Assembly (NCBI GenBank): GCA_020860445.1
Contig: JAJBUH010000138.1
Location: 9,840-73,839 of the forward strand
Length of the DNA stretch: 64,000 bases
Direction: 5' to 3'
DNA from: Bacteroidales bacterium
GTDB taxonomy: Bacteria > Bacteroidota > Bacteroidia > Bacteroidales > Muribaculaceae
Each line of letters begins with the position of its first letter. The stretch's first letter is position 1. Under the pieces are notes generated by a model. That model was not told where the DNA came from. It worked only from the letters and a program-made list of their open reading frames with translations, and did not search any database. Shown one piece after another: positions 1-64,000 of the stretch. The position numbers were made by a program, and so were the translations under genes.

Positions 1-95
1 CCTTGAAATCTGCCATCGACATATTTTCAAGATATCACAAATCGCCCTCAACTTGGGGTCGATTTGGAGTTGCCAGAAAGATTTGGTAAAAATAA

Positions 96-130
96 AGAGG
101 CAAACTTCTGATGATCAGAAGCTTGCCTCT
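96..130 (-). terminator. Hairpin terminator downstream of tRNA-Thr
   Basis: 17-nt arms AGAGGCAAACTTCTGAT / ATCAGAAGCTTGCCTCT with one mismatch. On the minus strand they are followed by TTATTTTTACC. Confidence 0.5.
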
Positions 131-137
131 TTGGGGG

Positions 138-210
138 AGCCGCGAGTGGGACTCGAACCCACGACCTTTTCGTTACGAATGAAATGCTCTACCGACTGAG
201 CTATTGCGGC
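138..210 (-). tRNA. tRNA-Thr (anticodon CGU)
   Basis: Minus-strand cloverleaf. Acceptor GCCGCAA/TCGCGGC has one A-C mismatch. D arm GCTC-AGTCGGTA-GAGC, anticodon loop TTCGTAA, T arm GTGGG-TTCGAGT-CCCAC. CCA is not encoded. Confidence 0.85.
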
Positions 211-399
211 GGTTATGGTTTGTGAGTGCAAAGGTAGGGATTATTTCCCAAATGACAAAATTTGAGACAGACTTTTTTCTCGCCAAGGTGACTGAGATAG
301 GGGAGGAGGCTGAGATTCGCAAAATTTCTATAGGGGATTAATTTGAGGGTAAGGAAAAATTTTGTAATTTCGCAATATCAAAAATAGAGAAAGGAGTCT

Positions 400-936
400 A
401 TGGCGAGGAAGGTGACGATGGTGACGGGGGGGCAGCGGTCGGGGAAGAGCGCTGTGGCTGAGAGGGTGGCGATGGAGGCGGCTGAGAGGTGCCTGTACAT
501 CGCTACCGCTGAGGTGCGCGATGAGGAGATGGCTGAACGAGTGAGGAGGCATCAGGCCCGGCGCGGGCCACGGTGGACAACTTATGAAGAGACTCTGTGG
601 ATAGCCAAAGCCCCTATAGTGCCCGGCCAGGCTGTGCTCGTTGATTGCCTGACGCTATTTGCCACCAACCATTTCTTTAACTGCCACGAGGATGTAGACA
701 AAGCATTAGCAGAGTGCAAACAAGAGGTTGACAACCTGCTGGCACAGGATGCCTCCTTTGTGCTAGTCACCAATGAGATAGGCATGGGCGGCATCAGCGC
801 CAATCAGATGCAGCGCCGATTCACCGACCTGATGGGCTGGCTCAACCAGTATGTGGCTCAGCGAGCCGATGAAGTAATCCTGATGGTCAGCGGAATAGAA
901 GTGAAAGTTAAAAATGAATTAATGAAAAATGAATAA
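400..936 (+). CDS. cobU: Adenosylcobinamide kinase / adenosylcobinamide-phosphate guanylyltransferase
   Basis: P-loop [14 protein letters not shown] and ~178 aa length. It is the first gene of the nucleotide-loop operon and overlaps the cobT start. Confidence 0.9.
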
Positions 937-1948
937 TGCCATGGATATAGAGCAGGCGCTCAGAGATAAGATTGACAATCTGACCAAGCCCAAGGGGTCG
1001 TTGGGGAGGCTCGAGGAGATAGCCCTGCAGGTGGGGAAAATCCAGAATACCCTCACCCCGCACCTTGACAAGCCTTGCAACATCCTGTTTGGTGCCGACC
1101 ACGGAATAGTCGAGGAGGGCGTAACAGTATCGCCACGTGAGGTGACTTGGCAGCAGATGCTGCATTTTGCCCATGGAGGAGCCGGCATCAATTTCCTATG
1201 CAACCAGCACGGTTTCAAGCTCGTGCTTGTTGACGCTGGCGTTGACTATGATTTCCCTGTCGAGGCTGGCATCATCGATGCCAAGGTTGGCCGAGGCACC
1301 CGCAATTTCCTCCATGCCCCAGCCATGGACCTGACCGAGTGGGCCGTATGCGTTGAGCGCGGTAGCGCCATCGTTGATCAGGTACACTCCGATGGGTGCA
1401 ATATAGTGAGCTTTGGCGAGATGGGCAGCGGCAACACCTCGGCTGCCTCGATGTGGATGCATATACTCACTGGCATCCCTCTCGAGGATTGCATCGGCGC
1501 TGGCGCCGGCCTCGACAAGCCGGGCATACAACACAAACTCAAGGTGTTGAAACAAGCTTGGCAGAATTATAGCGGGGCCGACCACCTGATCGACAAACTC
1601 GCATATTTCGGTGGCTACGAGATGGTGATGGCCATGTCGGGCATGTGCCGAGCTGCCGCGCTCGGCATGGTGGTGCTGGTTGATGGCTTTATCATGACAG
1701 CTTGCATGTTGGCGGCTCGCGCTCTGTATCCGCCAGTGATGGCCAATGCCATCTTCGGCCATCAGGGTGACGAGGCTGGCCATCGGCGTATGCTCGAGGC
1801 CATGGGAGCCAAGCCCTTGCTGTCGCTCAGCCTAAGGCTGGGCGAGGGGAGTGGAGCCGTTTGCGCCTATCCGATTGTGGATTCTGCGGTGAGGATGATC
1901 AACGAGATGGACACCTTCCAAGTAGTAGATGTTACCAAATACTTTTAA
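929..1948 (+). CDS. cobT: Nicotinate-nucleotide--dimethylbenzimidazole phosphoribosyltransferase
   Basis: [15 protein letters not shown] and [12 protein letters not shown] motifs typical of CobT, 339 aa. Confidence 0.92.
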
Positions 1949-2047
1949 GTGAAAAGTGAATAATGAAAAATGAAGAATAAAAAATGAAGAATGGCTATCC
2001 GGGTACTTTTGACTTTTGACTTTTGACTTTTGACTTGGAAATGACTT

Positions 2048-2803
2048 TTGACTTTGAGACGGATTGCTGCATCGATAATGTTTTTCACTCGGTTGCCTCT
2101 GTGGCGACTGGTGGAGGTGCCCGCTGAGTGTTACAAGCGGGTGGTTGAGTTGTGGCCCTTGGCCGGGTGGCTCACCGGCGGAGTCGCGGCACTAATCCTA
2201 TGGGGCGCAAGCCTCGCGCTGCCATTAACTACGGCCGTGATTTTGGCTTATGCTGGCAGACTGCTGCTTACTGGGGCCCTCCACGAAGACGGCCTTGCCG
2301 ACTTTTGTGACGGCATGGGCGGTGGCACAACTCGCGAACGCACGCTCGCCATCATGAAGGATTCGCATATTGGCACCTACGGGGTGCTGGGCCTGATACT
2401 TTATTATCTGCTGTTGGTGACCCTGGTGAGCCAAGCTCCAATGCCAATCTATGAGCTGTGCCTGACGGTGCTGGCAGCCGACTGCTGGAGCAAATTCTGC
2501 GCTGCCCAGATTATTAACGTGCTCCCTTATGCTCGCACCGAGGCCACGGCAAAAAACCGCACAGTGTATGAGCGCATGGGCGTAGGCGGATTCCTGACCG
2601 CTCTTGTCTTCGGTGTGGTCCCATCGGCGTGGCTGATATGGGACACTGGGTGCCATAAGCTGATTTTTGCCATGGCGGCGAGCGCGATTGTGGCGGCATT
2701 GCTATTCTGGCTGATGCATCGTCGCCTGCGCGGATACACTGGCGACTGCTGTGGCGCCACCTTTCTGCTATGCGAGCTGGCCTATTGGATAGTGGTAGGG
2801 TGA
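2048..2803 (+). CDS. cobS: Adenosylcobinamide-GDP ribazoletransferase (cobalamin synthase)
   Basis: FFTRLPLW and HEDGLADFCDG motifs in a polytopic membrane protein. The TTG start lies inside a GACTTTT repeat tract, so the start is uncertain. Confidence 0.85.
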   Translation: MTLRRIAASIMFFTRLPLWRLVEVPAECYKRVVELWPLAGWLTGGVAALILWGASLALPLTTAVILAYAGRLLLTGALHEDGLADFCDGMGGGTTRERTLAIMKDSHIGTYGVLGLILYYLLLVTLVSQAPMPIYELCLTVLAADCWSKFCAAQIINVLPYARTEATAKNRTVYERMGVGGFLTALVFGVVPSAWLIWDTGCHKLIFAMAASAIVAALLFWLMHRRLRGYTGDCCGATFLLCELAYWIVVG

Positions 2804-2895
2804 TTATCCTCGCCGCAAAACGGCGAGGCACAGAACCGGGAGGGGATTTTTCATTTTTCATTTTTAATTTTTCATTTTTAATTTTTCATTTATTC

Positions 2896-3447
2896 ATGGA
2901 GATAACCTTTGTGAGACATACGTCAGTGGATGTGCCACGGGGCGTATGCTATGGCCAGACCGATGTCGGGCTGCGCAACACTTTCCCTCAGGAGGCTGAG
3001 GCAGTTAAGCAACAGCTGCTGGGGCAGGAGTTTGACGCGGCGTTCTGCAGTCCTCTATCGCGATGCCGTCGATTGGCCGAGTATTGCGGCTATGGCAATG
3101 CCGCGCTTGACCCGAGGCTGATGGAGATGAATTTCGGCGAGTGGGAGATGAAGCGCTATGAGGACATCCGCGACCCGCGCTTGCTGCAGTGGTTTGAAAA
3201 TTACTGGAATATCACGCCCACCGGTGGTGAAAATTGGCTGGAGCAGGGCGAGAGGTTGCGCAGCTTTGTCGCCTCGCTCATCGAGCAAGGTGTGGAGCGC
3301 CCAGTGGTATTCACCCACGGGGGTATTGTGCTTCATGCCCTCAATCAATTGGCTGGATATCCAAGAGAGGGCCTCTTTGATCATCTGCCTCCTTACGGTG
3401 GTATCGTGAAAATCGGGGTTTCTGCCGATTTTTGTAAGGAAATCTAA
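2896..3447 (+). CDS. cobC: Alpha-ribazole phosphatase (histidine phosphatase family)
   Basis: Starts at the in-frame ATG giving MEITFVRHTSVD...CYGQTDVGL (RH catalytic motif). The upstream part of the 2770 ORF is low-complexity repeat. Confidence 0.8.
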   Translation: MEITFVRHTSVDVPRGVCYGQTDVGLRNTFPQEAEAVKQQLLGQEFDAAFCSPLSRCRRLAEYCGYGNAALDPRLMEMNFGEWEMKRYEDIRDPRLLQWFENYWNITPTGGENWLEQGERLRSFVASLIEQGVERPVVFTHGGIVLHALNQLAGYPREGLFDHLPPYGGIVKIGVSADFCKEI

Positions 3448-3652
3448 GAATTATCAGTAAATTTGTAACTTTAAAACCGTAATAATCACTACTTCGTAGC
3501 GAGAAACCATAAAACCGCAAGGACATAAAACCGCAAGGACATAAGATTCATAAGGTCATAAGCCTCCTATAGAAACCCTAGGATTCTAGGATTCCTATGC
3601 ATCCTAAGGTTCCTACCCTATGCTCAAAAGTATTAACCTAAACATACCGCTT

Positions 3653-4741
3653 ATGAAGAAAACTTTACTTTTCGCTTTTGCAGCAGCCTGCGGGCTGTGC
3701 GCCATGGCCGATGATGATGTGGAGTACGCATCAATCGGCTCAGCCGAGTATCAAGATGGGCTGCTCCTGTCATGTTTCGGCATCACCACCGAGACCTGGT
3801 TGGTTGATATCCAGCAATGCACCACCGACGAGAATCTCTATCGTCTCGCCAATCCCTACATCGCCGAGACATGCCCGGTCGACTTCGAGGCTGCCGGCCT
3901 CACCATCGACCCGAGCGCTGCCACCGAGTACTGGTATCTCAATGCCACAAATCCTGATGCCGTAAAGCCCACTACCTATTTCTACACCGGCATCTACAAT
4001 GGCGAAACTGCTATCTCGATGTGCTATGACAGCCGCTATTCTGAAAATTTCACTTTCTCTGATGGCGTGTTTACCTCCAAGCCCTATAGTATCTATACTT
4101 ATTATGGTACTGGTTCGTCTGACTGGGCCTACTATACCACAATCATCTATCTGCCCGGGGCCGAAAAAGAGGTGTGGAGCAAGAAATGCGACGCAATGTT
4201 CACCGACGGATTCTGGTGTATGTACACCGACACTGAAGCTCAAAGTTGGGAGGTTGAGGTCTATGAGAGCAACAAGCAGGAGGGTGTAATCCGCGTGGAG
4301 AATCCCTACACTGCCAGCACTTGTCCGCTTGACTATGGCGATGCCGAGATCAATTCGTCGGCCGATGCCTACTGGGAGATTAAGGTGGCTGATCCAGATG
4401 CCGTAAAGCAGGTTGAAACCTATTTCTGCATAGGCGTGGATTTGGTGGGAGGTTACCCAATATTCTTCTATAACTCCACAGCTGGCACGATGATCGACAA
4501 CAAGATAGTATTCCCGGCTGGCAATATCTATGCGTGGTATATCTATTCGAGTTCGAGCTATACCGCGCTCAATGAATTCGTAATCGACCTCAATGGATCG
4601 TCAAGCATTGCCGATATCGAGGCTGCCAACGATGCTGCGCCTGTCTACTATAACCTGCAGGGTATGCGCATCGCCGAGCCAAAGGCAGGGCAAGTGGCAA
4701 TCATGCGCCAAGGAAATAAAGTAACAAAAATCGTAAAATGA
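3653..4741 (+). CDS. Secreted protein with T9SS C-terminal sorting domain and an internal duplicated domain
   Basis: Signal peptide MKKTLLFAFAAACGLCAMA and C-terminus YYNLQGMRIAEPKAGQVAIMRQGNKVTKIVK. Two similar modules end in NPY(I/T)A(E/S)TCP(V/L)D(F/Y). Confidence 0.7.
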   Translation: MKKTLLFAFAAACGLCAMADDDVEYASIGSAEYQDGLLLSCFGITTETWLVDIQQCTTDENLYRLANPYIAETCPVDFEAAGLTIDPSAATEYWYLNATNPDAVKPTTYFYTGIYNGETAISMCYDSRYSENFTFSDGVFTSKPYSIYTYYGTGSSDWAYYTTIIYLPGAEKEVWSKKCDAMFTDGFWCMYTDTEAQSWEVEVYESNKQEGVIRVENPYTASTCPLDYGDAEINSSADAYWEIKVADPDAVKQVETYFCIGVDLVGGYPIFFYNSTAGTMIDNKIVFPAGNIYAWYIYSSSSYTALNEFVIDLNGSSSIADIEAANDAAPVYYNLQGMRIAEPKAGQVAIMRQGNKVTKIVK

Positions 4742-4744
4742 CCT

Positions 4745-4852
4745 TGTTGAGCCTCTCCGAGGCTCGCTGATGGGGGAAGAACTAACCCCAGGTATTTATG
4801 GCGCAAGCGCCATAAATACCTGGGGTTAACATTGTTGAGCCTCTTCGAGGCT
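4745..4852 (-). repeat. Triple-hairpin intergenic element (E family), copy 1
   Basis: GAGCCTCTCCGAGGCTC, then a perfect 19-bp hairpin CCCCAGGTATTTATGGCGC/GCGCCATAAATACCTGGGG, then GAGCCTCTTCGAGGCT. It sits between the convergent T9SS gene and ppdK. Confidence 0.75.
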
Positions 4853-4858
4853 ATGGGA

Positions 4859-7573
<2,715 letters not shown>

Positions 7574-7727
7574 TTAACGGGTATCTTTTTATGATTAAAC
7601 GAATATGTTTCGGTAGTTGCTACTAAAATTAAGGCTGTTTTAGATTAACATATAATAGGAACCTAAGGTTTGAGCCAAAGGCCCTTTTTTATAATTAATA
7701 CGCAAATTTAGCTTTTTAATTTCTAAT

Positions 7728-7767
7728 AATAAAAAAAATCGTCACTTTTTTGTTAAAAAAATGACGA
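7728..7767 (-). terminator. Intrinsic terminator of the lipid kinase gene
   Basis: TCGTCATTTTTTT-AAC-AAAAAAGTGACGA hairpin on the minus strand, followed by a T8 run. Confidence 0.6.
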
Positions 7768-7775
7768 ATTGGCCT

Positions 7776-8747
7776 TTAAGGCCGAAATAGCTTGCCGATA
7801 GCGATGCCCCAATCGCGCAGAGTGAGGTCGATAGGGGTGATAAACGGGGTGATCTGCTTGTTGCTGTCATGGGCAAACACTTTGAGCCTCTTGGGCAGGC
7901 AACGCACGTCGACAGCGCCGTCCATCTTGAGCGGCTCGCCATCGATGTGGGCGTACGACGAGGCACAGTCGGGCTGGATTTTCACCTCTTTGACTCTCAG
8001 TGTCTCGATATGGTTGTTGTATGGCACCATGCCCGAGATAATGTCAAAACCGGCCAGCAGCATCTGCAGCACATTGCCGCTCTCGATGATCACCAGGTCG
8101 AGCTGACCGTCGGTGATCGATGCCTCGGGGGCGATGAATGCGTTGTTGCCGTATTGCGAGGCATTGCAGCAAGCCACCAAGAAGGCATTGCGGGTGAATG
8201 TCTGCCCGTCGGCAGTGATGGTGTAGGTAGTCGGCTCATATTTGCCAAATTCCTCCATCACATTCTTAATGTATGTCATACGGCCGCGCCGTTTCTCTGT
8301 GGCGAATTTCCACGACACTGTGGCATCAAATCCCATGCCGAAGGTGCAGAAAAACAGTTTGCCGTTGGCAATGCCGCAGTCGCACTCTATGCTCTCGCGG
8401 GCCCCGATCACATCGAGCGACAACATCTCGTCGATGGGTATGCCCAGGTGTCGAGCCAGGCCATTGCCGCTGCCCGATGGGATTATGCCCAGGGTCACGC
8501 CGGTGCCGCACAGGGCGCAGGCTGCCTCGTTGACAGTGCCGTCGCCGCCGCACACAGTGACGCTGCCGAACCCTCGGGCCACAGCCTCGTTGGCGAGGCG
8601 CGTGGCGTCGCCCTTGGCTCCGGTGAAGGCCAGCTTGACATCAAAACCCTTAGCTGTGAGCTTTTCTACAAGTATATCTGACAACCCTTCTTTTGAGTTT
8701 ACACCCGAGATTGGGTTGACTATTAACATCATTTTTTCAGTTTCCAT
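7776..8747 (-). CDS. Diacylglycerol/lipid kinase family protein (YegS/BmrU-like)
   Basis: LIVNPISG..., GGDGTVNEA and GIIPSGSGNGLAR motifs. The start is set at METEK because the longer ORF would overlap the proS start. Confidence 0.85.
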   Translation of the reverse strand: METEKMMLIVNPISGVNSKEGLSDILVEKLTAKGFDVKLAFTGAKGDATRLANEAVARGFGSVTVCGGDGTVNEAACALCGTGVTLGIIPSGSGNGLARHLGIPIDEMLSLDVIGARESIECDCGIANGKLFFCTFGMGFDATVSWKFATEKRRGRMTYIKNVMEEFGKYEPTTYTITADGQTFTRNAFLVACCNASQYGNNAFIAPEASITDGQLDLVIIESGNVLQMLLAGFDIISGMVPYNNHIETLRVKEVKIQPDCASSYAHIDGEPLKMDGAVDVRCLPKRLKVFAHDSNKQITPFITPIDLTLRDWGIAIGKLFRP

Positions 8748-8865
8748 GCTGCAAAGATAAGGATAATTTAGATTTTTGTTTGCGATAAAAATAATTTTTA
8801 CTAATTTTGCGACATAAAAATCGATAAAACGACAAAAGATAACCCAAAAAATAGACATACAGCAC

Positions 8866-10347
8866 ATGGCAATCGAACTTAAAGGCCTCACAAAGCGCAG
8901 TGAGAACTACTCGCAATGGTACAACGAGCTGGTGGCAAAAGCCGACTTGGCTGAGCAATCGGCAGTGCGCGGATGCATGGTGATCAAACCCTACGGCTAC
9001 GCCATCTGGGAGAAGATGCAGCAGACTCTGGACAGGATGTTCAAGGAGACAGGCGTGCAAAACGCTTACTTCCCATTGCTCATCCCCAAATCATTTCTAT
9101 GCCGCGAGGCCGAGCATGTCGAGGGCTTCGCCAAGGAGTGTGCCGTGGTTACCCACTACCGCTTGAAAAACGACCCCAACGGCAAGGGCGTTGTCGTTGA
9201 CCCTGAGGCCAAGCTCGAGGAGGAGCTAATCGTGCGTCCCACCTCTGAGACCATCATCTGGGGCACCTATAAGAATTGGATCCACAGTTGGCGCGACCTG
9301 CCACTGCTGATCAACCAATGGGCCAATGTGATGCGTTGGGAGATGAGAACTCGCATGTTCCTGCGCACAGCCGAGTTCCTGTGGCAGGAGGGCCACTGCG
9401 CCCACGCCACCGCTGAGGAGAACGAAGCGCGCACCGTCGAGATGATCAATGTCTACGCCCGATTCGCCGAGGATTACATGGCTATGCCCGTGACCATAGG
9501 CGTCAAGACGGCCAACGAGCGTTTTGCCGGCGCGCTCAATACATACACCATCGAGGCCATGATGCAAGACGGCAAGGCCCTGCAGAGCGGCACCAGCCAC
9601 AACCTGGGCCAAAACTTCGCCAAGGCATTCGACGTCACCTACAGCGACAAGGACAACAAGCCACAATACGTATGGGCCAACTCGTGGGGCGTATCGACAC
9701 GCTTGATGGGAGCCCTGATCATGAGCCATAGCGACGACAACGGCCTGGTGCTTCCTCCCAAGCTCGCCCCCATACAGGTGGTAATCATACCTATTTATAA
9801 AAATAAGGAGCAGCTCGCTACCGTCACAGCCACCGTGCTGCCCATCATGGAGCAGTTGCGTGCCCTCGGCATCAGCGTCAAGTATGACGATGCCGACAAC
9901 AAGCGCCCGGGCTTCAAATTTGCCGACTACGAGGTCAAGGGCGTGCCTGTGCGCCTCGTGCTTGGCGAACGCGACATCCAGAATGACACGGTCGAACTGA
10001 TGCGCCGCGACACTCTCGAGAAGGAGAACGTGCCTCTCGAGGGCATAGCCGAGCATATCAAAGAGCTGCTCGACGATATCCAGCGCAACATCTACGCCAA
10101 GGCCCTGAAGATGCGCGAGGAGAAAACTTATGTCTGCGACAGCTACGAGGAATTTAAGGAGAAGATTGAAGACGGCGGATTCTTCCTCTGCCACTGGGAC
10201 GGCACTCCCGAGACCGAAGAGAAGATCAAGGAGGAGACCAAGGCCACAATCCGCTGCATTCCCCTCGATGGCGACAAGACCCTGGGCAAGTGCATGGTCA
10301 CCGGCAAGCCCTCGGCTCAGCGCGTAATCATCGCCCGCAACTACTAA
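8866..10347 (+). CDS. proS: Proline--tRNA ligase (archaeal/eukaryote-like class II)
   Basis: 493 aa with [12 protein letters not shown]...[16 protein letters not shown] and a C-terminal cysteine-containing region. Confidence 0.95.
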
Positions 10348-10366
10348 TGGTAGATATGGTGGCTCT

Positions 10367-10444
10367 GATGGCATGGCCTGTCAGAGCTGCCGTTATTCAC
10401 TATTTGATGGCATGGCCTGTCAGAGCTGCCGTTATTCACTATTC
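10367..10444. repeat. Tandem duplication of a 39-bp unit
   Basis: GATGGCATGGCCTGTCAGAGCTGCCGTTATTCACTATT(T) occurs twice head to tail. It runs into the ATTCACTATTCA word repeat. Confidence 0.9.
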
Positions 10445-10467
10445 ACTATTCATTATTCACTTTAACG

Positions 10468-10746
10468 ATGGACAACAAGACGATATGCGCTCGCGTAGCC
10501 AAAGAGATAGGGCAGGAGCCAGCCCAGGCAGCGCGCTTGGTTGACGCTTTCGCCAAGGTGATGCGCGAACGCATCTCCAATCTGGATTCCATAGCGATTC
10601 CCGGATTTGGAAACTTTGTGGCTCTCAAGCTGCCCGAGCGAGTGCAAAGCGAAAGCTCGACCGGCAAGCGCACTCTGCTCCCCCCACAAATCAAGGTGGA
10701 GTTTGTGGCGAGCGCCATGCTAAAGAAGCTATTAGAAAACAATTAA
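10468..10746 (+). CDS. HU-family DNA-binding protein
   Basis: 92 aa with an IPGFGNF...P beta-arm pattern and an HU-like N-terminal helix pair. Confidence 0.8.
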   Translation: MDNKTICARVAKEIGQEPAQAARLVDAFAKVMRERISNLDSIAIPGFGNFVALKLPERVQSESSTGKRTLLPPQIKVEFVASAMLKKLLENN

Positions 10747-10755
10747 TCGAGGCCT

Positions 10756-11943
10756 ATGAATAATATTATTACCCTCCGGCGCCTGTCGGAGCAAATAGCC
10801 AAAGAGGCGGGCATTGAGCAAGCGGCGGCCGAGGAATTTGTCAAAGCCTTGACCTCGGCCATCAGCAATGGGCTCGAACAGGGCGAGACCGTCAAGCTCA
10901 AGGGAGTGGGAGAGTTCTCACCCTCAAAGGGCCGCGTGTCCTTCACCCCAGCTGTCGAGCTGTCTGAGGCCATCAATGAGCCTTTTGCGATGTTCGCGCC
11001 CGAGGAGCTTGACCCTGACCTCAAATTGGAAGACTTAAAAAATCCCGACCTCGGCGATGTGGCAACCGCCGCAGCGGCCACCCGTCACCCCCATGAGGAA
11101 CAAGCAACCGAAGAAAAAACTGCAGAGGCGCCCCAGGCTCCGATAGCTGAGACCGTCAAAGAGGAAGCCCAGTCCGAGGCCAAACCAGCGCTGGCTCCCG
11201 CGCCTGTGGCTGACTCCAAGCCAGCTGAAAAAGCAGAGCCCAAACCGGCTGAGAAGGCTGACCCTCAGCCCGCTGAGCCGAAACCCGAAACAAAGGCCAA
11301 GCAAGCTCCAGTGCCAATTGTGCCGTTTGACGACGATGAGGAGGATGGCGGAGACGATGCCGTCGCTGCCTACGCCGCCTCAAATAGGGGAGGGCAGGGA
11401 TTCCCAACCTTCTGGGTTATGTGGGGCGTAATCTTTGGCTTGATTGTGGGCCTTGCCATCGGATTTTTTGTGCACGACCCGATCGAGCGTCTGCTCGAAC
11501 CATCGCTCGATGAGGACTATATGGCCGAGGCCCTGTACGATGGCGATGCCGAGGAATTGCCCGAGATGACTCCACCCGAAGAGGAACCTATCGCCGAACC
11601 CGATGCCACCGCAGTAGAGACTCCGGCTCCCGTCAAGGAAGAGCCAGCCGCCAAGCCGGCAACTGCCACAGCTCCATCAAAGGCTGCAGCCGAGATTTAC
11701 GACACCGTGCGCGAGGGCAACAGCCTGGGCTCGATGGCCAAGAAGCACTATGGCTCAAACGTCTATTGGGTGTACATCTACCTTGAAAACAAAGACGTGA
11801 TCGGCAATCCCAACAAGGTGGCCGTTGGCACACGCCTGAAGATACCCCCACTGAGCAAGTACGCTACCAAATCGACCGAGGCCGAAAACAAAGCCGACGC
11901 TCAGAAAAAGGTCAACGAAATCCTGCGCAAATACCCTAATTAG
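10756..11943 (+). CDS. HU-like N-terminal domain / P-A-E-K-rich linker / TM segment / C-terminal LysM protein
   Basis: N-terminus ...VKLKGVGEFS, low-complexity AEKAEPKPAEKADPQPAEPKPE, hydrophobic FPTFWVMWGVIFGLIVGLAIGFFV. The LysM-like segment is IYDTVREGNSLGSMAKKHYG...VGTRLKIPPL. Confidence 0.7.
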   Translation: MNNIITLRRLSEQIAKEAGIEQAAAEEFVKALTSAISNGLEQGETVKLKGVGEFSPSKGRVSFTPAVELSEAINEPFAMFAPEELDPDLKLEDLKNPDLGDVATAAAATRHPHEEQATEEKTAEAPQAPIAETVKEEAQSEAKPALAPAPVADSKPAEKAEPKPAEKADPQPAEPKPETKAKQAPVPIVPFDDDEEDGGDDAVAAYAASNRGGQGFPTFWVMWGVIFGLIVGLAIGFFVHDPIERLLEPSLDEDYMAEALYDGDAEELPEMTPPEEEPIAEPDATAVETPAPVKEEPAAKPATATAPSKAAAEIYDTVREGNSLGSMAKKHYGSNVYWVYIYLENKDVIGNPNKVAVGTRLKIPPLSKYATKSTEAENKADAQKKVNEILRKYPN

Positions 11944-12033
11944 TTATGAGGTGTGAGTTATGAGTTATGAGTTAATGGGGACACTGGGGCCCGACTGAGC
12001 ACCACTCATCACTCATAACTCACACCTCATAAC
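11943..12033. repeat. Long inverted repeat (30-bp arms, 31-nt loop) built from GTTATGAG words
   Basis: GTTATGAGGTGTGAGTTATGAGTTATGAGT versus its reverse complement at 12004-12033, with one mismatch. Confidence 0.85.
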
Positions 12034-12198
12034 TAAAAAACGTTAATTCTTTAATGTGCGAAACGTATAATAAACAAAATTAACATTATCCAATTTGCGC
12101 ATTTCACATATTAATCGTATCTTTGTGGTTGGATTGCAATCGTGCTTTCCAACCACAAAAATTTAAGACTAACAACTATTCTTTCATAGACTACAACT

Positions 12199-13194
12199 AT
12201 GGCCGAAACAGTCAACATCAGAGAGCTTAACAGCCTCGTTGCCAGCAAAAACGACTTTATCAACCTAATCACCCACGGCATGGACCAAACCATCGTGGGA
12301 CAAAAGCATCTCGTAGAATCACTCGTAATCGCTCTTTTGGCCAATGGCCACGTGCTGCTCGAAGGCGTGCCCGGTCTGGCCAAGACTTTGGCCATAAAGA
12401 CTCTGGCTCAACTCATCGACGCCAAGTACAGCCGCATCCAATTCACCCCTGACTTGCTTCCTGCCGACGTGATCGGTACCATGGTCTACAGCGTAAAAGA
12501 TGAATCTTTCAAGGTCAAGAAGGGCCCAATCTTCGCCAACTTCGTGCTTGCCGACGAAATCAACCGCGCTCCCGCCAAGGTGCAGAGCGCATTGCTCGAG
12601 GCTATGCAGGAGCGCCAGGTGACCATAGGCGACAGCACTTTCCCACTCGACGAGCCTTTCCTGGTGATGGCTACCCAAAACCCCATTGAGCAGGAAGGCA
12701 CCTATCCGCTGCCTGAGGCACAGGTCGACCGTTTCTTGATGAAGGTAGTGATCGGTTATCCCTCGCGCGATGAGGAGAAACTCATCATACGCCAGAACCT
12801 GTCGAACGAGCGCAAGGCCGTGCAGCCCCTGCTCAAGCCCTCAGAGATCATCGAGGCCCAGAAGATTGTGGAGCAAATCTATGTGGATGAGAAGATTGAG
12901 CGCTACATCGTTGACCTGGTGTTTGCCACCCGCTTCCCGGCCGACTATGGCTTGAAGGATCTGACTGGCATCATCGCCTTCGGCGCTTCGCCTCGCGCAT
13001 CTATCAGCTTGGCTCGCGCCGCTCGCTCTTACGCCTTCATCCACCAGCGCGGATATGTGATTCCCGAGGATGTTATCGCAGTATGCCACGACGTGCTGCG
13101 TCACCGCATCGGCGTCACTTACGAGGCCGAGGCCAACAACATTACCACTGACGAAATTATCACCGAAATCCTCGACAAGGTACAAGTCCCCTAA
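12199..13194 (+). CDS. MoxR-family AAA+ ATPase
   Basis: LLEGVPGLAKT Walker A, LADEINRA Walker B region. First gene of the Bat operon. Confidence 0.93.
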   Translation: MAETVNIRELNSLVASKNDFINLITHGMDQTIVGQKHLVESLVIALLANGHVLLEGVPGLAKTLAIKTLAQLIDAKYSRIQFTPDLLPADVIGTMVYSVKDESFKVKKGPIFANFVLADEINRAPAKVQSALLEAMQERQVTIGDSTFPLDEPFLVMATQNPIEQEGTYPLPEAQVDRFLMKVVIGYPSRDEEKLIIRQNLSNERKAVQPLLKPSEIIEAQKIVEQIYVDEKIERYIVDLVFATRFPADYGLKDLTGIIAFGASPRASISLARAARSYAFIHQRGYVIPEDVIAVCHDVLRHRIGVTYEAEANNITTDEIITEILDKVQVP

Positions 13195-13200
13195 TCCCTG

Positions 13201-14076
13201 ATGGACGCAAACGAGCTATTAAAGAAAGTAAGGAAGATCGAGATCAAGTCGAAGGCTCTGTCTCAAAACATCTTCGCAGGCGAATACCACTCCCGCTTCA
13301 AGGGCAGGGGCATGATGTTCTCGGAGGTGAGGGAGTACCAGTACGGCGACGACATACGCGATATCGACTGGAACGTTACGGCTCGCCACAACCATCCCTT
13401 CATCAAGGTCTACGAGGAGGAGCGCGAGCTCACAGTGATGCTCCTGGTCGATGTGTCGGGCAGCCGCGACTTTGGCGCCGTAGGCAGTCCCAAGCGCGAC
13501 ATGATTACCGAGATTTCGGCTACCCTGGCCATCTCGGCCACCCAGAACAATGACAAGATCGGTGCCATCTTCTTCAGCGACCGCATCGAGAAGTTCATAC
13601 CCCCCAAGAAAGGCCGCAAGCATATCTTGTTTATAATCCGCGAGTTGATTGACTTTCAGCCTCAGAGCCACGGCACCGACATAGCAATGGCTGTGCGCTA
13701 TTTCGCCGACGCCATGAAGCGCCGCTGCACCACATTTCTGATCAGCGACTTTATCAACAAGGACGATTACAAGCCGGCTCTCACCGTGGCTTGCAACCGC
13801 CACGAGGTGATAGCCCTGCAGGTCTACGACAAGCGCGACGCTACCCTGCCAAATGTGGGACTGATGCGCGTGGCCGACCTCGAGACTGGCGCTACCCGCT
13901 GGATCGACACATCGTCGGCGCGCGTGCGCAAGACCTTTGACAAGTGGTGGTATGCCCGCCAGCAGGCTATGGCCGAGACTCTCAACAGTTGCCGTGTCGA
14001 CTATGCGTCGATCACCACCGATGAGGATTATGTCAAGGCGCTGCTCGCTCTGTTCAAGGGCCGTGGCAAGAAATGA
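13201..14076 (+). CDS. DUF58 domain protein (MoxR partner)
   Basis: YQYGDDIRDIDWNVTAR motif and its position directly after moxR. Confidence 0.88.
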   Translation: MDANELLKKVRKIEIKSKALSQNIFAGEYHSRFKGRGMMFSEVREYQYGDDIRDIDWNVTARHNHPFIKVYEEERELTVMLLVDVSGSRDFGAVGSPKRDMITEISATLAISATQNNDKIGAIFFSDRIEKFIPPKKGRKHILFIIRELIDFQPQSHGTDIAMAVRYFADAMKRRCTTFLISDFINKDDYKPALTVACNRHEVIALQVYDKRDATLPNVGLMRVADLETGATRWIDTSSARVRKTFDKWWYARQQAMAETLNSCRVDYASITTDEDYVKALLALFKGRGKK

Positions 14077-14121
14077 AAAATGAATAGTGAAGAATGAATA
14101 GTGAAAAATGAAGAATGAAGA

Positions 14122-15156
14122 ATGAAAAATAAACTTTCATATCTGATTTCAGCCAAACTGTGGGTGCTGGCCGCAGCGTTGCTGCTGTGGCCTCTGGCCA
14201 TCAGGGCACAGGCGCCGATGAGCATCAGAGCCAGTGCTGACTCGGTGACCCTGGTGATGGGTGATCGCGTGACTGTCAATGTCGAGGTGATCAAGAATAC
14301 CCATGAGGGCGCCCTGCTCGACATGCCCAAAAAGGAGAAAGACTACTATGGGCTTGAGATGCAAGAGATTACTGCCGATAGCACCGAGCTGGGCAATGGC
14401 CGCGTCGAGCTCAAGTACCATATTATATTCCAAGCGTTCGACCCGTCGCAGCTGCTCACGCTGCCGCCTTTTGCCTACGCCGCCCAGGGCGACACTGTGC
14501 ATAGCGAATCGCTCGCATTCAAGGTCTATCCCGTCGACCTGAGCCCCGAGCTCGGTAATCCCGAGGATATCGAGAGCCTGACAGTGCACCCCGACGAGGA
14601 ACCTCTCTCGGTGCCGTCGCGCTGGTACGACTATGTGCCCGACTGGCTGATTTGGGTATTTATCGGCCTGATAGCCTTGGCTCTCGCCGCAGTGGCATAT
14701 CTGATGCTGAAGCAAGGCAAGCAAGCGCTGCTGGCTCAGCGCAAGCCTACGCCACCCTACGAATTGGCGGTGCAGCGCCTGTCAGAGCTCAAGGACCGCA
14801 AGCTGCTGTCCCAAGGCCATGTCAAGCAATACTATACCGAACTGATTGATATCTTGCGCAGTTACCTCGAGGGACGCTTTGGCATCAATGCCATGGAGCT
14901 GCCGTCAAAGATGATCCTCAAGCGCATACGCGAGAACAAAGAGATACATCTCTCGGCTGCCCAGATGGAGCAGGTGCTCGAGCTGGCCGACTTTGTAAAG
15001 TTTGCCGCTGCCAACCCCAACCCGGAGGAGGGCTTGCGTACCTTCAACACCATCAGCGACTTTGTCGAGGCCACCAAGCCCGCTCCCGAACCTACCCCTG
15101 AGGGTGACGAGGCCAAGGCCGGTGGCGCAACTACCAGCAAACCGCAAAAAGACTAA
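14122..15156 (+). CDS. Bat-operon membrane protein of unknown function
   Basis: Signal sequence, a central TM segment (WLIWVFIGLIALALAAVAYLML), and its position between DUF58 and batA. Confidence 0.6.
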   Translation: MKNKLSYLISAKLWVLAAALLLWPLAIRAQAPMSIRASADSVTLVMGDRVTVNVEVIKNTHEGALLDMPKKEKDYYGLEMQEITADSTELGNGRVELKYHIIFQAFDPSQLLTLPPFAYAAQGDTVHSESLAFKVYPVDLSPELGNPEDIESLTVHPDEEPLSVPSRWYDYVPDWLIWVFIGLIALALAAVAYLMLKQGKQALLAQRKPTPPYELAVQRLSELKDRKLLSQGHVKQYYTELIDILRSYLEGRFGINAMELPSKMILKRIRENKEIHLSAAQMEQVLELADFVKFAAANPNPEEGLRTFNTISDFVEATKPAPEPTPEGDEAKAGGATTSKPQKD

Positions 15157-15159
15157 TCT

Positions 15160-16143
15160 ATGCAATTTGCTCAACCTTCATATCTTTGGCTCTTCCTGAT
15201 CTATGTGCCTCTGATTGCGTGGTACGTATTGAAGCAGGGCAATGCCAGGGCCACGCTCGGGATTTCTACCATCAGTCCCTTCGCTACGATAGGGCGGTCA
15301 TGGAAGGAATACCTGCGTCACGCCTTGTTTTTGCTGCGCCTCGGAGCCATCGGCGCCCTCATCATAGTGCTGGCTCGCCCTCAGACACGCGACAGCTGGC
15401 ACACTACATCGACCGAAGGCACCGACATCATGATTGCCCTCGACGTATCCACCTCGATGCTCGCCATGGACTTTGAGCCCGACCGTCTGGAGGCTGCCAA
15501 GGCTGTGGCTGCCGACTTCGTGCAAGGGCGCGAGAGCGACAACATCGGCGTGGTGATATTTGCCGGCGAGAGCCTCACCGGCATGCCGATGACCGTAGAC
15601 CGGGGCATGCTCATCAATTACATCAACAGCATCGACATGAATGTGCTGCCCGACGGCACTGCCATCGGCGACGGCATTGCCACTGCACTCAACCGCCTGA
15701 AGGAGGGCAAGGCCAAGAGCCGCAGCATCATCCTGCTCACCGACGGCAGCAACAACACTGGCGTGGTGGCACCGCTCACGGCTGCCGAGGTAGCCAAGGA
15801 GCTTGATGCCCGCATCTACACTATCGGCATCGGCACCAATGGCACAGCCAACTATCCGGTGATGACAGCCTTTGGCAAGCAGATACAGCAGATGCCCGTG
15901 GTGATTGACGAGAACACCCTCAAGCAAATAGCTGACTTGACCGGCGGCAAATATTTCCGCGCTACCAATAATAATGTGCTGCGCGAGGTATTTGACGAGA
16001 TCGATACCCTCGAGAAGACGCGCATGGATGTGCGCCATTTCTCGCACGCTGAGGATAATTATATGCTGTGGGCATGGCTGGCATTTGGGCTGTTTGCGCT
16101 CGAGCTGCTGCTCAGATACACGATATTGCGGTCGATACCGTAA
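15160..16143 (+). CDS. batA: VWA-domain protein BatA
   Basis: N- and C-terminal TM segments with a VWA MIDAS region (IALDVSTSM). Confidence 0.88.
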   Translation: MQFAQPSYLWLFLIYVPLIAWYVLKQGNARATLGISTISPFATIGRSWKEYLRHALFLLRLGAIGALIIVLARPQTRDSWHTTSTEGTDIMIALDVSTSMLAMDFEPDRLEAAKAVAADFVQGRESDNIGVVIFAGESLTGMPMTVDRGMLINYINSIDMNVLPDGTAIGDGIATALNRLKEGKAKSRSIILLTDGSNNTGVVAPLTAAEVAKELDARIYTIGIGTNGTANYPVMTAFGKQIQQMPVVIDENTLKQIADLTGGKYFRATNNNVLREVFDEIDTLEKTRMDVRHFSHAEDNYMLWAWLAFGLFALELLLRYTILRSIP

Positions 16144-16165
16144 TAATCCGGGCCACGAACTGGCC

Positions 16166-16306
16166 CGGCACAGTAGCCGCCATACGGACACTATTGGGCT
16201 GTAAACGGCCCGACCCGATTGCCGATTGCCCGGATGGTCCATTTGACCCGGTGGGTACCGATTGCCCGGATGGCCCTTTTGACTTTTGACTTATTACTTT
16301 TGACTT
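16166..16306. repeat. Composite intergenic repeat tract between batA and batB
   Basis: CGGCACAGTAGCCGCCATACGGACAC is related to the 58-bp repeat at 21277. CCGATTGCCCGGATGG(T/C)CC(A/T)TTTGAC occurs twice (16222-16247, 16258-16283), followed by GACTTTTGACTTATTACTTTTGACTT. Confidence 0.8.
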
Positions 16307-16312
16307 AAGTAT

Positions 16313-17353
16313 ATGTTTGATTTTGCAAATCCGCAACTGTTATCCCTGCTGGGAGCCGTGGTGCTCATCGGGCTGCTATTCTGGTGGGCTCAGGTGACGC
16401 GCAAGAATAATTTGCGCCGATTCGGGCGCCTGTCAGTGCTGCAATCGCTGATGCCCGATGCCTCGATCTATACCCCCAGGGTGAAGATTGTGTTGCAACT
16501 GCTGGCGCTCACGGCTCTGGTGTTTGTGCTGGCGCGCCCGCGCAGCGGTGAGAAACAGCCACAGCAGACACGCCTCGAGGGTATCGAGATTATGATTGCA
16601 TTTGACGTCTCCAACTCGATGCTCGCATCAGCCAATGATGACCCCAACGGCATCAGCCGTCTCGACCGCGCCCGCCTGCTGCTCGAGAAACTTATCGACC
16701 GCCTTGATAATGACAAGGTGGGCCTTGTGGTGTTTGCCGGCGAGGCTAAGACCCAGATGCCTCTCACCACCGATTACTACACCGCAAAACTGTATCTGAG
16801 CGAGCTGTCGCCCAAATTGGTGAGGATGCAAGGCACATCAATCACCGACGCCATCAATATGTCGGCTCGCGCCATGAGCGCCGACGACAAGGTCAACAAG
16901 GCCATCATCCTTATCACCGACGCCGAGAACCATGAGGGCGATGCCATCGAGGCAGCCAAGGCAGCTGCCGACAAGGGCATCCAGGTCGATGTGATCGGCG
17001 TTGGCTCGGGCAAAGGCGTGCCTATCCCCATCAACAGCGCCGGCACCGACTATCTGCGCGACAACGATGGCCAAGTGGTGCTTACGACATTTGACCAAGA
17101 GGCTGCCAAGAAGATAGCTGAGGCTGGCAAGGGCATTTATGTCAACGGCTCATCATCCAAGGCCCTCGACGCTCTGACTCAGGCCCTCGATGAGGTGGAC
17201 AAGACAGAATTTAAGAAGGTACAGTACAAGGCCAGCGCCGAGCAGTTCCCCACCTTTGCTTGGATAGCCTTGATTCTGATCGTGGCCGACATCTTCGTGC
17301 TCGACCGCAAGATTAGTTGGCTTAAGGACATCAACTTCTTTACCAAGAAATGA
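16313..17353 (+). CDS. batB: VWA-domain protein BatB
   Basis: VWA MIDAS region (IAFDVSNSM) with terminal TM segments. Confidence 0.88.
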   Translation: MFDFANPQLLSLLGAVVLIGLLFWWAQVTRKNNLRRFGRLSVLQSLMPDASIYTPRVKIVLQLLALTALVFVLARPRSGEKQPQQTRLEGIEIMIAFDVSNSMLASANDDPNGISRLDRARLLLEKLIDRLDNDKVGLVVFAGEAKTQMPLTTDYYTAKLYLSELSPKLVRMQGTSITDAINMSARAMSADDKVNKAIILITDAENHEGDAIEAAKAAADKGIQVDVIGVGSGKGVPIPINSAGTDYLRDNDGQVVLTTFDQEAAKKIAEAGKGIYVNGSSSKALDALTQALDEVDKTEFKKVQYKASAEQFPTFAWIALILIVADIFVLDRKISWLKDINFFTKK

Positions 17354-18093
17354 CTATGAAGCCTATCTATACAATATTAATCCTGTGCGCCGGGTTGGCT
17401 CTGATGTGCTCTTGCTCGAATAAGAACAAGGGAGCCTACGAGTCGACCAAGGAAGAGCGCAACCTGATCAAGAAGGGCAACAAGGAATTTGCCGACAGCA
17501 ACTTTGTGGCGGCTCTGCAGGACTATACCCAAGCCTTGGCTGCCTCGCCCGGCTCTGAGCCAGCCATCTTTGACCGGGCTGCCGCTATATACAATTACGC
17601 CAAGACCCAGGATGGCGGCAAGCGCGACACCCTGATGGCCCAGGCTGTCGAGATTTACGAATCGCTCGGCAACCATGCCTCTGACCTAAAGGTGCGCGAA
17701 AAAGCCAATTACAACCTGGGCAACATCGCCTTTGCCCAACAGGACTATAAGAAGAGCATCGAATACTACAAGCGAGTGCTGCGCAGCAATCCCGCCAACC
17801 AGCGCACTCGCGAGAATCTGCGCGTGGCCCAACTCAAGCTGCCCCCCGAGGATCAGAACCAGGACCAAAACCAGGACCAGGATCAAGATCAGCAAGAGCA
17901 GAATCAAGACCAGCAGCAACAAGAGCAGGAGCAGCAGCAAGACCAGCAGCAACAGCCCCAGCAGCAACAAGAGATGAGCAGCAATGCCGAGCAGATACTC
18001 CAGACTATGCAGAATCGCGAGAACCAGACACGCGAGAATGCGCAGAAAGAGGAGCGTCAGGCCGTGCAGCGCAGCACCGACAAGCCTTGGTAA
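17350..18093 (+). CDS. batC: TPR protein BatC with Q/D/N-rich tail
   Basis: Lipoprotein signal, TPR repeats, then QNQDQNQDQDQDQQEQ... low complexity. ATGA-type overlap with batB. Confidence 0.85.
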   Translation: MTMKPIYTILILCAGLALMCSCSNKNKGAYESTKEERNLIKKGNKEFADSNFVAALQDYTQALAASPGSEPAIFDRAAAIYNYAKTQDGGKRDTLMAQAVEIYESLGNHASDLKVREKANYNLGNIAFAQQDYKKSIEYYKRVLRSNPANQRTRENLRVAQLKLPPEDQNQDQNQDQDQDQQEQNQDQQQQEQEQQQDQQQQPQQQQEMSSNAEQILQTMQNRENQTRENAQKEERQAVQRSTDKPW

Positions 18094-18114
18094 ACCCAAT
18101 ATACTCACCCCCAG

Positions 18115-19947
18115 ATGATGAACTATTTGCGTTTCACTCTCATTATTGCCTTGATAGCCATCGGGCTTGATGCGTCGGCCCAGGCCACCTTTGCCCTCCT
18201 GCAGCCCCGCACGGCTATCGAGGGCCAGAAATTCACGATTACCTTCCGCCTTACCAATGGGCAAGCCAACGCGCCGCAGGCTCCGCAACTCGAAAATTGC
18301 AAGTTTGTCTACGGCCCATCGACATCTACCATGTCATCGACCCAGATCATCAATGGGCAGATGAGTTCGAGTACCTCGATCGACTATACATTTACCTATC
18401 TGGCCGAGAAGGCTGGCACCATCACCATTCCGGCTGTCAGCATCAGCGCCGGTGGCAAGACGCTCAGCTCTAATCCTATGCAGTACACCATCTTGCCTCC
18501 CGATCAATCGAGCCAAGGCCAAGGCTCTGGCTCGTCCAGCACCATGCCCGGCGGCGCAGCTCCGTCTAAAGGCACGAGCCAAATCTCGGCCGATGATATG
18601 TTTGTGCGCATTTCGCTCAACAAGAGCAGTGTCTATGAGCAAGAGGCTGTAGTGGCCACCGTCAAGGTGTACACAAGGTATGAAATCAGCTCGTTCCAAA
18701 TCACCTCGCAGCCTACATTCGAGGGCTTCCTATCTGAGGAACTTGATGTGCCCTCGGGCGTGGAGATGGAGCATTACAATGGCAAGAATTACTACACCGC
18801 CTATCTGAAAAAGTGCATCATCTATCCGCAGAAGGCTGGCACACTCACCATCACCTCGGGCAAATATGATGTGACCCTCGTGGACTATGAGTTGGTGAGC
18901 AATGGCTTCTTCCAGACTCGCCGCCCAGTCGAGAAACATGTGGTGACCCAGAGCAACAGCGCCAAGCTCAATGTTACGGCTCTGCCTGAGCCGAGGCCCG
19001 CATCGTTCAACGGCGCCGTGGGCGACTTCTCGGCATCGGTTGAGATGAAGCCTACCGAACTGCGCACCAACGAAGCCGCCTCATATATAATAAAGGTGGA
19101 GGGCACCGGCAACATTAAGTATCTCAAGACCCCGACACTCGACTTGCCGCCGGGCATCGACCAGTTCACCCCCAAGACTGACATCAACGCCCGATTCACC
19201 GGCAGCGACATGCGCGGCACCTACAGCGTAAACTATACACTGGTGCCGCAAGATCCGGGCACTTTTGAGATTCCCGAGCGCCAATTCTCATACTTTAATC
19301 CCAAGGACAAGAAATACCATACCATCGACCTGCGCGGTTTTGACATCAAGGTGGCTCAGGGAGCCGCTACCATGGCTGTGACTGAGCAGAAGTCCATCGC
19401 CAAGGGCATGACCGACATCTTGCACATCAAGGCCGCAACCGGCAGCCAACTCGTACGTCCGTCGTATGACTTCCGCGCTTGGTGGTATTGGATGCTGTAT
19501 CTGATAGCCGCAGTGGCTCTGATTGTGGTGATATTCATCTATCGCCGCCAGCTCAGGCTGCAGGCTGATGTGCGCGGCCGCAAGTTGGCTCGCGCCAACA
19601 AGGTGGCTGCCAAGAAATTCAAAGCCGCACGCGCCGCTATGGCCGCTGGCGAGGCCGACAAATTCTATGCCGAGCTCAACCGCGCCATGTGGGGATACCT
19701 CAGCGACAAGCTGGGCATTCCAGCCTCGCAGCTCTTGCGCAGCAACATCGCCTCGCAGCTCTCAGCCTACGGAGTAGGGGAGGAGGCCGTTAGCGGCATC
19801 CTCGATATCCTCGACCAATGCGAGATGGCTCGATTCACGCCTCAGCATAGCGAGGCCGAGATGTCAGACCTGTACCGCAAGGCCGAAGGCGCTGTCAAAG
19901 CCATAGAGAACACCAAGGGCGCAAAGCCCCAACGCAACAACCAATGA
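18115..19947 (+). CDS. batD: BatD (oxygen-tolerance protein)
   Basis: 610 aa with a signal peptide, a late TM segment (WWYWMLYLIAAVALIVVIFIY), and operon position. Confidence 0.85.
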   Translation: MMNYLRFTLIIALIAIGLDASAQATFALLQPRTAIEGQKFTITFRLTNGQANAPQAPQLENCKFVYGPSTSTMSSTQIINGQMSSSTSIDYTFTYLAEKAGTITIPAVSISAGGKTLSSNPMQYTILPPDQSSQGQGSGSSSTMPGGAAPSKGTSQISADDMFVRISLNKSSVYEQEAVVATVKVYTRYEISSFQITSQPTFEGFLSEELDVPSGVEMEHYNGKNYYTAYLKKCIIYPQKAGTLTITSGKYDVTLVDYELVSNGFFQTRRPVEKHVVTQSNSAKLNVTALPEPRPASFNGAVGDFSASVEMKPTELRTNEAASYIIKVEGTGNIKYLKTPTLDLPPGIDQFTPKTDINARFTGSDMRGTYSVNYTLVPQDPGTFEIPERQFSYFNPKDKKYHTIDLRGFDIKVAQGAATMAVTEQKSIAKGMTDILHIKAATGSQLVRPSYDFRAWWYWMLYLIAAVALIVVIFIYRRQLRLQADVRGRKLARANKVAAKKFKAARAAMAAGEADKFYAELNRAMWGYLSDKLGIPASQLLRSNIASQLSAYGVGEEAVSGILDILDQCEMARFTPQHSEAEMSDLYRKAEGAVKAIENTKGAKPQRNNQ

Positions 19948-20735
19948 AGCCTAAAAACATGAGAAAGATACTTTTCCTACTGGCCCTGCTGGTAGCTTGC
20001 GTAAGCGCTCAGGCCAATTCGCTGGTGGCTGAGGCCGACTCAGCCTATAATCAGGGTGAGTTTGTGCAAGCCGTCAGGCTGTACCACCAGGCTGTCACCA
20101 ACACTGGCGGCACACCGGTGCTGTACTACAATCTGGGCAATTCATACTACCGCATAGGCAAACTCGGCCGCGCCGTGATTTGCTACGAGCGAGCCTTGAA
20201 GATGGACCCATCGTTCACTGATGCCCGCACCAACCTCGACTTTGTCAACACCAAGATCCTCGATAAGCCAGAGGACGATAGCACATTTCTGAGCAATGTC
20301 CACACCGGCATCAAGGCTTGGATGAGTCCTAACGCTTGGGCGTGGGTGGCTTTCGGGTTGTTTGTCGTTGTGCTTGGGTGCATCGCTCTGTATGTGTTTA
20401 GCGGCAATGTAATCCTGCGCAAGGTCGGATTCTTTGGCGGCGGCGTGGTGCTGGTGATATTCTTCTATGCTTTCATAGTGGCCGGGCAGGTGGCTGCGGC
20501 CCCCTACAACCGCAACACGGCGGTGGTGATAGTGCCGACCACCAACTTGAGCACATCGCCGGGCAATGTCAACACCAAGGATTCAAAGATTATACCCGTG
20601 CATGAGGGCACGGTGGTCGAGATCGTGGATTCGATGGCGATACCGGGCGAAACCTCATCTCCGCTCTGGTATGATGTCAAGATCAACAATGCCACTCGCG
20701 CTTGGGTCAGGGCCGTCGATGTGGAGAAGATATAA
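19944..20735 (+). CDS. batE: BatE (TPR plus SH3-like C-terminus)
   Basis: TPR motif ...YYNLGNSYYRIGKLGRAVICYERALKMDP, two TM segments, and a C-terminal SH3-like WYDVKINNATRAWV. Confidence 0.82.
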   Translation: MKPKNMRKILFLLALLVACVSAQANSLVAEADSAYNQGEFVQAVRLYHQAVTNTGGTPVLYYNLGNSYYRIGKLGRAVICYERALKMDPSFTDARTNLDFVNTKILDKPEDDSTFLSNVHTGIKAWMSPNAWAWVAFGLFVVVLGCIALYVFSGNVILRKVGFFGGGVVLVIFFYAFIVAGQVAAAPYNRNTAVVIVPTTNLSTSPGNVNTKDSKIIPVHEGTVVEIVDSMAIPGETSSPLWYDVKINNATRAWVRAVDVEKI

Positions 20736-20883
20736 TTGGCTGATTTTCAGTGGGATAACAAAAAATATGTTTTAAAACATATAATTTTCCACCGATTTTG
20801 TTTGTTTATTTCAAAAAGTACCCTTAACTTTATCACAAATTTCATAAAACATAGTCAAATAACCCCTAAACCAGGAATACGAC

Positions 20884-21144
20884 ATGAGTAAGACAATCAC
20901 CTTCAACGAGCTGCGCCGCCTCAAGGATAGCCTCCCTGATGGCTCGATGCACAAAATCGCCGACCAGCTCAACGTCACAGTGCAGACTGTGCGCAACTAT
21001 TTCGGCGGAGCCAACTATGACTGTGGTCGCAATTGCGGCGTGCACATCGAGCCCGGCCCTGACGGCGGCATTGTAGTTCTGGATGATTCCACCATCTACG
21101 ACATGGCAGTGGGTATTTTGAAGGAGGCCAACGGAGCCAGCTAA
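20884..21144 (+). CDS. Small putative DNA-binding (HTH) protein
   Basis: 86 aa with HKIADQLNVTVQTVRNYF resembling a helix-turn-helix. No homology search was possible. Confidence 0.5.
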   Translation: MSKTITFNELRRLKDSLPDGSMHKIADQLNVTVQTVRNYFGGANYDCGRNCGVHIEPGPDGGIVVLDDSTIYDMAVGILKEANGAS

Positions 21145-21276
21145 CCCCAGCATCTCCACCCTATGCCGCGCAGCTCGCTGCGTAACATACCCCTTAAGGC
21201 AGCTGCTCCACCCTGAGCCGCTGCCTTTTGGCATTTGACGATGCGCGCCACACAGAGGCGCGCCACGGTAGCCGCC

Positions 21277-21426
21277 ATCCGGACACGAGCGGTCGGCACA
21301 GCCGACCGAGCCGAGATGCGAATACAGCCAGCCTATCCGGACACGGGTGGCCGGCACAGCCGACCGAGCCGAGATGCGAATACAGCCAGCCTATCCGGAC
21401 ACGAGCGGCCGGCACAGCCGACCGAG
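21277..21426. repeat. 58-bp tandem repeat, ~2.6 copies
   Basis: Unit ATCCGGACACG(A/G)G(C/T)GG(T/C)CGGCACAGCCGACCGAGCCGAGATGCGAATACAGCCAGCCT starts at 21277, 21335 and 21393. Each unit contains the hairpin CGGTCGG-CACAG-CCGACCG. Confidence 0.9.
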
Positions 21427-21497
21427 AGCATGGATGGTGTCACGACCACCAAAGTAGCCATTACTTATTACTCATTACCTATTACTAAAATATAGAG

Positions 21498-22622
21498 ATG
21501 GATCGATTTATTACGGTGGCAATCCACACCTACGAGAAGGCAATTGCCCTCAGGGCACTGCTCGAGCGCGAGGGCATCGAGGTGCAATTCCGAAATGTCA
21601 ACATCGAGCACCCGGTGGTATCCTCGGGCATCAGGGTGCGCATACGCGAGACTGACCTGCCTCTGGCTCTGCGCATCATCGAGAATCGCGAGATATTCTC
21701 CGACCCGGTTGTGACCGGGCGCCAGGCCGACCCGGCGATGCCGATTCTGGTGCCTATCGATTTCAGCGACGTTTCGCGCCAGGCTGTGCATGCGGCTTTC
21801 CACATAGCCGCGGCCCATGGCACATCGCTGATATTGCTCCATACCTATATCGATCCATACGTGGCGGGGAGCATGCAGCTCACCGACAGCCTGACCTACG
21901 AGATGGCCGATGCCTCATCGCGCGAGAAGGCTCAGAACGCCGCTAAGGCCCAGATGCGCCACTTTGCCGCTCGCATCAAGGATGCCATCAAGATTGGCAC
22001 CTTGCCACCGGTCAAGTTTGAGCAATGCGTGATGGAGGGCGTGCCAGAGGATGCCATCAACGAGTTCACCAAGGCTCGCAACCCATTCCTGATCGTGATG
22101 GGCACGCGCAATGCGCGGCAGAAAGAGGCCGAGATGATCGGGTCGGTGACAGCCGAGGTGCTCGACAAGTGCCGTTTTACGGTGCTGGCTCTGCCTCACG
22201 AGGCCGACACCGCACCTACGCCTTTCCAACCGGGAAAAATCCTGTTTTTGTGTAATATCGAGCAGGAGGACATCCTGGCCATGGACACCCTGTACCGCCT
22301 CTTCCCCAAGGCTATGGCCAAGGTTACGATTGCCAATGTGCCGGGGCGCAAGCGCCGCCAGCTGCTGCGCAACACAGCCGATGCCGCACAGGCGCTGCAG
22401 GCCTATTGCCAGCAAAATTTCAAGACCTATACGTTTGAGACAGCCAATATCAGCCTGGAGCGAATGCAGGAGGAATTGGATGCCCTTGAGACCAAGAAGC
22501 AGTATGACCTGGTGGTCATCCCCAACAAGAAGAAGAGCATCTTCTCGCGCCTCTTCAACCCCTCCCTTGCCCATCAGGTATTGTTTGCGGCCGACATCCC
22601 CATGTTAGTTATTCCAGTATAG
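21498..22622 (+). CDS. Universal stress protein with tandem Usp domains and an N-terminal small alpha/beta domain
   Basis: ILVPIDFSDVSRQAVHAAFHIAAAHGTSLILLHT and a second Usp-like half ending ...AADIPMLVIPV. Confidence 0.8.
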   Translation: MDRFITVAIHTYEKAIALRALLEREGIEVQFRNVNIEHPVVSSGIRVRIRETDLPLALRIIENREIFSDPVVTGRQADPAMPILVPIDFSDVSRQAVHAAFHIAAAHGTSLILLHTYIDPYVAGSMQLTDSLTYEMADASSREKAQNAAKAQMRHFAARIKDAIKIGTLPPVKFEQCVMEGVPEDAINEFTKARNPFLIVMGTRNARQKEAEMIGSVTAEVLDKCRFTVLALPHEADTAPTPFQPGKILFLCNIEQEDILAMDTLYRLFPKAMAKVTIANVPGRKRRQLLRNTADAAQALQAYCQQNFKTYTFETANISLERMQEELDALETKKQYDLVVIPNKKKSIFSRLFNPSLAHQVLFAADIPMLVIPV

Positions 22623-22995
22623 TGAATAATGAATAATGAAAAATGAAAAATGGGCTACGCGAGGGCGGGAGGCTGGGCTGTTGCAATGACGTAAAAAATT
22701 TTTGAAAAAATTTATAAATTTTCCATAACTGGCTAAATGCCACAATGTTTTGAAAATGTTACGCATTTTCGGTAAAATTGTGGAACTTTTTTCTCGCTTT
22801 TGTAAACACCTAATCTACTGACTGTTATCGATAAAAATTCTACAAAAACTATAACTCTCCTTAAAAACTGGGCTTAACCCATTGAAATGCAATGACATTG
22901 ACAATTTTTCAGATTTCCAAATTTTTGGGGGTATGTTTTTTTGGAAAAATTCTTTTTAATTTTGCAATGACAAATAGAGCATTTCTCTTCTGACC

Positions 22996-24390
22996 ATGAT
23001 AGATAATTCCCACATAGAACTCTGGGACAAGTGTCGTCAGATAATCCGCGACAATATCCCGGAAGAGCAATACAACGTCTGGTTCAAGGATGTCACGTCG
23101 TATCAGTTCGACAATGGCATCCTCACCCTGATTGTACCTTCTTCATTCTTCGTAGAGCAGCTCGAAGAGCGTTACCTAAAGATCCTCGAGCCGGCCATCC
23201 GCCGCGTATATGGCGACGGCGTCAAGCTCTACTACCGCTTCTTCCAGGCCAAGGGGCAGCCCGACACCGCTGTCAAGGTGCTGAGCACTAATCCCAGCAG
23301 CACCATCCTCGACCAAGCCAAGGCCCAGCCCGCCAACCCATTCAAGGCTGTGGCCGAGTGCGACATAGACCCCCAGCTCAACCCGCGCTATACATTTGAC
23401 AACTATTGCGAGGGTGAGAGCAACAAGATAGCCGTGGCTATCGGCAAGTCAATCGTGGCAAATCCCAAGAATGTCACTTTCAATCCTCTCTTCTTGTTTG
23501 GCAACACCGGAGTGGGGAAGACTCACTTGATCCAAGCCATTGGCATCGGCATCAAGGAGCGTTCGCCTATGGCCAGGGTGCTTTACGTCACTGCCCGACT
23601 GTTTGAGAGCCAATACACCGCCGCTGTGGCCAACAAGAACACCAACAGCTTCTTCCACTTCTACCAGAGCATCGACACCCTGATCATTGATGATATCCAG
23701 GACCTGCACGGCAAACCCGGTACGCAGAACACATTCTTCTACATCTTCAACCATCTGCACCAAAACAACAAGCAGATAATCATGTCGAGCGACTGCGCTC
23801 CGGCCGAGATGGACGGGTTTGAGGCTCGCTTGCTGTCGCGCTTCAAGTGGGGCATGGCAGCCCAGCTCGAGACTCCCGATTTGGAGTTGCGCCGCAAGGT
23901 GCTCGTGCGCAAGGCTGAGCAGAACGGCTTGGAGCTCCCCGAGGATGTGATCGAGTACGTGGCAACGCATGTCACCGATAGCATACGCGACCTGGAGGGC
24001 ATCGTGGTGTCGATGGTGGCCCACGCCACGGTGATGGGATGCGACATCACCATCGACCTGGCACGTCAGGTGATCGAGAGGGCGGTGAAGGTGAGCAAGC
24101 GCCCCATCAACTTTGAGGTCATCGCCGACGAGGTGTGCACATTCTACAAGATCGACCCCGACATGCTATTTACCAAGACGCGCAAGCGCGAGGTGTCGGA
24201 TGCGCGCCAGGTTGTGATGTATCTGGCCAAGAAGATGGCCAAGATGACCATCGTGGGCATCGGCCACAAGCTCGACCGCACCCATGCCACCGTCAATTAC
24301 GCCTGCAAGCAGATCGAGGACCGGCTGCCCATCGACAAGCAGCTGCAGCAAGAAATCACCACCATCCAGCAAGCCATCATCAACGGCTGA
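22996..24390 (+). CDS. dnaA: Chromosomal replication initiator DnaA
   Basis: GNTGVGKTHL Walker A, LIIDDIQ Walker B, and a C-terminal DNA-binding domain ...DRTHATVNYACKQIE. Confidence 0.97.
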   Translation: MIDNSHIELWDKCRQIIRDNIPEEQYNVWFKDVTSYQFDNGILTLIVPSSFFVEQLEERYLKILEPAIRRVYGDGVKLYYRFFQAKGQPDTAVKVLSTNPSSTILDQAKAQPANPFKAVAECDIDPQLNPRYTFDNYCEGESNKIAVAIGKSIVANPKNVTFNPLFLFGNTGVGKTHLIQAIGIGIKERSPMARVLYVTARLFESQYTAAVANKNTNSFFHFYQSIDTLIIDDIQDLHGKPGTQNTFFYIFNHLHQNNKQIIMSSDCAPAEMDGFEARLLSRFKWGMAAQLETPDLELRRKVLVRKAEQNGLELPEDVIEYVATHVTDSIRDLEGIVVSMVAHATVMGCDITIDLARQVIERAVKVSKRPINFEVIADEVCTFYKIDPDMLFTKTRKREVSDARQVVMYLAKKMAKMTIVGIGHKLDRTHATVNYACKQIEDRLPIDKQLQQEITTIQQAIING

Positions 24391-24441
24391 AACGTAAGCA
24401 CGAGAACGTAAGCACATAACCTAAACGTAAGCACGTAACCT

Positions 24442-24487
24442 AAACGTAAGCACGCAACCTCGTTTCCGTGCTTACGTTTATTTTTGC
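24442..24487 (+). terminator. Intrinsic terminator of dnaA built from ACGTAAGCAC words
   Basis: AAACGTAAGCAC ... GTGCTTACGTTT hairpin followed by ATTTTTG. It is preceded by three more direct ACGTAAGCAC copies (24392, 24406, 24425). Confidence 0.75.
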
Positions 24488-24524
24488 ATCATGTTGGCTA
24501 AAAATCAGTCATTTTTTACAAAAA

Positions 24525-24556
24525 TTTGGTAAATTGATTTAAATACCTTAACTTTG
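24525..24556 (+). promoter_or_regulatory. Bacteroidetes-type promoter of the PUL
   Basis: TTTG (24525-24528), a 20-nt spacer, then TAACTTTG (24549-24556). Confidence 0.55.
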
Positions 24557-24723
24557 CTGTGTGAAAAAAATGTAGCCACGTCTGTGGCCTCATTTTCCGG
24601 CCATAGAGATGGCTGCTTATTTTTGAGAATAATCAGGATAGACAAATCAGAATTGGAGACACAGGATTAGATCAGAACAACTACTATTTTTACCTTAATA
24701 TACCAACTACTAACACCTGAAGA

Positions 24724-27700
24724 ATGAAACATTTCGCAATGGGTAACATCATCAATGATGGCCGCCGGTTCAGCCTAATGCTCGCATACGCTCTGTGCGC
24801 GGCCTTCACCTACGCTCAATCGAGAATCAGCGGTACGGTCACCGACGAGGCGGGCGAACCTATGATTGGAGTATCAATCATAGAGAAGGGCCAGCAGCGC
24901 GGTGTCAACACCGATATCGATGGCAATTACACAATCCAAGCCTCGCCACAGGGGGAGCTTACGTTTTCATTTGTCGGCTATGTGAGCCAGACGGTCGCTA
25001 TCAATGGCCGTAATCGCATCGACATCGTCCTTAAGGAGGACAACAAGGTGCTCGACGAGGTCGTTGTCGTGGGCTACGGCACCATGAAGCGCAAGGACGT
25101 CACCGGCTCAATCACCACAGTCAATGCCCAAGACCTGAATGTCGGCGCTTACACCGACCCCGGCCAGCTGCTGCAAGGCAAGGTGCCCGGCCTGGTGGTG
25201 GTGCAAAACTCAGACCCCAACGGCGGTGTCAACTCAATGACGCTGCGCGGCGCCTCGACCCTTAACGGTTCTACCGCTCCGCTGTATGTGGTCGACGGTA
25301 TTCCAGGCGTCGAGCTTAACCTCGTCAACCCGGCCGACATCGAGAGCATCGACGTGCTGCGCGACGCATCAGCCACCGCAATCTACGGCTCTAAGGCTGC
25401 CAACGGCGTAATCATCATCACCACCAAGCGCGGCCAAGAGGGCGCTACCAACGTCAGCTACAGCGGATACGCATCATGGGACCGCATCGCCAACGACCAT
25501 GAGATGCTCAGCGCATCAGAGCTGCGCGCCTTCGCCCAGGAGGCAGGCATCAACCTGATTAACGACTATGGCGCCGACACCAACTGGCAAGACGGAGGTG
25601 CAGCGCACCGGCTTCGCTCAGAACCACAACCTCTCGCTCAGCGGCGGCAACTCTAAGACTACCTATAACGCATCAGTCAGCTACACCACCCGCGATGGCG
25701 TGATCAAGCATGTAGGCAACAACCTATTCACTGCCCGCACTTATGTTGAGAGCAAGGTGCTCAAGGATCGCCTGACCTTTGGCCTCGGCGTCAATGGCAA
25801 CGTAAGAAACGAATGGGGCGTATCCCGCGGCACCAACGGCCAGTCGGTCTATGATGCCATGTACTACTATTCGCCCCTGGTGCCAGTATATAATGAGGAT
25901 GGCAGCTACTATACCGATAGCTCTATCTCGCGCAACTACAACCCAATACTGATGATCAACGAAGACCAGAGCAAGAGCGCAATGAAGCGCTTGCAGGTCA
26001 CCGGCAAATTCTCACTCAAGATTATCGAGGGACTGCTCTTCAACGGCAATTTCTCATATCAAACAAATACCACTGAGTATAAGGCTTATGACACCTCGCT
26101 ATCAGAAATCCTGACTGGCAGGAATGGCCAGGTTGAGCGCAAAGAGTGGAGCGATTACACCAAGCTGATGGAGCTCTACGGCAACTACGATAAGGAGTTT
26201 GGCGAGAATCGCATCTCTCTTATGGCTGGTTACAGCTGGGAGCAGAGAGACAATGGCGAAGGCTTTGGAGCTAAGGGTTACAATTTCTACGATGACACTC
26301 TCAAGTGGTACAATATAGGCATGTCCAATAGCTGGGATGCTGACCCGGTGTATTCATGCAATCTCTCGACTGTGCGCATGATTTCATTCTACGGCCGCGC
26401 CAACTACAGCTTCGCTTCGCGCTATATGTTGACAGCTACAGTGCGCCGCGACGGTGCTTCGACATTCGGCAGCAACAACAAGTGGGCTACCTTCCCCTCG
26501 GGTTCTGTCGCATGGCGCCTCAGCGAGGAGGGCTTTATGAAAGGTACTCGCGGCTGGCTCAACGACCTCAAGCTGCGCGTGGGTTGGGGCCAGAGCGGTA
26601 ACTCTGAGGGCTTTGACATCTACACCGCTCGCTTCTACTATCAAGCAGGCACACGCTTTGACTACACCGACCCTGAGACTGGCGTGACTACCAGCTACAA
26701 GTCGCTCAATGCTGCCCGCAACGTCAACGACGACCTGAAGTGGGAGACCACCACTATGCTCAACGTCGGCCTTGACTTCGCCTTCTTCAACAGTCGCCTC
26801 AACGGTACCATCGAATACTACGACAAGGACACCAAGGACATGATTTGGACCTACAGCGTATCATCAGCTCGTTATCCCGTGGGCTCGATGGTAGCCAACG
26901 TGGGACGCATGAGCAACCGAGGCATCGAGCTTTCGCTCAACGCCGCCATCGTGCAGAGCCGCGACTTCAACTACAATGTGTCGCTCAACTTCTCGCACAA
27001 CAAGAATAAGATCAAGAGCATCTCTGACCCCTCGGCCGGATACAACGCTGGCATCATCGAGGAGTATCAACCCAACCTCAAGGGCGACAGCCAAGGTTAC
27101 ACCCAGCGCATCATCGAGGGTCAGCCTATCGGCACATTCTATATGTACGAGTGGGCAGGATATGATGAGAATGGTCAGTCGATCTATTACACTTATGACA
27201 AGGCCAACGAGGATACCTACGGCGAGCGCATCGTTGACGAAAACGGCAACTATGTCACCACCACTACCCCGGAGAAGAAAGACCGCGTGATCGTAGGCAA
27301 TGCTCAGCCTTGGCTGACCATGGGCTGGAACAACACATTCACCTGGAAGAATTTCGACCTCAACCTCTTCTTCACCGGCGTGTTTGGCCAGAAGATTTTC
27401 AACGAGCCTAAGGCTTACTACAGCTACGGCACATTCCTTACCCTGGGCCAGAACATCCTCAAGGAGGCTGCTACCTTGCAAAACTACAACGACCTCACCA
27501 GCTCGCTGCCATCTGACCGCTGGCTCGAAGACGGCTCGTACTTCAAGCTCAACACCATCACCCTCGGCTACACTTTCCGCAACTGCTTCAACGGCTGGCT
27601 CAAGGATCTGCGCCTCTATGTGTCGGGCAACAATGTGTTCTGCATTACCGGTTACACCGGCCGCGACCCGGAAATCTGCCTCGACGGCCTGATGCCCGGA

Positions 27701-27769
27701 CATGACTCGCGCCACGACCACTTCCCGCGCACCCGCACCTGGCTGGTAGGAGCCCAGATTAACTTCTAA
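24724..27769 (+). pseudogene. susC: SusC/RagA-family TonB-dependent transporter, interrupted by a +1 frameshift near 25594
   Basis: Two overlapping ORFs (24724-25656 and 25568-27769). Carboxypeptidase-regulatory-like N-terminus and plug are in the first. The second starts within ...EVQRTGFAQNHNLSLSGG, and deleting one G in GACGGAGG restores NWQDEVQRTGF. Confidence 0.85.
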
Positions 27770-27856
27770 AGCCTCATTTGATACCGTAGGACTCCTAAGA
27801 TTCCTAGGATTCCTACCCCACTAAAAGCCAAAGACTAAAAACCAAAGACCACTAAG

Positions 27857-29515
27857 ATGAAGAAATATATACTGATGGCGGGGATGGCCGCAGCGCTGGG
27901 CGCTTGTACCGACCTCGATACCGACATCAAAACATTCTACACCGAATTTCCCGACAACGAGATTGCGGTGAGCAGCGAATTTGAGGGCTGCTACTACTAC
28001 CACAGAAATGAGGCCTGGTTCGGCCGCAACTTCTGGGAGGGCATGTTCCTCTGCACCGACGAGGCTGCCGGCATCTGTCTCAACGCCGACTGGTACGACA
28101 ATGGCCGTATCTATTTCCCGACTGTGCACGACTTCCGCACCGAGAATCCCGGCGTAGGCCTGATGGGCGACATGATGAACGGTTGCAACTACACCAACCA
28201 GCGCATCCTGCTCTACGGCGGCGCTGAAGGCACCGACCCAATCGTGGCTCCGCTGCGCGCTATCCGCGCTTATTATCATTTCTGGATGATGGATATCTAT
28301 GGCGATGTGCCTCTGCTCGACCATGTGTATGAGGATGGCGAAGAAATCACTCGTCAGCCTCGCGCCGACATCGCCAAGTTTATCGAGAGCGAATTGCTCG
28401 CTGTAATCCCCGACCTGTCGGAGGAGAACAATGACAACACCTACGGTCGCCCCAACAAGTGGATGGCCGAGGCCTTGCTTGCCAAGCTGTACCTCAACTG
28501 GGGCGTGTACACCAACGACATCACTACCGTCACCGGCTCTACTCCCAACGAGAAGCTCAACGACTGCGTGGCTTGGTGCGACGAGTTGATCAACTGCGGC
28601 GTGTTTGAGATTGGCAAGGGCTATCGCAAGAAATTCTTCCCCGACAATGGCGTGCAGATCAAGGACTTTATCTATGCTGTGCCTTTTGATGCCACTGTGC
28701 TCGACTTCGCTGCCAACAAATATGCGGCCGCACACTCGATGATGCGCTTCTGCGACTATCGCAAAGGCACATACTGCAAGCCAGTGCAATGGGGCTGGTA
28801 TCCCAACACCACCAGGGCGGGGACATACCTGATTACTCCTGAGGCTGTCGACCGCTTCTGCCTCGAGGGCGACGAGCGCAACGAGATTATCGCCGTGGGC
28901 GAGCAGACGGTATGGGACTCTAACTTCAACATCACCGACGAGCCGGTAATCGTGTACAACGATACCCGTTTCCGCCGCGAGCTTGGTCCGCTTGATTTCA
29001 AGAAGGATTTTGAATGGGAAGACATCTCGATGCTCAACGTAGGCGCTGGCGACGACCTGGAGGTTTGTATGAAGGGCGCACGCTGCTTCAAATATCCCGC
29101 CAACCCCATCGACGACACTATTGCCCCGGGCAACTATATTGGCCAAAGCAACGATATTCCAATCTTCCGTCTTGCCGACATCTATCTGATGAAGGCTGAG
29201 TGCATCCTGCGTGGTGCTACCGCCACCAACGGCGACACCCCGGCCAGCCTTGTCAACGCTGTGCGCGACTGCGCTTCCGCTCCCCACTGCACCTCGATCA
29301 CCCTCGACGAACTGCTTGACGAGCGCACCCGCGAGTTGATCATGGAGCCTTGGCGCCGCAACGACCTGATCCGCTATGGCAAGTTTGAGAACTGCTGCGC
29401 CTGGAAGGTTGCTTCGAGCCCCGCCTCGATGGCCGATGTCAACAAGCGCCTCTTCCCAATCCCCTCGGGCGAAATGAGCACCAACACCAACTGGACCCAA
29501 AACCCCTCGTATTAA
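27857..29515 (+). CDS. susD: SusD/RagB-family lipoprotein
   Basis: Lipobox MAAALGAC, 552 aa, directly downstream of SusC. C-terminal ...RELIMEPWRRNDLIRYG pattern. Confidence 0.9.
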   Translation: MKKYILMAGMAAALGACTDLDTDIKTFYTEFPDNEIAVSSEFEGCYYYHRNEAWFGRNFWEGMFLCTDEAAGICLNADWYDNGRIYFPTVHDFRTENPGVGLMGDMMNGCNYTNQRILLYGGAEGTDPIVAPLRAIRAYYHFWMMDIYGDVPLLDHVYEDGEEITRQPRADIAKFIESELLAVIPDLSEENNDNTYGRPNKWMAEALLAKLYLNWGVYTNDITTVTGSTPNEKLNDCVAWCDELINCGVFEIGKGYRKKFFPDNGVQIKDFIYAVPFDATVLDFAANKYAAAHSMMRFCDYRKGTYCKPVQWGWYPNTTRAGTYLITPEAVDRFCLEGDERNEIIAVGEQTVWDSNFNITDEPVIVYNDTRFRRELGPLDFKKDFEWEDISMLNVGAGDDLEVCMKGARCFKYPANPIDDTIAPGNYIGQSNDIPIFRLADIYLMKAECILRGATATNGDTPASLVNAVRDCASAPHCTSITLDELLDERTRELIMEPWRRNDLIRYGKFENCCAWKVASSPASMADVNKRLFPIPSGEMSTNTNWTQNPSY

Positions 29516-29629
29516 GTAATGAGTAATAAGTAATGAGTAATAGGGCAGTCGAGTGCCCCGAGGTTCCACCTCGGGGTCCCCGCTCCCCCTAAGATATAAC
29601 CCTAATATAAACCAATTACTAACCATTTT

Positions 29630-31150
29630 ATGATGAACAACTACATTAAGGGCGCCCTCATGCTGGGCGTGGCCGCTCTCTGCGGCAGTAGCGCAATGGC
29701 CGATGGCTATTGGCGCAACCTCAACAACGAGGTTCTCGAATACCCCGCATTCATCAAAGGCTGGTCAGGCGCCATCTCGGCCAGTGACAACAATGTGGCT
29801 GAAAGTTGGAACGGCGGTTTCGACCTATATCAGGTGCTCAACGACATGCCTGCTGGCGACTACACCCTCTCGATTAGCGCATTCTATCGCAACTGGAATG
29901 ATCCTGACTTCGCCAACAACGCATGGATCTACATCAACGATGTGAAAGCTCAAGTGGCTGACATCTCTGATGGCAATGACGTTCCTTGGAACCGTTACGA
30001 TGCCAACCAGGCCTTCCAGGCTGGCCGCTACGTCAACACAGTAAGCTGCACTCTCGCTGAGGAAGGTCCTCTCACCATCGGTATCCAGAGCACTGGCGGC
30101 TTTGTTGACGAGTGGACATGCTTTGGCAATGTCAAGCTAACTGGTCCCGACGGTGACATGACCGATCGCATTGTCAACGCTGACTTCTCATCTGACTTCA
30201 ACCCCGAAAGCAACGATGCAGTCGATGTATGGTGGGACCAAGTGTTTACCCCCACTCGCTGGAATCCAGTCAACTATGACCTAGCTATCAAGATGCCACA
30301 AATCAATCTCCATGGTGCAATTTATTCAAAGTGCAACTGCGCTGGTTGGAACTATGGCCAGTATGTGGACCTTGTGCCTGGCAAATATCGCTTGAGCATT
30401 CAGGGCCTCTATTGCCCTGGTGTTGAAACCAACCTTGAGGGCTGGGGTGCTGACTACAAATCTGAGTTTGCTGATCCTGTTGAAAAGGAAACTGCTCTTG
30501 ATCGTCACAACAATGACATGCACGGCTTGTTCCCAGTGATTTACTTCACCAACGGTGGTACTTTCGAAGGTGAGGACCAATTAGACGGAGATGGTTTCGG
30601 CCAATACAAGCCTATGGATTTGGAAGATGCTCAATATGACGTGCCCGATGCATTCTACTATGAGGTTAATCTTCCTTGCCTCTTCGACGAAGAGATGGAT
30701 AATTATATCGACATCGTTAACAACTATCCTTTTGATGTGAAGAGCCAAATGCCCGATGCTACTCCCGACGAGCGCATGGCCGCTTATCCAAATGCAACAG
30801 GTCACATTGACCGTGACAATGGTCACTTTGATGAGGTAATCGCTTACATGGTGCAGAATCCTGACAGCTATCGCGTATACCTCGAAGTTGAGGTTACTGA
30901 GGCTACCAAGGCATGGGTAGGCGTAAAGCGTGACATCGGCAACGATCCCAGCCGTCAGTGGACCGCATTCCGCGACTTCAAGCTGGAGCGTTGGACAGAG
31001 ACCAACACCCAAGGCATCAGCAGCGTGGCTAACGACGCAGAGGCTACTCCCGAATACTACACCATCCAGGGTATCCGCGTAGCTCAACCCACCCAGGGTG
31101 TCTACATCGTGAAGCAAGGCTCAAAGGTCACCAAGCAAGTCATCCGCTAA
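29630..31150 (+). CDS. PUL-encoded secreted protein of unknown function with T9SS C-terminal sorting domain
   Basis: Signal peptide and C-terminus EYYTIQGIRVAQPTQGVYIVKQGSKVTKQVIR. Confidence 0.7.
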   Translation: MMNNYIKGALMLGVAALCGSSAMADGYWRNLNNEVLEYPAFIKGWSGAISASDNNVAESWNGGFDLYQVLNDMPAGDYTLSISAFYRNWNDPDFANNAWIYINDVKAQVADISDGNDVPWNRYDANQAFQAGRYVNTVSCTLAEEGPLTIGIQSTGGFVDEWTCFGNVKLTGPDGDMTDRIVNADFSSDFNPESNDAVDVWWDQVFTPTRWNPVNYDLAIKMPQINLHGAIYSKCNCAGWNYGQYVDLVPGKYRLSIQGLYCPGVETNLEGWGADYKSEFADPVEKETALDRHNNDMHGLFPVIYFTNGGTFEGEDQLDGDGFGQYKPMDLEDAQYDVPDAFYYEVNLPCLFDEEMDNYIDIVNNYPFDVKSQMPDATPDERMAAYPNATGHIDRDNGHFDEVIAYMVQNPDSYRVYLEVEVTEATKAWVGVKRDIGNDPSRQWTAFRDFKLERWTETNTQGISSVANDAEATPEYYTIQGIRVAQPTQGVYIVKQGSKVTKQVIR

Positions 31151-31156
31151 ATTCAT

Positions 31157-31265
31157 AGCCTCGGAGAGGCTTAACCATGTTATCCCCAGGCTGTCGAGAC
31201 GCATAGCGTCGAGACTGCCTGGGGTTTTCACATCCCACCGCCAGCGAGCCTCGGAGAGGCTCAAC
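31157..31265 (+). repeat. Triple-hairpin intergenic element (E family), copy 2
   Basis: AGCCTCGGAGAGGCT, then CCCCAGG...CCTGGGG central hairpin, then CAGCGAGCCTCGGAGAGGCTCAAC. Confidence 0.75.
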
Positions 31266-31376
31266 TATGATTTTAATAAATTTTCTCGATTATTTCACAC
31301 ATTATTTACGGATTTTTCGTATTTTTGCCACACATTATCACTTGTGACAATTTATTACCTTAACAGATACCTGATT

Positions 31377-34058
31377 ATGCGAATCATTTCTACTGCTATT
31401 TTTGCCAGCTGCCTGATGCCGATGATGGCGCAGACGGCCAGCACGACCTTTGAGCCGGCTCCGGTGTCAGACATCAACGTCTACTTCTCGGTCGATGACG
31501 AGGGCGAGGCCTATCCCATCTTGTGGGGCCTCGACACCGCCTGGGACAGCGAGGAGAACATCCGTCGCGGCGTACGCTACATGGGCTCTGACATCATCGG
31601 CGTGGCCCGCGTGTCGTTCCAGCCCATCGACTTCCTCACCGAGGCCGTGCTTTCTGACCGCCAAGAAGCCAACTTGGTAGAGCGTCTGCGTAAGATTGCC
31701 CTTATCAATGGGGTAGGCGGCGTGAAGATTGTGCTCAACAACGACACCCCCGATGGCATGTACCTCGAATCGCTTGCCAACTCGGCCACGGACCCGGCTG
31801 CCTGCGAGGCATACTGCAACGTGATCTACGCTACTGCCCTCTCATGCCAGGAAAAAGGCTGGGAGGTGATTACCGCCTCGCCCCTCAATGAACCGGACTA
31901 TGTGTACAACCTGCAGGGCTCTCAGGACGACTTCCTGGCCATAGCCAAGATGCTCAAGACCTATCCGCAATTCAGCGACGGTTCGATCCGCATCAGCGGC
32001 GGCAACACCCTCAATTGTGACCAGGCCCAACCGTGGTATGACTACCTGCGCGACTATATCGACGAGGGTAATACCCACCAGCTCGCTGGCGTGTTTGACA
32101 ACTACGCATCATTCTTCGAGAATGTGCGCGCTGATGGCAAGTATGCTACTGCCGATGAGCTCCACAATATCATGGAGGCCATGGTGGGCGTGACCTACGG
32201 CATGCAGACTGGCATCTGGTGGGGCACTGCCGAATATGCCCGCGGCGAGTTCTGCAAGGCCAGTGGCGGCAAGCGTCTGGCTTATGATGAGAATCGCAAG
32301 GCTTGGACCTCGGCTGGCGTCTACCGCGCTCCCGATGGCAAGATCCAGGGATTCGTTGGCACATCTGAGCGTCAGGCCCTCGAGTGCGGCTACCGCTTTG
32401 TGTCGAAGGATAGGGACGTATTCTACAACGGCTACGGCCCCACTCGCGAGTTCTACACCAGCACCCCCGGTGGCACCAACTATCAGGACAAGCAGACCAA
32501 CGCCGAGTGTGTGATCAACATCACTTGGGGCGAGGACGTGCAACCTGTGATTGACGGCAACTACAAGGTGATGAACAAGCTCACCGGCATGCCGATGGGC
32601 ATCAAGGGTACTCCGGCAAACTGGTCGGTGCCTACGCAGTATGCCGATGGCGATGATACCGACTTTGGTTGGGAGGTTGTGCCAGTCGATGAGGGCATCG
32701 GTGGCGACTACAGCTATTTCACCTTCAACCTGGCCTCGAAGAATAATTTCAAGCTCGATGTCACCAATTGGAGCCTTGAGGACGGGGGATCCATCATCCT
32801 CTATGACGGAGGTCTGGGCAACAACGAACAGTGGGGTCTGAAATACGCCGGCGACGGCTATTTCCGCATCTTCAGTCGCCACAGCGCCTTGTATCTGACG
32901 CTTAAGGAGAACAGCGCTGACGATGGCGTGTATATAGTGCAGAAAGAATGGGCCGACGATGACGCTCAGCTGTGGCGCTTCATGCCAGTCGATGCTGAGT
33001 GCACTCAAGTGGCGCCGGCCGTGCCTCTTGACCTGAGAACTGAGAGTCGTCCCGGCGGTGTCTGGATTGACTGGACAGGCTGCGACTGCGGAGTGACCAC
33101 TGCTATTATCCTTCGCGCTGGCGAAGATGGCCAATACAATACTATCGCCAGGGATGTGGCTACTGATTATTTCTTCGACAACATGGCTCTGCCTGGTGTG
33201 ACTTATTCATATAAGATTAAGACAGTTGACTATTCTGGCAATATCTCTGAGGCATCTGAGCCAGTAGAGGGTAGGGTAAGCGACAGCCATGCGCTTCTCG
33301 CACAGTGGATGCTCGATCAAGAGCTCACCGACTGCACCGGCAATGGCAACAATCTGTTGACACCCTCATCGCTCAGCCAGCGCTACGCTAAGGGTCAGAA
33401 TGACGCTTATAGCCTCAATGTGGCTGGCAACCGCTTTGTGTCGATGCCTTATGCCCTCGGCAATCGCGAGGAGGCAACTTATTGCGCATGGCTGACTTGG
33501 CGTACCACTGGCGGCAACCAGGCTATCTTCAGCCTCGAGCGCGATGCTGACCATTATTGCTGGCTCGGTATCACCGAGGGTGGCAATCTGGGAGTGACCA
33601 TCAAGAATGGCGATGATGAGATAAGCGTATCTGGTGGCAGCCTCACCGCCAAGGAGTGGGCTCATGTTGCTTACACCATCACCCCCGATGAGATTGCCAT
33701 CTATCTCAATGGCGAAGAGGTGGCTCGCGAGGCCAACACTGCTCAGTTGACCCCGGCAGCCGTGGCTCCCGGCACATGCTATCTTGGTAAGCCTTTTGCC
33801 TATGATGCTGATTATCTGAATGCCTACGTGCAGGATGCACGCGTCTACAATTATGCTCTCTCGGCCTCGGAGATGGCTCAGGCTATGGATCTCTCCGGCA
33901 TCGCCAGCGCTGTCGCCGACAATTCGCCAGTCGTCGCCACTGAGTATTACAACCTGCAGGGCATGCGCATTCAGCAGCCCGCCTCCGGCACCGTGATCCG
34001 CGTCACCATCCACGCCGACGGCTCCCGCCGCTCCCAAAAGCTCCTCGTCACCGAGTGA
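31377..34058 (+). CDS. Multidomain T9SS-secreted putative glycoside hydrolase (TIM-barrel-like N-domain, ricin-B lectin, FN3, LamG-like, T9SS CTD)
   Basis: SPLNEPDYV (NEP acid/base-like), QxW-type motifs NEQWGL and AQLWRF, an FN3-like segment, LamG-like ...DARVYNYALSASEM. C-terminus YYNLQGMRIQQPASGTVIRV. Confidence 0.65.
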   Translation: MRIISTAIFASCLMPMMAQTASTTFEPAPVSDINVYFSVDDEGEAYPILWGLDTAWDSEENIRRGVRYMGSDIIGVARVSFQPIDFLTEAVLSDRQEANLVERLRKIALINGVGGVKIVLNNDTPDGMYLESLANSATDPAACEAYCNVIYATALSCQEKGWEVITASPLNEPDYVYNLQGSQDDFLAIAKMLKTYPQFSDGSIRISGGNTLNCDQAQPWYDYLRDYIDEGNTHQLAGVFDNYASFFENVRADGKYATADELHNIMEAMVGVTYGMQTGIWWGTAEYARGEFCKASGGKRLAYDENRKAWTSAGVYRAPDGKIQGFVGTSERQALECGYRFVSKDRDVFYNGYGPTREFYTSTPGGTNYQDKQTNAECVINITWGEDVQPVIDGNYKVMNKLTGMPMGIKGTPANWSVPTQYADGDDTDFGWEVVPVDEGIGGDYSYFTFNLASKNNFKLDVTNWSLEDGGSIILYDGGLGNNEQWGLKYAGDGYFRIFSRHSALYLTLKENSADDGVYIVQKEWADDDAQLWRFMPVDAECTQVAPAVPLDLRTESRPGGVWIDWTGCDCGVTTAIILRAGEDGQYNTIARDVATDYFFDNMALPGVTYSYKIKTVDYSGNISEASEPVEGRVSDSHALLAQWMLDQELTDCTGNGNNLLTPSSLSQRYAKGQNDAYSLNVAGNRFVSMPYALGNREEATYCAWLTWRTTGGNQAIFSLERDADHYCWLGITEGGNLGVTIKNGDDEISVSGGSLTAKEWAHVAYTITPDEIAIYLNGEEVAREANTAQLTPAAVAPGTCYLGKPFAYDADYLNAYVQDARVYNYALSASEMAQAMDLSGIASAVADNSPVVATEYYNLQGMRIQQPASGTVIRVTIHADGSRRSQKLLVTE

Positions 34059-34130
34059 AACGTAAGCACATAACCTTTACGTAAGCACATAACCTTTACG
34101 TAAGCACGGATGATACCATCCGCCACTTAG

Positions 34131-34239
34131 AGCCTCGGAGAGGCTCAACAACGTTAACCCCAGGCTGCCGAGGCGCTCCGCGCCGAGGCTGCCTGGGGTT
34201 AATTGGCCACCCACCCGGCGAGCCTCGGAGAGGCTCAAC
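34131..34239 (+). repeat. Triple-hairpin intergenic element (E family), copy 3
   Basis: Same architecture as copies 1-2. It lies at the left edge of accessory island I. Confidence 0.75.
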
Positions 34240-34456
34240 AGAAAATCAAATTTTCATATCTCTTGCAATTTTGCAAAATTTTAGATTTGTTAATGTAGTC
34301 ATATCCTATTGTAAACCAATGTGATATGAAATCATTACACGACTACCCTCCTCCTAAATGTGCTCAAAAAAGACACTTAAGGGATTTTTGCATTTCATTT
34401 CACCCCTTGTTTTTACCAAAAAATATCATTAACTTTGCAGAAAAATTACCTTAGAT

Positions 34457-35891
34457 ATGGAAGCCAAACTGATAGCGCGAGATCGAGAGATAGAGGAACT
34501 GAAGACAAGCTTGGAGTCGGATGAATCTGAGTTTGTAATTGTGTATGGGCGCCGACGAGTTGGAAAGACCTTCTTGATTGAAGAATTCTTTAATCGCACC
34601 TACGATTTCAAGTTTGTAGGGGGCCATAATATGCCAATTTCCTCCCAACTCAACAATTTCCGAAAGGCCCTTAAGAAATACTCCGGTGAAATGCCTCCAG
34701 AATTCTCTGATTGGTCAGAGGCTTTTGATGCTTTGGAAGAATGGATAGAGAGCATTGATGAGGACCGCAAAAAGATAATCTTTTTTGATGAGATGCCATG
34801 GATAGACCATCCTGACTCAGACTTTGTGCAATCATTGGAGTACTTTTGGAATAGTTGGGCCGCAGGTCGTGACGATATCCTGTTTTTAGCCACCGGGTCC
34901 TCCACCTCTTGGATGATAGATAATCTATTAGAGAATCAAGGAGGCTTGTACAACCGCATTACTACTCCAATCTACCTATCGCCTTTCAACCTTAGAGAAA
35001 CCGAAATGTATCTCAGGAAAAAGCGCGTGCCATGGAATAGATACCAAATCCTGCAATGCTATATGATCACGGGAGGTGTGCCATACTATCTGAAACTTTT
35101 CAACGCTAAACTGAGCGTGGCACAAAATATTGACAACCTCTGCTACCAACCAAAGGGTAAGCTCAGGATGGAATTTGACGAACTCTATCCGGCTCTATTT
35201 GCCGATTCGGAATTGTATTTACAGATAGCCCATCTGCTCTATGAGCATCAGGAGGGCCTAACTCGTACTGAGATTTTCGACCAAATCTCGGCTGAGGGAA
35301 GCAAGCTGACTCAGGCTCTTAAGAATCTGGAGCGCAGCGATTTTATCGCTCGTCGCTCACAATTTGGCAACAAGAAAAAGGATGCCGTGTACCGTCTGGT
35401 GGATTACTATTCGATATTCTATTTCAATTTCATAGAGAATGACCACACACTCAATCCTAACTGGTGGATAAATAATATGAATTCGCCTGAGGTGTTGGGT
35501 TGGATGGGCCGTACTTTCGAACTGATATGCCTCCAGCACCATCAGCAGATAAAGCAGGCGTTGGGCATATCTGGCATTTCTACCGAAGTTTCCACATGGC
35601 GGCAAAAAGGCAATCGCAAGGAGGGAATAAGGGGAGCTCAAATCGACATGGTTATAGAGCGAGCTGACCCTATGATCCATCTGTGCGAAATGAAGTTTAG
35701 CATAGACAAGTTTACCCTCACCCCACAATATGAAGAGCATTTGCGCAATAGGATGAGATTGTTTCAGGAGGCCACAGGTACAAAAAAAGACTCCACTGCT
35801 GACCTTTGTCACTACCTATGGCCTAAGCAATCCCACGGCCTACAGCACCATCCACTCAGACCTCACAATGGACTCTCTCTTCAATCCATAG
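34457..35891 (+). pseudogene. ATPase of the Arch_ATPase/DUF234 type with a C-terminal frameshift in an A7 run
   Basis: VIVYGRRRVGKTFL Walker A. After AAAAAAA (35782-35788) the annotated frame gives non-homologous sequence. The +1 frame reads TPLLTFVTTYGLSNPTAYSTIHSDLTMDSLFNP-stop (TAG 35889-35891), a plausible native C-terminus. Confidence 0.6.
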
Positions 35892-35925
35892 AAAACACAT
35901 TTTTTTACTCCTTACACGGCAAAAA

Positions 35926-35957
35926 TTTGGTGTTTCCAGATTTTTGCCGTAATTTTG
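35926..35957 (+). promoter_or_regulatory. Promoter P1 of the defence operon (cassette copy 1)
   Basis: TTTG (35926-35929), a 20-nt spacer, then TAATTTTG (35950-35957). The spacer is itself part of the hairpin ACGGCAAAAATTTGG/CCAGATTTTTGCCGT. Confidence 0.65.
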
Positions 35958-35960
35958 TGG

Positions 35961-36358
35961 TGCGCTGGAGGCTGGCGCGGCTCGAGAGCGAGCCTTAGGC
36001 TCCGGCGCTGACTTTACATACCGGCGTTTACTTTAGCGCTTAGTTCTTGTCATCGTGAAACTTCGCAACTTTCAAGAGACAGGCAAGGCTGGCAGTGAGT
36101 AGATGCCCCTGTTGTGGTATATACCACCGCGTGACTATCTGTCCCTCCCGGGGGATGGGTAGATCTGGTGCATATATATCCCACGCGTGGGGCCCTCTCA
36201 TTGCTCATCCTCCTTTTACGGGCAATGCGAAGGCCTCACAGTGTGGGATGAGCACGAGTGAGGATTCCCACGCTTTGTGTAAAGTGAAAAATGAAGAGTG
36301 AATAATGAAAAATGGCCTGGCCATGGGAGTCGGCTGGTCAAATCTTGCAATGCCTTAA
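35961..36358 (+). promoter_or_regulatory. Long structured 5' leader or candidate cis-regulatory RNA upstream of mod
   Basis: ~390 nt with no credible ORF, ~53% GC and dense palindromes/stems (35979-35994, 36114-36127, 36180-36191). Nested helices 36185-36191/36267-36273 and 36202-36210/36246-36254. Confidence 0.35.
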
Positions 36359-38170
36359 ATGCCAATCGACCGACCCCATCTGATAGAGCGCATTAAGAGC
36401 ATCGAGGGACTAACTCCTGACGAGCGCAGCCAACTGCTTGAGATGCTGCGCACTACGCCCAAATACGGCCTGGTGTGGGAGGACAAGCCCGAAGATGCCG
36501 AGCGCTTGCTCGAAGACAATCTGCCAGTACTCACCGAGGTGAAGGAGCGATACATCGCCGGTTCATCACCCGACAGCCCCAACCATATTCTCATCGAGGG
36601 CGACAACCTCCACGCCCTAACAGCCCTCACCTACACCCACGAGGGCAAAATCGACGTCATCTATATTGACCCGCCGTACAATACAGGCAACAAGGATTTC
36701 TGCTACAACGATAGCTATGTAGATGCGGAAGATTCTTTTAAACATAGTAAGTGGCTATCTTTCATGGTTAAACGTCTTCGTCTGGCCAAAAGACTTTTAT
36801 CAGAGAAGGGTGTAATCTTCATCTCCATTGACGATAATGAACAAGCACAATTAAAATTGCTTTGTGACTCTATCTATGGTCAAAATAATTTTTTGGGTAA
36901 CGTTATTTGGGAAAAAACAGATAGTCCACGAATGGATGTTAAGGGTTTCTATACTCGCCATGATTATATTTTAGTCTACAGAAACGAAGAGTTTACCTTA
37001 AAAAGAGTTCCCAATAAGGAAGTTCCAGCTCATTATAACAGGAAAGATGAAAAAGGTAGGCTCTACTACACCAAACCTCTAAGATTAATGGGAGGGCATC
37101 TAAGTGAAAGTTTGTTTTATTCTATCACAGCTCCCGATGGGACAATAGTCTTCCCCTATGAAAAAGACGGGAAAAAAGGAGGCTGGAGATGGAGTCAACA
37201 AAAATTCATTGATGAAAACGAGAGAATTGAATGGGTAAATGGTAAAAATGGATGGACACCTTATTTCCGTATTTATGCTGAAAATCTAAAGGAAGTTCCA
37301 GCGGCAACATTGTGGCCTTTTACAGAAGTAGGAAGCACTCGTACTGCAAAAGCAGAGTTCAACCAAATAATTGAGGATGGAAGATCTTTTAATTATCCCA
37401 AACCCACTTCTTTGATTAAATACATTGAGGTCATTGCCTCTGAACAAAATGCGACCATCCTCGATTTCTTTGCCGGCTCTGGCACTACCCTCCATGCCAC
37501 TATGCAACTTAATGCTGAGGATGGAGGCAAGCGGCAGTGCATCCTCGTGACCAATAACGAGAATGGCATCTGCGAGAATGTGACCTATGAGCGCAACAAG
37601 CGTGTCATCAACGGCTATACAACTCCTAAAGGCGTAGCCGTTGAGGGGCTGCATAACAATTCATTGAGATACTACCAGACCGATTTTGTGCCTCGCAAAA
37701 AGACCATGGCCAATATGCGCCGATTGGTCAACCTCGCTACTGACCTGCTTTGCATCAAGCATGATTTGTATGATGAGGCTCGATTCTTTGGCAAGAAGCT
37801 AAACAAGGATGTGGCTCGATTTTTCAGCAATGGCAAGAAACAAATGCTGATTCTCTATGATGAGCGAGCCGTTGACCCAGTGGCTGAGATTTTAGAGCAT
37901 CAAGCCGTGGATTCGCCAATCATAGTCTATGTATTCTCTCCCGACAATTACGCCTACGATGAGGAGTTTGCCGCCGTGGCCGACAAGGTAAACCTCTGCG
38001 CCCTCCCAGCCGCCATCTATGCTGCCTATCGCCATGTTCTCCCCAAAAAGAAACTCTATCACAAAGAGACACTGCAGGAGCCAACCGCTACCCCATCACC
38101 CAGCCCTCAAGGAATAGAGCAACTTCTGTTTGATCCCGATGAAGAGGAGGGGCCGGATGGTAGTGCGTAG
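36359..38170 (+). CDS. mod: Type III-like (beta-class) N6/N4 DNA methyltransferase, Mod
   Basis: Motif IV DVIYIDPPYNTG precedes motif I FFAGSGTT, with a long central variable region between them. 603 aa. Confidence 0.88.
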   Translation: MPIDRPHLIERIKSIEGLTPDERSQLLEMLRTTPKYGLVWEDKPEDAERLLEDNLPVLTEVKERYIAGSSPDSPNHILIEGDNLHALTALTYTHEGKIDVIYIDPPYNTGNKDFCYNDSYVDAEDSFKHSKWLSFMVKRLRLAKRLLSEKGVIFISIDDNEQAQLKLLCDSIYGQNNFLGNVIWEKTDSPRMDVKGFYTRHDYILVYRNEEFTLKRVPNKEVPAHYNRKDEKGRLYYTKPLRLMGGHLSESLFYSITAPDGTIVFPYEKDGKKGGWRWSQQKFIDENERIEWVNGKNGWTPYFRIYAENLKEVPAATLWPFTEVGSTRTAKAEFNQIIEDGRSFNYPKPTSLIKYIEVIASEQNATILDFFAGSGTTLHATMQLNAEDGGKRQCILVTNNENGICENVTYERNKRVINGYTTPKGVAVEGLHNNSLRYYQTDFVPRKKTMANMRRLVNLATDLLCIKHDLYDEARFFGKKLNKDVARFFSNGKKQMLILYDERAVDPVAEILEHQAVDSPIIVYVFSPDNYAYDEEFAAVADKVNLCALPAAIYAAYRHVLPKKKLYHKETLQEPTATPSPSPQGIEQLLFDPDEEEGPDGSA

Positions 38171-38295
38171 CACGATGCTTGTTTATTAACCCCACATGGA
38201 GTGCGTAGCACGGAATGTGGGGTATGCAATTCCTTTCTTCTCTTAAGAAGAGTGCGTAGCACGGCCCTGAAGCAACGTATATATTTTGACTCACA

Positions 38296-39699
38296 ATGAT
38301 TAAGAAACTACGATACCAACAGCAAGCCATCAAAGAACTGGTAGAGAAAGCCCTAAAGCTGCTCCACTCCCTGGGCGACCGCAAAAAGCTGATATTCCAA
38401 GCTCCAACCGGCTCGGGCAAGACTGTCATGATCAGCGAAGCCATGGCCCAACTGATGAGCGAGATAGACACCGACCCTACACTCACGCCACCGACATACA
38501 TTTGGGTTGCTCCCAACAAGCTGCATCAGCAGAGTCTCGAGAAGATGAAAGACTTCTTTGACGAGACACATACCCTGCGAGCCACTACCTACGATGGGTG
38601 CAACCACTCGGTAGGTGACCTCCTGCCCGAAGGACAAATCCTATTTGTCAACTGGGAGAGCATCAATAAGGACAAAAACATCCTGGTTCGCGATAGCGAG
38701 GGTTCCGCCTCACTCTACGACCTCACCGACCGCACCAAGGAGGAAGATATCCCCATCATCGTCATTATCGATGAAGAGCACCTATACGCTGGAGCCTCGG
38801 CCATACAGGCGCAAAAGGTGCTTAAGCGCATCAACCCTAAGTTGGAAATCCGCATCTCGGCCACGCCCAACAAGCAAGACCTGCACGAGAAGGTGACGGT
38901 GCAACGCAACGATGTCATCGCTGAGCAGATGATCAAGAAAGGCATCGTGCTCAATCCAGCACTCGATGTCACTCGCGAAGATGTCAATGGCCTCACCGAA
39001 TTGCTCATCGACCATGCTTTGGCAAAAAGAGATGAACTGGCCGAAGCATACCGCAAGCAAGGCAGTCGAGTGAATCCTCTATTGCTAATTCAACTGCCAA
39101 ATGATGGCTCAGAAAAAGTAACCGAGGAGGAAACTCGCATTATCAATTCAGTAAAGACGGTTCTCGAGGTGAAATACGATATCACCACTACCAATGGGCT
39201 GCTCGGCATCTGGCTGTCGAAAGAGAAGGAGAATCTTGATGGTATTGAGCGAGAGGATAATCTTACCAAAGCTCTGCTTTTCAAGCAAGCCATAGCCCTT
39301 GGTTGGGACTGCCCCCGAGCCGCTGTATTGTTGATTTTCCGCAAGATGGAGAGCATGCAATTTACGATGCAGACCGTGGGCCGCATCCTGCGTATGCCCG
39401 AGCATAAGCATTACATGGATCCGCAGCTCAACCAGGGATATGTCTATACCGACCTCAGCAAGGACAAAATCAGCATCGTAGCCGATGATATTGACTATTT
39501 CGCTAAAAACGAAACTGCCTACATCAAAGATGGTCTGGAAAACGTAACTCTCAAATCAGTCTACCGCGAACGCCTCAGCGAGGAACGCAACCGCCTACTG
39601 CCCAATTTTGGAGAATTGCTGCGTATGCATTTCACCAAGAAACTCCTGGGCCAAGCGCATCAGCAGACCCTTGATTTCCAACTTTTTGAAGACGAATGA
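38296..39699 (+). CDS. SF2 helicase/ATPase, Res-like N-terminal module
   Basis: FQAPTGSGKT (motif I), VIIDEEH (motif II), QTVGRILRMPE (motif VI). Confidence 0.8.
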   Translation: MIKKLRYQQQAIKELVEKALKLLHSLGDRKKLIFQAPTGSGKTVMISEAMAQLMSEIDTDPTLTPPTYIWVAPNKLHQQSLEKMKDFFDETHTLRATTYDGCNHSVGDLLPEGQILFVNWESINKDKNILVRDSEGSASLYDLTDRTKEEDIPIIVIIDEEHLYAGASAIQAQKVLKRINPKLEIRISATPNKQDLHEKVTVQRNDVIAEQMIKKGIVLNPALDVTREDVNGLTELLIDHALAKRDELAEAYRKQGSRVNPLLLIQLPNDGSEKVTEEETRIINSVKTVLEVKYDITTTNGLLGIWLSKEKENLDGIEREDNLTKALLFKQAIALGWDCPRAAVLLIFRKMESMQFTMQTVGRILRMPEHKHYMDPQLNQGYVYTDLSKDKISIVADDIDYFAKNETAYIKDGLENVTLKSVYRERLSEERNRLLPNFGELLRMHFTKKLLGQAHQQTLDFQLFEDE

Positions 39700-40658
39700 T
39701 TATGAGCCGCAAAGATTTATTTGGAGATATTGAAGCCAACAGAGCCTCAGCCGAAAAGCGTGGTATCAACTTTGATGTAGAGAAGATACAAGTCACACTG
39801 CTCAAAGATGTCGAGGTTGAGGGCGATGCACTTGAGGGCAACGAAATAATAAGTGTTGAAGGCAGCAAGCGAGTGAAATATTCACAGCATGCCACAGAGC
39901 TTGACCGTGTGTTCAATCAGTTCCTTTGGGATATGCTTAATGGCTACGAGCGCAAGCATACATTGGAATCTCTACACAATTATGTGCTGGAGATAATGGA
40001 AAAGCTATTCGGCCTCGATGGGTTTGAAGCCGTTAAGGTGATACTCTACCATAAGAATCGGCCAAAGTTTGAAGAGATAATACGCGATGCCTTGGCTGAA
40101 AATCTTGTCGAAGTACGTAGACGCAGACAGAACGCCCAAAAGCGGGCTTTCAAAGAGGTGCCTTGGGCTGTCCCCGAGACTCGCGACTACAATACCTCGA
40201 CTCACCGTACTGTGCCAGAGGCCGAGGCTCATGCGCTGCAGCCATTCTATCGGATGAATCAGGCTTCGCAGCCAGAGATAAGGTTTGAGCATTTCTTGGA
40301 AGACAACCGAGAGTACATTGATTGGTGGTACAAAAACGGCGACGAAGGCATGCAGCACTATGCCATCGCCTATATGGAGGGCGACAATCCAGCCCTGTTC
40401 TATCCCGACTTTGTGCTGCGCATGGCCAACGGCCAAGTGTTCATCTTTGACACCAAGACCAACGGCAGCGACCCTTATGCCGCTGCCAAGCACAACGCCC
40501 TTGTTGCCTATATGGAGGATCCCAACAACCCCAATCTGATGGGAGGAATCTTAATCCAAGATGGAGACCTATGGCGTTACTCGCTTGGCACCATCGAGAA
40601 TACCGATGACATCACTGGATGGATAGCATTCCACCCCTCAGACTACAAAAAATCCTGA
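39696..40658 (+). CDS. PD-(D/E)xK nuclease-like protein, Res-like C-terminal module
   Basis: YPDFVLRMANGQVFIFDTKT signature near the C-terminus. The ATGA overlap with the helicase ORF is at 39696-39699. Confidence 0.6.
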   Translation: MIMSRKDLFGDIEANRASAEKRGINFDVEKIQVTLLKDVEVEGDALEGNEIISVEGSKRVKYSQHATELDRVFNQFLWDMLNGYERKHTLESLHNYVLEIMEKLFGLDGFEAVKVILYHKNRPKFEEIIRDALAENLVEVRRRRQNAQKRAFKEVPWAVPETRDYNTSTHRTVPEAEAHALQPFYRMNQASQPEIRFEHFLEDNREYIDWWYKNGDEGMQHYAIAYMEGDNPALFYPDFVLRMANGQVFIFDTKTNGSDPYAAAKHNALVAYMEDPNNPNLMGGILIQDGDLWRYSLGTIENTDDITGWIAFHPSDYKKS

Positions 40659-40663
40659 AAATT

Positions 40664-40936
40664 ATGCCACGACAAAATCCCAAACAATCGGCCCAACAAC
40701 CGCGCTCGCAGCGCGGTGGCCTGGACCATACCTTTTTGCATTACGGCATACGCCAACCCGACCTTGAGGTAATCCTTGACCTATGCGACAGCCATGGCAT
40801 CGACCGAGATTGGCTGCGCGATGAGGTATTAAAAAACTTCCATGCAAAGAAAGTCGACGCCTTCGAAATATCAGATGCCGATGTAGAGCGTGTGCTAAAT
40901 GATGCCTTAACCAAACTACCAACCCCAATCCAATGA
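40664..40936 (+). CDS. Small (90 aa) operon protein of unknown function
   Basis: ATG lies 5 nt after the upstream stop, and its stop overlaps the next start (ATGA). No recognisable motif. Confidence 0.5.
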   Translation: MPRQNPKQSAQQPRSQRGGLDHTFLHYGIRQPDLEVILDLCDSHGIDRDWLRDEVLKNFHAKKVDAFEISDADVERVLNDALTKLPTPIQ

Positions 40937-42927
40937 TTATCACTCGCGTAAAAGCTCATAACTACAAGACTTACCTCGATCTTGACCTCGATCTCACTGT
41001 CGAGGCCGAGCGGCCCATCATCTTGATTGGAGGCATGAATGGGGGAGGCAAGACTACTCTCTTTGAGGCTATCTATGGGGCTCTGTATGGGCTGAATATT
41101 GCCAACGAACGCCAATTCCAAGAGCTCCTCAACGCCGGAGCTCCCCCTACTGAGAAACCTGAGATTGTGCTTGAATTGTCCTTCAAAGGTCTTGTCACTG
41201 GCACGGAACAAAAGTATAACTTGCGACGCACTTATAGAGTGATGTCGAGCAGGCCCGTCGAGAATGTGCGCCTCAACCTCAATGGCAATGTCGTAAGCTA
41301 CGGTACCCAGACCCCAGCCGGTGAACGACACCGCTATGAGCAGATGCTCAACAAGATAATCAAGGCCAACCTGCCCCAGGAATTGAGCAAATACTTCTTG
41401 TTTGATGCCATGCAAAGCAGCGAATTGCTCAAGGAGGGAGTGTTCTCCCAAATCATTCGCGACAATATCCAGAATGTGATGGGATTTAACAAATACCTTA
41501 TGCTGAAGCATGCTGCCGAGAAGCTGCATCAAAAGAAGGCAGCCGAGCGAATAAAAGCCAAAAAGGAGCGTGAGGAATACGAAAGGCTATGCGCCGAAAA
41601 AGAACAGAAGGTGCAAAGGAAAACTGCTCTTGAAGCTGCCTTAGACCAATCTTCGCGCCGACTGCAGGAAATGCAAGAAGCTTATGATGCTGCAAGGGAG
41701 GGTGCTCGGAAGGATGCCAATGCTCGCCAACGAATCTCTGAAATTGATGCTAAAATCAACGAAGCTAATTCAAGTGCCGAGCGCTATTGCACTGAGGCTA
41801 AAGATTTGGTTGACAACCTTGAGGGTAGCGTATTTCTACCAAAGCTCGCTTCGCAACTCTCACAAGAAATTGCCAACATCGTTCGCATAAAGGATAGCCT
41901 AAAGAAAGAGCCGATTGAATCACCCCAGCAGTTGCGCGATATCACTCACCGAGTATTGGACCTGCTAAGGCAAATGCAACTGTTGGATGCCAATGCCAAC
42001 GAAGAAGACATTATCGCTCAGCTTATCTCCAGGCGTTGCGCCGATGGCAAAGATGACCCCTACGCCATATTGGAGGACGATGACGTAGCTGCGCTTGTAG
42101 GACTGGTCAACAGTGGCGGTCATAACACATTCCCTCACTTGAGTGAATCGAAGATGGCTTGCGAGACAAAACTTGGCAATCTCGATGAATGGCATCGCCA
42201 ACGCTATTTCCTACAGCAGTCAATAGATGGCAATGATCAAGAGGTAATCAATAACTATGAGACGGAGGCTGAAAACCAACGCAACATTGAAATAGAGATT
42301 GAGAATCTCACTGTCGAAATACAACGTCTCGACAATCGCATACATACGTTTGACATTCAGATTCAGGAAGAGCCTGACTTGAAATTTGATACTCTGGTCA
42401 AACTGCGTCCTTTCTTTGAGGACGTAGCTAAGACTTTGCTTCAGCGCAAGCGCCAACAGATCGAGACACAGATGCAAGAGCAACTCAACATATTGCTCCT
42501 ATCATATAAGGGCCACATACAGCGAGTAGAGATCAGCGAGAATCTTGAGGATTTCTCAATCAAGATATTCCACTCGGCTGGCAATGAGATTGCGCTCAGC
42601 CAACTCAACGCCGCATCTAAGCAAATATTCATCCAGGTGCTGCTCAAAATACTGCGCAATCTTGGCGATTACAATCCCCCTGTGATGATTGACACGGTAA
42701 TGGGCGTGCTCGACAATGAGAGCCGCGATGCGCTGATGCAAGAGTATTTCCCACAGCTTGCCGACCAGACTATACTGCTTTGCACTACATCTGAGATTCG
42801 CAAGGATTCGGACTACAAGCAAATCGAGGCTTTCATCTCCAAGACCTATACATTGCAGCGCGATGTGGCATTGCAGCGCACCGAGGTTGTGGAGGGATAT
42901 TTCGGAACACCGCTTAACAGAGATTGA
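40933..42927 (+). CDS. DndD-like SMC/ABC-type ATPase
   Basis: GGMNGGGKTTL Walker A, YFLFDAMQ, a long coiled-coil-like middle, LSQLNAASKQ signature-like, PPVMIDTVMGVLD Walker B/D-loop. Compare DndD IIDTPLGRLD, recalled from memory. Confidence 0.7.
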   Translation: MIITRVKAHNYKTYLDLDLDLTVEAERPIILIGGMNGGGKTTLFEAIYGALYGLNIANERQFQELLNAGAPPTEKPEIVLELSFKGLVTGTEQKYNLRRTYRVMSSRPVENVRLNLNGNVVSYGTQTPAGERHRYEQMLNKIIKANLPQELSKYFLFDAMQSSELLKEGVFSQIIRDNIQNVMGFNKYLMLKHAAEKLHQKKAAERIKAKKEREEYERLCAEKEQKVQRKTALEAALDQSSRRLQEMQEAYDAAREGARKDANARQRISEIDAKINEANSSAERYCTEAKDLVDNLEGSVFLPKLASQLSQEIANIVRIKDSLKKEPIESPQQLRDITHRVLDLLRQMQLLDANANEEDIIAQLISRRCADGKDDPYAILEDDDVAALVGLVNSGGHNTFPHLSESKMACETKLGNLDEWHRQRYFLQQSIDGNDQEVINNYETEAENQRNIEIEIENLTVEIQRLDNRIHTFDIQIQEEPDLKFDTLVKLRPFFEDVAKTLLQRKRQQIETQMQEQLNILLLSYKGHIQRVEISENLEDFSIKIFHSAGNEIALSQLNAASKQIFIQVLLKILRNLGDYNPPVMIDTVMGVLDNESRDALMQEYFPQLADQTILLCTTSEIRKDSDYKQIEAFISKTYTLQRDVALQRTEVVEGYFGTPLNRD

Positions 42928-44525
42928 CCATGAAACTTAATTTCGATGATTTGAGGCAAGCCGAAGGGCTGCTCGATATGGTGATGCCCCTCAAGGATAA
43001 GATTGAAGAGCGCCTAAGATTGAAAAATGCTCCAGAAGGGAACAAATTGCCAACTCTCACTGGCAACCAAATTCTGCGCATCTGCATGATAGCGGGATTT
43101 TCTATGACTGAGCCCAGAAATCTGGCTGAGGTCAGAGAGACGCAGTTATCACGACAGAACAATCGATTCTACTCAACCTTCTTCAATCGCAACAACACCA
43201 AAGCCCTGTTTGAAGCTTTGATCAAATTGCGATATAAGGACATCATTGAGGATTGGGAAGAGCCACGAATTGCTTCACGCATCATAGCTTATGAGGCTAC
43301 TCGTGGGTTCCACTATCTGATGGATGAGAGTAATCTCAATTCTTTTCTTTTCGCATCGTCTTCGGGACGCGGATTGTCGCGCTCGATCCCCGCACTTGAC
43401 TTAATCATTGGCCATTATGACGGTGATGATGAGATGGAGGCAGACTTGAATCTTAATTCTCGCGCTGTGCCTAATGCTCAGATTATTATCGCTGGTTCTA
43501 CTGGTTCGGGCAAGTCAAATCTCATTTCGGTGATTATTCAGCAATTCCGCACCCTGTCTTCTGAGACTGCCTATCCGGTCAATTTCTTGCTCTTTGATTA
43601 CAAGGGCGAATTTTCTGATCCTGCTAATCGCCGTTGGCTCACTTATTTCGACATTGATGCCAGCGCATTGCTCGATCCGATGGATAAGCCTTTGCCATTC
43701 AACCCTTTCAGGGATTTCAGAGGCAAATCCCAGTCAGAACTGAATATCTATTCTACGGAATTGACTTCGGCTCTCGCCGCTCTCGACAATGTAGTACTAA
43801 GCGCTAAGATGAGCAGCCGTCTGAGCGAGGCCATCATCAAGGCGTATGCCCATAATCAGAAAGCGCCAATTACATTTGAGAAACTGCTCAATGCTTATCG
43901 AGGTCTGTTGCCAAAGGCTGAGACCGAAGACAGCATCACGGCTGTGCTGTCTCAATTGGTGCGCAATCACCTCTTTGATACCGAGGACCGGACCAATCTA
44001 ATCAAGAATTGCTTTATCGTAAAGCTGGACAAATACCCTAAGGACGGTCCTCTTGCCAAAGCCATCGTATATTTCCTGATCTCTAAGCTGAATGATATAT
44101 ACCAGACGCTTGAACCTCAAGCCACAACTGACGATGTGGTGGAAATACGCCATTTCACTATCATTGATGAGGCTCACTATATGCTCAGTTTTGAGAATAA
44201 GCCACTGCGCGAATTGATACGTGTTGGCCGCAACAAGGGACTTAGCATTATTCTGGCCACGCAGGATATGGCAAGCTATAGAGCTAATAACAATGGCGGT
44301 TTCGACTTCTACGCCAATGCGCAATACCCTCTCATCATGAAGCAGCAGACGATTGATGATTCGGTGCTTAAGGGAATCTTCGGTGTCACGGGGCGCGAGC
44401 TCGCCGAGCTGCGCTCAGCCATCTCCAACCTGCAGCTCGGAGAGCTTATCATCAAGGACCAAAATGCCGCCATCCTCGACATCGGCAAGCCCTACAAAAA
44501 GATCAAAGTGAATCGATTGATATAA
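42924..44525 (+). CDS. HerA/FtsK/VirB4-type P-loop ATPase (DUF87-like) with an N-terminal ~170-aa extension
   Basis: AGSTGSGKSN Walker A, FDYKGEF, TIIDEAHYML Walker B, ILATQD. Confidence 0.72.
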   Translation: MTMKLNFDDLRQAEGLLDMVMPLKDKIEERLRLKNAPEGNKLPTLTGNQILRICMIAGFSMTEPRNLAEVRETQLSRQNNRFYSTFFNRNNTKALFEALIKLRYKDIIEDWEEPRIASRIIAYEATRGFHYLMDESNLNSFLFASSSGRGLSRSIPALDLIIGHYDGDDEMEADLNLNSRAVPNAQIIIAGSTGSGKSNLISVIIQQFRTLSSETAYPVNFLLFDYKGEFSDPANRRWLTYFDIDASALLDPMDKPLPFNPFRDFRGKSQSELNIYSTELTSALAALDNVVLSAKMSSRLSEAIIKAYAHNQKAPITFEKLLNAYRGLLPKAETEDSITAVLSQLVRNHLFDTEDRTNLIKNCFIVKLDKYPKDGPLAKAIVYFLISKLNDIYQTLEPQATTDDVVEIRHFTIIDEAHYMLSFENKPLRELIRVGRNKGLSIILATQDMASYRANNNGGFDFYANAQYPLIMKQQTIDDSVLKGIFGVTGRELAELRSAISNLQLGELIIKDQNAAILDIGKPYKKIKVNRLI

Positions 44526-44528
44526 CCG

Positions 44529-44569
44529 CTACGGCAAAAAATCTGGTGAAAACCAGATTTTTGCCGTAG
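44529..44569 (+). terminator. Operon terminator hairpin, sequence-related to the promoter cassette
   Basis: CTACGGCAAAAAATCTGGT-GAAA-ACCAGATTTTTGCCGTAG followed by TTATTTATT. It shares CCAGATTTTTGCCGTA with P1. Confidence 0.7.
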
Positions 44570-44665
44570 TTATTTATTCTGGTTTTTCTCCTAACAGACG
44601 CACTAAGTTTAGGAATTCTCGTGAAACCTCTGCCAGTCGGGGATTATCATTTCTGCTTATAAGTG

Positions 44666-44830
44666 CTACCATACCTCAATATATTTGGGGTCTTCCCCAG
44701 TCTCTGCGCGAAATTCTTTTTTCAGTTCTTCTACTGCTGTAGCTACTAATTCTCTTTTCTTACGCTTAGAATCCTCCCATCTTCGCAAAGCTTCTTCTCG
44801 GGTTAAAGGAATTTGGTCTTTTGTTTCCAT
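44666..44830 (-). CDS. Small (54 aa) charged protein, below the ORF-track cut-off
   Basis: Hand translation METKDQIPLTREEALRRWEDSKRKKRELVATAVEELKKEFRAETGEDPKYIEVW-stop. Driven by cassette promoter P2 and followed by a truncated or frameshifted ORF (MIIPDWQRFHENS-stop). Confidence 0.4.
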   Translation of the reverse strand: METKDQIPLTREEALRRWEDSKRKKRELVATAVEELKKEFRAETGEDPKYIEVW

Positions 44831-44943
44831 TATTGTATTTATTTAGTTATTGGTACAAAATACTGTTTGTATTTTAACGAAGAGATATCGCTGAATGTTT
44901 TTGTATGGCTCGCTCTCGAGCCGCGCCAGCCTCCAGCGCACCA

Positions 44944-44975
44944 CAAAATTACGGCAAAATTCTGTAAACACCAAA
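44944..44975 (-). promoter_or_regulatory. Promoter P2 (cassette copy 2, inverted)
   Basis: Minus strand TTTG (plus-strand CAAA 44972-44975), a 20-nt spacer, then TAATTTTG (plus-strand CAAAATTA 44944-44951). Confidence 0.6.
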
Positions 44976-45033
44976 TTTTTTGTAAAATTAAACCTCAGAG
45001 GGGGCTAAAAGGGAAAATGGTTTTGATTTTTGA

Positions 45034-45065
45034 TTTGGGTTTATAGAAAATAATCACTACATTTG
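45034..45065 (+). promoter_or_regulatory. Promoter of the truncated AAA-ATPase-like gene
   Basis: TTTG (45034-45037), a 20-nt spacer, then TACATTTG (45058-45065). Confidence 0.5.
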
Positions 45066-45087
45066 CGTATAAAATCAAATCTAAGAT

Positions 45088-45807
45088 ATGGGACAATTTA
45101 TCAATGTAGGAAATGCTCGCTTCCGCAGAGCACTGGACAGCAAATATGTTGACAAGACTCAGCTCATTGCGGCTGTCAACAGCACCCTCTTTAAGGAGTG
45201 GAATATGAGTTGCGTCACTCGTTGCCGTAGGTTTGGAAAATCTATGGCAGCTTCGATGCTCTGCGCCTATTATGATAAGTCCTGTGACTCTAGGGAATTG
45301 TTCAAAGGATTGTCTATTGCTAAAGATCCATCCTTTGAAAAGCATCTAAACAAGTATCCCGTGATTTTCATTGATATGAGTATAATCATATCGAGATTCG
45401 GTCATGATGCGGATATAGTAGATAAGATGCAAAAAGAGATAAGCAATGAGCTTTTAGAGGTCTACCCCGAGGTGAAGATGCGCGATGAGGATGACTTAAT
45501 GGATTTGATCCTGCGAATCGCTAATCACACGGGAGAGCCATTCCTTATGATTATCGATGAGTGGGATGCGATATGTCGCGAGTTCAAAAAGAGCGAAGCC
45601 CCTATGGACAAATATATCACCCTGCTCCGTCGCTTTTTCAAAGGCAGCAATGCTCCGCAAGCTTTCATAGGAGCTTACATCACCGGGATTCATGCGCTTA
45701 AAGAATATAATGACTTATTGATCCCAAACAATTTTTGGGAATATACTGAAGATCAGATGCTCAATCTCAAACCTACGACCCAGAAACCAAGAAGCATACA
45801 TGCTTGA
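45088..45807 (+). CDS. AAA-ATPase-like domain protein (DUF1703-type), N-terminal half only
   Basis: RCRRFGKSMAASML P-loop-like and IIDEWD. It is 239 aa versus 549-584 aa for paralogues in this window, and the PD-(D/E)xK C-terminal half is absent. Confidence 0.6.
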   Translation: MGQFINVGNARFRRALDSKYVDKTQLIAAVNSTLFKEWNMSCVTRCRRFGKSMAASMLCAYYDKSCDSRELFKGLSIAKDPSFEKHLNKYPVIFIDMSIIISRFGHDADIVDKMQKEISNELLEVYPEVKMRDEDDLMDLILRIANHTGEPFLMIIDEWDAICREFKKSEAPMDKYITLLRRFFKGSNAPQAFIGAYITGIHALKEYNDLLIPNNFWEYTEDQMLNLKPTTQKPRSIHA

Positions 45808-46099
45808 TTGAAAAGGCATAGCATTATGGATTAAGAAGAGTTAGTATTTGTAACCGCAGTCATAGGAAGCGTAGCCGAAAGGCTGGACCTTCCTTTGGCT
45901 ACTGTTTACCGTAGGGTAAAGGATTCTAATATAATAGATGGGTACCTCGTACCTGGGTATGATCCTCTGCATACATTTAGTCGAGAGTATATCACTGATG
46001 AGGTAATAGACTTCATGAAGAAGAAAGGAAACGGCATCGCTGTCCTGCATTGCTGCACAGATGAACGCCCTCGCTGACGAAATTCTCTTGGACAAGAAG

Positions 46100-46199
46100 T
46101 CCAGCTGAAGAACTGCGCTCAGCCATCTCCAACCTACAGCTCGGCGAGCTAATCATCAAGGACCAAAACGCCGCTCTCCTCGACATCGGCAAGCCCTAC
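46100..46199 (+). pseudogene. 3' relic of a second HerA-like ATPase gene
   Basis: 46113-46199 matches 44409-44495 at 81/87 nt by hand alignment. It encodes ...EELRSAISNLQLGELIIKDQNAALLDIGKPY, and no upstream remainder of the gene is present. Confidence 0.8.
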
Positions 46200-46263
46200 T
46201 TCAAAGAATGTCAGTATTTTTGTACAGAAAATAAATGTGAAACAAGATGTTCCCTCCCTGCTA

Positions 46264-46345
46264 CCCCTACGGGGTAGGGGGAGGACGGCATCCATCTGGA
46301 TAGATGAAACAACCCCTACGGGGTAGCGGGGAGGGGCGTCCATAA
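46264..46345. repeat. R-family repeat, two tandem copies
   Basis: CCCCTACGGGGTAGGGGGAGG..GCATCCATCTGGATAGATGAAACAA followed by CCCCTACGGGGTAGCGGGGAGGGGCGTCCAT. Contains the CCCCTAC-GGGGTAGGGG hairpin. Confidence 0.75.
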
Positions 46346-46347
46346 GG

Positions 46348-48102
46348 CTATATGTGGCATTTGCCTTTGGCGATGAGGCGGTGGTTGCGGAAGACGAGGT
46401 AAAGGGGGATGAGGGTGGTTTGGGCCAGGAGGGGGCTTTTGTCCAGGTGGGCATCGGCGATGTATTGGCGCAATTGCTTGCAAGCGTCCTTGATTTTCGC
46501 ATCAGGAGTCTTTGCTCGCGCACTCATGTGCTTCAGCTCGATGAGGTAGCTATAGCGTGCGGGATTGTTGGGAACATTCTTAGGCACCAAAAGAATATCG
46601 CAATACCCCTCGCCCAATTCGAGCTCGGGCCATACGTCGTAATAATCATTTTGGCACAGCACCCCGCGCAGAAAGGCTTGCTCATTAGGCTCATCGTTGT
46701 TGCGAAGACTGGAATACTGCTGACAAAGCTTGCCTAATTCATCGGCCAGTGGTTCCCATTTGCCCTTGACGGCAGCCTCGGCAATCAATTTGCTCAATTG
46801 GCGCAACTGCCCATTCAACACCAAGCCCTCCTCCTCAATCACTCGCAGCATATATTGCAGATACAAGTCTCCCATTGTCTTATTGGGCACAATCAGCATG
46901 CGGCGTCCATACTCATCGCAAGGACCGTAAGTAAGGGTACCGTAATAGAACAATAGGCTCTTGAAATTCTTTTCCTCGCCAGCGCTTCCGGCTTGAAAAG
47001 CAATTTCGACATTGCCAAGAGTATAGCCTTTGGAGCAAATTTCTTTGACAATGGACATACGCTCTTTGCGATCACCCAAGTCATCGGACATAACCAAGAA
47101 GTTGAGCTTCTCCGGATCTACACGAGCACTGGTATCGATTAGAGGCTGTGGGGCGCGTCCTCTCGTGACCAGCGAGTCGATATAGCGTACCACCATCTGA
47201 GTATTGTAGATAGTTGGCGCAACGCCATAGCACTCCTCGGCGAAGCAAAAATTGTCATACCATGGCTTCATCTCTGCGATGATATCGTCGGCAGTGCGCT
47301 CAATGGCCCCTTCGGTTCGATAATACTCTATCATATCCCTAAGTTCGGTCTCGGTAACACCTATGGCTTGATCAAACCAAGGCATAAGCGATACTATGTC
47401 GGCTATGTTAAAGCCCGATGTCAGGTCATCATAAGTGGCTGGGCTGACGCCCGTCAAGAAAATGCGATCAAAGGTTCCTTTCAGTCCGCTGAAAAAAGCC
47501 CGATAGAAACCCTCGCCATGGGTAATATTCTCATGGGCCTTTACTCCACGAGCCGCGAGCACGGTGTTGGTGAAATTATCATACTCATCAATGGTGAGAA
47601 AAATCTTTTGGCCCTTATTATGGGCCATCTCTACCAGTAGGGTGATGGCATTCTTAAGATCCCTTACCGAAAGAATCTCTGCGCGGTCTGATTGGGTGAA
47701 TACCCAATCATATTTTTTCAGGAACTCGGATATCCGTATACGGCAGTATTCATTAAAAATAGACTCAAGCTTATCGATATTGGCATTATTGACATGCGAA
47801 AAGTCGAAGCGCAACGCCAAATACTGATTGGCCCACTTGGTTGGGCGCTGCCCTATGTCCAAGTCGCCAAACAACTCTTGGAAGCGGTCCTTCAGATTGA
47901 TGTCATAATAAGCCATTAACATGCTCGAAAAGAGAGTCTTGCCCATGCGTCGGGGCCTAACCAAAAGGATGAACTTCTTCTGGCGCTCTAATTCGCGTAT
48001 GTATCCGCTCTTATCGAAGAAATAGTAGTTTTCTTCCCTAAGGGTCACAAAATTATCGACATCGGTGGGGACTTGCTTCATATTCCATGGATTTTGCCAC
48101 AA
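46348..48102 (-). CDS. AAA-ATPase-like / PDDEXK_9 (DUF1703-type) protein
   Basis: LLVRPRRMGKTLF P-loop-like, LTIDEYD, and a C-terminal nuclease-like YCDILLVP...YLIELKH. 584 aa. Confidence 0.8.
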   Translation of the reverse strand: MWQNPWNMKQVPTDVDNFVTLREENYYFFDKSGYIRELERQKKFILLVRPRRMGKTLFSSMLMAYYDINLKDRFQELFGDLDIGQRPTKWANQYLALRFDFSHVNNANIDKLESIFNEYCRIRISEFLKKYDWVFTQSDRAEILSVRDLKNAITLLVEMAHNKGQKIFLTIDEYDNFTNTVLAARGVKAHENITHGEGFYRAFFSGLKGTFDRIFLTGVSPATYDDLTSGFNIADIVSLMPWFDQAIGVTETELRDMIEYYRTEGAIERTADDIIAEMKPWYDNFCFAEECYGVAPTIYNTQMVVRYIDSLVTRGRAPQPLIDTSARVDPEKLNFLVMSDDLGDRKERMSIVKEICSKGYTLGNVEIAFQAGSAGEEKNFKSLLFYYGTLTYGPCDEYGRRMLIVPNKTMGDLYLQYMLRVIEEEGLVLNGQLRQLSKLIAEAAVKGKWEPLADELGKLCQQYSSLRNNDEPNEQAFLRGVLCQNDYYDVWPELELGEGYCDILLVPKNVPNNPARYSYLIELKHMSARAKTPDAKIKDACKQLRQYIADAHLDKSPLLAQTTLIPLYLVFRNHRLIAKGKCHI

Positions 48103-48136
48103 AGGTACAAAAATTTATCCAAATAATCTGTAATTG

Positions 48137-48164
48137 GGTAGGGAAAAACATTGTTGAGCCTCTC
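48137..48164 (-). repeat. Truncated solo arm of the E-family element
   Basis: AACATTGTTGAGCCTCTCCGAGGCTATG is the terminal small hairpin and linker only. The central CCCCAGG hairpin is missing. Confidence 0.7.
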
Positions 48165-48193
48165 CGAGGCTATGAGGAGCCGAAACCATCAGG

Positions 48194-48255
48194 CTAGATG
48201 AAACAACCCCTACAGGGTAGGGGGAGGGGAGCATCCATCCGGATAGAGGAAATAA
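48194..48255. repeat. R-family repeat, third copy
   Basis: CTAGATGAAACAACCCCTACAGGGTAGGGGGAGGGGAGCATCCATCCGGATAGAGG, a direct repeat of 46293-46340 on the other side of the 46348-48102 gene. Confidence 0.75.
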
Positions 48256-48259
48256 TTAC

Positions 48260-48751
48260 CTAATGGGGTAGCAGGGTGGGGAGGAGGGAGGAGCAGGCGT
48301 CCTCGATGAGGTCGAGGGCGTAGTCAAAGGCGCGGGAGTCGCCGTAGTAGGGGTCGGGGACTGTGGCGGGGCGAGGGCGGATGGTGGAGTAATCGGTAAT
48401 CAGCTTGACTTTGGCGCGGTCCTCGGGGGTTGGCGCCATGCGGCGCAAGGCGCGCACATTCTCATCGTCCATGCCTATAATCAAGTCGAAATCGCGGAAA
48501 TCGCTCGGCCTGACCTGCCGAGCCCGATGGGTGAGGTTGATGCCGCGCATCGCCGCATGGCTGCGCATGCGGCGGTCGGGGAGGTCGCCCACATGCCAAT
48601 TGCCGAGGCCAGCGCTGTCAACCTCGATTTGGCCTTGCAGCCCCCGATCCTCGATCAACTGCCGCATCACCCCCTCAGCAGCTGGGCTGCGGCATATATT
48701 CCCCAGACACACAAACAATACCTTCACCGGTTTCTTCTCATCCTTACTCAT
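48260..48751 (-). CDS. Low-molecular-weight protein-tyrosine phosphatase
   Basis: VLFVCLGNICRSPAAEG (CX5R-S loop) and DP near the C-terminus. 163 aa. Confidence 0.92.
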   Translation of the reverse strand: MSKDEKKPVKVLFVCLGNICRSPAAEGVMRQLIEDRGLQGQIEVDSAGLGNWHVGDLPDRRMRSHAAMRGINLTHRARQVRPSDFRDFDLIIGMDDENVRALRRMAPTPEDRAKVKLITDYSTIRPRPATVPDPYYGDSRAFDYALDLIEDACSSLLPTLLPH

Positions 48752-48795
48752 CTTGTTCTTCTCCTTTTAATTTTTCTCTTTCAATTTAAACAATC

Positions 48796-48850
48796 AAAGT
48801 ACGTCATTTTTACCACATTTCCAAATAATGTGGTAAAAATGACGTACTTT
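48796..48850. terminator. Long hairpin (23-bp arms) between the helicase and PTP genes
   Basis: AAAGTACGTCATTTTTACCACAT ... ATGTGGTAAAAATGACGTACTTT, with T runs on both strands. Confidence 0.65.
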
Positions 48851-48859
48851 TTATGGTTT

Positions 48860-50275
48860 TTACTTTTGGTCCTCTCCTGTTTTTGGCTTGCGCTTGCGGT
48901 GCCAGGGACGCTTTGAGCGCTTGGGCTTGGTGGGAGCATCGGGGTGGGCTGAATCGGAAGGGGTAGGAGAGGGTTCAGATGTGGGTGTCTCGGAGGTGGG
49001 TTTGGGGCCCTCGGCTTTGGGTTTCGAGGGCTTGCGGTTTGATGAGCGATGGGGATGCTTGTCGCGGCGCGGCTCTTTGTGGCGCTTTTCTGAGCGAGGG
49101 GTCTTCTCGGTGTTGGGGGCCTCGCCGAGGTCGGGGTCGAGCGGCAGGCGCTCGATCTCCTTCTCCAAGAATTGCTCGAGGCGCCGGAAACGACCCAGGT
49201 CGCGCTGTGTCACGAAGGTGACGGCGCGGCCGTCGCTGTCGGCGCGAGCCGTGCGCCCCACGCGGTGCACATAGTCCTCATGGTCGTGGGGCAGGTCGTA
49301 GTTGACCACCAGGGTGATGTCGTCGATGTCGATGCCTCGGGCCACAATGTCGGTGGCGACCAGCACATTGATCTTGCCGGCGCGAAACGCTAACATCGTC
49401 TCGTCGCGTTCGGCCTGTTCCAGGTCGGAGTGCATCACCCCAACATGGGCGCGCTTGCCCTTGATCGATGAGGCGCGGCGCTTAAGCTCAAAGTTGAGCT
49501 CCTTGACCTTTTGCTTTGACGAGGCGAAGATCAGCACCCTCGAGAAGGGTTCCTCTGACAGGATGCGAATTAGGGTGGGGAGCTTCTGCGGCTCGTGGCA
49601 GATCACCGCTTGTTGGCGTATCTTTTCGGCCGGCTTTGATACGGCCAGTTTGATTTCGGCTGGGTTGCGCAGTATCTTAGATGCCAAAGTGCGTATCTTT
49701 GGCGGCATAGTAGCTGAGAAGAGCAGGGTCTGGCGCTCCTTGGGCAGGTGTGACACGATCTGCATGATGTCGTCATAGAATCCCATGTCGAGCATGCGGT
49801 CGGCCTCATCGAGGATGAGGAATGCCACGTGCGACAGGTCGACATAACCCATGCTCAGGTGCGCTATCAGTCGACCCGGGGTGGCTATTACCACGTCGGC
49901 GCCCTGGGTCAGGCCTCGGCGCTGCCGCTCGTAGCCCTCGCCGTTGGTGCCGCCGTAGATGGCGAGGCTGCTGACGGGCATGAAGTAGGCGAAGCCCTCC
50001 ATCTGCTGGTCGATTTGTTGGGCCAGTTCGCGCGTGGGGGCGATTACCAGGCAGTTGATGGCATCGGTGGGGTATCCCTCTTCGGCCATGCGGTCGATTA
50101 CGGGCAACAGGTATGCGGCAGTCTTGCCGGTGCCCGTCTGGGCTATGCCTATCAGGTCGCGCCCTTGGGCTATTATGGGTATTGCCAGCTCTTGGATGGG
50201 GGTGCACTCGTCGAAGTGCATATCGTAGAGGGCATCGAGCACAGCGTCGTTTCTGAGGATTTCGTCAAATCTCAT
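48860..50275 (-). CDS. DEAD-box ATP-dependent RNA helicase with a basic C-terminal tail
   Basis: AQTGTGKT, PTRELA, DEAD, SAT and HRVGRTAR motifs. The tail is K/R/P-rich. Confidence 0.95.
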   Translation of the reverse strand: MRFDEILRNDAVLDALYDMHFDECTPIQELAIPIIAQGRDLIGIAQTGTGKTAAYLLPVIDRMAEEGYPTDAINCLVIAPTRELAQQIDQQMEGFAYFMPVSSLAIYGGTNGEGYERQRRGLTQGADVVIATPGRLIAHLSMGYVDLSHVAFLILDEADRMLDMGFYDDIMQIVSHLPKERQTLLFSATMPPKIRTLASKILRNPAEIKLAVSKPAEKIRQQAVICHEPQKLPTLIRILSEEPFSRVLIFASSKQKVKELNFELKRRASSIKGKRAHVGVMHSDLEQAERDETMLAFRAGKINVLVATDIVARGIDIDDITLVVNYDLPHDHEDYVHRVGRTARADSDGRAVTFVTQRDLGRFRRLEQFLEKEIERLPLDPDLGEAPNTEKTPRSEKRHKEPRRDKHPHRSSNRKPSKPKAEGPKPTSETPTSEPSPTPSDSAHPDAPTKPKRSKRPWHRKRKPKTGEDQK

Positions 50276-50363
50276 ATCAGTCTTAGGTCTTAGGCTTTTG
50301 GAAAAGATTGCGCAAATTTACGAAAAATTTGGCATAAGTAACTTCCCAATATAAAATTAATTT

Positions 50364-50651
50364 AAACACGGAGGTCTTGGAGATGCACCGAGTCCACGGA
50401 GACTTGTATTTTCTGCCATATTTGCGTACCAGGTTCGGTCACAGAGGCGGCAAGGCCGCAGCAGAGGTCACTGAGCGCGAGGACAATCGGCGGAGGACTT
50501 AGTTTCTCGCTGGCCCCGAAACAAAGGGATAACGCCCACCCTCCGTGACCTTTGCTACCGCTTCAGCGGTCTTCGTGACCGATTCCAGATACCAAACAAA
50601 GCAAAAGGAAAATCTCTGTGGACTCCGAGATTCTCCGTGACCTCTGTGTTT
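50364..50651. repeat. 288-bp MITE-like / long palindromic element
   Basis: Imperfect ~40-nt terminal inverted repeats: AAACACGGAGGTCTTGGAGATGCACCGAGTCCACGGAGA versus the reverse complement of TCTCTGTGGACTCCGAGATTCTCCGTGACCTCTGTGTTT. Internal CACRGAG/CTCYGTG and GGTCAC/GTGACC motifs are mirrored. Confidence 0.55.
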
Positions 50652-50781
50652 ATATCAAATCGGTGGTTGTTTCCATCGGGTATAATCAAATTTTAGAATA
50701 AAAATCCCACGTATTATTGGGATTTTAAAAATTATTCGTAAATTTGCACTACCAATAGTTAACCGAAGATACTATACCGCC

Positions 50782-51909
50782 ATGAATTCACTCAAGACAG
50801 CTATGCATAACGCTGGAGGACTAGTGATGGCCCATCTCGGCGCAATGATAGCTGTTGTTTTTTGGGGCCTATCGTTTGTGTCCACAAGTTACATTATGGA
50901 CAACGGTGGCCTTACGCCTACCGAGGCTTATGTCTACCGCTTCATCATTGCCTACGCCTTGGTAGTGTGCATCTCCCATAAGCGACTAATGTGCAACAAT
51001 TGGCAGGACGAGGGGCTGATGCTGCTATGCGGCATGAGCGCCGGCTCGATATATTTCATAGCCGAGAACACTGCCCTTAAGATGACTCTTACGACCAATG
51101 TGTCGCTCTTGTCGAGCACGTCGCCGTTGGTGACGGTGCTGCTCGTGGGCCTTATATATAAGAGCGAGCGACCGGGACGGGGGATTATCATCGGCTCGAT
51201 TGTGGCATTTGCCGGCGTGGTATTTGTGATATTCAATAGCTTCCTGGGCAGCGCTATGTCGCTCAAGATCAGTCCGCTTGGCGACTTGCTGGCGCTCTCG
51301 ACCTCGGTGTGCTGGGCGTTGTATTCGCTGATACTGAAGAGGCTGAATGTGGTGTACGATGCTATGTTCATCACTCGCAAGACTTTCTTCTACGGCATCA
51401 TCACGGCGTTGCCGTTCCTGGCGTTGGAGCCGTCGCTTGAGAGTCCGATCGAGGTGCTGTCCAACCGTTGGGTGCTGGGCAACCTGGTGTTTCTGGCTCT
51501 TGGTGCTTCAATCATCAGCTTCTTCCTCTGGGCTCGCACCATCGACAAGGTGGGCGCTGTCAAGGCCAACAACTACATGTATCTGCAGCCGGTGGTGACG
51601 CTCGTTGCATCGGCCATCATATTTCACGATCCCATCACGGTACTCGGCATCACCGGGTTTGTGCTCATCCTCTTCGGCCTCTGGCTCGGCGACTACCTGC
51701 AGGCCCGCATCGCCGCCAAGCGCGCCATGGCCCCTCCAGCCCCTAACCCCGCTCCCGACCGCAAGGAGGCTATAGACCGCAAAGACATAAGGGAGCCTAA
51801 GGAGATAATAGAGACTAAGCCCATAATCGAACCACAAGAGGGTATTGATATCACCTCTGCACTTGAGCGTAAAACTCGTCGAGAACCTCAGCGCCAAAAA
51901 GAATTGTAA
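50782..51909 (+). CDS. DMT/EamA-family transporter with a charged C-terminal extension
   Basis: Ten predicted hydrophobic segments forming two EamA-like halves. The tail is rich in P/E/K/I. Confidence 0.85.
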   Translation: MNSLKTAMHNAGGLVMAHLGAMIAVVFWGLSFVSTSYIMDNGGLTPTEAYVYRFIIAYALVVCISHKRLMCNNWQDEGLMLLCGMSAGSIYFIAENTALKMTLTTNVSLLSSTSPLVTVLLVGLIYKSERPGRGIIIGSIVAFAGVVFVIFNSFLGSAMSLKISPLGDLLALSTSVCWALYSLILKRLNVVYDAMFITRKTFFYGIITALPFLALEPSLESPIEVLSNRWVLGNLVFLALGASIISFFLWARTIDKVGAVKANNYMYLQPVVTLVASAIIFHDPITVLGITGFVLILFGLWLGDYLQARIAAKRAMAPPAPNPAPDRKEAIDRKDIREPKEIIETKPIIEPQEGIDITSALERKTRREPQRQKEL

Positions 51910-51915
51910 CCCCAT

Positions 51916-52023
51916 AGCCTCGGAGAGGCTTAACAATGTTAACCCCAGGCGGTTGGCAAGCGTAGCGAGCCAACCGCCTGGGGTTATGGCGTCCCCACCC
52001 AGCGAGCCTCGGAGAGGCTCAAC
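51916..52023 (+). repeat. Triple-hairpin intergenic element (E family), copy 4
   Basis: AGCCTCGGAGAGGCT, then CCCCAGGCGGTTGGC...GCCAACCGCCTGGGG, then CAGCGAGCCTCGGAGAGGCTCAAC. Its last base abuts the stop codon of the convergent gene. Confidence 0.75.
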
Positions 52024-52844
52024 TAATCCTCAGGCGTGGTATACCCATCGATGTGCAATTCTTCTTCGCGCGCTTCATCGGTATAGAAGGTATACCGATA
52101 GCTGAATCTCTGCTTCTTGATGCGCCTCGACCCCAAGGGGATGACTTCCTCGCCGTCGGGGGAGAATAGGGCGTACTTAGCGTTGAGTTCGCCCACGAAA
52201 TAATCAGTTGGCCACAATTTCTCGATATGGTCGTATTTCGTCTCTATTATCAAATCGCTGCCGCGATACACGCCCTGGCGCTCTTGCTGGTCTTCGACAC
52301 GGAAATAATCTCCGTCGTCCCATACCCATCGGTATTCTAAGGGGATCACGGTATTGCCCTGCAGGTCGATGACGCCATTGCGCCATAGGCTTTTCCTTAC
52401 CTTGACATAAGGCCCTTGGCCAGCCTCCTTGACATCGCCAAACACATTCTTTATCCTGTAGGTGTTGGTCTCGGGATGCAGGTCTACGCATCGGCTTTCC
52501 TTCATCATCACTATCGCACACCACACCATCAACAGGGATACTCCAGGCACTATGTAGCGCAGAAATATATGGGCCTTCAGGGCCTTTGACAGTCGCCAAT
52601 GCAGCACCCCCAAGGCGGCTATTACTATAGCCGCGCCCAAGACCAGGGTCGATGTCCGCGACGCTTCCGCCCTCGACAAGAAGGTCTGCTCCATAGCCTC
52701 CCCTCCAATCTCCATGTAGCATATCACCATCACCACCAACCCTATAGTGAGGAAAAAGTATCCCCACCTCCTCCCCACGCTGACGGAAGCCTCCTTTCTT
52801 TGGCGCGTTGTCTCCTCTACTGCTTTTTCGTTGTCCTTTATCAT
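52023..52844 (-). CDS. Membrane-anchored WG-repeat-like protein
   Basis: Three N-terminal hydrophobic segments, then a repeated pattern ...GVIDLQGNTVIPLEYRWVW / ...ALFSPDGEEVIPLG. Confidence 0.55.
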   Translation of the reverse strand: MIKDNEKAVEETTRQRKEASVSVGRRWGYFFLTIGLVVMVICYMEIGGEAMEQTFLSRAEASRTSTLVLGAAIVIAALGVLHWRLSKALKAHIFLRYIVPGVSLLMVWCAIVMMKESRCVDLHPETNTYRIKNVFGDVKEAGQGPYVKVRKSLWRNGVIDLQGNTVIPLEYRWVWDDGDYFRVEDQQERQGVYRGSDLIIETKYDHIEKLWPTDYFVGELNAKYALFSPDGEEVIPLGSRRIKKQRFSYRYTFYTDEAREEELHIDGYTTPED

Positions 52845-52852
52845 GCCTATGA

Positions 52853-53332
52853 TTATCTTTTTACCATTTCGATGGCTTGCTTGCCGGTGATGCGGTCGAT
52901 GGTCATTTCAAGCATTACTACGCGGGAGAAGCCTTTTGCCAATTCTTCGTCCAATGCCTTTTCGTCGGGATTGCATCGGCGACCAATGATCCTTGCTGCC
53001 TCAAGGCTTGCAGCCTCATCCTCGATGATGCTGATCTGGCCAAAGACTATGACGCTGCGGAAGTAGGTTGTGAACTGCTCGGGGTGCACCTCGTCCTGAT
53101 CTATGACGCAGAATGATGCATTGCCATTCTGGCGTATTAGATCGAGTTTGTGGCCATCTTTTGCGCAGTGGAAGATTAGTCTGTGCCCATCCACGGCATG
53201 GCTCAACGGCACAGCGTAGGGCATCATATCCTGTCCGCACAGGGCCAAAACACCCGATGTCGTGCGCCGCAAAATCTCTATGCACTCCTCTGCTGGGAGC
53301 TGCTGCCTGAATCGTCTCATCTTTCTTTCCAT
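52853..53332 (-). CDS. Pyridoxamine 5'-phosphate oxidase-family (FMN-binding split-barrel, Nim-like) protein
   Basis: MRRFRQQL...SGVLAL...PYAVPL...IFHCAKDGHKLD pattern. The start is chosen at MERK, giving a TGATG overlap with the sugE stop. Confidence 0.7.
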   Translation of the reverse strand: MERKMRRFRQQLPAEECIEILRRTTSGVLALCGQDMMPYAVPLSHAVDGHRLIFHCAKDGHKLDLIRQNGNASFCVIDQDEVHPEQFTTYFRSVIVFGQISIIEDEAASLEAARIIGRRCNPDEKALDEELAKGFSRVVMLEMTIDRITGKQAIEMVKR

Positions 53333-53655
53333 CAGTGTGCCATTTTTAGTCCTACAATAGAGAGAATTAAGGTTGTTATGAAAAACATGCGCCAAAATGT
53401 CGCTGGTTCATGGAAGAAAACTATGCCGACAATCACTGTGCCCACGGCGCCAATGCCTGTCCATACAGGATAGGCTGTTCCGATGGGTATAGTTTGCACA
53501 GCCTTGGCCAACAATACCATGCTCAGGGTCAGCATGATGAGAAACCCTGCGCCCCAGGACCACCATGCCGCGCCTTCCAGGCCCTTCATCTTGCCAAGGC
53601 AAAAGGCGAATCCAGTCTCGCAAAATCCGGCGATAATCAGTATAATCCAATTCAT
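53332..53655 (-). CDS. sugE: SMR-family quaternary ammonium/guanidinium exporter
   Basis: 107 aa with four TM segments and a conserved membrane Glu in IIAGFCETGFA. Confidence 0.9.
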   Translation of the reverse strand: MNWIILIIAGFCETGFAFCLGKMKGLEGAAWWSWGAGFLIMLTLSMVLLAKAVQTIPIGTAYPVWTGIGAVGTVIVGIVFFHEPATFWRMFFITTLILSIVGLKMAH

Positions 53656-53826
53656 ACTCTTGATAAAGCATCAACGAGAAGAGAAGCAAAGTCATCAAAA
53701 GGTCACTTATCCTTTTTGGTTTAATGGGTATAAAAATTCTGCCATGCAAATATACGCTTTTTATAATTAACCACAAAATCAAAGAAGAGGTTTGTTTTGT
53801 TGGTTTGGCGTTTTGTTTTGTAAAAA

Positions 53827-53858
53827 TTTGGAGATTCGAGATTTTTGCCGTAATTTTG
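53827..53858 (+). promoter_or_regulatory. Promoter P3 (cassette copy 3) of the Panacea TA pair
   Basis: TTTG (53827-53830), a 20-nt spacer, then TAATTTTG (53851-53858). AAAAATTTGG and TTTTTGCCGTAATTTTGTGG are identical to P1. Confidence 0.6.
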
Positions 53859-53972
53859 TGGCGAATGTAAAGGCATCTACTTAATTGGCTGCTATAACCT
53901 GAGCATTCTGTTTTATAACGGGTATTGAACAAATCCCATCCCTCATGAATTAGTATAAAAACAAGATTTCTT

Positions 53973-54428
53973 ATGGCATACAACGTATTGGATATCGCTA
54001 ATAAACTACTCGCCAGAGCTGAGATAGATACTCGGGTAGAGCTTTTTACCAACCTGAAGCTTCAGAAGATGCTCTATTATGAGCAAGGTTATCATCTTGC
54101 CATGTTTGACACTCCACTATTTGATGAGGAAATTGAGGCTTGGATGTATGGGCCAGCCATCCCAATAGTGTATGAGCATTTCAAGCATAATGGCAGAAAT
54201 GGAATCATGCCTGAGACCAACAATCCCATTGTATTGGATACTCCTGAGGAGGAGACCCTCTTCAACGATGTGTTTGAGACCTATATCAATTACTCGGCTT
54301 ATGGGTTAATGGAAGAGACCCATAAAGAGATGCCTTGGAAATCAACTCCTCAAGGCTATGGGAATGTGATATCTAAAGATAAGATGAAAAAATTTTTCTC
54401 CACCAAACTTATTGATGAAGAGAATTGA
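53973..54428 (+). CDS. Panacea-domain (DUF4065, SocA-like) antitoxin
   Basis: LKLQKMLYYEQGYHLAMFDTPLFDEEIEAWMYGPAIPIVY is the hallmark region of DUF4065 proteins. 151 aa. Confidence 0.8.
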   Translation: MAYNVLDIANKLLARAEIDTRVELFTNLKLQKMLYYEQGYHLAMFDTPLFDEEIEAWMYGPAIPIVYEHFKHNGRNGIMPETNNPIVLDTPEEETLFNDVFETYINYSAYGLMEETHKEMPWKSTPQGYGNVISKDKMKKFFSTKLIDEEN

Positions 54429-54798
54429 GAAAAAACCGGTTGAGAAGATTACCCCTCAATACGAAAATGTAGTTTTCAGTTTCAAATATCTTCAGCCAGT
54501 TAGTTATACAGAGTGTAGGGATTTGAGTTTCTTCATATCCTGGGTCAATAGATTGAATAAATACAGTCAGTTGACTTGGACTGATTTGTATACTTCGCAA
54601 AGACATTCCTTTGGTACAGAAAACATCCCTATTCACTCGTTGAAACGCCAACCCAATCTTCCAAAAGATTTTGAAGCTGATTCTCTAATAGCCTTAAGAG
54701 CCACAGGAAGCAATCATCCAATGTTAGGATTTAGAGAAAACAACATTTATCATGTGGTTTTCCTCGAATCTCAATTTGGAGACATATACAACCACTAA
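54412..54798 (+). CDS. Putative toxin partner of the Panacea antitoxin (family unknown)
   Basis: 17-nt overlap with the antitoxin gene, 128 aa, no TM segments. The C-terminus ...LRATGSNHPMLGFRENNIYHVVFLESQFGDIYNH is vaguely RelE/HigB-like. Confidence 0.5.
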   Translation: MMKRIEKKPVEKITPQYENVVFSFKYLQPVSYTECRDLSFFISWVNRLNKYSQLTWTDLYTSQRHSFGTENIPIHSLKRQPNLPKDFEADSLIALRATGSNHPMLGFRENNIYHVVFLESQFGDIYNH

Positions 54799-55001
54799 AG
54801 GATATTCTGAGATTGAAAAAAAGAATACCCTTAATGCTACGGAAATTATTCAATCTCCAAACATAAAAAGTAAAAAGAATACTCCCAGACCTTGTATCAG
54901 AGGCAGAGAAATAAGAAATCTAATCAAGAGTTTATAGGATTTGGTATTTAGAGGATTAATTGCTAACTTTGCCATATTGTTAAAGATAAGCGTCAAAGAA
55001 T

Positions 55002-56651
55002 ATGAGCCTATTCAATTTTGAGTTTGAGGATATGCCGATTAGTTATCCCATAGGTGAGCACAGTTTCAGAGAATTGCGCCGCAATGGGTGCCTCTATGTA
55101 GATAAGACTTACTATGTAGCTCGATTGATAAAACAAGGCAAATTCATATTCTTATCGCGGCCTCGGCGCTTTGGAAAGAGTTTGCTCCTCTCTACGATTG
55201 AGTGTTTCTTTAGAGGAGAAAAGGAACTTTTCAAAGGCACATGGATTGAGTCGCGCGTGAATGAATGGATAGAATATCCGGTGTTGCATTTTGACATGAC
55301 TCAAACCATGGGGCAAAATGCCGAGCAGATGAGAACCTATTTGTTGGAAAGCTGCTCTGAATATGAGAAGATTTACGGAGTTGAACCTCCTAAGGGAGTC
55401 GATGATATTGGCTCCAGATTCAACAGCCTTATCAAAAAGATCTATGCTGCCACTGGAAAACAGGTAGTCATTCTTATCGATGAATATGACAAGGGCATCC
55501 TTGAGACCCTTGACGAATCGCAGGAGGTGAAAGAAGCCATGAGCGATGTGCTCCGAGCATTTTACTCCCAGCCAAAGGCTGCTACCGAATCCGTAAAATT
55601 TTGCATGGTTACGGGCATAGCTCGTTTTGGCAGTTACACCCTCTTCTCGGGAGGCAACAATTATAACGACATCTCAATGGACGATGAGTATGCCGCCATT
55701 TGTGGCATCACTCAGCAAGAACTCTTGGACAACTTTGGCCAAGGCATCAAGAAACTCTCCACTATCAGAAAAGAATCTGAAGCCGATACCATAGATGCTT
55801 TGCGTCAGAAATATGACAGCTACCGGTTTTCTGATTCTGAAGAATTAGTCTATAATCCTTTCAGTCTGTTGTGCGCTTTTTCAAAAGGCAAGATGGCAAA
55901 TTATTGGATTAAGACCGGGATTAGCAAAGTGTTTGTCAAATACCTTACGCGGTCTGATTTTGACCTGATGGAGTTACAGAAACTTTGGGTTACCCGCGAG
56001 CGTATGGAGGCTATGTATAGCAATGAGGACTCAATCCCCCTGTTGTTCCAGACAGGTTACCTCACCATCCAGGATGTCGATGGTGACTTCTATCGCCTCG
56101 GTATCCCCAACGGCGAAGTCCGTTCTGCCTTGGTCGACCAGATTATCCCTCGCTTCCTGAATATTTCTGAGGGTGATTTTTCCATGCGTCTTAAGGCCAT
56201 CAAAGAATATATTGACCGAGGAGATGTGACTGGATGGATAAAAGAGGTTAAGAGCCTGATTTCCCATGTGCCAGGGAGATTGTTTGGTCCGACAGACAGT
56301 CATCTATATAATGAAGAGCAAAGGAAACAGGCCCGAGAATTGGCAATAGGCAGATTTGAACGTACCTATCACTTGATCATCCATGTGATTTTTCAGATGC
56401 TCTCAGTTGATGCTCGTAGTGAGATTGAGGTTTCAGGAGGCCGCATAGATATGGTGGTCGGCACTAAACGTTACCTCTATGTGATAGAATTCAAATTAGA
56501 TGGCACTCCGGCCGAAGCATTACAGCAAATAGACAGCAAGGATTATATGGTGCCATGGCAAACAGACGGCCGCCATCTCTTCAAGATAGGAATCTCCTTC
56601 TCCTCCCAAAGCCATAACATCTCGGATTACGACTGCTCTGAGATTCCATAG
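55002..56651 (+). CDS. AAA-ATPase-like / PDDEXK_9 (DUF1703-type) protein
   Basis: FLSRPRRFGKSLLL, ILIDEYD, and C-terminal GRIDMVVGTKRYLYVIEFKLD (PD-(D/E)xK-like). Confidence 0.8.
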   Translation: MSLFNFEFEDMPISYPIGEHSFRELRRNGCLYVDKTYYVARLIKQGKFIFLSRPRRFGKSLLLSTIECFFRGEKELFKGTWIESRVNEWIEYPVLHFDMTQTMGQNAEQMRTYLLESCSEYEKIYGVEPPKGVDDIGSRFNSLIKKIYAATGKQVVILIDEYDKGILETLDESQEVKEAMSDVLRAFYSQPKAATESVKFCMVTGIARFGSYTLFSGGNNYNDISMDDEYAAICGITQQELLDNFGQGIKKLSTIRKESEADTIDALRQKYDSYRFSDSEELVYNPFSLLCAFSKGKMANYWIKTGISKVFVKYLTRSDFDLMELQKLWVTRERMEAMYSNEDSIPLLFQTGYLTIQDVDGDFYRLGIPNGEVRSALVDQIIPRFLNISEGDFSMRLKAIKEYIDRGDVTGWIKEVKSLISHVPGRLFGPTDSHLYNEEQRKQARELAIGRFERTYHLIIHVIFQMLSVDARSEIEVSGGRIDMVVGTKRYLYVIEFKLDGTPAEALQQIDSKDYMVPWQTDGRHLFKIGISFSSQSHNISDYDCSEIP

Positions 56652-56663
56652 AAAGAAAATAAT

Positions 56664-56957
56664 TCATGCCTCGCGAGTAAATTGAGCTATTTCGTAGCAA
56701 TACACGAATAGGGGGTTGTCGCCTGATGCTGGGCTACCTTCCATGCCTTTGGCCAGATAATGCTTCTCGGCTTGTCGAGCGATGGTAGGATTGTCTGCGC
56801 GACACCATACATACCAAAAATTATTTTTTGGTACCTTGTGGTAGGCCAACTGCTCTTCGAGATTGCCAGTGATGCCAATGAAGTAGTCACCCCAATAAGG
56901 CTTGGAGCTTCGAGCCAAATGGCTATCAATAGTTTCTATAATCTTGTCGTAAGTCAT
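56664..56957 (-). CDS. Small protein with a degenerate GIY-YIG-like motif
   Basis: YFIGITGNLEEQLAYHK resembles the Y-x-G-x-T-x-x-L-x-x-R-x-x-x-H core of GIY-YIG proteins. 97 aa. Confidence 0.4.
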   Translation of the reverse strand: MTYDKIIETIDSHLARSSKPYWGDYFIGITGNLEEQLAYHKVPKNNFWYVWCRADNPTIARQAEKHYLAKGMEGSPASGDNPLFVYCYEIAQFTREA

Positions 56958-57960
56958 AATGCCATCATTTATACCACAAATTTACTACTTTTATTTGTAA
57001 ACAACAAATATTTTTGTGAGGTTCATCATTAGGGTAGCTATGCGGTCTGGGTGGAGTATTGGTGAACTAATTGTAGCAACCCATATAGGAGAGGTTGGCT
57101 TAGAGGGTAAAAAGGAATCTTGGTAGGGATGCGTCGGTCGACGAGTCGCTACCAAGATTTCTGTGGCGTGATGGTATTAAACCAGATAAGGGGATTTTTG
57201 CTTAGTAATATTATTTAGTATTGTCGTAGTGGTATTGGCGTCCTTGAGTATATTCTTATACGTTAATGAACCTTTATTTTATCAACATTTCTTTAGATAC
57301 TGAGCTATCATTAGATAGCTCAGTCTGGGATACAATGGCGAAATCAATAGGTTGAAGCCATTTTGCACATTCTTGTTTTGAGTCCCTGCCAATAAAACTA
57401 CTATCATCAAATTGGAGTTTAGTAATTTGAAATTCTGTTATGCAAAGATACGATTTAATGGGGACACTTAGTATGATATCCTATAGAAATCTGATTTCTC
57501 AAACCTGACAAAATGGCATTTAGGTTTGTCTAAATAAGTTAACTAAAATTACTATTGAATTGGTTATCAGCATAGTACCTGGGTCAAATAGGAATGAGGG
57601 AAGTAGAGGGGGGAATTGTCTGATTCTTGTGAACTGAAACCTTATTTTAGGTGGTGACAAAGCCGATGGATATCCCATCTGGATGATCAAAATTAGCCCA
57701 GGCATCAATATCACCAATCCTGCTATGAGGGCTTGGATAAAAGGTATAAAACTCTAATTATTTTTGTATATTTAGTTTATAATCCTAATATAAACGGTTG
57801 ATATATAATAGATTAAGATGGTCAAATGATATGATGCCTCCCAAACGTTCCTTTCCCTCCATAATCCTTTCAAAATCGGGAATTATTCACTAAATTTGCA
57901 ATGTACAACATAACCCATAGAATGTAGATTGAAAGGCCACATTCTTAGATTCTTTTTATT

Positions 57961-59100
57961 ATGATGGATTTTTGGTTAATAAACTGTATTCTAGCCTTTG
58001 TGTTGGCTGTGATTTGTGCTGGTGTACTGATTCCGCAAATATTGCTGATATCATTCCGTAAAGCCCTGTTTGACGTGCCTAACGCACGCAAAATCCACAC
58101 TTCGGTAGTGCCTCGCCTTGGAGGCCTGGCTTTCATGCCGGTGGTCTGCTTCACTTTCGTGTTGTTGTTCGGCTTGGGTGTCCATGTTGAGGGTTCCTCA
58201 TTCCTCAGCTACGTATTGCCCTATCTCTCTAACCTGTCCTTTGCCGCTTGCGCTCTGATGATGCTGTATATTGTTGGCATGGCTGATGACCTGGTTGGCG
58301 TTAAGTACAGCGCCAAGTTTGTGGTCCAAATCTTCTGCGCCATTCTTATGATCGCAGGAGGTGTGAGTTTTAATACCTTCGGTGGATTCTTTGGCATCTA
58401 CGAGGTCCCGGAGTGGCTCGGTTGTCCGATGATCATCATCGCCACCGTATTTATAATAAATGCAATCAATCTGATTGATGGTATCGATGGGTTGGCCTCA
58501 GGCCTATGTTCGATTTGCCTGTTAATTTATGGAGTGGTGTATAGTATGGCAGGCGAGTGGGTCTTCGCTATCTTGTCATTCGCCAGCGTGGGTGTCCTGG
58601 TCCCGTTTTTCTATTATAATGTGTTTGGAGATCCAAATAAACAGAAGAAAATTTTTATGGGCGACACTGGTTCGTTGACCATCGGCATGATGATTTCATT
58701 CTTGGGAATCCGCATGCTGCAGATTGAAGAGCCGCTCCAATTCCACAATATCAATATGCTCGTCGTAGCATTCTCGCCGCTGATTGTACCATGCTTTGAT
58801 GTGGTGCGAGTTTATGGCGAACGCATCGCCAGTCACAACAATCCCTTTCTGCCCGACAAACGCCATATCCACCATAAGCTGTTGGCACTGGGTTGGCATC
58901 AACGACGCGCGATGGTGATGCTGATTAGTGTGAGCCTTGTATTCTCTCTGGCCAATATCATAGCCAGCGAATGGATAAATATAAATCTTCTGCTGGGGAT
59001 TGATGCTTTGCTGACTATCTTTGCCATCCTGGCTCTAAATCGCTTTATATACAAACGCAAGTCTGCTCTCGCTTTATCTTATGGCTATTTACCCTCTTAG
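57961..59100 (+). CDS. Glycosyltransferase family 4 (WecA/MraY-like) polyprenyl-phosphate sugar-1-phosphate transferase
   Basis: NAINLIDGIDGLASG and MGDTGSL motifs in a polytopic membrane protein. Confidence 0.9.
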   Translation: MMDFWLINCILAFVLAVICAGVLIPQILLISFRKALFDVPNARKIHTSVVPRLGGLAFMPVVCFTFVLLFGLGVHVEGSSFLSYVLPYLSNLSFAACALMMLYIVGMADDLVGVKYSAKFVVQIFCAILMIAGGVSFNTFGGFFGIYEVPEWLGCPMIIIATVFIINAINLIDGIDGLASGLCSICLLIYGVVYSMAGEWVFAILSFASVGVLVPFFYYNVFGDPNKQKKIFMGDTGSLTIGMMISFLGIRMLQIEEPLQFHNINMLVVAFSPLIVPCFDVVRVYGERIASHNNPFLPDKRHIHHKLLALGWHQRRAMVMLISVSLVFSLANIIASEWININLLLGIDALLTIFAILALNRFIYKRKSALALSYGYLPS

Positions 59101-59109
59101 GCTTCCCTT

Positions 59110-60951
59110 TCAAGTGGGGGAATTCCTGTATTGAGTAGGGGATTGGCCATTGAATTTCTTGAAAACACGTGAGAAATGGGCGATGTCATCAAATCCGCAA
59201 TTGTTGGCGACATCGCCTATTGTCATGTTGGGGTCGCTCTTTAGCAAGAGACGGGCGCGCTCCAAGCGCACTCGCATCATGTATTGCGAGGCGGTATCGT
59301 TGCAGCACTCGCGTACGCGGCGATTGAGCTGGGAGGGGGTCATGCACATTTGGCCTGCCAGAGCCTCGACTGTGCATTGACTGGTGCGCATCAGCACTTG
59401 GATCTTGTCTACAAGTTGATTCACAAAGTTTTGTTTCTCTTGGTCTTTCTTATCCAACTCAACCAATTGGCTTGGCTCGTCGATCATCATCTCAGCCATC
59501 GAGTTGAGCAGCGCATCAGCCTGTGAAGCTATGACACCTCCCTTTTCGGCAGTGCGGGCCTCGTTGGCCAATTGATGACCGAGATTGGAGATAACAGTGA
59601 GTGGGTTGCGCATTTTGTGGTACAGGTGGTTGAAGAAATCGTCGCGCAGATTATTGACGCGAGCGCGTTCCTTGCTAATCTTGATGTGATTGCTCCTCAT
59701 TACCACAAGCAATACGATTACAGCCGTCAGCAGTCCTATAATAGTAATTCCCAGCCAGAGGTGCAGCCGATTGATGTCGGAGAGATGCTCATTCTGCAGC
59801 TCGAGTTCGCGGTTCTCAAAGCCAGCTTGCATGAGCTTCATCTCATGGTCGACCGTGATTTTGTTGATAGAATCGGTGAGAAGGGCATATCTCTCAATCC
59901 AGATTTTGTCATCGGTTGAATGCCAAAGACCGCGAGTGGCTCGCAGTCGTTGCTGATTGTCGCCGCATTGCATAGTAATGCGCCAGGCTTGAAGATAGAG
60001 GTCATTAGCCTCGGAGTTTTGGCCATTATTGAGTTTGATGTCGGCCAATTGGTTGAGACAGATTGCTTGCGAGCGCAAGATACCCTCTTCGCGTAGCACT
60101 GGCAGAGCAGTTCGCAGCTGGTGAGCCGCTTGTGTCGTATCACCTTTTTCAATCAGTGCGCTTGCCAACTGTGAGCGCCGGATGCCCACCTTGTCACAGC
60201 GATTGGCAATCGAGTCGAGAGCCAGGGCTTTGCGAGCGTACTCTACTGCTCGTTGCAGGAGCCCAAGACGCATGTACACCTCCGAAGCGGTGCCATAGCG
60301 GATAGCCAGTGGGCCGGTGTCTTTGCGTTTGAGCGAGGTCTCCACCTCGATAGCACGGTCGATGTATGAACGCGCACGTTCTTTCTCGCCGAGGGCAAGC
60401 GATATAAAAGCCAAATTGTTGAGGTCGCTGGAGAGGGCTTCCTTGTTTTGAAGTTCTTGGTTTAGCTTGTAACATTCTTGGGTGGCCAGGAGGGCTCCAT
60501 GCAGGTCGCCTTTGCGTTGCTTACTGAGTGCAAGCAATGACCAAGCATCTCCCTCTATTTGTCCGTCATTGATATTATGGGCAGACTGGATAGCCGCGTT
60601 GCATTGCTCGATGGCATCATCCCATCGGCCCTCATCAACCAGATATTCAGCCATCCAATAATCTACCCATGCCCTCACCAGAGCCTTGTCGGCATTTGGG
60701 TTAAAAGCCAGAGGGTCGTTGGTTAAGCCATTTTCATCCATGCGCGTGAAAATGGTATTCGCCAATCGAGTGGCCGCGCGCCCCTTAGTATTAAGGTAGG
60801 CGATATAGAGACTGTCGATGTTGCCATGAGCCGCAAGGGCAGCGCGATCGCTGGCAGCTATTTCGCGTTCAGTCCAGTTGGGTTTTTGCTTAGAGCAGGC
60901 AATCATGCCCAAAGCGATGAGCAAGGTAAGAATATATCGAATCGTGAACAT
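59110..60951 (-). CDS. TPR sensor / TM / HisKA-like / AraC-type HTH regulator
   Basis: N-terminal lipoprotein-like signal and TPR repeats, TM LWLGITIIGLLTAVIVLLVV, H-box-like FFNHLYHKMRNPLTVI. C-terminal AraC HTH is ...GDVANNCGFDDIAHFSRVFKKFNGQSPTQYR. Confidence 0.8.
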   Translation of the reverse strand: MFTIRYILTLLIALGMIACSKQKPNWTEREIAASDRAALAAHGNIDSLYIAYLNTKGRAATRLANTIFTRMDENGLTNDPLAFNPNADKALVRAWVDYWMAEYLVDEGRWDDAIEQCNAAIQSAHNINDGQIEGDAWSLLALSKQRKGDLHGALLATQECYKLNQELQNKEALSSDLNNLAFISLALGEKERARSYIDRAIEVETSLKRKDTGPLAIRYGTASEVYMRLGLLQRAVEYARKALALDSIANRCDKVGIRRSQLASALIEKGDTTQAAHQLRTALPVLREEGILRSQAICLNQLADIKLNNGQNSEANDLYLQAWRITMQCGDNQQRLRATRGLWHSTDDKIWIERYALLTDSINKITVDHEMKLMQAGFENRELELQNEHLSDINRLHLWLGITIIGLLTAVIVLLVVMRSNHIKISKERARVNNLRDDFFNHLYHKMRNPLTVISNLGHQLANEARTAEKGGVIASQADALLNSMAEMMIDEPSQLVELDKKDQEKQNFVNQLVDKIQVLMRTSQCTVEALAGQMCMTPSQLNRRVRECCNDTASQYMMRVRLERARLLLKSDPNMTIGDVANNCGFDDIAHFSRVFKKFNGQSPTQYRNSPT

Positions 60952-61106
60952 TCATTAATTTAATTATATATATGCAAAGTTAATACTTTTAATCCAATTA
61001 TCCCAACCTTCCGACCAAATTTTGTGTATGTTTATATATTACACTCTGTGGGGATGGTACAGGGGACAGATGAGCGTGGGAGGTTGGACTTGTAATTTTG
61101 TTAATT

Positions 61107-61858
61107 TTTATAGGATTTGGTATTTAGAGGATTAATTGCTAACTTTGCTATATTGTTAAAGATAAGTGTAAAAGAATATGAGCCTATTCAATTTTGAGTT
61201 TGAGGATATTCTTATCGCGGCCTCGGCGTTTTGGGAAGAGTTTGCTCCTCTCTACGATTGAATGTTTCTTTCGAGGCGAAAAGGAGCTTTTCAAAGGCAC
61301 ATGGATTGAGTCGCGCGTGAATGAATGGAATCTGAAGCCGATACCATAGATGCTTTGCATCAGAAGTATGACAGTTACCGTTTTTCTGATTCTGAAGAAT
61401 TAGTCTATAATCCTTTCAGTCTGTTGTGCGCTTTTTCAAAAGGCAAGATGGCAAATTATTGGATTAAGACCGGGATTAGCAAAGTGTTTGTCAAATACCT
61501 TACGCGGTCTGATTTTGACCTGATGGAGTTACAGAAACTTTGGGTTACCCGCGAGCGTATGGAGGCTATGTATAGCAATGAGGACTCAATCCCCCTGTTG
61601 TTCCAGACAGGTTACCTCACCATCCAGGATGTCGATGGTGACTTCTATCGCCTCGGTATCCCCAACGGCGAAGTCCGTTCTGCCTTAGAGGAGCAAATCC
61701 GACAGCAAGGATGATATGGTGCCATGGCAGACTGATGGGCGCCATCTCTTCAAGATAGGAATCTCCTTCTCCTCCCAAAGCCATAACATTTCGGATTACG
61801 ACTGCGCTGAGATTCCATAGAAAGAAAATAATTCACGCCTGGTGAGTGAATTGAGCTA
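61107..61858 (+). pseudogene. Degraded duplicate of 54931-56689 (AAA-ATPase-like/PDDEXK_9 gene plus flanks) with three internal deletions
   Basis: Collinear near-identical blocks. Deletions of ~117 bp (junction ~61209), ~506 bp (~61326) and ~390 bp (~61686). The ORF track shows only a 129-aa fragment (61325-61714). Confidence 0.88.
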
Positions 61859-61968
61859 AAAATATTTCTTAGGGGAAGACAAAATCTACAGGAAAAATCA
61901 TAGTTTCAACCAAAATATTTGGTAGTTGTTTATTTTAGTGGTAAATTTGCATACAATTTTGTGGTATT

Positions 61969-62730
61969 ATGGCAACTAAAATAAACTTGATACAATCCGA
62001 TGTTCTGCCAGGTGGAGTGATGACTGCTTCCTGGCTCGAGAGCAAGCATATCAGCCGCAGCGAACAGGCCCAGTATGTAAAGTCGGGATGGCTGGTGCGC
62101 ATAGACAAAGGCATTTATCGCCTTAGGTCAATGGCGCCTACTCTCTTTGGCTCTCTTGCTTCCCTAAAAGAGCAACAAGCCTTTAATTATCGTATCGGAG
62201 CGACATCGGCGTTGGACTTGCAAGGCTATACCCATTACATAACTTTGGGAAAACCTCAAATGTATTTATACACTTCGATAGACAGAAGACTTCCCAAATG
62301 GATGTGGGCACAAGAGTGGGGAATGGACCTAAGAGAATCTTGCTCCAAGATGTTTTCTGGTACCAAGGGAGTGACACAAGTAGAAACTGCTGGAGTTTCT
62401 CTCGCTGTATCTTCTCCGGAGCTGGCCATAATGGAATGTTTAGCCCAATATCCAGAAAATCATTCTCTGATGGATATCTACTATTCTATGGAATCTTTAA
62501 CCACATTGCGTCCAGCCCTTGTGACTAAACTATTAGAGGAGTGTACTTCGGTAAAAGTAAAACGCTTATTCCTATATATGGCTGATAAAGTTAAACACCC
62601 TTGGTTTAACCGCCTTGACCTCTCTAATGTCTCTTTAGGCAGAGGCCCACGCAGCTTCGCAAAGGGAGGAGTAAAGATACCCAAATACGACATAATAATA
62701 CCAAAAGAACTATCAAGATACGATGACTGA
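61969..62730 (+). CDS. AbiEi-family (type IV TA) antitoxin-like transcriptional regulator
   Basis: N-terminus ...GGVMTASWLESKHISRSEQAQYVKSGWLVRIDKGIYRL is typical of AbiEi N-terminal wHTH proteins. 253 aa. Confidence 0.7.
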   Translation: MATKINLIQSDVLPGGVMTASWLESKHISRSEQAQYVKSGWLVRIDKGIYRLRSMAPTLFGSLASLKEQQAFNYRIGATSALDLQGYTHYITLGKPQMYLYTSIDRRLPKWMWAQEWGMDLRESCSKMFSGTKGVTQVETAGVSLAVSSPELAIMECLAQYPENHSLMDIYYSMESLTTLRPALVTKLLEECTSVKVKRLFLYMADKVKHPWFNRLDLSNVSLGRGPRSFAKGGVKIPKYDIIIPKELSRYDD

Positions 62731-62917
62731 GGAAGATGTCAGTTTCTTGTATTCTTTCGAGATGGGGGAGCCGGATTGGCTCAATTCCTCATACGCTGAG
62801 TTTGAGAAATATCCCTCAGTACAATGGAAGCTACTTAATCTCCAGAAACTAAAAAAGAACAATCCCCGAAAACTGGTTCAAGAAGCAGAGAAATTGAGGA
62901 ATCTATTCAAAAAATAA
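62723..62917 (+). pseudogene. Mini-ORF at the AbiEii position (probable remnant of the nucleotidyltransferase toxin)
   Basis: 8-nt overlap with AbiEi as in intact abiE loci, but only 64 aa. No NTase core is present. Confidence 0.45.
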
Positions 62918-63103
62918 GGCCCCTATAACCCTATCTCTCTATTGCGCCTTTAAATTCAGAGATATTAGGTATTGGTTTATTTTAGTAGTGTATTTATATA
63001 TAGTTTAATTGTAAATCCGTTATTAAAATAAACTAAATTAGATTCTGACAACAGGTTTATATAGATATTATGGCTATTATGTGGGAGGGGGATTCGGTGA
63101 TTT

Positions 63104-63331
63104 CTAGGCCATATCTGAGGGGAGGAAGCGGCTGTGGTATTCGAGGCTGAGGTCGAGGAAGAAGTCATGGTCGAGGGCCGCGCTGATGCGCATCAGCTGC
63201 TCGGTGTCGATGCTGCGCATAGCAAATATTTTGTACACATGGGTGCGGGTGCAGCAAATCTGGGAGGCGAACCAGCTGACGCCGTATCGCTTCTCGCGCG
63301 ATATCTGCTCTATACGATTACCTATGTGCAT
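63104..63331 (-). CDS. XRE-family HTH transcriptional regulator
   Basis: IGNRIEQISREKRYGVSWFASQICCTRTHVYKIFAMRSIDTEQLMRISAAL has an HTH_3-like layout. 75 aa. Confidence 0.7.
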   Translation of the reverse strand: MHIGNRIEQISREKRYGVSWFASQICCTRTHVYKIFAMRSIDTEQLMRISAALDHDFFLDLSLEYHSRFLPSDMA

Positions 63332-64000
63332 AAAAAACGTGGGTCCGGTCGATTGCTCGTCCCACTATCTTAGGCTCTCGCATTGCCTTCATCAGAGAAC
63401 GAGCAACGCAGAAGCCCACGTAGGGTATACAGACACTGATCCGCACCCCTGCATGAGTGGGCGAACCAATGGCAGCAGATATACCGCCGAGGGCATCTAC
63501 CGCTGCCGCATCCTTGCCGATTAGTGAATTTGCGAGATTCAAGATAGTCAAGAACGTGGCGTAAGTAAACGCCTATTATGTAATATGCGCCGCCCGCATC
63601 TCCCACTCTGTGGCTTCTGCTTGACAGACGCATTGCAAAGTTACGAAATTAATTTTAATTCTATGAAGATTCTGAAGGTTTTTTTGAGAGGAGTAACCTT
63701 ATACAGTCTAATTGTATCCCATCGCAATACACAGCGTATCTTGATAAACGACATGCATTAACATTTAGTAGACATTTTTCAACGTAACTTTGCACCATCA
63801 TTTTCACATAAATTAAATTTGTGAGTGACAATTTTTGACCTACAGAGATAAAACTTTCAAAATTATCCATAAAATGATTAGTAACCAACCTATTCTCAAA
63901 CTGATGGCTCTGCTATTCGTAGTGCCCAGAGCTCCTGCACTCCTTTGGCCCATAATATTTGGCCAGGATGCGGCTTTGATAATGTCACTGTACGAATAAA

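Follow-up and report, generated by a model that had tools for sequence, protein, structure and literature searches.

A structured, multi-copy leader RNA in front of a type III modification gene of Bacteroidales: a candidate transcription-attenuation switch

What is the role of the long, GC-rich, palindrome-dense stretch which stands in front of the type III methylase gene mod in the window, that is, in the whole 64,000-nt piece of Bacteroidales DNA analysed here? A first-pass annotation of this sequence had left several answers side by side: a regulatory RNA acting in cis, a set of DNA operators, or decayed sequence. From the sequence and from its comparison with related copies, we hold with moderate confidence that positions ~35962-36340 are the 5' leader of the mod operon, and that this leader belongs to a multi-copy family of structured, cis-acting RNAs of Bacteroidales which work as transcription-attenuation switches. 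In gut and rumen Bacteroidales, the variation of surface and phage-defence functions is usually credited to invertible promoters and NusG-like factors; a leader family of this kind would add a layer of control at the level of RNA and define a ready-made regulon.

The stretch in front of mod

All the features listed in the first-pass annotation are found by direct reading of the sequence (these and all features below lie on the + strand): the hairpin GGCTCG-AGAG-CGAGCC at 35979-35994, the direct repeat formed by CCGGCGCTGACTTTA (36002-36016) and CCGGCGTTTACTTTA (36021-36035), the palindromes GTGGTATATACCAC (36114-36127) and CCCACGCGTGGG (36180-36191), the complementary heptamers GCGTGGG (36185-36191) and CCCACGC (36267-36273), the complementary segments TGCTCATCC (36202-36210) and GGATGAGCA (36246-36254), the two occurrences of TCCCACGC (36179-36186 and 36266-36273) and the GTGAAAAATGAAGAGTGAATAATGAAAAATGG tract at the end of the region. 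The stretch had also been called free of ORFs. This holds overall, with the caveat that a listed ORF (34457-35998) covers its first 38 nt. The tail of this ORF comes after a frameshift at an A-run near 35781-35787, and, going by what is typical of this ATPase family, we take the frame ending at the TAG 35889-35891 in the three-frame translation to carry the real C-terminus of the upstream ATPase; the PADLOC profile covers residues 1-445 only. An ORF of 68 aa (36095-36301) has no Pfam match, and a scan of 30000-42000 for tRNA and tmRNA found none. Folded as an RNA, positions 35962-36285 reach a minimum free energy (MFE) of -152.8 kcal/mol, as compared with -113.8 +/- 4.9 kcal/mol for dinucleotide shuffles (z = -8.0); none of the 100 shuffles was as stable.

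The sequence also carries a promoter at 35926..35957, composed of TTTG (35926-35929), a spacer of 20 nt and TAATTTTG (35950-35957), an arrangement (TTTG / TAnnTTTG) which we take to be the Bacteroidota -33/-7 consensus; we infer that transcription of the leader starts at ~35962. The hairpin ACGGCAAAAAT...ATTTTTGCCGT, followed by AATTTTG (35916..35950), overlaps the -33 region of this promoter and probably serves the upstream ATPase gene as its intrinsic terminator. Under the leader, the first gene is mod itself (36359..38170; Pfam N6_N4_Mtase, 1.7e-36; PADLOC MTase_III, 9.7e-97), whose operon extends to 44525, and a hairpin related to that at 35916..35950 sits directly after the last gene (44530-44567). 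A repeat search and blastn against the own genome showed that the promoter and the first ~35 nt of the transcript lie in the left arm (35921..35997) of an inverted repeat of 77 nt; the right arm, 44904-44980, is complementary to it at 96%, and the two enclose the whole 9-kb operon. An inversion switch acting through this repeat was considered as the regulator and rejected, because both arms hold a complete promoter.

A leader family and its covarying helices

The own genome contains 15 copies of the element detected by nhmmer (24.6-164 bits), among them the conserved core in the window (36019..36281; 157.7 bits, E 5.8e-46). The leader is therefore not private to mod. The copies differ in the segments called Pa, Pg and Pv below, and no near-identical ones were seen. 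Searches of Bacteroidales genomes with nhmmer and sequence patterns yielded 74 distinct full-length copies, measuring ~320-340 nt from start to terminator, with a core of ~230-300 nt. When other genomes were compared by blastn, 14 of 24 from the genus gave collinear matches and none of the 16 from other families did. Within the genus, 113 of 158 genomes contain the motif GGCAATGCGARRGCC and 4 its reversed pattern; across the order the motif is present in 20 of 301 genomes. Outside the order it hits 14 genomes, as many as the reversed control. A few copies are carried by IMG/VR viral contigs, while the INPHARED phage collection gave no match with blastn at a distant setting.

The Rfam scan which the first-pass annotation had proposed returned no family on the element: the 2 matches in 33000-39000 of the window (Rfam 15, E up to 1) both lie off it, the 14 homologous loci (56,888 nt, E up to 5) gave 3 unrelated matches, and the copy L022 alone (481 nt, E up to 10) gave nothing but eukaryotic models (miRNA, snoRNA, lncRNA), each scoring far short of the gathering threshold. 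No Rfam 15 family was thus matched, lysM-Prevotella, Bacteroidales-1, Bacteroides-1, 6S and the riboswitch classes included. The FopS sRNAs, which are short and linked to PULs, were set aside as an identity for the leader on account of that nature. The motif strings are absent from the literature searched, with 0 occurrences in the 8 supplementary files of Fremin and Bhatt 2021 that were covered, and the terms Bacteroid*, Prevotella, Porphyromonas, leucine-rich and restriction are never mentioned in Narunsky 2024 or Brewer 2021.

The core can be described as two hairpins on either side of a variable one. In the first, H12, the strand W (36024..36051, with W1 GCGTTTAC at 36024-36031 and W2 TTCTTGTC at 36044-36051) is the 5' strand and has the strand X as its partner (36079..36107, with X1 at 36079-36091 and X2 at 36098-36107). 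The loop L5 (36050..36081) holds the 5' sides of three further helices, Pa (36050-36058), Pb (CTTCGCA, 36061-36067) and Pg (region 36071-36081). The variable hairpin Pv (36107..36184, from alignment, MFE and duplex energies) contains the palindrome 36114-36127 and is semi-conserved at its base only (GGTATATA / TATATATCC type). The second hairpin, the terminator H34 (36185..36273), is made of the strand Y (Pd 5' 36185-36192, Pc 5' 36201-36210), the loop L3 with the 3' sides of Pg (36210-36221), Pb (TGCGAAG, 36226-36232) and Pa (36236-36244), and the strand Z (Pc 3' 36246-36255, Pd 3' 36267-36273). W resembles Y, and X resembles Z.

The elements which covary are the 5' hairpin W:X, the middle hairpin Pv, the terminator Y:Z and the helices Pa, Pb and Pg, the last three linking, by ~23 bp in all, the apical loop of the 5' hairpin to that of the terminator. 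Over the five best-supported helices (W:X, Pa, Pb, Pc and Pd), 94.7% of the cells are paired against 84.6% in shuffles, a value reached by 0 of 500 of these, and the covariation score is 0.418 against 0.224. A single MAFFT alignment, however, served both for choosing the helices and for counting them, and its copies are related to one another, so that the shuffle counts overstate the significance. Slid controls are 35-47% paired, and compensatory changes are present in 31 of the 41 pairs. In the 5' hairpin, W1:X2 is paired at 92.5% (74 sequences), and the cognate W2:X1 duplex is better than non-cognate ones (-8.8 vs -5.55 kcal/mol) in 95% of cases. Pa is paired at 91.3% with 8 of 9 pairs compensatory, its cognate duplexes (-12.2 vs -3.3 kcal/mol) being better in 100%; for Pg the figures are -10.8 vs -3.6 kcal/mol and 97%. 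Pb is paired at 98.8% with 6 of 7 pairs compensatory; the alignment, read by eye, shows its sequence to be fully changed, in a compensated way, in the seven divergent copies L152-L158. The base stem of Pv is less clear-cut (-8.4 vs -6.4 kcal/mol; 81%).

The nested helix of ~90 nt that had been noticed in the window turns out to be the terminator hairpin of the family: 94.4% of the Pd cells and 97.0% of the Pc cells are paired, and the cognate Y:Z duplex (-32.5 vs -26.3 kcal/mol) is better in 99% of the 74 copies. A lack of conservation and covariation among homologous loci had been named as evidence against a regulatory leader; both are strong. It had been proposed, too, that GCGTGGG chooses between two copies of TCCCACGC in the manner of an attenuator. 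This choice is private to the window copy, the CCCAC upstream of GCGTGGG being absent from the other 73 copies in the alignment; the potentially competing pairings that covary are W:X, the loop-loop helices Pa, Pb and Pg and, more weakly, X:Y. Neither the perfect palindromes nor the direct repeat nor the second TCCCACGC is conserved in the family, and they are therefore probably incidental.

In the helix cells G-U outnumbers A-C by 389 to 32, and this excess implies selection on the sense RNA. It contradicts the array of DNA operators suggested in the first-pass annotation, just as the missing protein homology (Pfam) and the covariation of RNA type contradict the decayed gene. The two palindromes are what would recommend operators for a restriction-modification controller protein, or the remains of a gene, as explanations. 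But neither palindrome is kept in the 73 other copies, the same element stands before non-restriction genes, and the only sizeable ORF has no Pfam match; the probability that we leave to this explanation is close to negligible.

The pairing of X with Y, a weaker alternative to W:X, is found in 80-83% of cells, the cognate duplex being better in 73%. Double changes are seen (GC 22 and AU 15 for columns 86-293), and for alignment columns 293 and 296 there are covarying partners in X as well as in Z. A W:Z pairing predicted by RNAalifold was rejected, as it is paired at 61% and carries no covariation signal. With nested folding, the MFE of 57 of the 74 copies is a rod (W:Z-Pa-Pb-Pg-X:Y-Pv), which averages 11 kcal/mol below the nested fold in which the terminator is enforced. 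The potential to form this rod could be a by-product of internal duplication and not a selected switch.

Placement of the leaders and a possible mechanism

Among the 58 copies with enough flank, 56 have a TAnnTTTG box within 200 nt upstream, mostly 57-73 nt before GCGTTTA. At the 3' end, the stem is followed by a T-run of at least 4 in 65 of the 74 copies. An ORF on the same strand begins within 450 nt downstream in 70 of the 74, at a median distance of 64 nt, and only 3 of these 70 gaps contain a promoter box. This placement in a 5' UTR (promoter, leader, then a gene mostly without a promoter box of its own) was judged from sequence motifs; together with the GC-rich stem, which covariation supports, and the U-tract behind it, it is that expected of a terminator-type leader. 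The stability of the fold, the covariation and the position upstream of genes all support the structured, non-coding, cis-located regulatory RNA which was one of the candidates of the first-pass annotation.

It could be objected that the terminated transcript of ~330 nt is itself the product, a small RNA acting in trans whose variable hairpin or variable Pa/Pg segments might confer target specificity, the genes downstream being reached by leak-through only. The promoter box of its own and the stem with U-tract, just counted, would suit such an RNA, as would a conserved scaffold carrying hypervariable segments and a rod-like MFE in 57 of the 74 copies. Against it stand the 70 copies directly upstream of a same-strand ORF: with a promoter box in so few of the gaps, the downstream genes would depend on the leader transcript. 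Moreover, the variable segments pair with each other in the same molecule and are therefore not free guide sequences, being taken up by intramolecular pairing. We regard the small-RNA explanation as unlikely.

The same counts bear on the idea of a palindromic mobile DNA element (of MITE, REPIN, ERIC or Correia type) or of a mobile promoter cassette, in which the arms would be complementary for reasons at the level of DNA. ERIC, Correia and REPIN sequences are multi-copy, intergenic, transcribed palindromic repeats folding as a long imperfect hairpin. The leader is likewise multi-copy (up to 15 copies per genome) and intergenic, and nearly its whole core can fold as one such hairpin; it fronts accessory genes which often move horizontally, a few copies are on viral contigs, and the promoter part of the window copy falls within the 77-nt inverted repeat. 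Unlike these repeats, however, the leader is strict in its orientation and in its spacing to promoter and gene (the orientation is fixed in 70 of 74), has a strand-specific excess of G-U, and is deeply diverged between copies, even within one genome, where near-identical ones were not seen. An unsystematic reading noted neither terminal inverted repeats nor target-site duplications. A mobile element is, to our mind, highly improbable.

Which genes, then, stand behind the leaders? The first downstream proteins that we scanned (n=55) include 8 LRR proteins, which are of BspA type and stand beside other surface proteins, 5 DNA methylases, 5 restriction-type nucleases or helicases and 3 LysM proteins, besides T9SS-tail proteins, a kinase, FHA, dynamin, GtrA and a glycosyl-transferase; 18 of the 55 have no Pfam match and 2 have only weak coiled-coil matches. 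The annotation had offered, as one possibility, that the leader delays Res relative to Mod; this becomes unlikely now that genes for LRR and LysM proteins, a kinase, a glycosyl-transferase and other products unrelated to restriction are seen to have it too. Nor do these 55 proteins share a metabolic theme from which a ligand could be guessed, as one would expect for a riboswitch. The capsular polysaccharide loci of Bacteroides have 5' UTRs in which UpxY, a NusG-like protein, brings about antitermination. The setting is similar, both being found in Bacteroidales, where a long 5' UTR separates a sigma-A type promoter from genes for surface proteins or polysaccharides. One of our leaders (L015) even precedes a NusG-like gene, together with DUF6056. 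But this is the only NusG-like first gene in the 55 loci, and a leader of UpxY/NusG-SP type, with its cognate gene at the same locus, was rejected on this count, although such a protein might act in trans; none of the 4 NusG-family genes of the own genome lies on a contig with the element. We know of no conserved RNA fold for UpxY leaders.

From these sequence data, the leader RNA probably gates the transcription of the genes that follow it. In the mechanism that we propose, transcription from the leader promoter would stop at the Y:Z terminator unless the RNA adopts a competing fold, in which the loop-loop helices and X:Y would hold Y away from Z. The balance between the two might be set by a signal, be it a protein, a small molecule or the kinetics of transcription; with one signal setting it, up to 15 operons per genome, mostly for surface proteins and for DNA modification or restriction, could be gated together. 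We suggest tentatively, and with less confidence than the attenuation switch itself, that the family is a new class of antitermination RNA specific to Bacteroidales and responsive to a signal (a riboswitch or a protein-gated RNA), in which an intramolecular loop pairing of ~23 bp opposes a long terminator. If this is true, restriction-modification, other anti-phage functions, BspA-type and other surface proteins would be coupled to one common intracellular signal.

An alternative to this mechanism is a constitutive leader, where the covarying helices coexist in a single pseudoknotted or kissing fold with no signal-dependent switch, the RNA serving as a stabiliser of the mRNA 5' end, a processing site, an insulator or a fixed partial terminator which sets a low expression. 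W:X, Pa, Pb, Pc and Pd share no nucleotides, so that one pseudoknotted structure can contain them all at the 94.7% pairing given above; X:Y and W:Z, which the switch needs, covary weakly or not at all, and the downstream genes have no common pathway. On the other hand, ~23 bp between two closed loops would be topologically strained, nested folding makes the rod more stable than the terminator fold by 11 kcal/mol in most copies, the covariation of columns 293 and 296 is split between two different partners, and many unpaired nucleotides are invariant, which is more typical of a binding site. We consider a constitutive leader rather unlikely, though it is the likeliest of the explanations opposed to the switch.

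Like terminator-type riboswitches and attenuators, the attenuation switch that we prefer occupies a 5' UTR, has a conserved structured domain with a stem and U-tract behind it, contains pairings that may compete for the 5' strand of the terminator, and stands in many copies before functionally mixed genes; second-messenger riboswitches such as the c-di-GMP classes, too, are repeated many times in a genome, ahead of surface genes of diverse kinds. It differs from them in matching no Rfam family, in its much larger core, in its two hairpins with loop-loop complementarity, and in a regulon that suggests no ligand; nor was any conserved leader peptide or small ORF seen by eye in the upstream sequences. 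In CopA-CopT, an extended kissing complex, the loops are complementary far beyond a 6-7 bp kiss and the complex resolves into a four-way junction. The two hairpins of the leader, too, have loops complementary well past 6-7 bp, but they are in one molecule, with loops of ~35 nt, three helices and no antisense gene arrangement.

The processive antitermination RNAs put of HK022, EAR of Bacillus and conAn of Gram-positive conjugative elements (PMC8191782) are structured cis RNAs near the start of long accessory operons, as is the leader, which could likewise modify read-through of a terminator. They are not known to contain the terminator that they regulate, and they have no sequence or structure in common with the leader. 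The lysM-Prevotella motif is described by Weinberg et al. 2017 (PMC5737381) as a candidate cis-regulatory RNA of Prevotella lysM 5' UTRs. LysM proteins are encoded by 3 of our 55 first genes, but the LysM-linked copy (481 nt, E up to 10) matches no bacterial family.

For RNA biology, the family is of interest because it is large, covaries very strongly, matches nothing in Rfam and joins its loops in an unusual way. Its conserved module of ~330 nt fronts surface and phage-defence gene classes and is present in most genomes of the genus, as well as in several further families. For annotation, long GC-rich "empty" stretches before such operons become a recognisable element, and in the window the leader would show the actual extent of the unit in which the type III / DndD-like / HerA-like operon is transcribed.

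Particularities of the window copy

The 5' end of the window leader folds as a stem-loop in the MFE structure (35962..36008, GCGCUGGAGGCU...AGGCUCCGGCGC, with the hairpin 35979-35994 inside), unlike the GCAGARGCC / G-rich 5' domain of many other copies: of 68 copies, 19 have the strict 5' motif and 36 the G-rich one; the window copy has neither. Its Y:Z duplex is strong (-36.1 kcal/mol). However, Pg is lost (-2.6 kcal/mol, equal to the control), Pa is weak (-6.0 kcal/mol), and the U-tract TTTGTGTA (36274..36281) is a weak one with a run of 3, TTT being followed by GTGTA, which places this copy among the 9 of 74 with a T-run of at most 3. Strong in its terminator stem but partly degenerate in these other elements, the window copy may therefore be a leaky or fixed variant.

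Between the terminator and a downstream hairpin lies a heptamer microsatellite (36278..36312; AGTGAAA/AATGAAG/...). The word tract at the end of the region had been called host-type, and rightly so, as 68 of the 77 own-genome matches fall on this (AATGAAA)n tract, a genome-wide repeat of the host which is outside the family and missing here in the other copies. The downstream hairpin itself (36319..36339; CTGGCC-ATGGGAGTC-GGCTGG) is small, has a loop of GGGA type and ends ~20 nt before the start codon of mod. A hairpin with a G-rich loop is present between terminator and start codon in 24 of the 48 copies tested, where 5.8 are expected from shuffles.

A family of leader RNAs in the Bacteroidales

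Judged by sequence comparison, the region upstream of the type III mod gene (window ~35962-36340, core 36019-36281 (+)) is a member of a new, widespread family of Bacteroidales leader RNAs, with strong covariation and a built-in terminator. Searched by blastn against relatives, 35890-36360 is matched collinearly over window ~36023-36280 by 14 of 24 other genomes of the genus, and by none of 16 genomes of other families. The fourteen same-genus loci align well and share the conserved blocks GCGTTTAC, TTCTTGAC, GAAACTTCGCAACTTTCA, GCAACGGTAGATGCC, GCGTGGGCTTCTGCGTTGCTCGTTC, GGGCAATGCGAAGGCCTC, GGGACGAGCAAC and CCCACGCTTTTTT. With an nhmmer profile we found 15 copies in the 4.1-Mb genome itself, those in the window lying at 36019-36281 (+) and 63329-63577 (-). 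Within the genus, the 15-nt motif GGCAATGCGARRGCC turns up in 113 of 158 genomes (1-8 exact hits each; reversed control pattern, 4 genomes) and, across the order, in 20 of 301 sampled genomes and 14 of 209 genera, several genomes having 3-7 hits. Outside the order it occurs in 14 sampled genomes, all but one with a single hit; since the reversed control likewise hits 14, we regard these matches as background. A scan of named records revealed full-length copies in MAGs labelled Prevotella, Prevotellaceae, Paludibacteraceae, Bacteroidaceae, Muribaculaceae, Porphyromonadaceae, Parabacteroides and Ca. Aphodosoma, and four IMG/VR viral contig loci also carry the full-length leader (L222, L254, L264 and L267; L248 is cut at the locus end). 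Altogether 74 distinct full-length copies were aligned (alignment A2). The viral or proviral contigs L203, L168 and L211 carry the 3' domain only (terminator and loop), and a PAPS-reductase-domain gene lies behind the viral copy L222, as behind the genomic copies L067 and L077.

The Rfam scan proposed by the first-pass annotation was run: no family of Rfam 15 matches the leader, and a separate scan of a LysM-linked copy at a threshold of E up to 10 finds none either. The leader is therefore not the lysM-Prevotella motif of Weinberg 2017 (PMC5737381). The motif strings of the leader were not found in the literature searched, nor in eight of the files that supplement Fremin and Bhatt 2021, and a text search of two recent Breaker-lab surveys (Narunsky 2024, Brewer 2021) found no mention of Bacteroidales. 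Nor does the leader pass as a MITE or a REPIN.

Structure and covariation

The inferred transcript 35962-36285 is predicted to fold with a minimum free energy (MFE) of -152.8 kcal/mol. A hundred dinucleotide shuffles give -113.8 +/- 4.9 (z = -8.0), and not one of them is as stable. Along the RNA one meets strand W (GCGUUUAC...UUCUUGAC); loop L5, holding Pa5', Pb5' (CUUCGCA) and Pg5'; strand X (GUCAAGAA...GCAACGGUAGAUGC); the variable hairpin Pv; strand Y (GCGUGGG...GUUGCUCGUUC); loop L3, holding Pg3', GGGCAA, Pb3' (UGCGAAG), GCCU and Pa3'; and strand Z (GGACGAGCAAC...CCCACGC), followed by U's. W:X is the 5' hairpin and Y:Z the terminator hairpin (stems Pd and Pc), while Pa, Pb and Pg join the two loops. 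Counted on the same alignment A2 on which the helices were picked, and over copies which are mutually related, the set W1:X2, Pa, Pb, Pd and Pc has 94.7% of its cells paired, versus 84.6% when columns are shuffled (a value of 94.7% is attained in 0 of 500 shuffles) and 35-47% in slid controls; its covariation score is 0.418 versus 0.224 when shuffled, and 31 of its 41 pairs change on both sides. The sequence of Pa is almost free, yet it is 91% paired, with double changes at one pair in up to 49 of the 74 sequences; Pb is nearly invariant, and both its strands are coherently rewritten in seven divergent copies (L152-L158).

Where MAFFT misaligns, we compared the duplex of each strand with its own partner to its duplexes with the partner strands of other copies. 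The cognate duplex is better in 100% of cases for Pa (-12.2 versus -3.3 kcal/mol), 99% for Y:Z (-32.5 versus -26.3), 97% for Pg (-10.8 versus -3.6), 95% for W2:X1 (-8.8 versus -5.55), 81% for the base of Pv (-8.4 versus -6.4) and 73% for X:Y (-17.5 versus -15.9); W:Z gives no signal (61%; -16.6 versus -15.7). In the 41 helix pairs, G-U or U-G cells number 389 and A-C or C-A cells 32. This asymmetry fits only an RNA of the gene-sense strand, and so speaks against palindromes at the DNA level. In proposing a regulatory RNA, the first-pass annotation had the right kind of element but the wrong details; the homologs, once aligned as it had advised, covary strongly.

Promoter, downstream genes and a proposed attenuation

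In 56 of the 58 copies whose flank is long enough, a TAnnTTTG box, which we take to be the Bacteroidota -7 element, is found no more than 200 nt upstream, usually 57-73 nt ahead of GCGTTTA; the window copy has TAATTTTG at 35950-57, preceded by TTTG at a distance of 20 nt. A stem followed by a run of four or more T's ends 65 of the 74 copies, and a same-strand ORF starts within 450 nt in 70 (median 64 nt; 58 within 120 nt). Only 3 of these 70 gaps contain a second box, so that the downstream genes appear to rely on transcripts that start at the leader promoter and read through. A small hairpin with a GGGA-type loop precedes the start codon by 10-30 nt in 24 of 48 copies tested, versus 5.8 expected from shuffles (window copy, 36319-36339); a sub-group of these hairpins shares UCCGA...GGGAU...UCGGA.

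We scanned 55 first downstream proteins. They include BspA-type or other LRR proteins (8), DNA methylases (5: the window type III Mod, three more N6_N4 and one C5), restriction-type proteins (5: GmrSD, an NgoFVII-like PLD nuclease, two PLD-SNF2 helicases and DUF559), LysM proteins (3), T9SS sorting tails (2) and single cases of BACON, GtrA, glycosyl-transferase, Ser/Thr kinase, FHA, dynamin-like GTPase, PAPS reductase, NusG-like protein, double zinc ribbon, PD40, DUF4988, DUF2971 and a weak phage receptor-binding-domain match; two have weak coiled-coil matches only and 18 no Pfam match. In the genome under study, 7 of the 15 copies sit before DNA-modification or restriction-type genes. The combination of leader and type III mod is found elsewhere too: the window Mod shares 44% identity over 409 residues with the Mod that follows a Prevotellaceae copy (L030), and 34% with the one following a Muribaculaceae copy (L097). 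Given this recurrence together with the many non-restriction genes, the leader is not peculiar to the timing of Mod and Res, the role first proposed for it. A metabolite riboswitch would be expected to precede a coherent pathway, which these genes do not form; in its working the family seems most like a terminator-type riboswitch or attenuator, but with a mixed regulon. A link to a NusG-like UpxY factor finds no support in the gene neighborhood: one of the 55 proteins is NusG-like, and no NusG-family gene lies on the element-carrying contigs of the genome under study.

Pa, Pb and Pg link the W:X loop to the Y:Z loop and hence cross both stems. It is possible that all helices coexist in one pseudoknotted fold, an intramolecular extended kissing complex whose nearest analogue is, we presume, CopA-CopT. 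We favor a two-state attenuator: state A (W:X, Pv and Y:Z) would be the terminator state and state B a rod, W:Z-Pa-Pb-Pg-X:Y-Pv. With Pa and Pb enforced, nested folding yields the overall MFE for 57 of 74 copies, and this fold averages 11 kcal/mol below the terminator-enforced one. X:Y is 80-83% paired, and the Y columns 293 and 296 covary with their X partners (86, 82) as well as with their Z partners (342, 339). A rigid L5:L3 duplex of ~23 bp would keep the ends of L3 apart and so hinder the closure of Y:Z. As W resembles Y and X resembles Z, an old internal duplication could also have left the potential to form the rod as a by-product. We infer that the family would work by regulated attenuation of the downstream genes, set by some trigger.

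The window copy and its surroundings

The window copy scores third among those of its genome (157.7 bits). It has a very strong terminator stem (Y:Z, -36.1 kcal/mol) and a weak Pa (-6.0), and has lost Pg (-2.6, the same as the control). In all, 8 of 74 copies favor the terminator fold over the rod, this one among them (+3.7 kcal/mol). The U-tract, TTTGTGTA, has a run of 3 only. The host heptamer microsatellite (AATGAAA)n is inserted at 36278-36312, between the terminator and the GGGA-loop hairpin; dispersed in the genome, it accounts for 68 of 77 own-genome blastn matches, and its arrays are often inverted and facing each other (for example L004 1461-1560 and 1586-1618). The 5' domain (stem-loop 35962-36008) is unlike the GCAGARGCC or G-rich 5' domain of many copies. 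Read directly, the sequence contains every feature first listed for 35961-36358: the hairpin 35979-35994, the direct repeat 36002-16 and 36021-35, the palindromes 36114-27 and 36180-91, the nested helix GCGTGGG/CCCACGC with TGCTCATCC/GGATGAGCA, the duplicated TCCCACGC and the terminal A/G-rich tract. In the 74-copy alignment, no other copy shows the two perfect palindromes, the direct repeat or the second TCCCACGC, which speaks against an attenuator built on two copies of TCCCACGC. The region is non-coding: an apparent ORF reaching 35998 is a frameshifted tail, and a 68-aa ORF inside has no Pfam match. The other window copy, 63329-63577 (-), scores 133.8 bits and has a GAGAGCC variant of Pb with a compensating AATCT; behind it lie only small ORFs of 63 and 75 aa, the former without a Pfam match, and it may be an orphan or a leader of small proteins.

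A 77-nt inverted repeat (arms 35921-35997 and 44904-44980, 96% complementary) brackets a small convergent gene and the entire ~9-kb operon: mod, a ResIII helicase, a 320-aa ORF, an Sp-DndD-like ORF, a DndD/PbeC-like ATPase and a HerA/DndH-like ATPase. Its left arm takes in the leader promoter together with ~35 nt at the start of the transcript. Both arms hold a complete, inward-facing TTTG...TAATTTTG promoter. Inversion would therefore not switch expression, and we ruled it out as the regulator; the repeat is read as a duplicated promoter module. A third, partial copy (53822-53861, 93% over 40 nt) apparently lies, as read by eye, just upstream of the start codon of a candidate + strand ORF near 53975; 44538-44577 was listed alongside these repeats.

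Upstream, the ORF drawn as 34457-35998 is frameshifted past an A-run near 35781-35787, and its PADLOC PDC-S27 profile spans residues 1-445 only; the genuine ATPase C-terminus is presumably in the frame ending at TAG 35889-35891. The frameshift in this PDC-S27 / ATPase_2 gene could mark a pseudogene, or stem from slipped-strand variation or an assembly error. The system at 38296-44525 is a hybrid, not a textbook type III: its Res-like part is split into the helicase (467 aa) and the overlapping 320-aa ORF, which has a weak REase_III C-terminal match only, and the small Sp-DndD-like ORF and the two ATPases follow. A 90-nt direct repeat (44406-44495 and 46110-46199, 92% identical) copies the 3' end of the HerA-like gene to behind a truncated PF09820 ATPase gene (45088-45807), and may be what is left of a second, related operon. 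A family of short repeats (AGCCTCGGAGAGGCTCAAC..., TTAACCCCAGGC...) occupies intergenic sites at 34119-34240, 48147-48183 and 51905-52039, in both orientations.

Follow-up and report, generated by a model that had tools for sequence, protein, structure and literature searches.

The operon described here is, as judged from its sequence, one restriction-modification (R-M) defence system of gut Bacteroidales, with five components and not six. These are, by gene content, a putative methyltransferase (Mod), a restriction protein (Res), the small protein Sp-DndD, a DndD-like ABC ATPase and a fusion of a DndE-like domain with a HerA/FtsK ATPase. The cassette lies in a 64,000-nt stretch of DNA from a Bacteroidales bacterium (GCA_020860445.1, JAJBUH010000138.1:9840-73839), called the window below. 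What the analysis established is which genes are present and how conserved they are, that their catalytic motifs are intact, that synteny is kept, that the genes co-evolve as modules and that Mod specificity is uncoupled from the DndE domain. The locus is quite likely a single methylation-based restriction system of two co-transcribed modules; its defence function, the formation of a complex and the direction in which information flows between the modules are points that we infer. The family has been noticed by computational groups, is unnamed, and has neither a PADLOC system model nor a defence-finder model; no experimental work on it was found in the literature. By sequence comparison, three features appear to be new: Mod specificity domains are swapped with the DndE domain left as it was, the cassette consists of two modules that recombine, and a leader RNA of ~250 nt upstream of Mod is conserved and covaries.

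Components and control regions of the cassette

An earlier note on this DNA had read the locus as a six-gene operon. All six same-strand ORFs lie where it had placed them (Table 1), and its domain calls (Mod, SF2 helicase, PD-(D/E)xK nuclease, DndD-like ATPase and HerA/FtsK ATPase) agree with profile, structure and motif evidence. All the motifs that it quoted were found and hardly vary among 51-82 homologues. The gene junctions were also read correctly, with ATGA overlaps at 39696-39699 and 40933-40936, a 5-nt gap at 40659-40663 and a Mod-Res spacer of 125 nt, apart from a supposed third ATGA at 42924-42927, where the sequence is TTGA.

Table 1 Features of the cassette in the window
Feature	Position	Strand	Basis or remark
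Bacteroidetes-type promoter TTTG-N20-TAATTTTG	35926..35957	+	consensus TTTG-N19-21-TAnnTTTG
5' leader, ~400 nt	35958..36358	+	conserved structured core 36023-36270
Mod, putative beta-class type III-like DNA methyltransferase, 603 aa	36359..38170	+	DPPY and FxGxG motifs
Mod-Res spacer repeat: AGTGCGTAGCACG, three direct copies	38162..38263	+	first copy overlaps the Mod stop codon
Res-N (ORF2), SF2 helicase half, 467 aa	38296..39699	+	ResIII, REase_III
Res-C (ORF3), PD-(D/E)xK nuclease half, 320 aa	39696..40658	+	alignment to the Res C-terminus
Sp-DndD small protein (ORF4), 90 aa	40664..40936	+	PF20306; conserved core residues 16-86
DndD-related ABC ATPase (ORF5), 664 aa	40933..42927	+	PADLOC DndD, TIGR03185
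DndE-HerA/FtsK fusion (ORF6)	42930..44525	+	DndE-like part to ~43388; ATPase ~43389-44525
Terminator-like hairpin after the last gene	44529..44569	+	-29.2 kcal/mol, z = -7.3
Inverted repeat, right arm, 77 nt	44904..44980	-	96% complementary to 35921-35997

Mod matches PADLOC MTase_III (9.7e-97) and Pfam N6_N4_Mtase (1.7e-36), and its motifs, with DPPY preceding FxGxG, are invariant in 51 sequences. A central variable block of low GC content (about residues 181-360, nt 36899-37438) forms its specificity domain (TRD). Compared with the related locus L008, the TRD is 17-33% identical and its flanks are 93-100% identical. Between some cassettes, the TRD is 15-46% identical, against 97-100% for the DndE domain, HerA, DndD and, often, Res. 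Since these swaps occur beside a near-identical DndE domain, it is Mod rather than the DndE domain that carries the specificity. The swaps serve as a natural experiment on the role of DndE-type domains in target specificity, which these domains apparently do not set in this family. Downstream of Mod, L008 carries one copy of AGTGCGTAGCACG and a Mod-Res spacer of 39 nt.

ORF2 and ORF3 are, judged by alignment, the two halves of one Res protein that was split in a particular lineage, which reduces the six genes of the earlier note to five components. Res-N aligns with the N-terminal ~440-460 residues of single-ORF Res proteins (780-797 aa) and Res-C with their C-terminal part; of 67 related loci, 65 encode Res in one ORF. 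Res-N matches Pfam ResIII (3.4e-19) and PADLOC REase_III (1.7e-17), and Res-C gives weak matches to the C-terminus of REase_III (1.2e-4) and to the BPTD_3080 restriction endonuclease. Helicase motifs I, II, III and VI are conserved, as are D705, D719 and K721 in 65/67 sequences (numbering of the concatenated ORF2+ORF3 Res).

The single ORF of the relatives, together with a span of 2363 nt for ORF2 and ORF3, one short of a 787-codon ORF, could also mean that a frameshift killed restriction and left an orphan methylase with relics. That the window copy is such a decaying remnant is very improbable. The split is common to the window and L008, and both halves are under purifying selection, with dN/dS of about 0.04 against L008 (0.035 for Res-N and 0.041 for Res-C) at dS of 0.5-0.8, and contain no stop codons. 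Moreover, the break falls in a variable acidic linker, where an ATG start overlaps the stop, and the helicase and PD-(D/E)xK motifs are all intact, on two overlapping ORFs.

As for the remaining genes, ORF4 had been described as having no recognisable motif and belongs to the Pfam family Sp-DndD. The protein of the window scores 21 bits against PF20306 (E 3.6e-4), where the gathering score is 27.2; its orthologues in B. fragilis and Victivallales (loci L002 and L005) match clearly. The family alignment gives the conserved pattern HYGIR..DL..I...C.....D..W, and an alternative 105-aa version of ORF4 starts at 40619. ORF5 matches PADLOC DndD over its full length (4.2e-65) and PbeC (5e-56). Against the TIGR03185 DndD equivalog, a test suggested by the earlier note, it falls short, with 188.8 bits against a cut-off of 245.85. 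Across 72 sequences, its Walker A, signature and Walker B-like motifs do not vary. No zinc hook or CxC motif was found in ORF5, whose only cysteines are at 220, 286, 369, 410 and 617.

ORF6 was first called at 42924-44525 (533 aa). Because of the alignment with homologues, its start is likely the ATG at 42930, 2 nt past the DndD stop, which gives 531 aa. The full-length AF2 model (pLDDT 81) has the C-domain of DndH, 7es4, as its top PDB match (E 3e-21, TMt 0.85, where TMt is the TM-score normalised by target length). PADLOC DndH is matched (1e-22) only at profile positions 1328-1641 of 1678. Walker A, Walker B and R436 and Q447, the arginine finger and sensor-1 Q, are conserved. The earlier reading as a HerA/FtsK ATPase was right and had missed the N-terminal part, which looks like a DndE-like double ribbon-helix-helix domain in structure prediction and by its homologues. 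Indeed, the N-terminal model (pLDDT 83) has the DndE structures 4lrv, 7x4e and 5wtu as its top PDB matches (prob 0.96, TMt 0.64-0.73, with a weak E of 0.26). PF08870 DndE matches 5 of 20 homologous N-termini (best 5.7e-6), and a search with it gave no match in ORF6 of the window itself.

The proposed promoter matches the Bacteroidetes consensus, a pattern enriched in the window (14 occurrences against 0.45 expected), and 10 of the 14 related loci with a leader have it at a conserved distance upstream, ~65-75 nt from the leader core. The sigma-70 and terminator scanner is uninformative for this phylum. A hairpin with a 15-bp stem (35916-35950) overlaps the promoter and is related in sequence to the strong hairpin downstream of the last gene, which had been pointed out earlier and is real. 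Furthermore, a 77-nt inverted repeat brackets the cassette, and its right arm bears the same promoter motif facing inward. In L008, the repeat occurs as a single copy between the Mod leader and a divergent AAA-ATPase gene.

The leader is 94% identical to that of L008; the first 540 nt of Mod are 83% identical, and third codon positions 66%. By iterated nhmmer, 14 of 47 loci have the leader core in front of Mod. In the Prevotella/Segatella subgroup, the fold has 88 pairs, 96% paired, with double-sided changes at 16 pairs versus 9.1 +/- 1.7 in shuffles, a number reached in none of 500 shuffles. The window sequence folds with z = -3.9, and an Rfam search returned no matching family. Leader RNA and an upstream HTH gene are mutually exclusive in the family.

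Gene order and the exchange of modules

Relatives of the cassette are present in 379 species genomes, and 2,426 blocks of the assembly collection index one orthologue sequence. The synteny survey covered the 80 closest of these 379 genomes and two distant loci. All related loci that extend far enough upstream keep the order Mod-Res-Sp-DndD-HerA. These loci are mostly from Bacteroidales, and also from Victivallales, an Opitutae bin, Chitinophaga, Flavobacterium and Cytophagales. Their flanks are unrelated, and several phyla are represented. In B. fragilis YCH46, for instance, the cassette adjoins Gabija-like genes (an OLD-family ATPase and a UvrD-like helicase), HipA and mobilisation genes. Because the gene order is constant across phyla and differing flanks, the genes would form one system rather than chance neighbours, as the earlier note had argued. 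The DndD-like ATPase gene adjoins the HerA fusion gene in all loci surveyed.

Within the cassette, pairwise-identity correlations (Mod core-Res, r 0.79; ResN-ResC, 0.92; Sp-DndD, 0.88; DndD-HerA, 0.92) define, at the sequence level, two apparent co-evolving blocks, Mod/Res and Sp/DndD/HerA. Whole modules have been swapped cleanly, for instance between L015 and L014, with identities of 0.5-0.58 for Res and 0.97-0.99 for Sp/DndD/HerA. The modules recombine freely and tolerate partners that are only ~50% identical; therefore, tight protein-protein co-adaptation is less likely, and a looser functional link is possible. In a distant sister clade, Sp-DndD, DndD and DndE-HerA are coupled to an HTH gene and an Eco57I-type N6 methylase, with HSDR_N in one case. 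The sister-clade fusion, 27% identical to ORF6 and named a DndE family protein, contains PF08870 and DUF87; no DndC was found in these loci.

Such exchange could indicate two independent systems that share a slot and a promoter, namely a type III R-M system and an infection-sensing Sp-DndD/DndD/DndE-HerA system. The triad would sense, e.g., anti-restriction proteins or invading DNA ends, and act by abortive infection or by blocking replication or segregation. The recombination of the modules as units and the pairing of module 2 with another R-M type in the sister clade would fit. PbeABCD, which has a similar logic of small protein, ABC ATPase and DndE, is moreover cited in PMC10853773 as stopping viruses without detectable DNA degradation. 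Nevertheless, independence is rather unlikely. PADLOC, Pfam and other profile searches of module 2 returned no nuclease, toxin or modification domain, and adjacent genes overlap or lie a few nucleotides apart in the window and in two homologous loci. Wherever enough upstream DNA was available, an intact module 2 had a same-strand methylase and nuclease directly beside it, the point that the synteny survey proposed in the earlier note had been meant to check. The one exception, L039, has only a DndD fragment beside HerA and looks like a decay remnant.

Relation to known systems

The closest description is that of the 'clade-3' HerA/FtsK neighbourhoods with DndD and DndE-HerA/FtsK, in Rakesh, Aravind and Krishnan (NAR 2024, PMC10853773), which cites Krishnan et al. 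2020. With that pairing cited and a Pfam family in existence for the small protein, the word 'undescribed' in the earlier note was too strong. As in 'clade-3', the DndD-like ATPase adjoins a protein with N-terminal DndE and C-terminal HerA/FtsK, the HerA part is nearest to the DndH C-domain, and Sp-DndD lies immediately upstream. In contrast, phosphorothioation (PT) genes are missing from the cassette and all its examined relatives. Its partner genes encode a type III-like Mod/Res, with Res split in the window, and those of the sister clade an Eco57I-type methylase. According to PMC12914056, isolates with this kind of cluster have no PT dinucleotides. These loci have the same gene content as described and the same habitat, and by that description they would belong to the cassette family. 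The paper mentions the cluster only as a PT negative control and does not analyse the system.

The Mod/Res part resembles classical type III R-M (EcoP15I-like), with a beta-class Mod carrying a central TRD and a Res made of an SF2 helicase and a C-terminal PD-(D/E)xK nuclease. However, Res is, at 787 aa, shorter and also divergent (REase_III E ~1e-17), and it is split in the window; the family has either a long structured leader or an HTH gene upstream, and there are three extra obligate neighbour genes. A classical type III system needs just two genes, hemimethylates an asymmetric site and cuts where two sites lie head to head. The three conserved genes suggest that a two-gene type III description would be incomplete.

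PbeABCD/CxC-ABC, as outlined in PMC10853773, shares the logic and the order of nuclease-helicase, small protein, coiled-coil ABC ATPase and DndE-type protein, sometimes with methylases; ORF5 matches PbeC models and ORF2 weakly matches PbeA. PbeABCD is defined by a CxC (Zn-hook) ABC ATPase, an HKD nuclease joined to an SF2 helicase and a stand-alone DndE. The cassette was not assigned to it, as its nuclease is of the PD-(D/E)xK and not the HKD type, its ATPase is without CxC, and its DndE is fused to HerA/FtsK. Its methylase, furthermore, is a type III Mod, and it has no PT link. DndABCDE phosphorothioation was rejected as well, with ORF5 under the TIGR03185 cut-off and neither DndC (PAPS-reductase-like) nor cysteine desulfurase found in the operon, the ten flanking ORFs scanned or the homologous neighbourhoods. 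Likewise, no PT, BREX or DISARM genes were found in the operon and these ten ORFs or in two homologous loci, in agreement with the earlier note.

The HerA/FtsK domain is nearest to the C-domain of DndH of DndFGH/DptFGH, but DndF (kinase-like), DndG and the N-terminal domains of DndH are missing from the cassette, and ORF6 has 531 aa versus ~1,700 for multidomain DndH. MADS of P. aeruginosa is also a multi-gene defence with an N6 methyltransferase for self/non-self discrimination. ORF6 matches mad8 (2.6e-17) and, marginally, mad3, and ORF2 has a marginal, P-loop-only match to mad8 (E 0.0082); the other window proteins have no mad model among the matches listed (best 25 for ORF1 and ORF5). The eight-gene mad1-mad8 operon differs from the cassette in architecture and host phylum, and identity was rejected. 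Overall, no single PADLOC family set spans the cassette in the profile search.

Proposed mechanism and significance

Module 1, i.e., leader, Mod and Res, would act as a type III-like R-M system. The exchangeable TRD would determine the site at which Mod marks self DNA, probably with m6A, and Res, here two translationally coupled polypeptides, would be the sole nuclease. Module 2 (Sp-DndD, the DndD-like ATPase and DndE-HerA/FtsK) has neither a nuclease nor a modification enzyme and must therefore work via module 1 or on DNA itself. A coiled-coil DndD dimer and the ribbon-helix-helix domain of DndE may grip DNA regardless of sequence, and a ring-forming HerA/FtsK motor may pump the DNA so held. 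Module 2 could thereby find incoming unmodified DNA and feed it to Mod/Res, or license Res, with Sp-DndD as a putative regulator or adaptor. The cassette would make no phosphorothioation. This most likely course of events is modelled on Rad50/SMC-type ATPases, the DndDE of PT systems and the HerA-type C-domain of DndH.

Alternatively, module 2 might serve modification, much like DndD and DndE in sulfur insertion, scanning DNA so that methylation by Mod becomes efficient or processive and self-restriction is limited. Type III Mods, however, methylate without helpers, the DndE domain is unchanged when the specificity domain of Mod is swapped, and in structure the ATPase is nearest to DndH, a protein of the restriction side. 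A role in modification is thus distinctly improbable, even if DndD-DndE has been proposed to scan DNA as a core to which methylases and other modification enzymes are recruited (PMC10853773).

Returning to the restriction reading, a more tentative extension, which we hold to be possible and no better than doubtful, is that module 2 is a portable, sequence-agnostic, ATP-driven DNA clamp-and-pump fitting unrelated R-M types, and that in part of the family expression is controlled by the rod-like leader RNA of ~250 nt, not described before, which replaces the HTH controller gene of other members. If true, this would constitute a distinct class of SMC/HerA-assisted restriction, type III-like here and Eco57I/IIG-like in the sister clade. 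The conserved leader and its mutual exclusivity with the HTH gene point to an RNA-based control of R-M establishment. The family is common in gut Bacteroidales and offers a simple test case for the role of DndD/DndE-type scanning ATPases and captured HerA/FtsK pumps minus phosphorothioation.

Gene content and layout of the cassette

The six same-strand ORFs were re-found where the earlier note had placed them, and its account of the junctions was correct for two ATGA overlaps (39696 and 40933), for the 5-nt gap that precedes ORF4 and for the spacer of 125 nt between Mod (ORF1) and Res (ORF2 and ORF3). A further ATGA had been read at 42924-42927. As the sequence there is TTGA and homologues of ORF6 align from the ATG at 42930, ORF6 probably comprises 531 aa and starts 2 nt past the stop codon of the DndD-like gene. 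The promoter proposed at 35926-35957 fits the Bacteroidetes consensus TTTG-N19-21-TAnnTTTG, which occurs 14 times in the window vs 0.45 expected, and the strong hairpin described downstream of the operon was recovered (-29.2 kcal/mol, z = -7.3). The promoter hairpin and the terminator hairpin after ORF6 are two versions of one palindrome (ACGGCAAAAAT..TGGTG....CCAGATTTTTGCCGT). The Mod-Res spacer region holds three exact direct copies of AGTGCGTAGCACG, the first spanning the Mod stop codon. Since the closest relative (L008, Muribaculaceae bacterium Zag1) has one copy and a spacer of 39 nt, the window carries an 86-nt repeat expansion.

Profile searches, together with a structural model of ORF6, agree with the initial identification of a type III Mod, an SF2 helicase, a DndD-like ATPase and a HerA/FtsK ATPase. 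For ORF1, matches to PADLOC MTase_III (9.7e-97) and Pfam N6_N4_Mtase show a type III-class Mod; ORF2 encodes a ResIII/DEAD helicase, and ORF3 matches type III Res models at their C-terminal end only. ORF4 (Sp-DndD, or Sp), previously thought to lack a recognisable motif, weakly matches Pfam PF20306. DndD and PbeC models cover the full length of ORF5, which scores 188.8 bits on TIGR03185, under the 245.85 cut-off. A scan of its sequence found no CxC or CxxC motif, and ORF5 is therefore grouped with DndD, not with the CxC/PbeC clade. Across homologues of the cassette, all catalytic motifs are invariant or near-invariant.

As for ORF6, profile matches are to DUF87/FtsK, mad8 and the C-terminal region of DndH (1e-22). 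Among PDB entries, the AlphaFold model of ORF6 (pLDDT 81) best matches the DndH C-domain crystal structure 7es4 (E 3e-21; 2.9 A; TMt 0.85, where TMt is the TM-score normalised by target length), followed by HerA, VirB4 and TrwB. A separate model of residues 1-155 (pLDDT 83) consists of two strand-helix-helix units, and the DndE structures 4lrv, 7x4e and 5wtu ranked top among 350,542 PDB chains (probability 0.96, TMt up to 0.73, with a weak E of 0.26). Pfam DndE (PF08870) was found in 5 of 20 homologous ORF6 N-termini (best 5.7e-6). Moreover, a relative with 27% identity, from a sister clade coupling the same ATPases to another methylase, has PF08870 and DUF87 and is annotated "DndE family protein". 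Because of these structure and profile matches, ORF6 is predicted to be a DndE-HerA/FtsK fusion.

The count of six genes had to be revised to five components, ORF2 and ORF3 being one Res split in two; Res is a single ORF in 65 of the 67 loci having both halves. The cassettes of B. fragilis YCH46 and a Victivallales MAG read N6_N4_Mtase, (RhuM), a single ResIII protein (787-797 aa), Sp-DndD, AAA_23 (666 aa) and DUF87 (526 aa). ORF2 and ORF3 sum to 787 aa; ORF2 aligns to the N-terminal and ORF3 to the C-terminal part of this one-ORF Res. The split, common to the window and L008 only, falls in a variable acidic linker between the domains, where the ATG overlaps the stop codon. Between these two loci, dN/dS is 0.035 and 0.041 for the Res halves (dS 0.53 and 0.82). 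A sequencing error or a decaying pseudogene was rejected because L008 has the same split and both halves show dN/dS near 0.04; for the same reasons, Res is predicted to be a functional two-polypeptide enzyme in this lineage. In locus L087, Res is broken in another way.

Conservation and relation to known systems

A search of one genome per species placed ORF6 relatives in 379 genomes, of which the best 80 loci were compared. Among these 80, the loci with upstream DNA keep the order Mod-Res-Sp-DndD-HerA. The hosts are mainly Bacteroidales, and also Victivallales, an Opitutae bin, Chitinophaga, Flavobacterium and Cytophagales, with unrelated flanks. In two loci from the distant sister clade, an HTH gene, an Eco57I-type N6 methylase (accompanied in one locus by an HSDR_N nuclease-type domain) and variable cargo come before Sp-DndD, DndD and DndE-HerA. 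The earlier note had preferred one system to two neighbours and proposed to judge this by whether the last three genes, the core, usually occur apart from Mod/Res. No intact core without an adjacent methylase/nuclease module was seen among the best 80 of 379 and the two sister-clade loci, and no nuclease or modification enzyme lies inside the core, which argues for a single system.

Variation between the components was also recorded. A RhuM-family gene of ~1 kb often stands between Mod and Res in relatives (~1-kb gaps occur, e.g., in L010, L023 and L027); the window is without it. The sister-clade cargo, in the same slot, is DarT/Macro or AAA_15 plus HNH. In L014, an insertion of ~3.3 kb separates Sp from DndD, and L039 is a remnant in which only the last ~135 DndD codons are kept before HerA. 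In B. fragilis YCH46 (L002, AP006841.1), the cassette is flanked on one side by mobilisation genes (NikA-like, relaxase) and on the other by a Gabija-like pair (OLD-family ATPase and UvrD-like helicase), with HipA and an HTH gene; this setting is a mobile defence island. Plasmid-borne relatives were rejected, as tblastn of ORF6 against 72,556 plasmids returned distant DptH or DUF87 matches only.

Profile searches of the operon and ten flanking ORFs found neither DndC nor DndA. The view that this is not a canonical Dnd system was thus upheld by these absences and the TIGR03185 score. Phosphorothioation (PT) by the cassette is not expected because DndC and DndA are absent, and a PT system was rejected on these grounds and on the literature: the passages of PMC12914056 on isolates with this kind of cluster, which we infer to be the same from its description, report no PT. 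A passage of PMC10853773 re-annotates PbeABCD as a nuclease-helicase, a small protein, a CxC ABC ATPase and DndE, the same logic and gene order as in the cassette; however, the nuclease of PbeABCD is of the HKD type, its ATPase has a Zn hook and its DndE is unfused. Membership in PbeABCD, DndFGH and MADS was rejected on the defining features of each. No PADLOC model set covers the cassette, and no Hma-named model was among the PADLOC matches listed (best 25 each for ORF1 and ORF5). The suggestion of an undescribed system went too far, as PMC10853773 cites the pairing of a DndD-related ATPase with a DndE-HerA/FtsK fusion. The cassette is of a computationally known, experimentally uncharacterised kind and is not categorically new; the split Res is its lineage-specific twist.

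Leader, inverted repeat and flanking genes

Between the promoter and Mod lies a leader of ~400 nt, 94% identical to L008. The coding DNA beside it is 83% identical (66% at third codon positions), so that leader conservation exceeds that of synonymous sites. In 14 of 47 loci, Mod is preceded by a core of ~250 nt whose end lies 64-158 nt from the ATG, and in 10 of these 14 a full promoter consensus lies ~65-75 nt upstream of the core. In the Prevotella/Segatella subgroup, the core folds into a long, 88-pair hairpin (96% of cells paired). Double-sided changes affect 16 pairs vs 9.1 +/- 1.7 in shuffles (0/500 as high) and 0-4 in slid controls. The many G-U pairs point to strand-specific folding.

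A known RNA was rejected, as no Rfam family matched with E allowed up to 10. The readings as a small ORF or as a degenerate HTH gene were also rejected: the 68-aa ORF is not kept in L008, and the paired positions include strand-specific G-U pairs and compensatory changes. A conjugation-type single-strand promoter is not supported by the gene context, no relaxase genes adjoining L015 or L020. In 11 other loci, an XRE-type HTH gene (HTH_3) lies directly upstream of Mod, and none has both. The leader looks like an alternative, RNA-based controller in place of the HTH gene. Because extra copies stand away from Mod, the leader-like element appears to be portable between loci of mobile or defence type. 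A 75-aa ORF with an AbiEi gene nearby has one such copy just upstream; another, in L084, precedes a small two-ORF pair whose second product is XRE-type HTH-like (judged by eye).

The whole cassette is bracketed by a 77-nt inverted repeat (96% complementary) with an inward-pointing promoter motif on each arm. In L008 the repeat occurs once, between a divergent AAA-ATPase gene and the Mod leader, pointing to an inversion or duplication in the window's lineage. Transposon ends were considered; no transposase was found, the repeat carries a promoter, and the comparison with L008 indicates a local rearrangement near the AAA-ATPase_like/PDDEXK_9 gene. Genes of this type (PF09820) recurrently flank the cassette in different genera. 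The first window copy, of 239 aa, is what a deletion has left of a gene that is intact in L008 (523 aa).

Coordinates of features in the window and in numbered related loci (L)
Feature	Locus	Position (strand)
Promoter hairpin	window	35916-35950
Inverted repeat	window	35921-35997; 44904-44980
Leader	window	35958-36358
Leader core	window	36023-36270
Leader core copies (among others)	L008	3188-3433
	L013	1204-1465
	L015	2885-3145
	L020	3114-3364
	L028	1961-2227
	L084	2320-2558
68-aa ORF in leader	window	36095-36301
Low-G+C TRD region of Mod	window	36600-37400
AGTGCGTAGCACG x3	window	38162-38263
Terminator hairpin	window	44531-44567
AAA-ATPase_like/PDDEXK_9	window	45088-45807 and 46348-48102 (-)
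	L008	1409-2980 (-)
	L015	39-1749
Related promoter copy	window	53827-53858
AbiEi gene	window	61969-62730
75-aa ORF	window	63104-63331 (-)
Leader-like extra copy	window	63359-63574 (-)
	L084	619-862 (+)
RhuM gene	L001-L004	6321-7403
RhuM gene or sister-clade cargo in the same slot	L088	5101-5469
Insertion between Sp and DndD	L014	4664-8005
DndD remnant	L039	9594-10001
Broken Res	L087	700-2987
Cassette flanks	L002	529-2168; 13610-19787

Specificity swaps, module exchange and proposed mechanism

Mod residues 181-360 are 17-33% identical between the window and L008, with flanks at 93-100%. Cassettes that share the DndE domain, HerA, DndD and often Res at 97-100% identity can differ in this target-recognition domain (TRD; 15-46% identity). 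G+C falls to 0.375-0.42 over the TRD vs 0.48-0.53 elsewhere in the operon, which would fit horizontal exchange of the domain. Because the TRD diverges where the DndE domain is nearly identical, the predicted target specificity switches while the DndE-like domain stays unchanged. For DndE generally, PMC10853773 proposes that this type of domain confers a specificity in keeping with that of the modification enzyme; the TRD swaps appear to argue against this for the Mod-Res-Sp-DndD-HerA family. Furthermore, pairwise identities define two co-evolving blocks, Mod/Res (Mod core with Res, r = 0.79; Res-N with Res-C, r = 0.92) and Sp/DndD/HerA (Sp with DndD, r = 0.88; DndD with HerA, r = 0.92). In clean swaps, Sp, DndD and HerA are 97-100% identical and Res only 50-58%, placing the recombination joint between Res and Sp.

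The methylase of the cassette is intact and has an exchangeable specificity domain; one helicase-nuclease and two further ATPases with intact sites accompany it in obligate linkage. Mod would mark self DNA and Res would cut unmarked DNA. The DndD dimer and the DndE domain may engage DNA non-specifically, and the HerA/FtsK ring would translocate DNA so that foreign DNA is located or fed to Mod/Res, or Res is licensed; Sp may be a regulator. Less well supported are the readings that the core is an independent sensor system, that it helps methylation, or that the cassette is a relic. The cassette is a real and conserved system of five components, with a role that is probably defensive.
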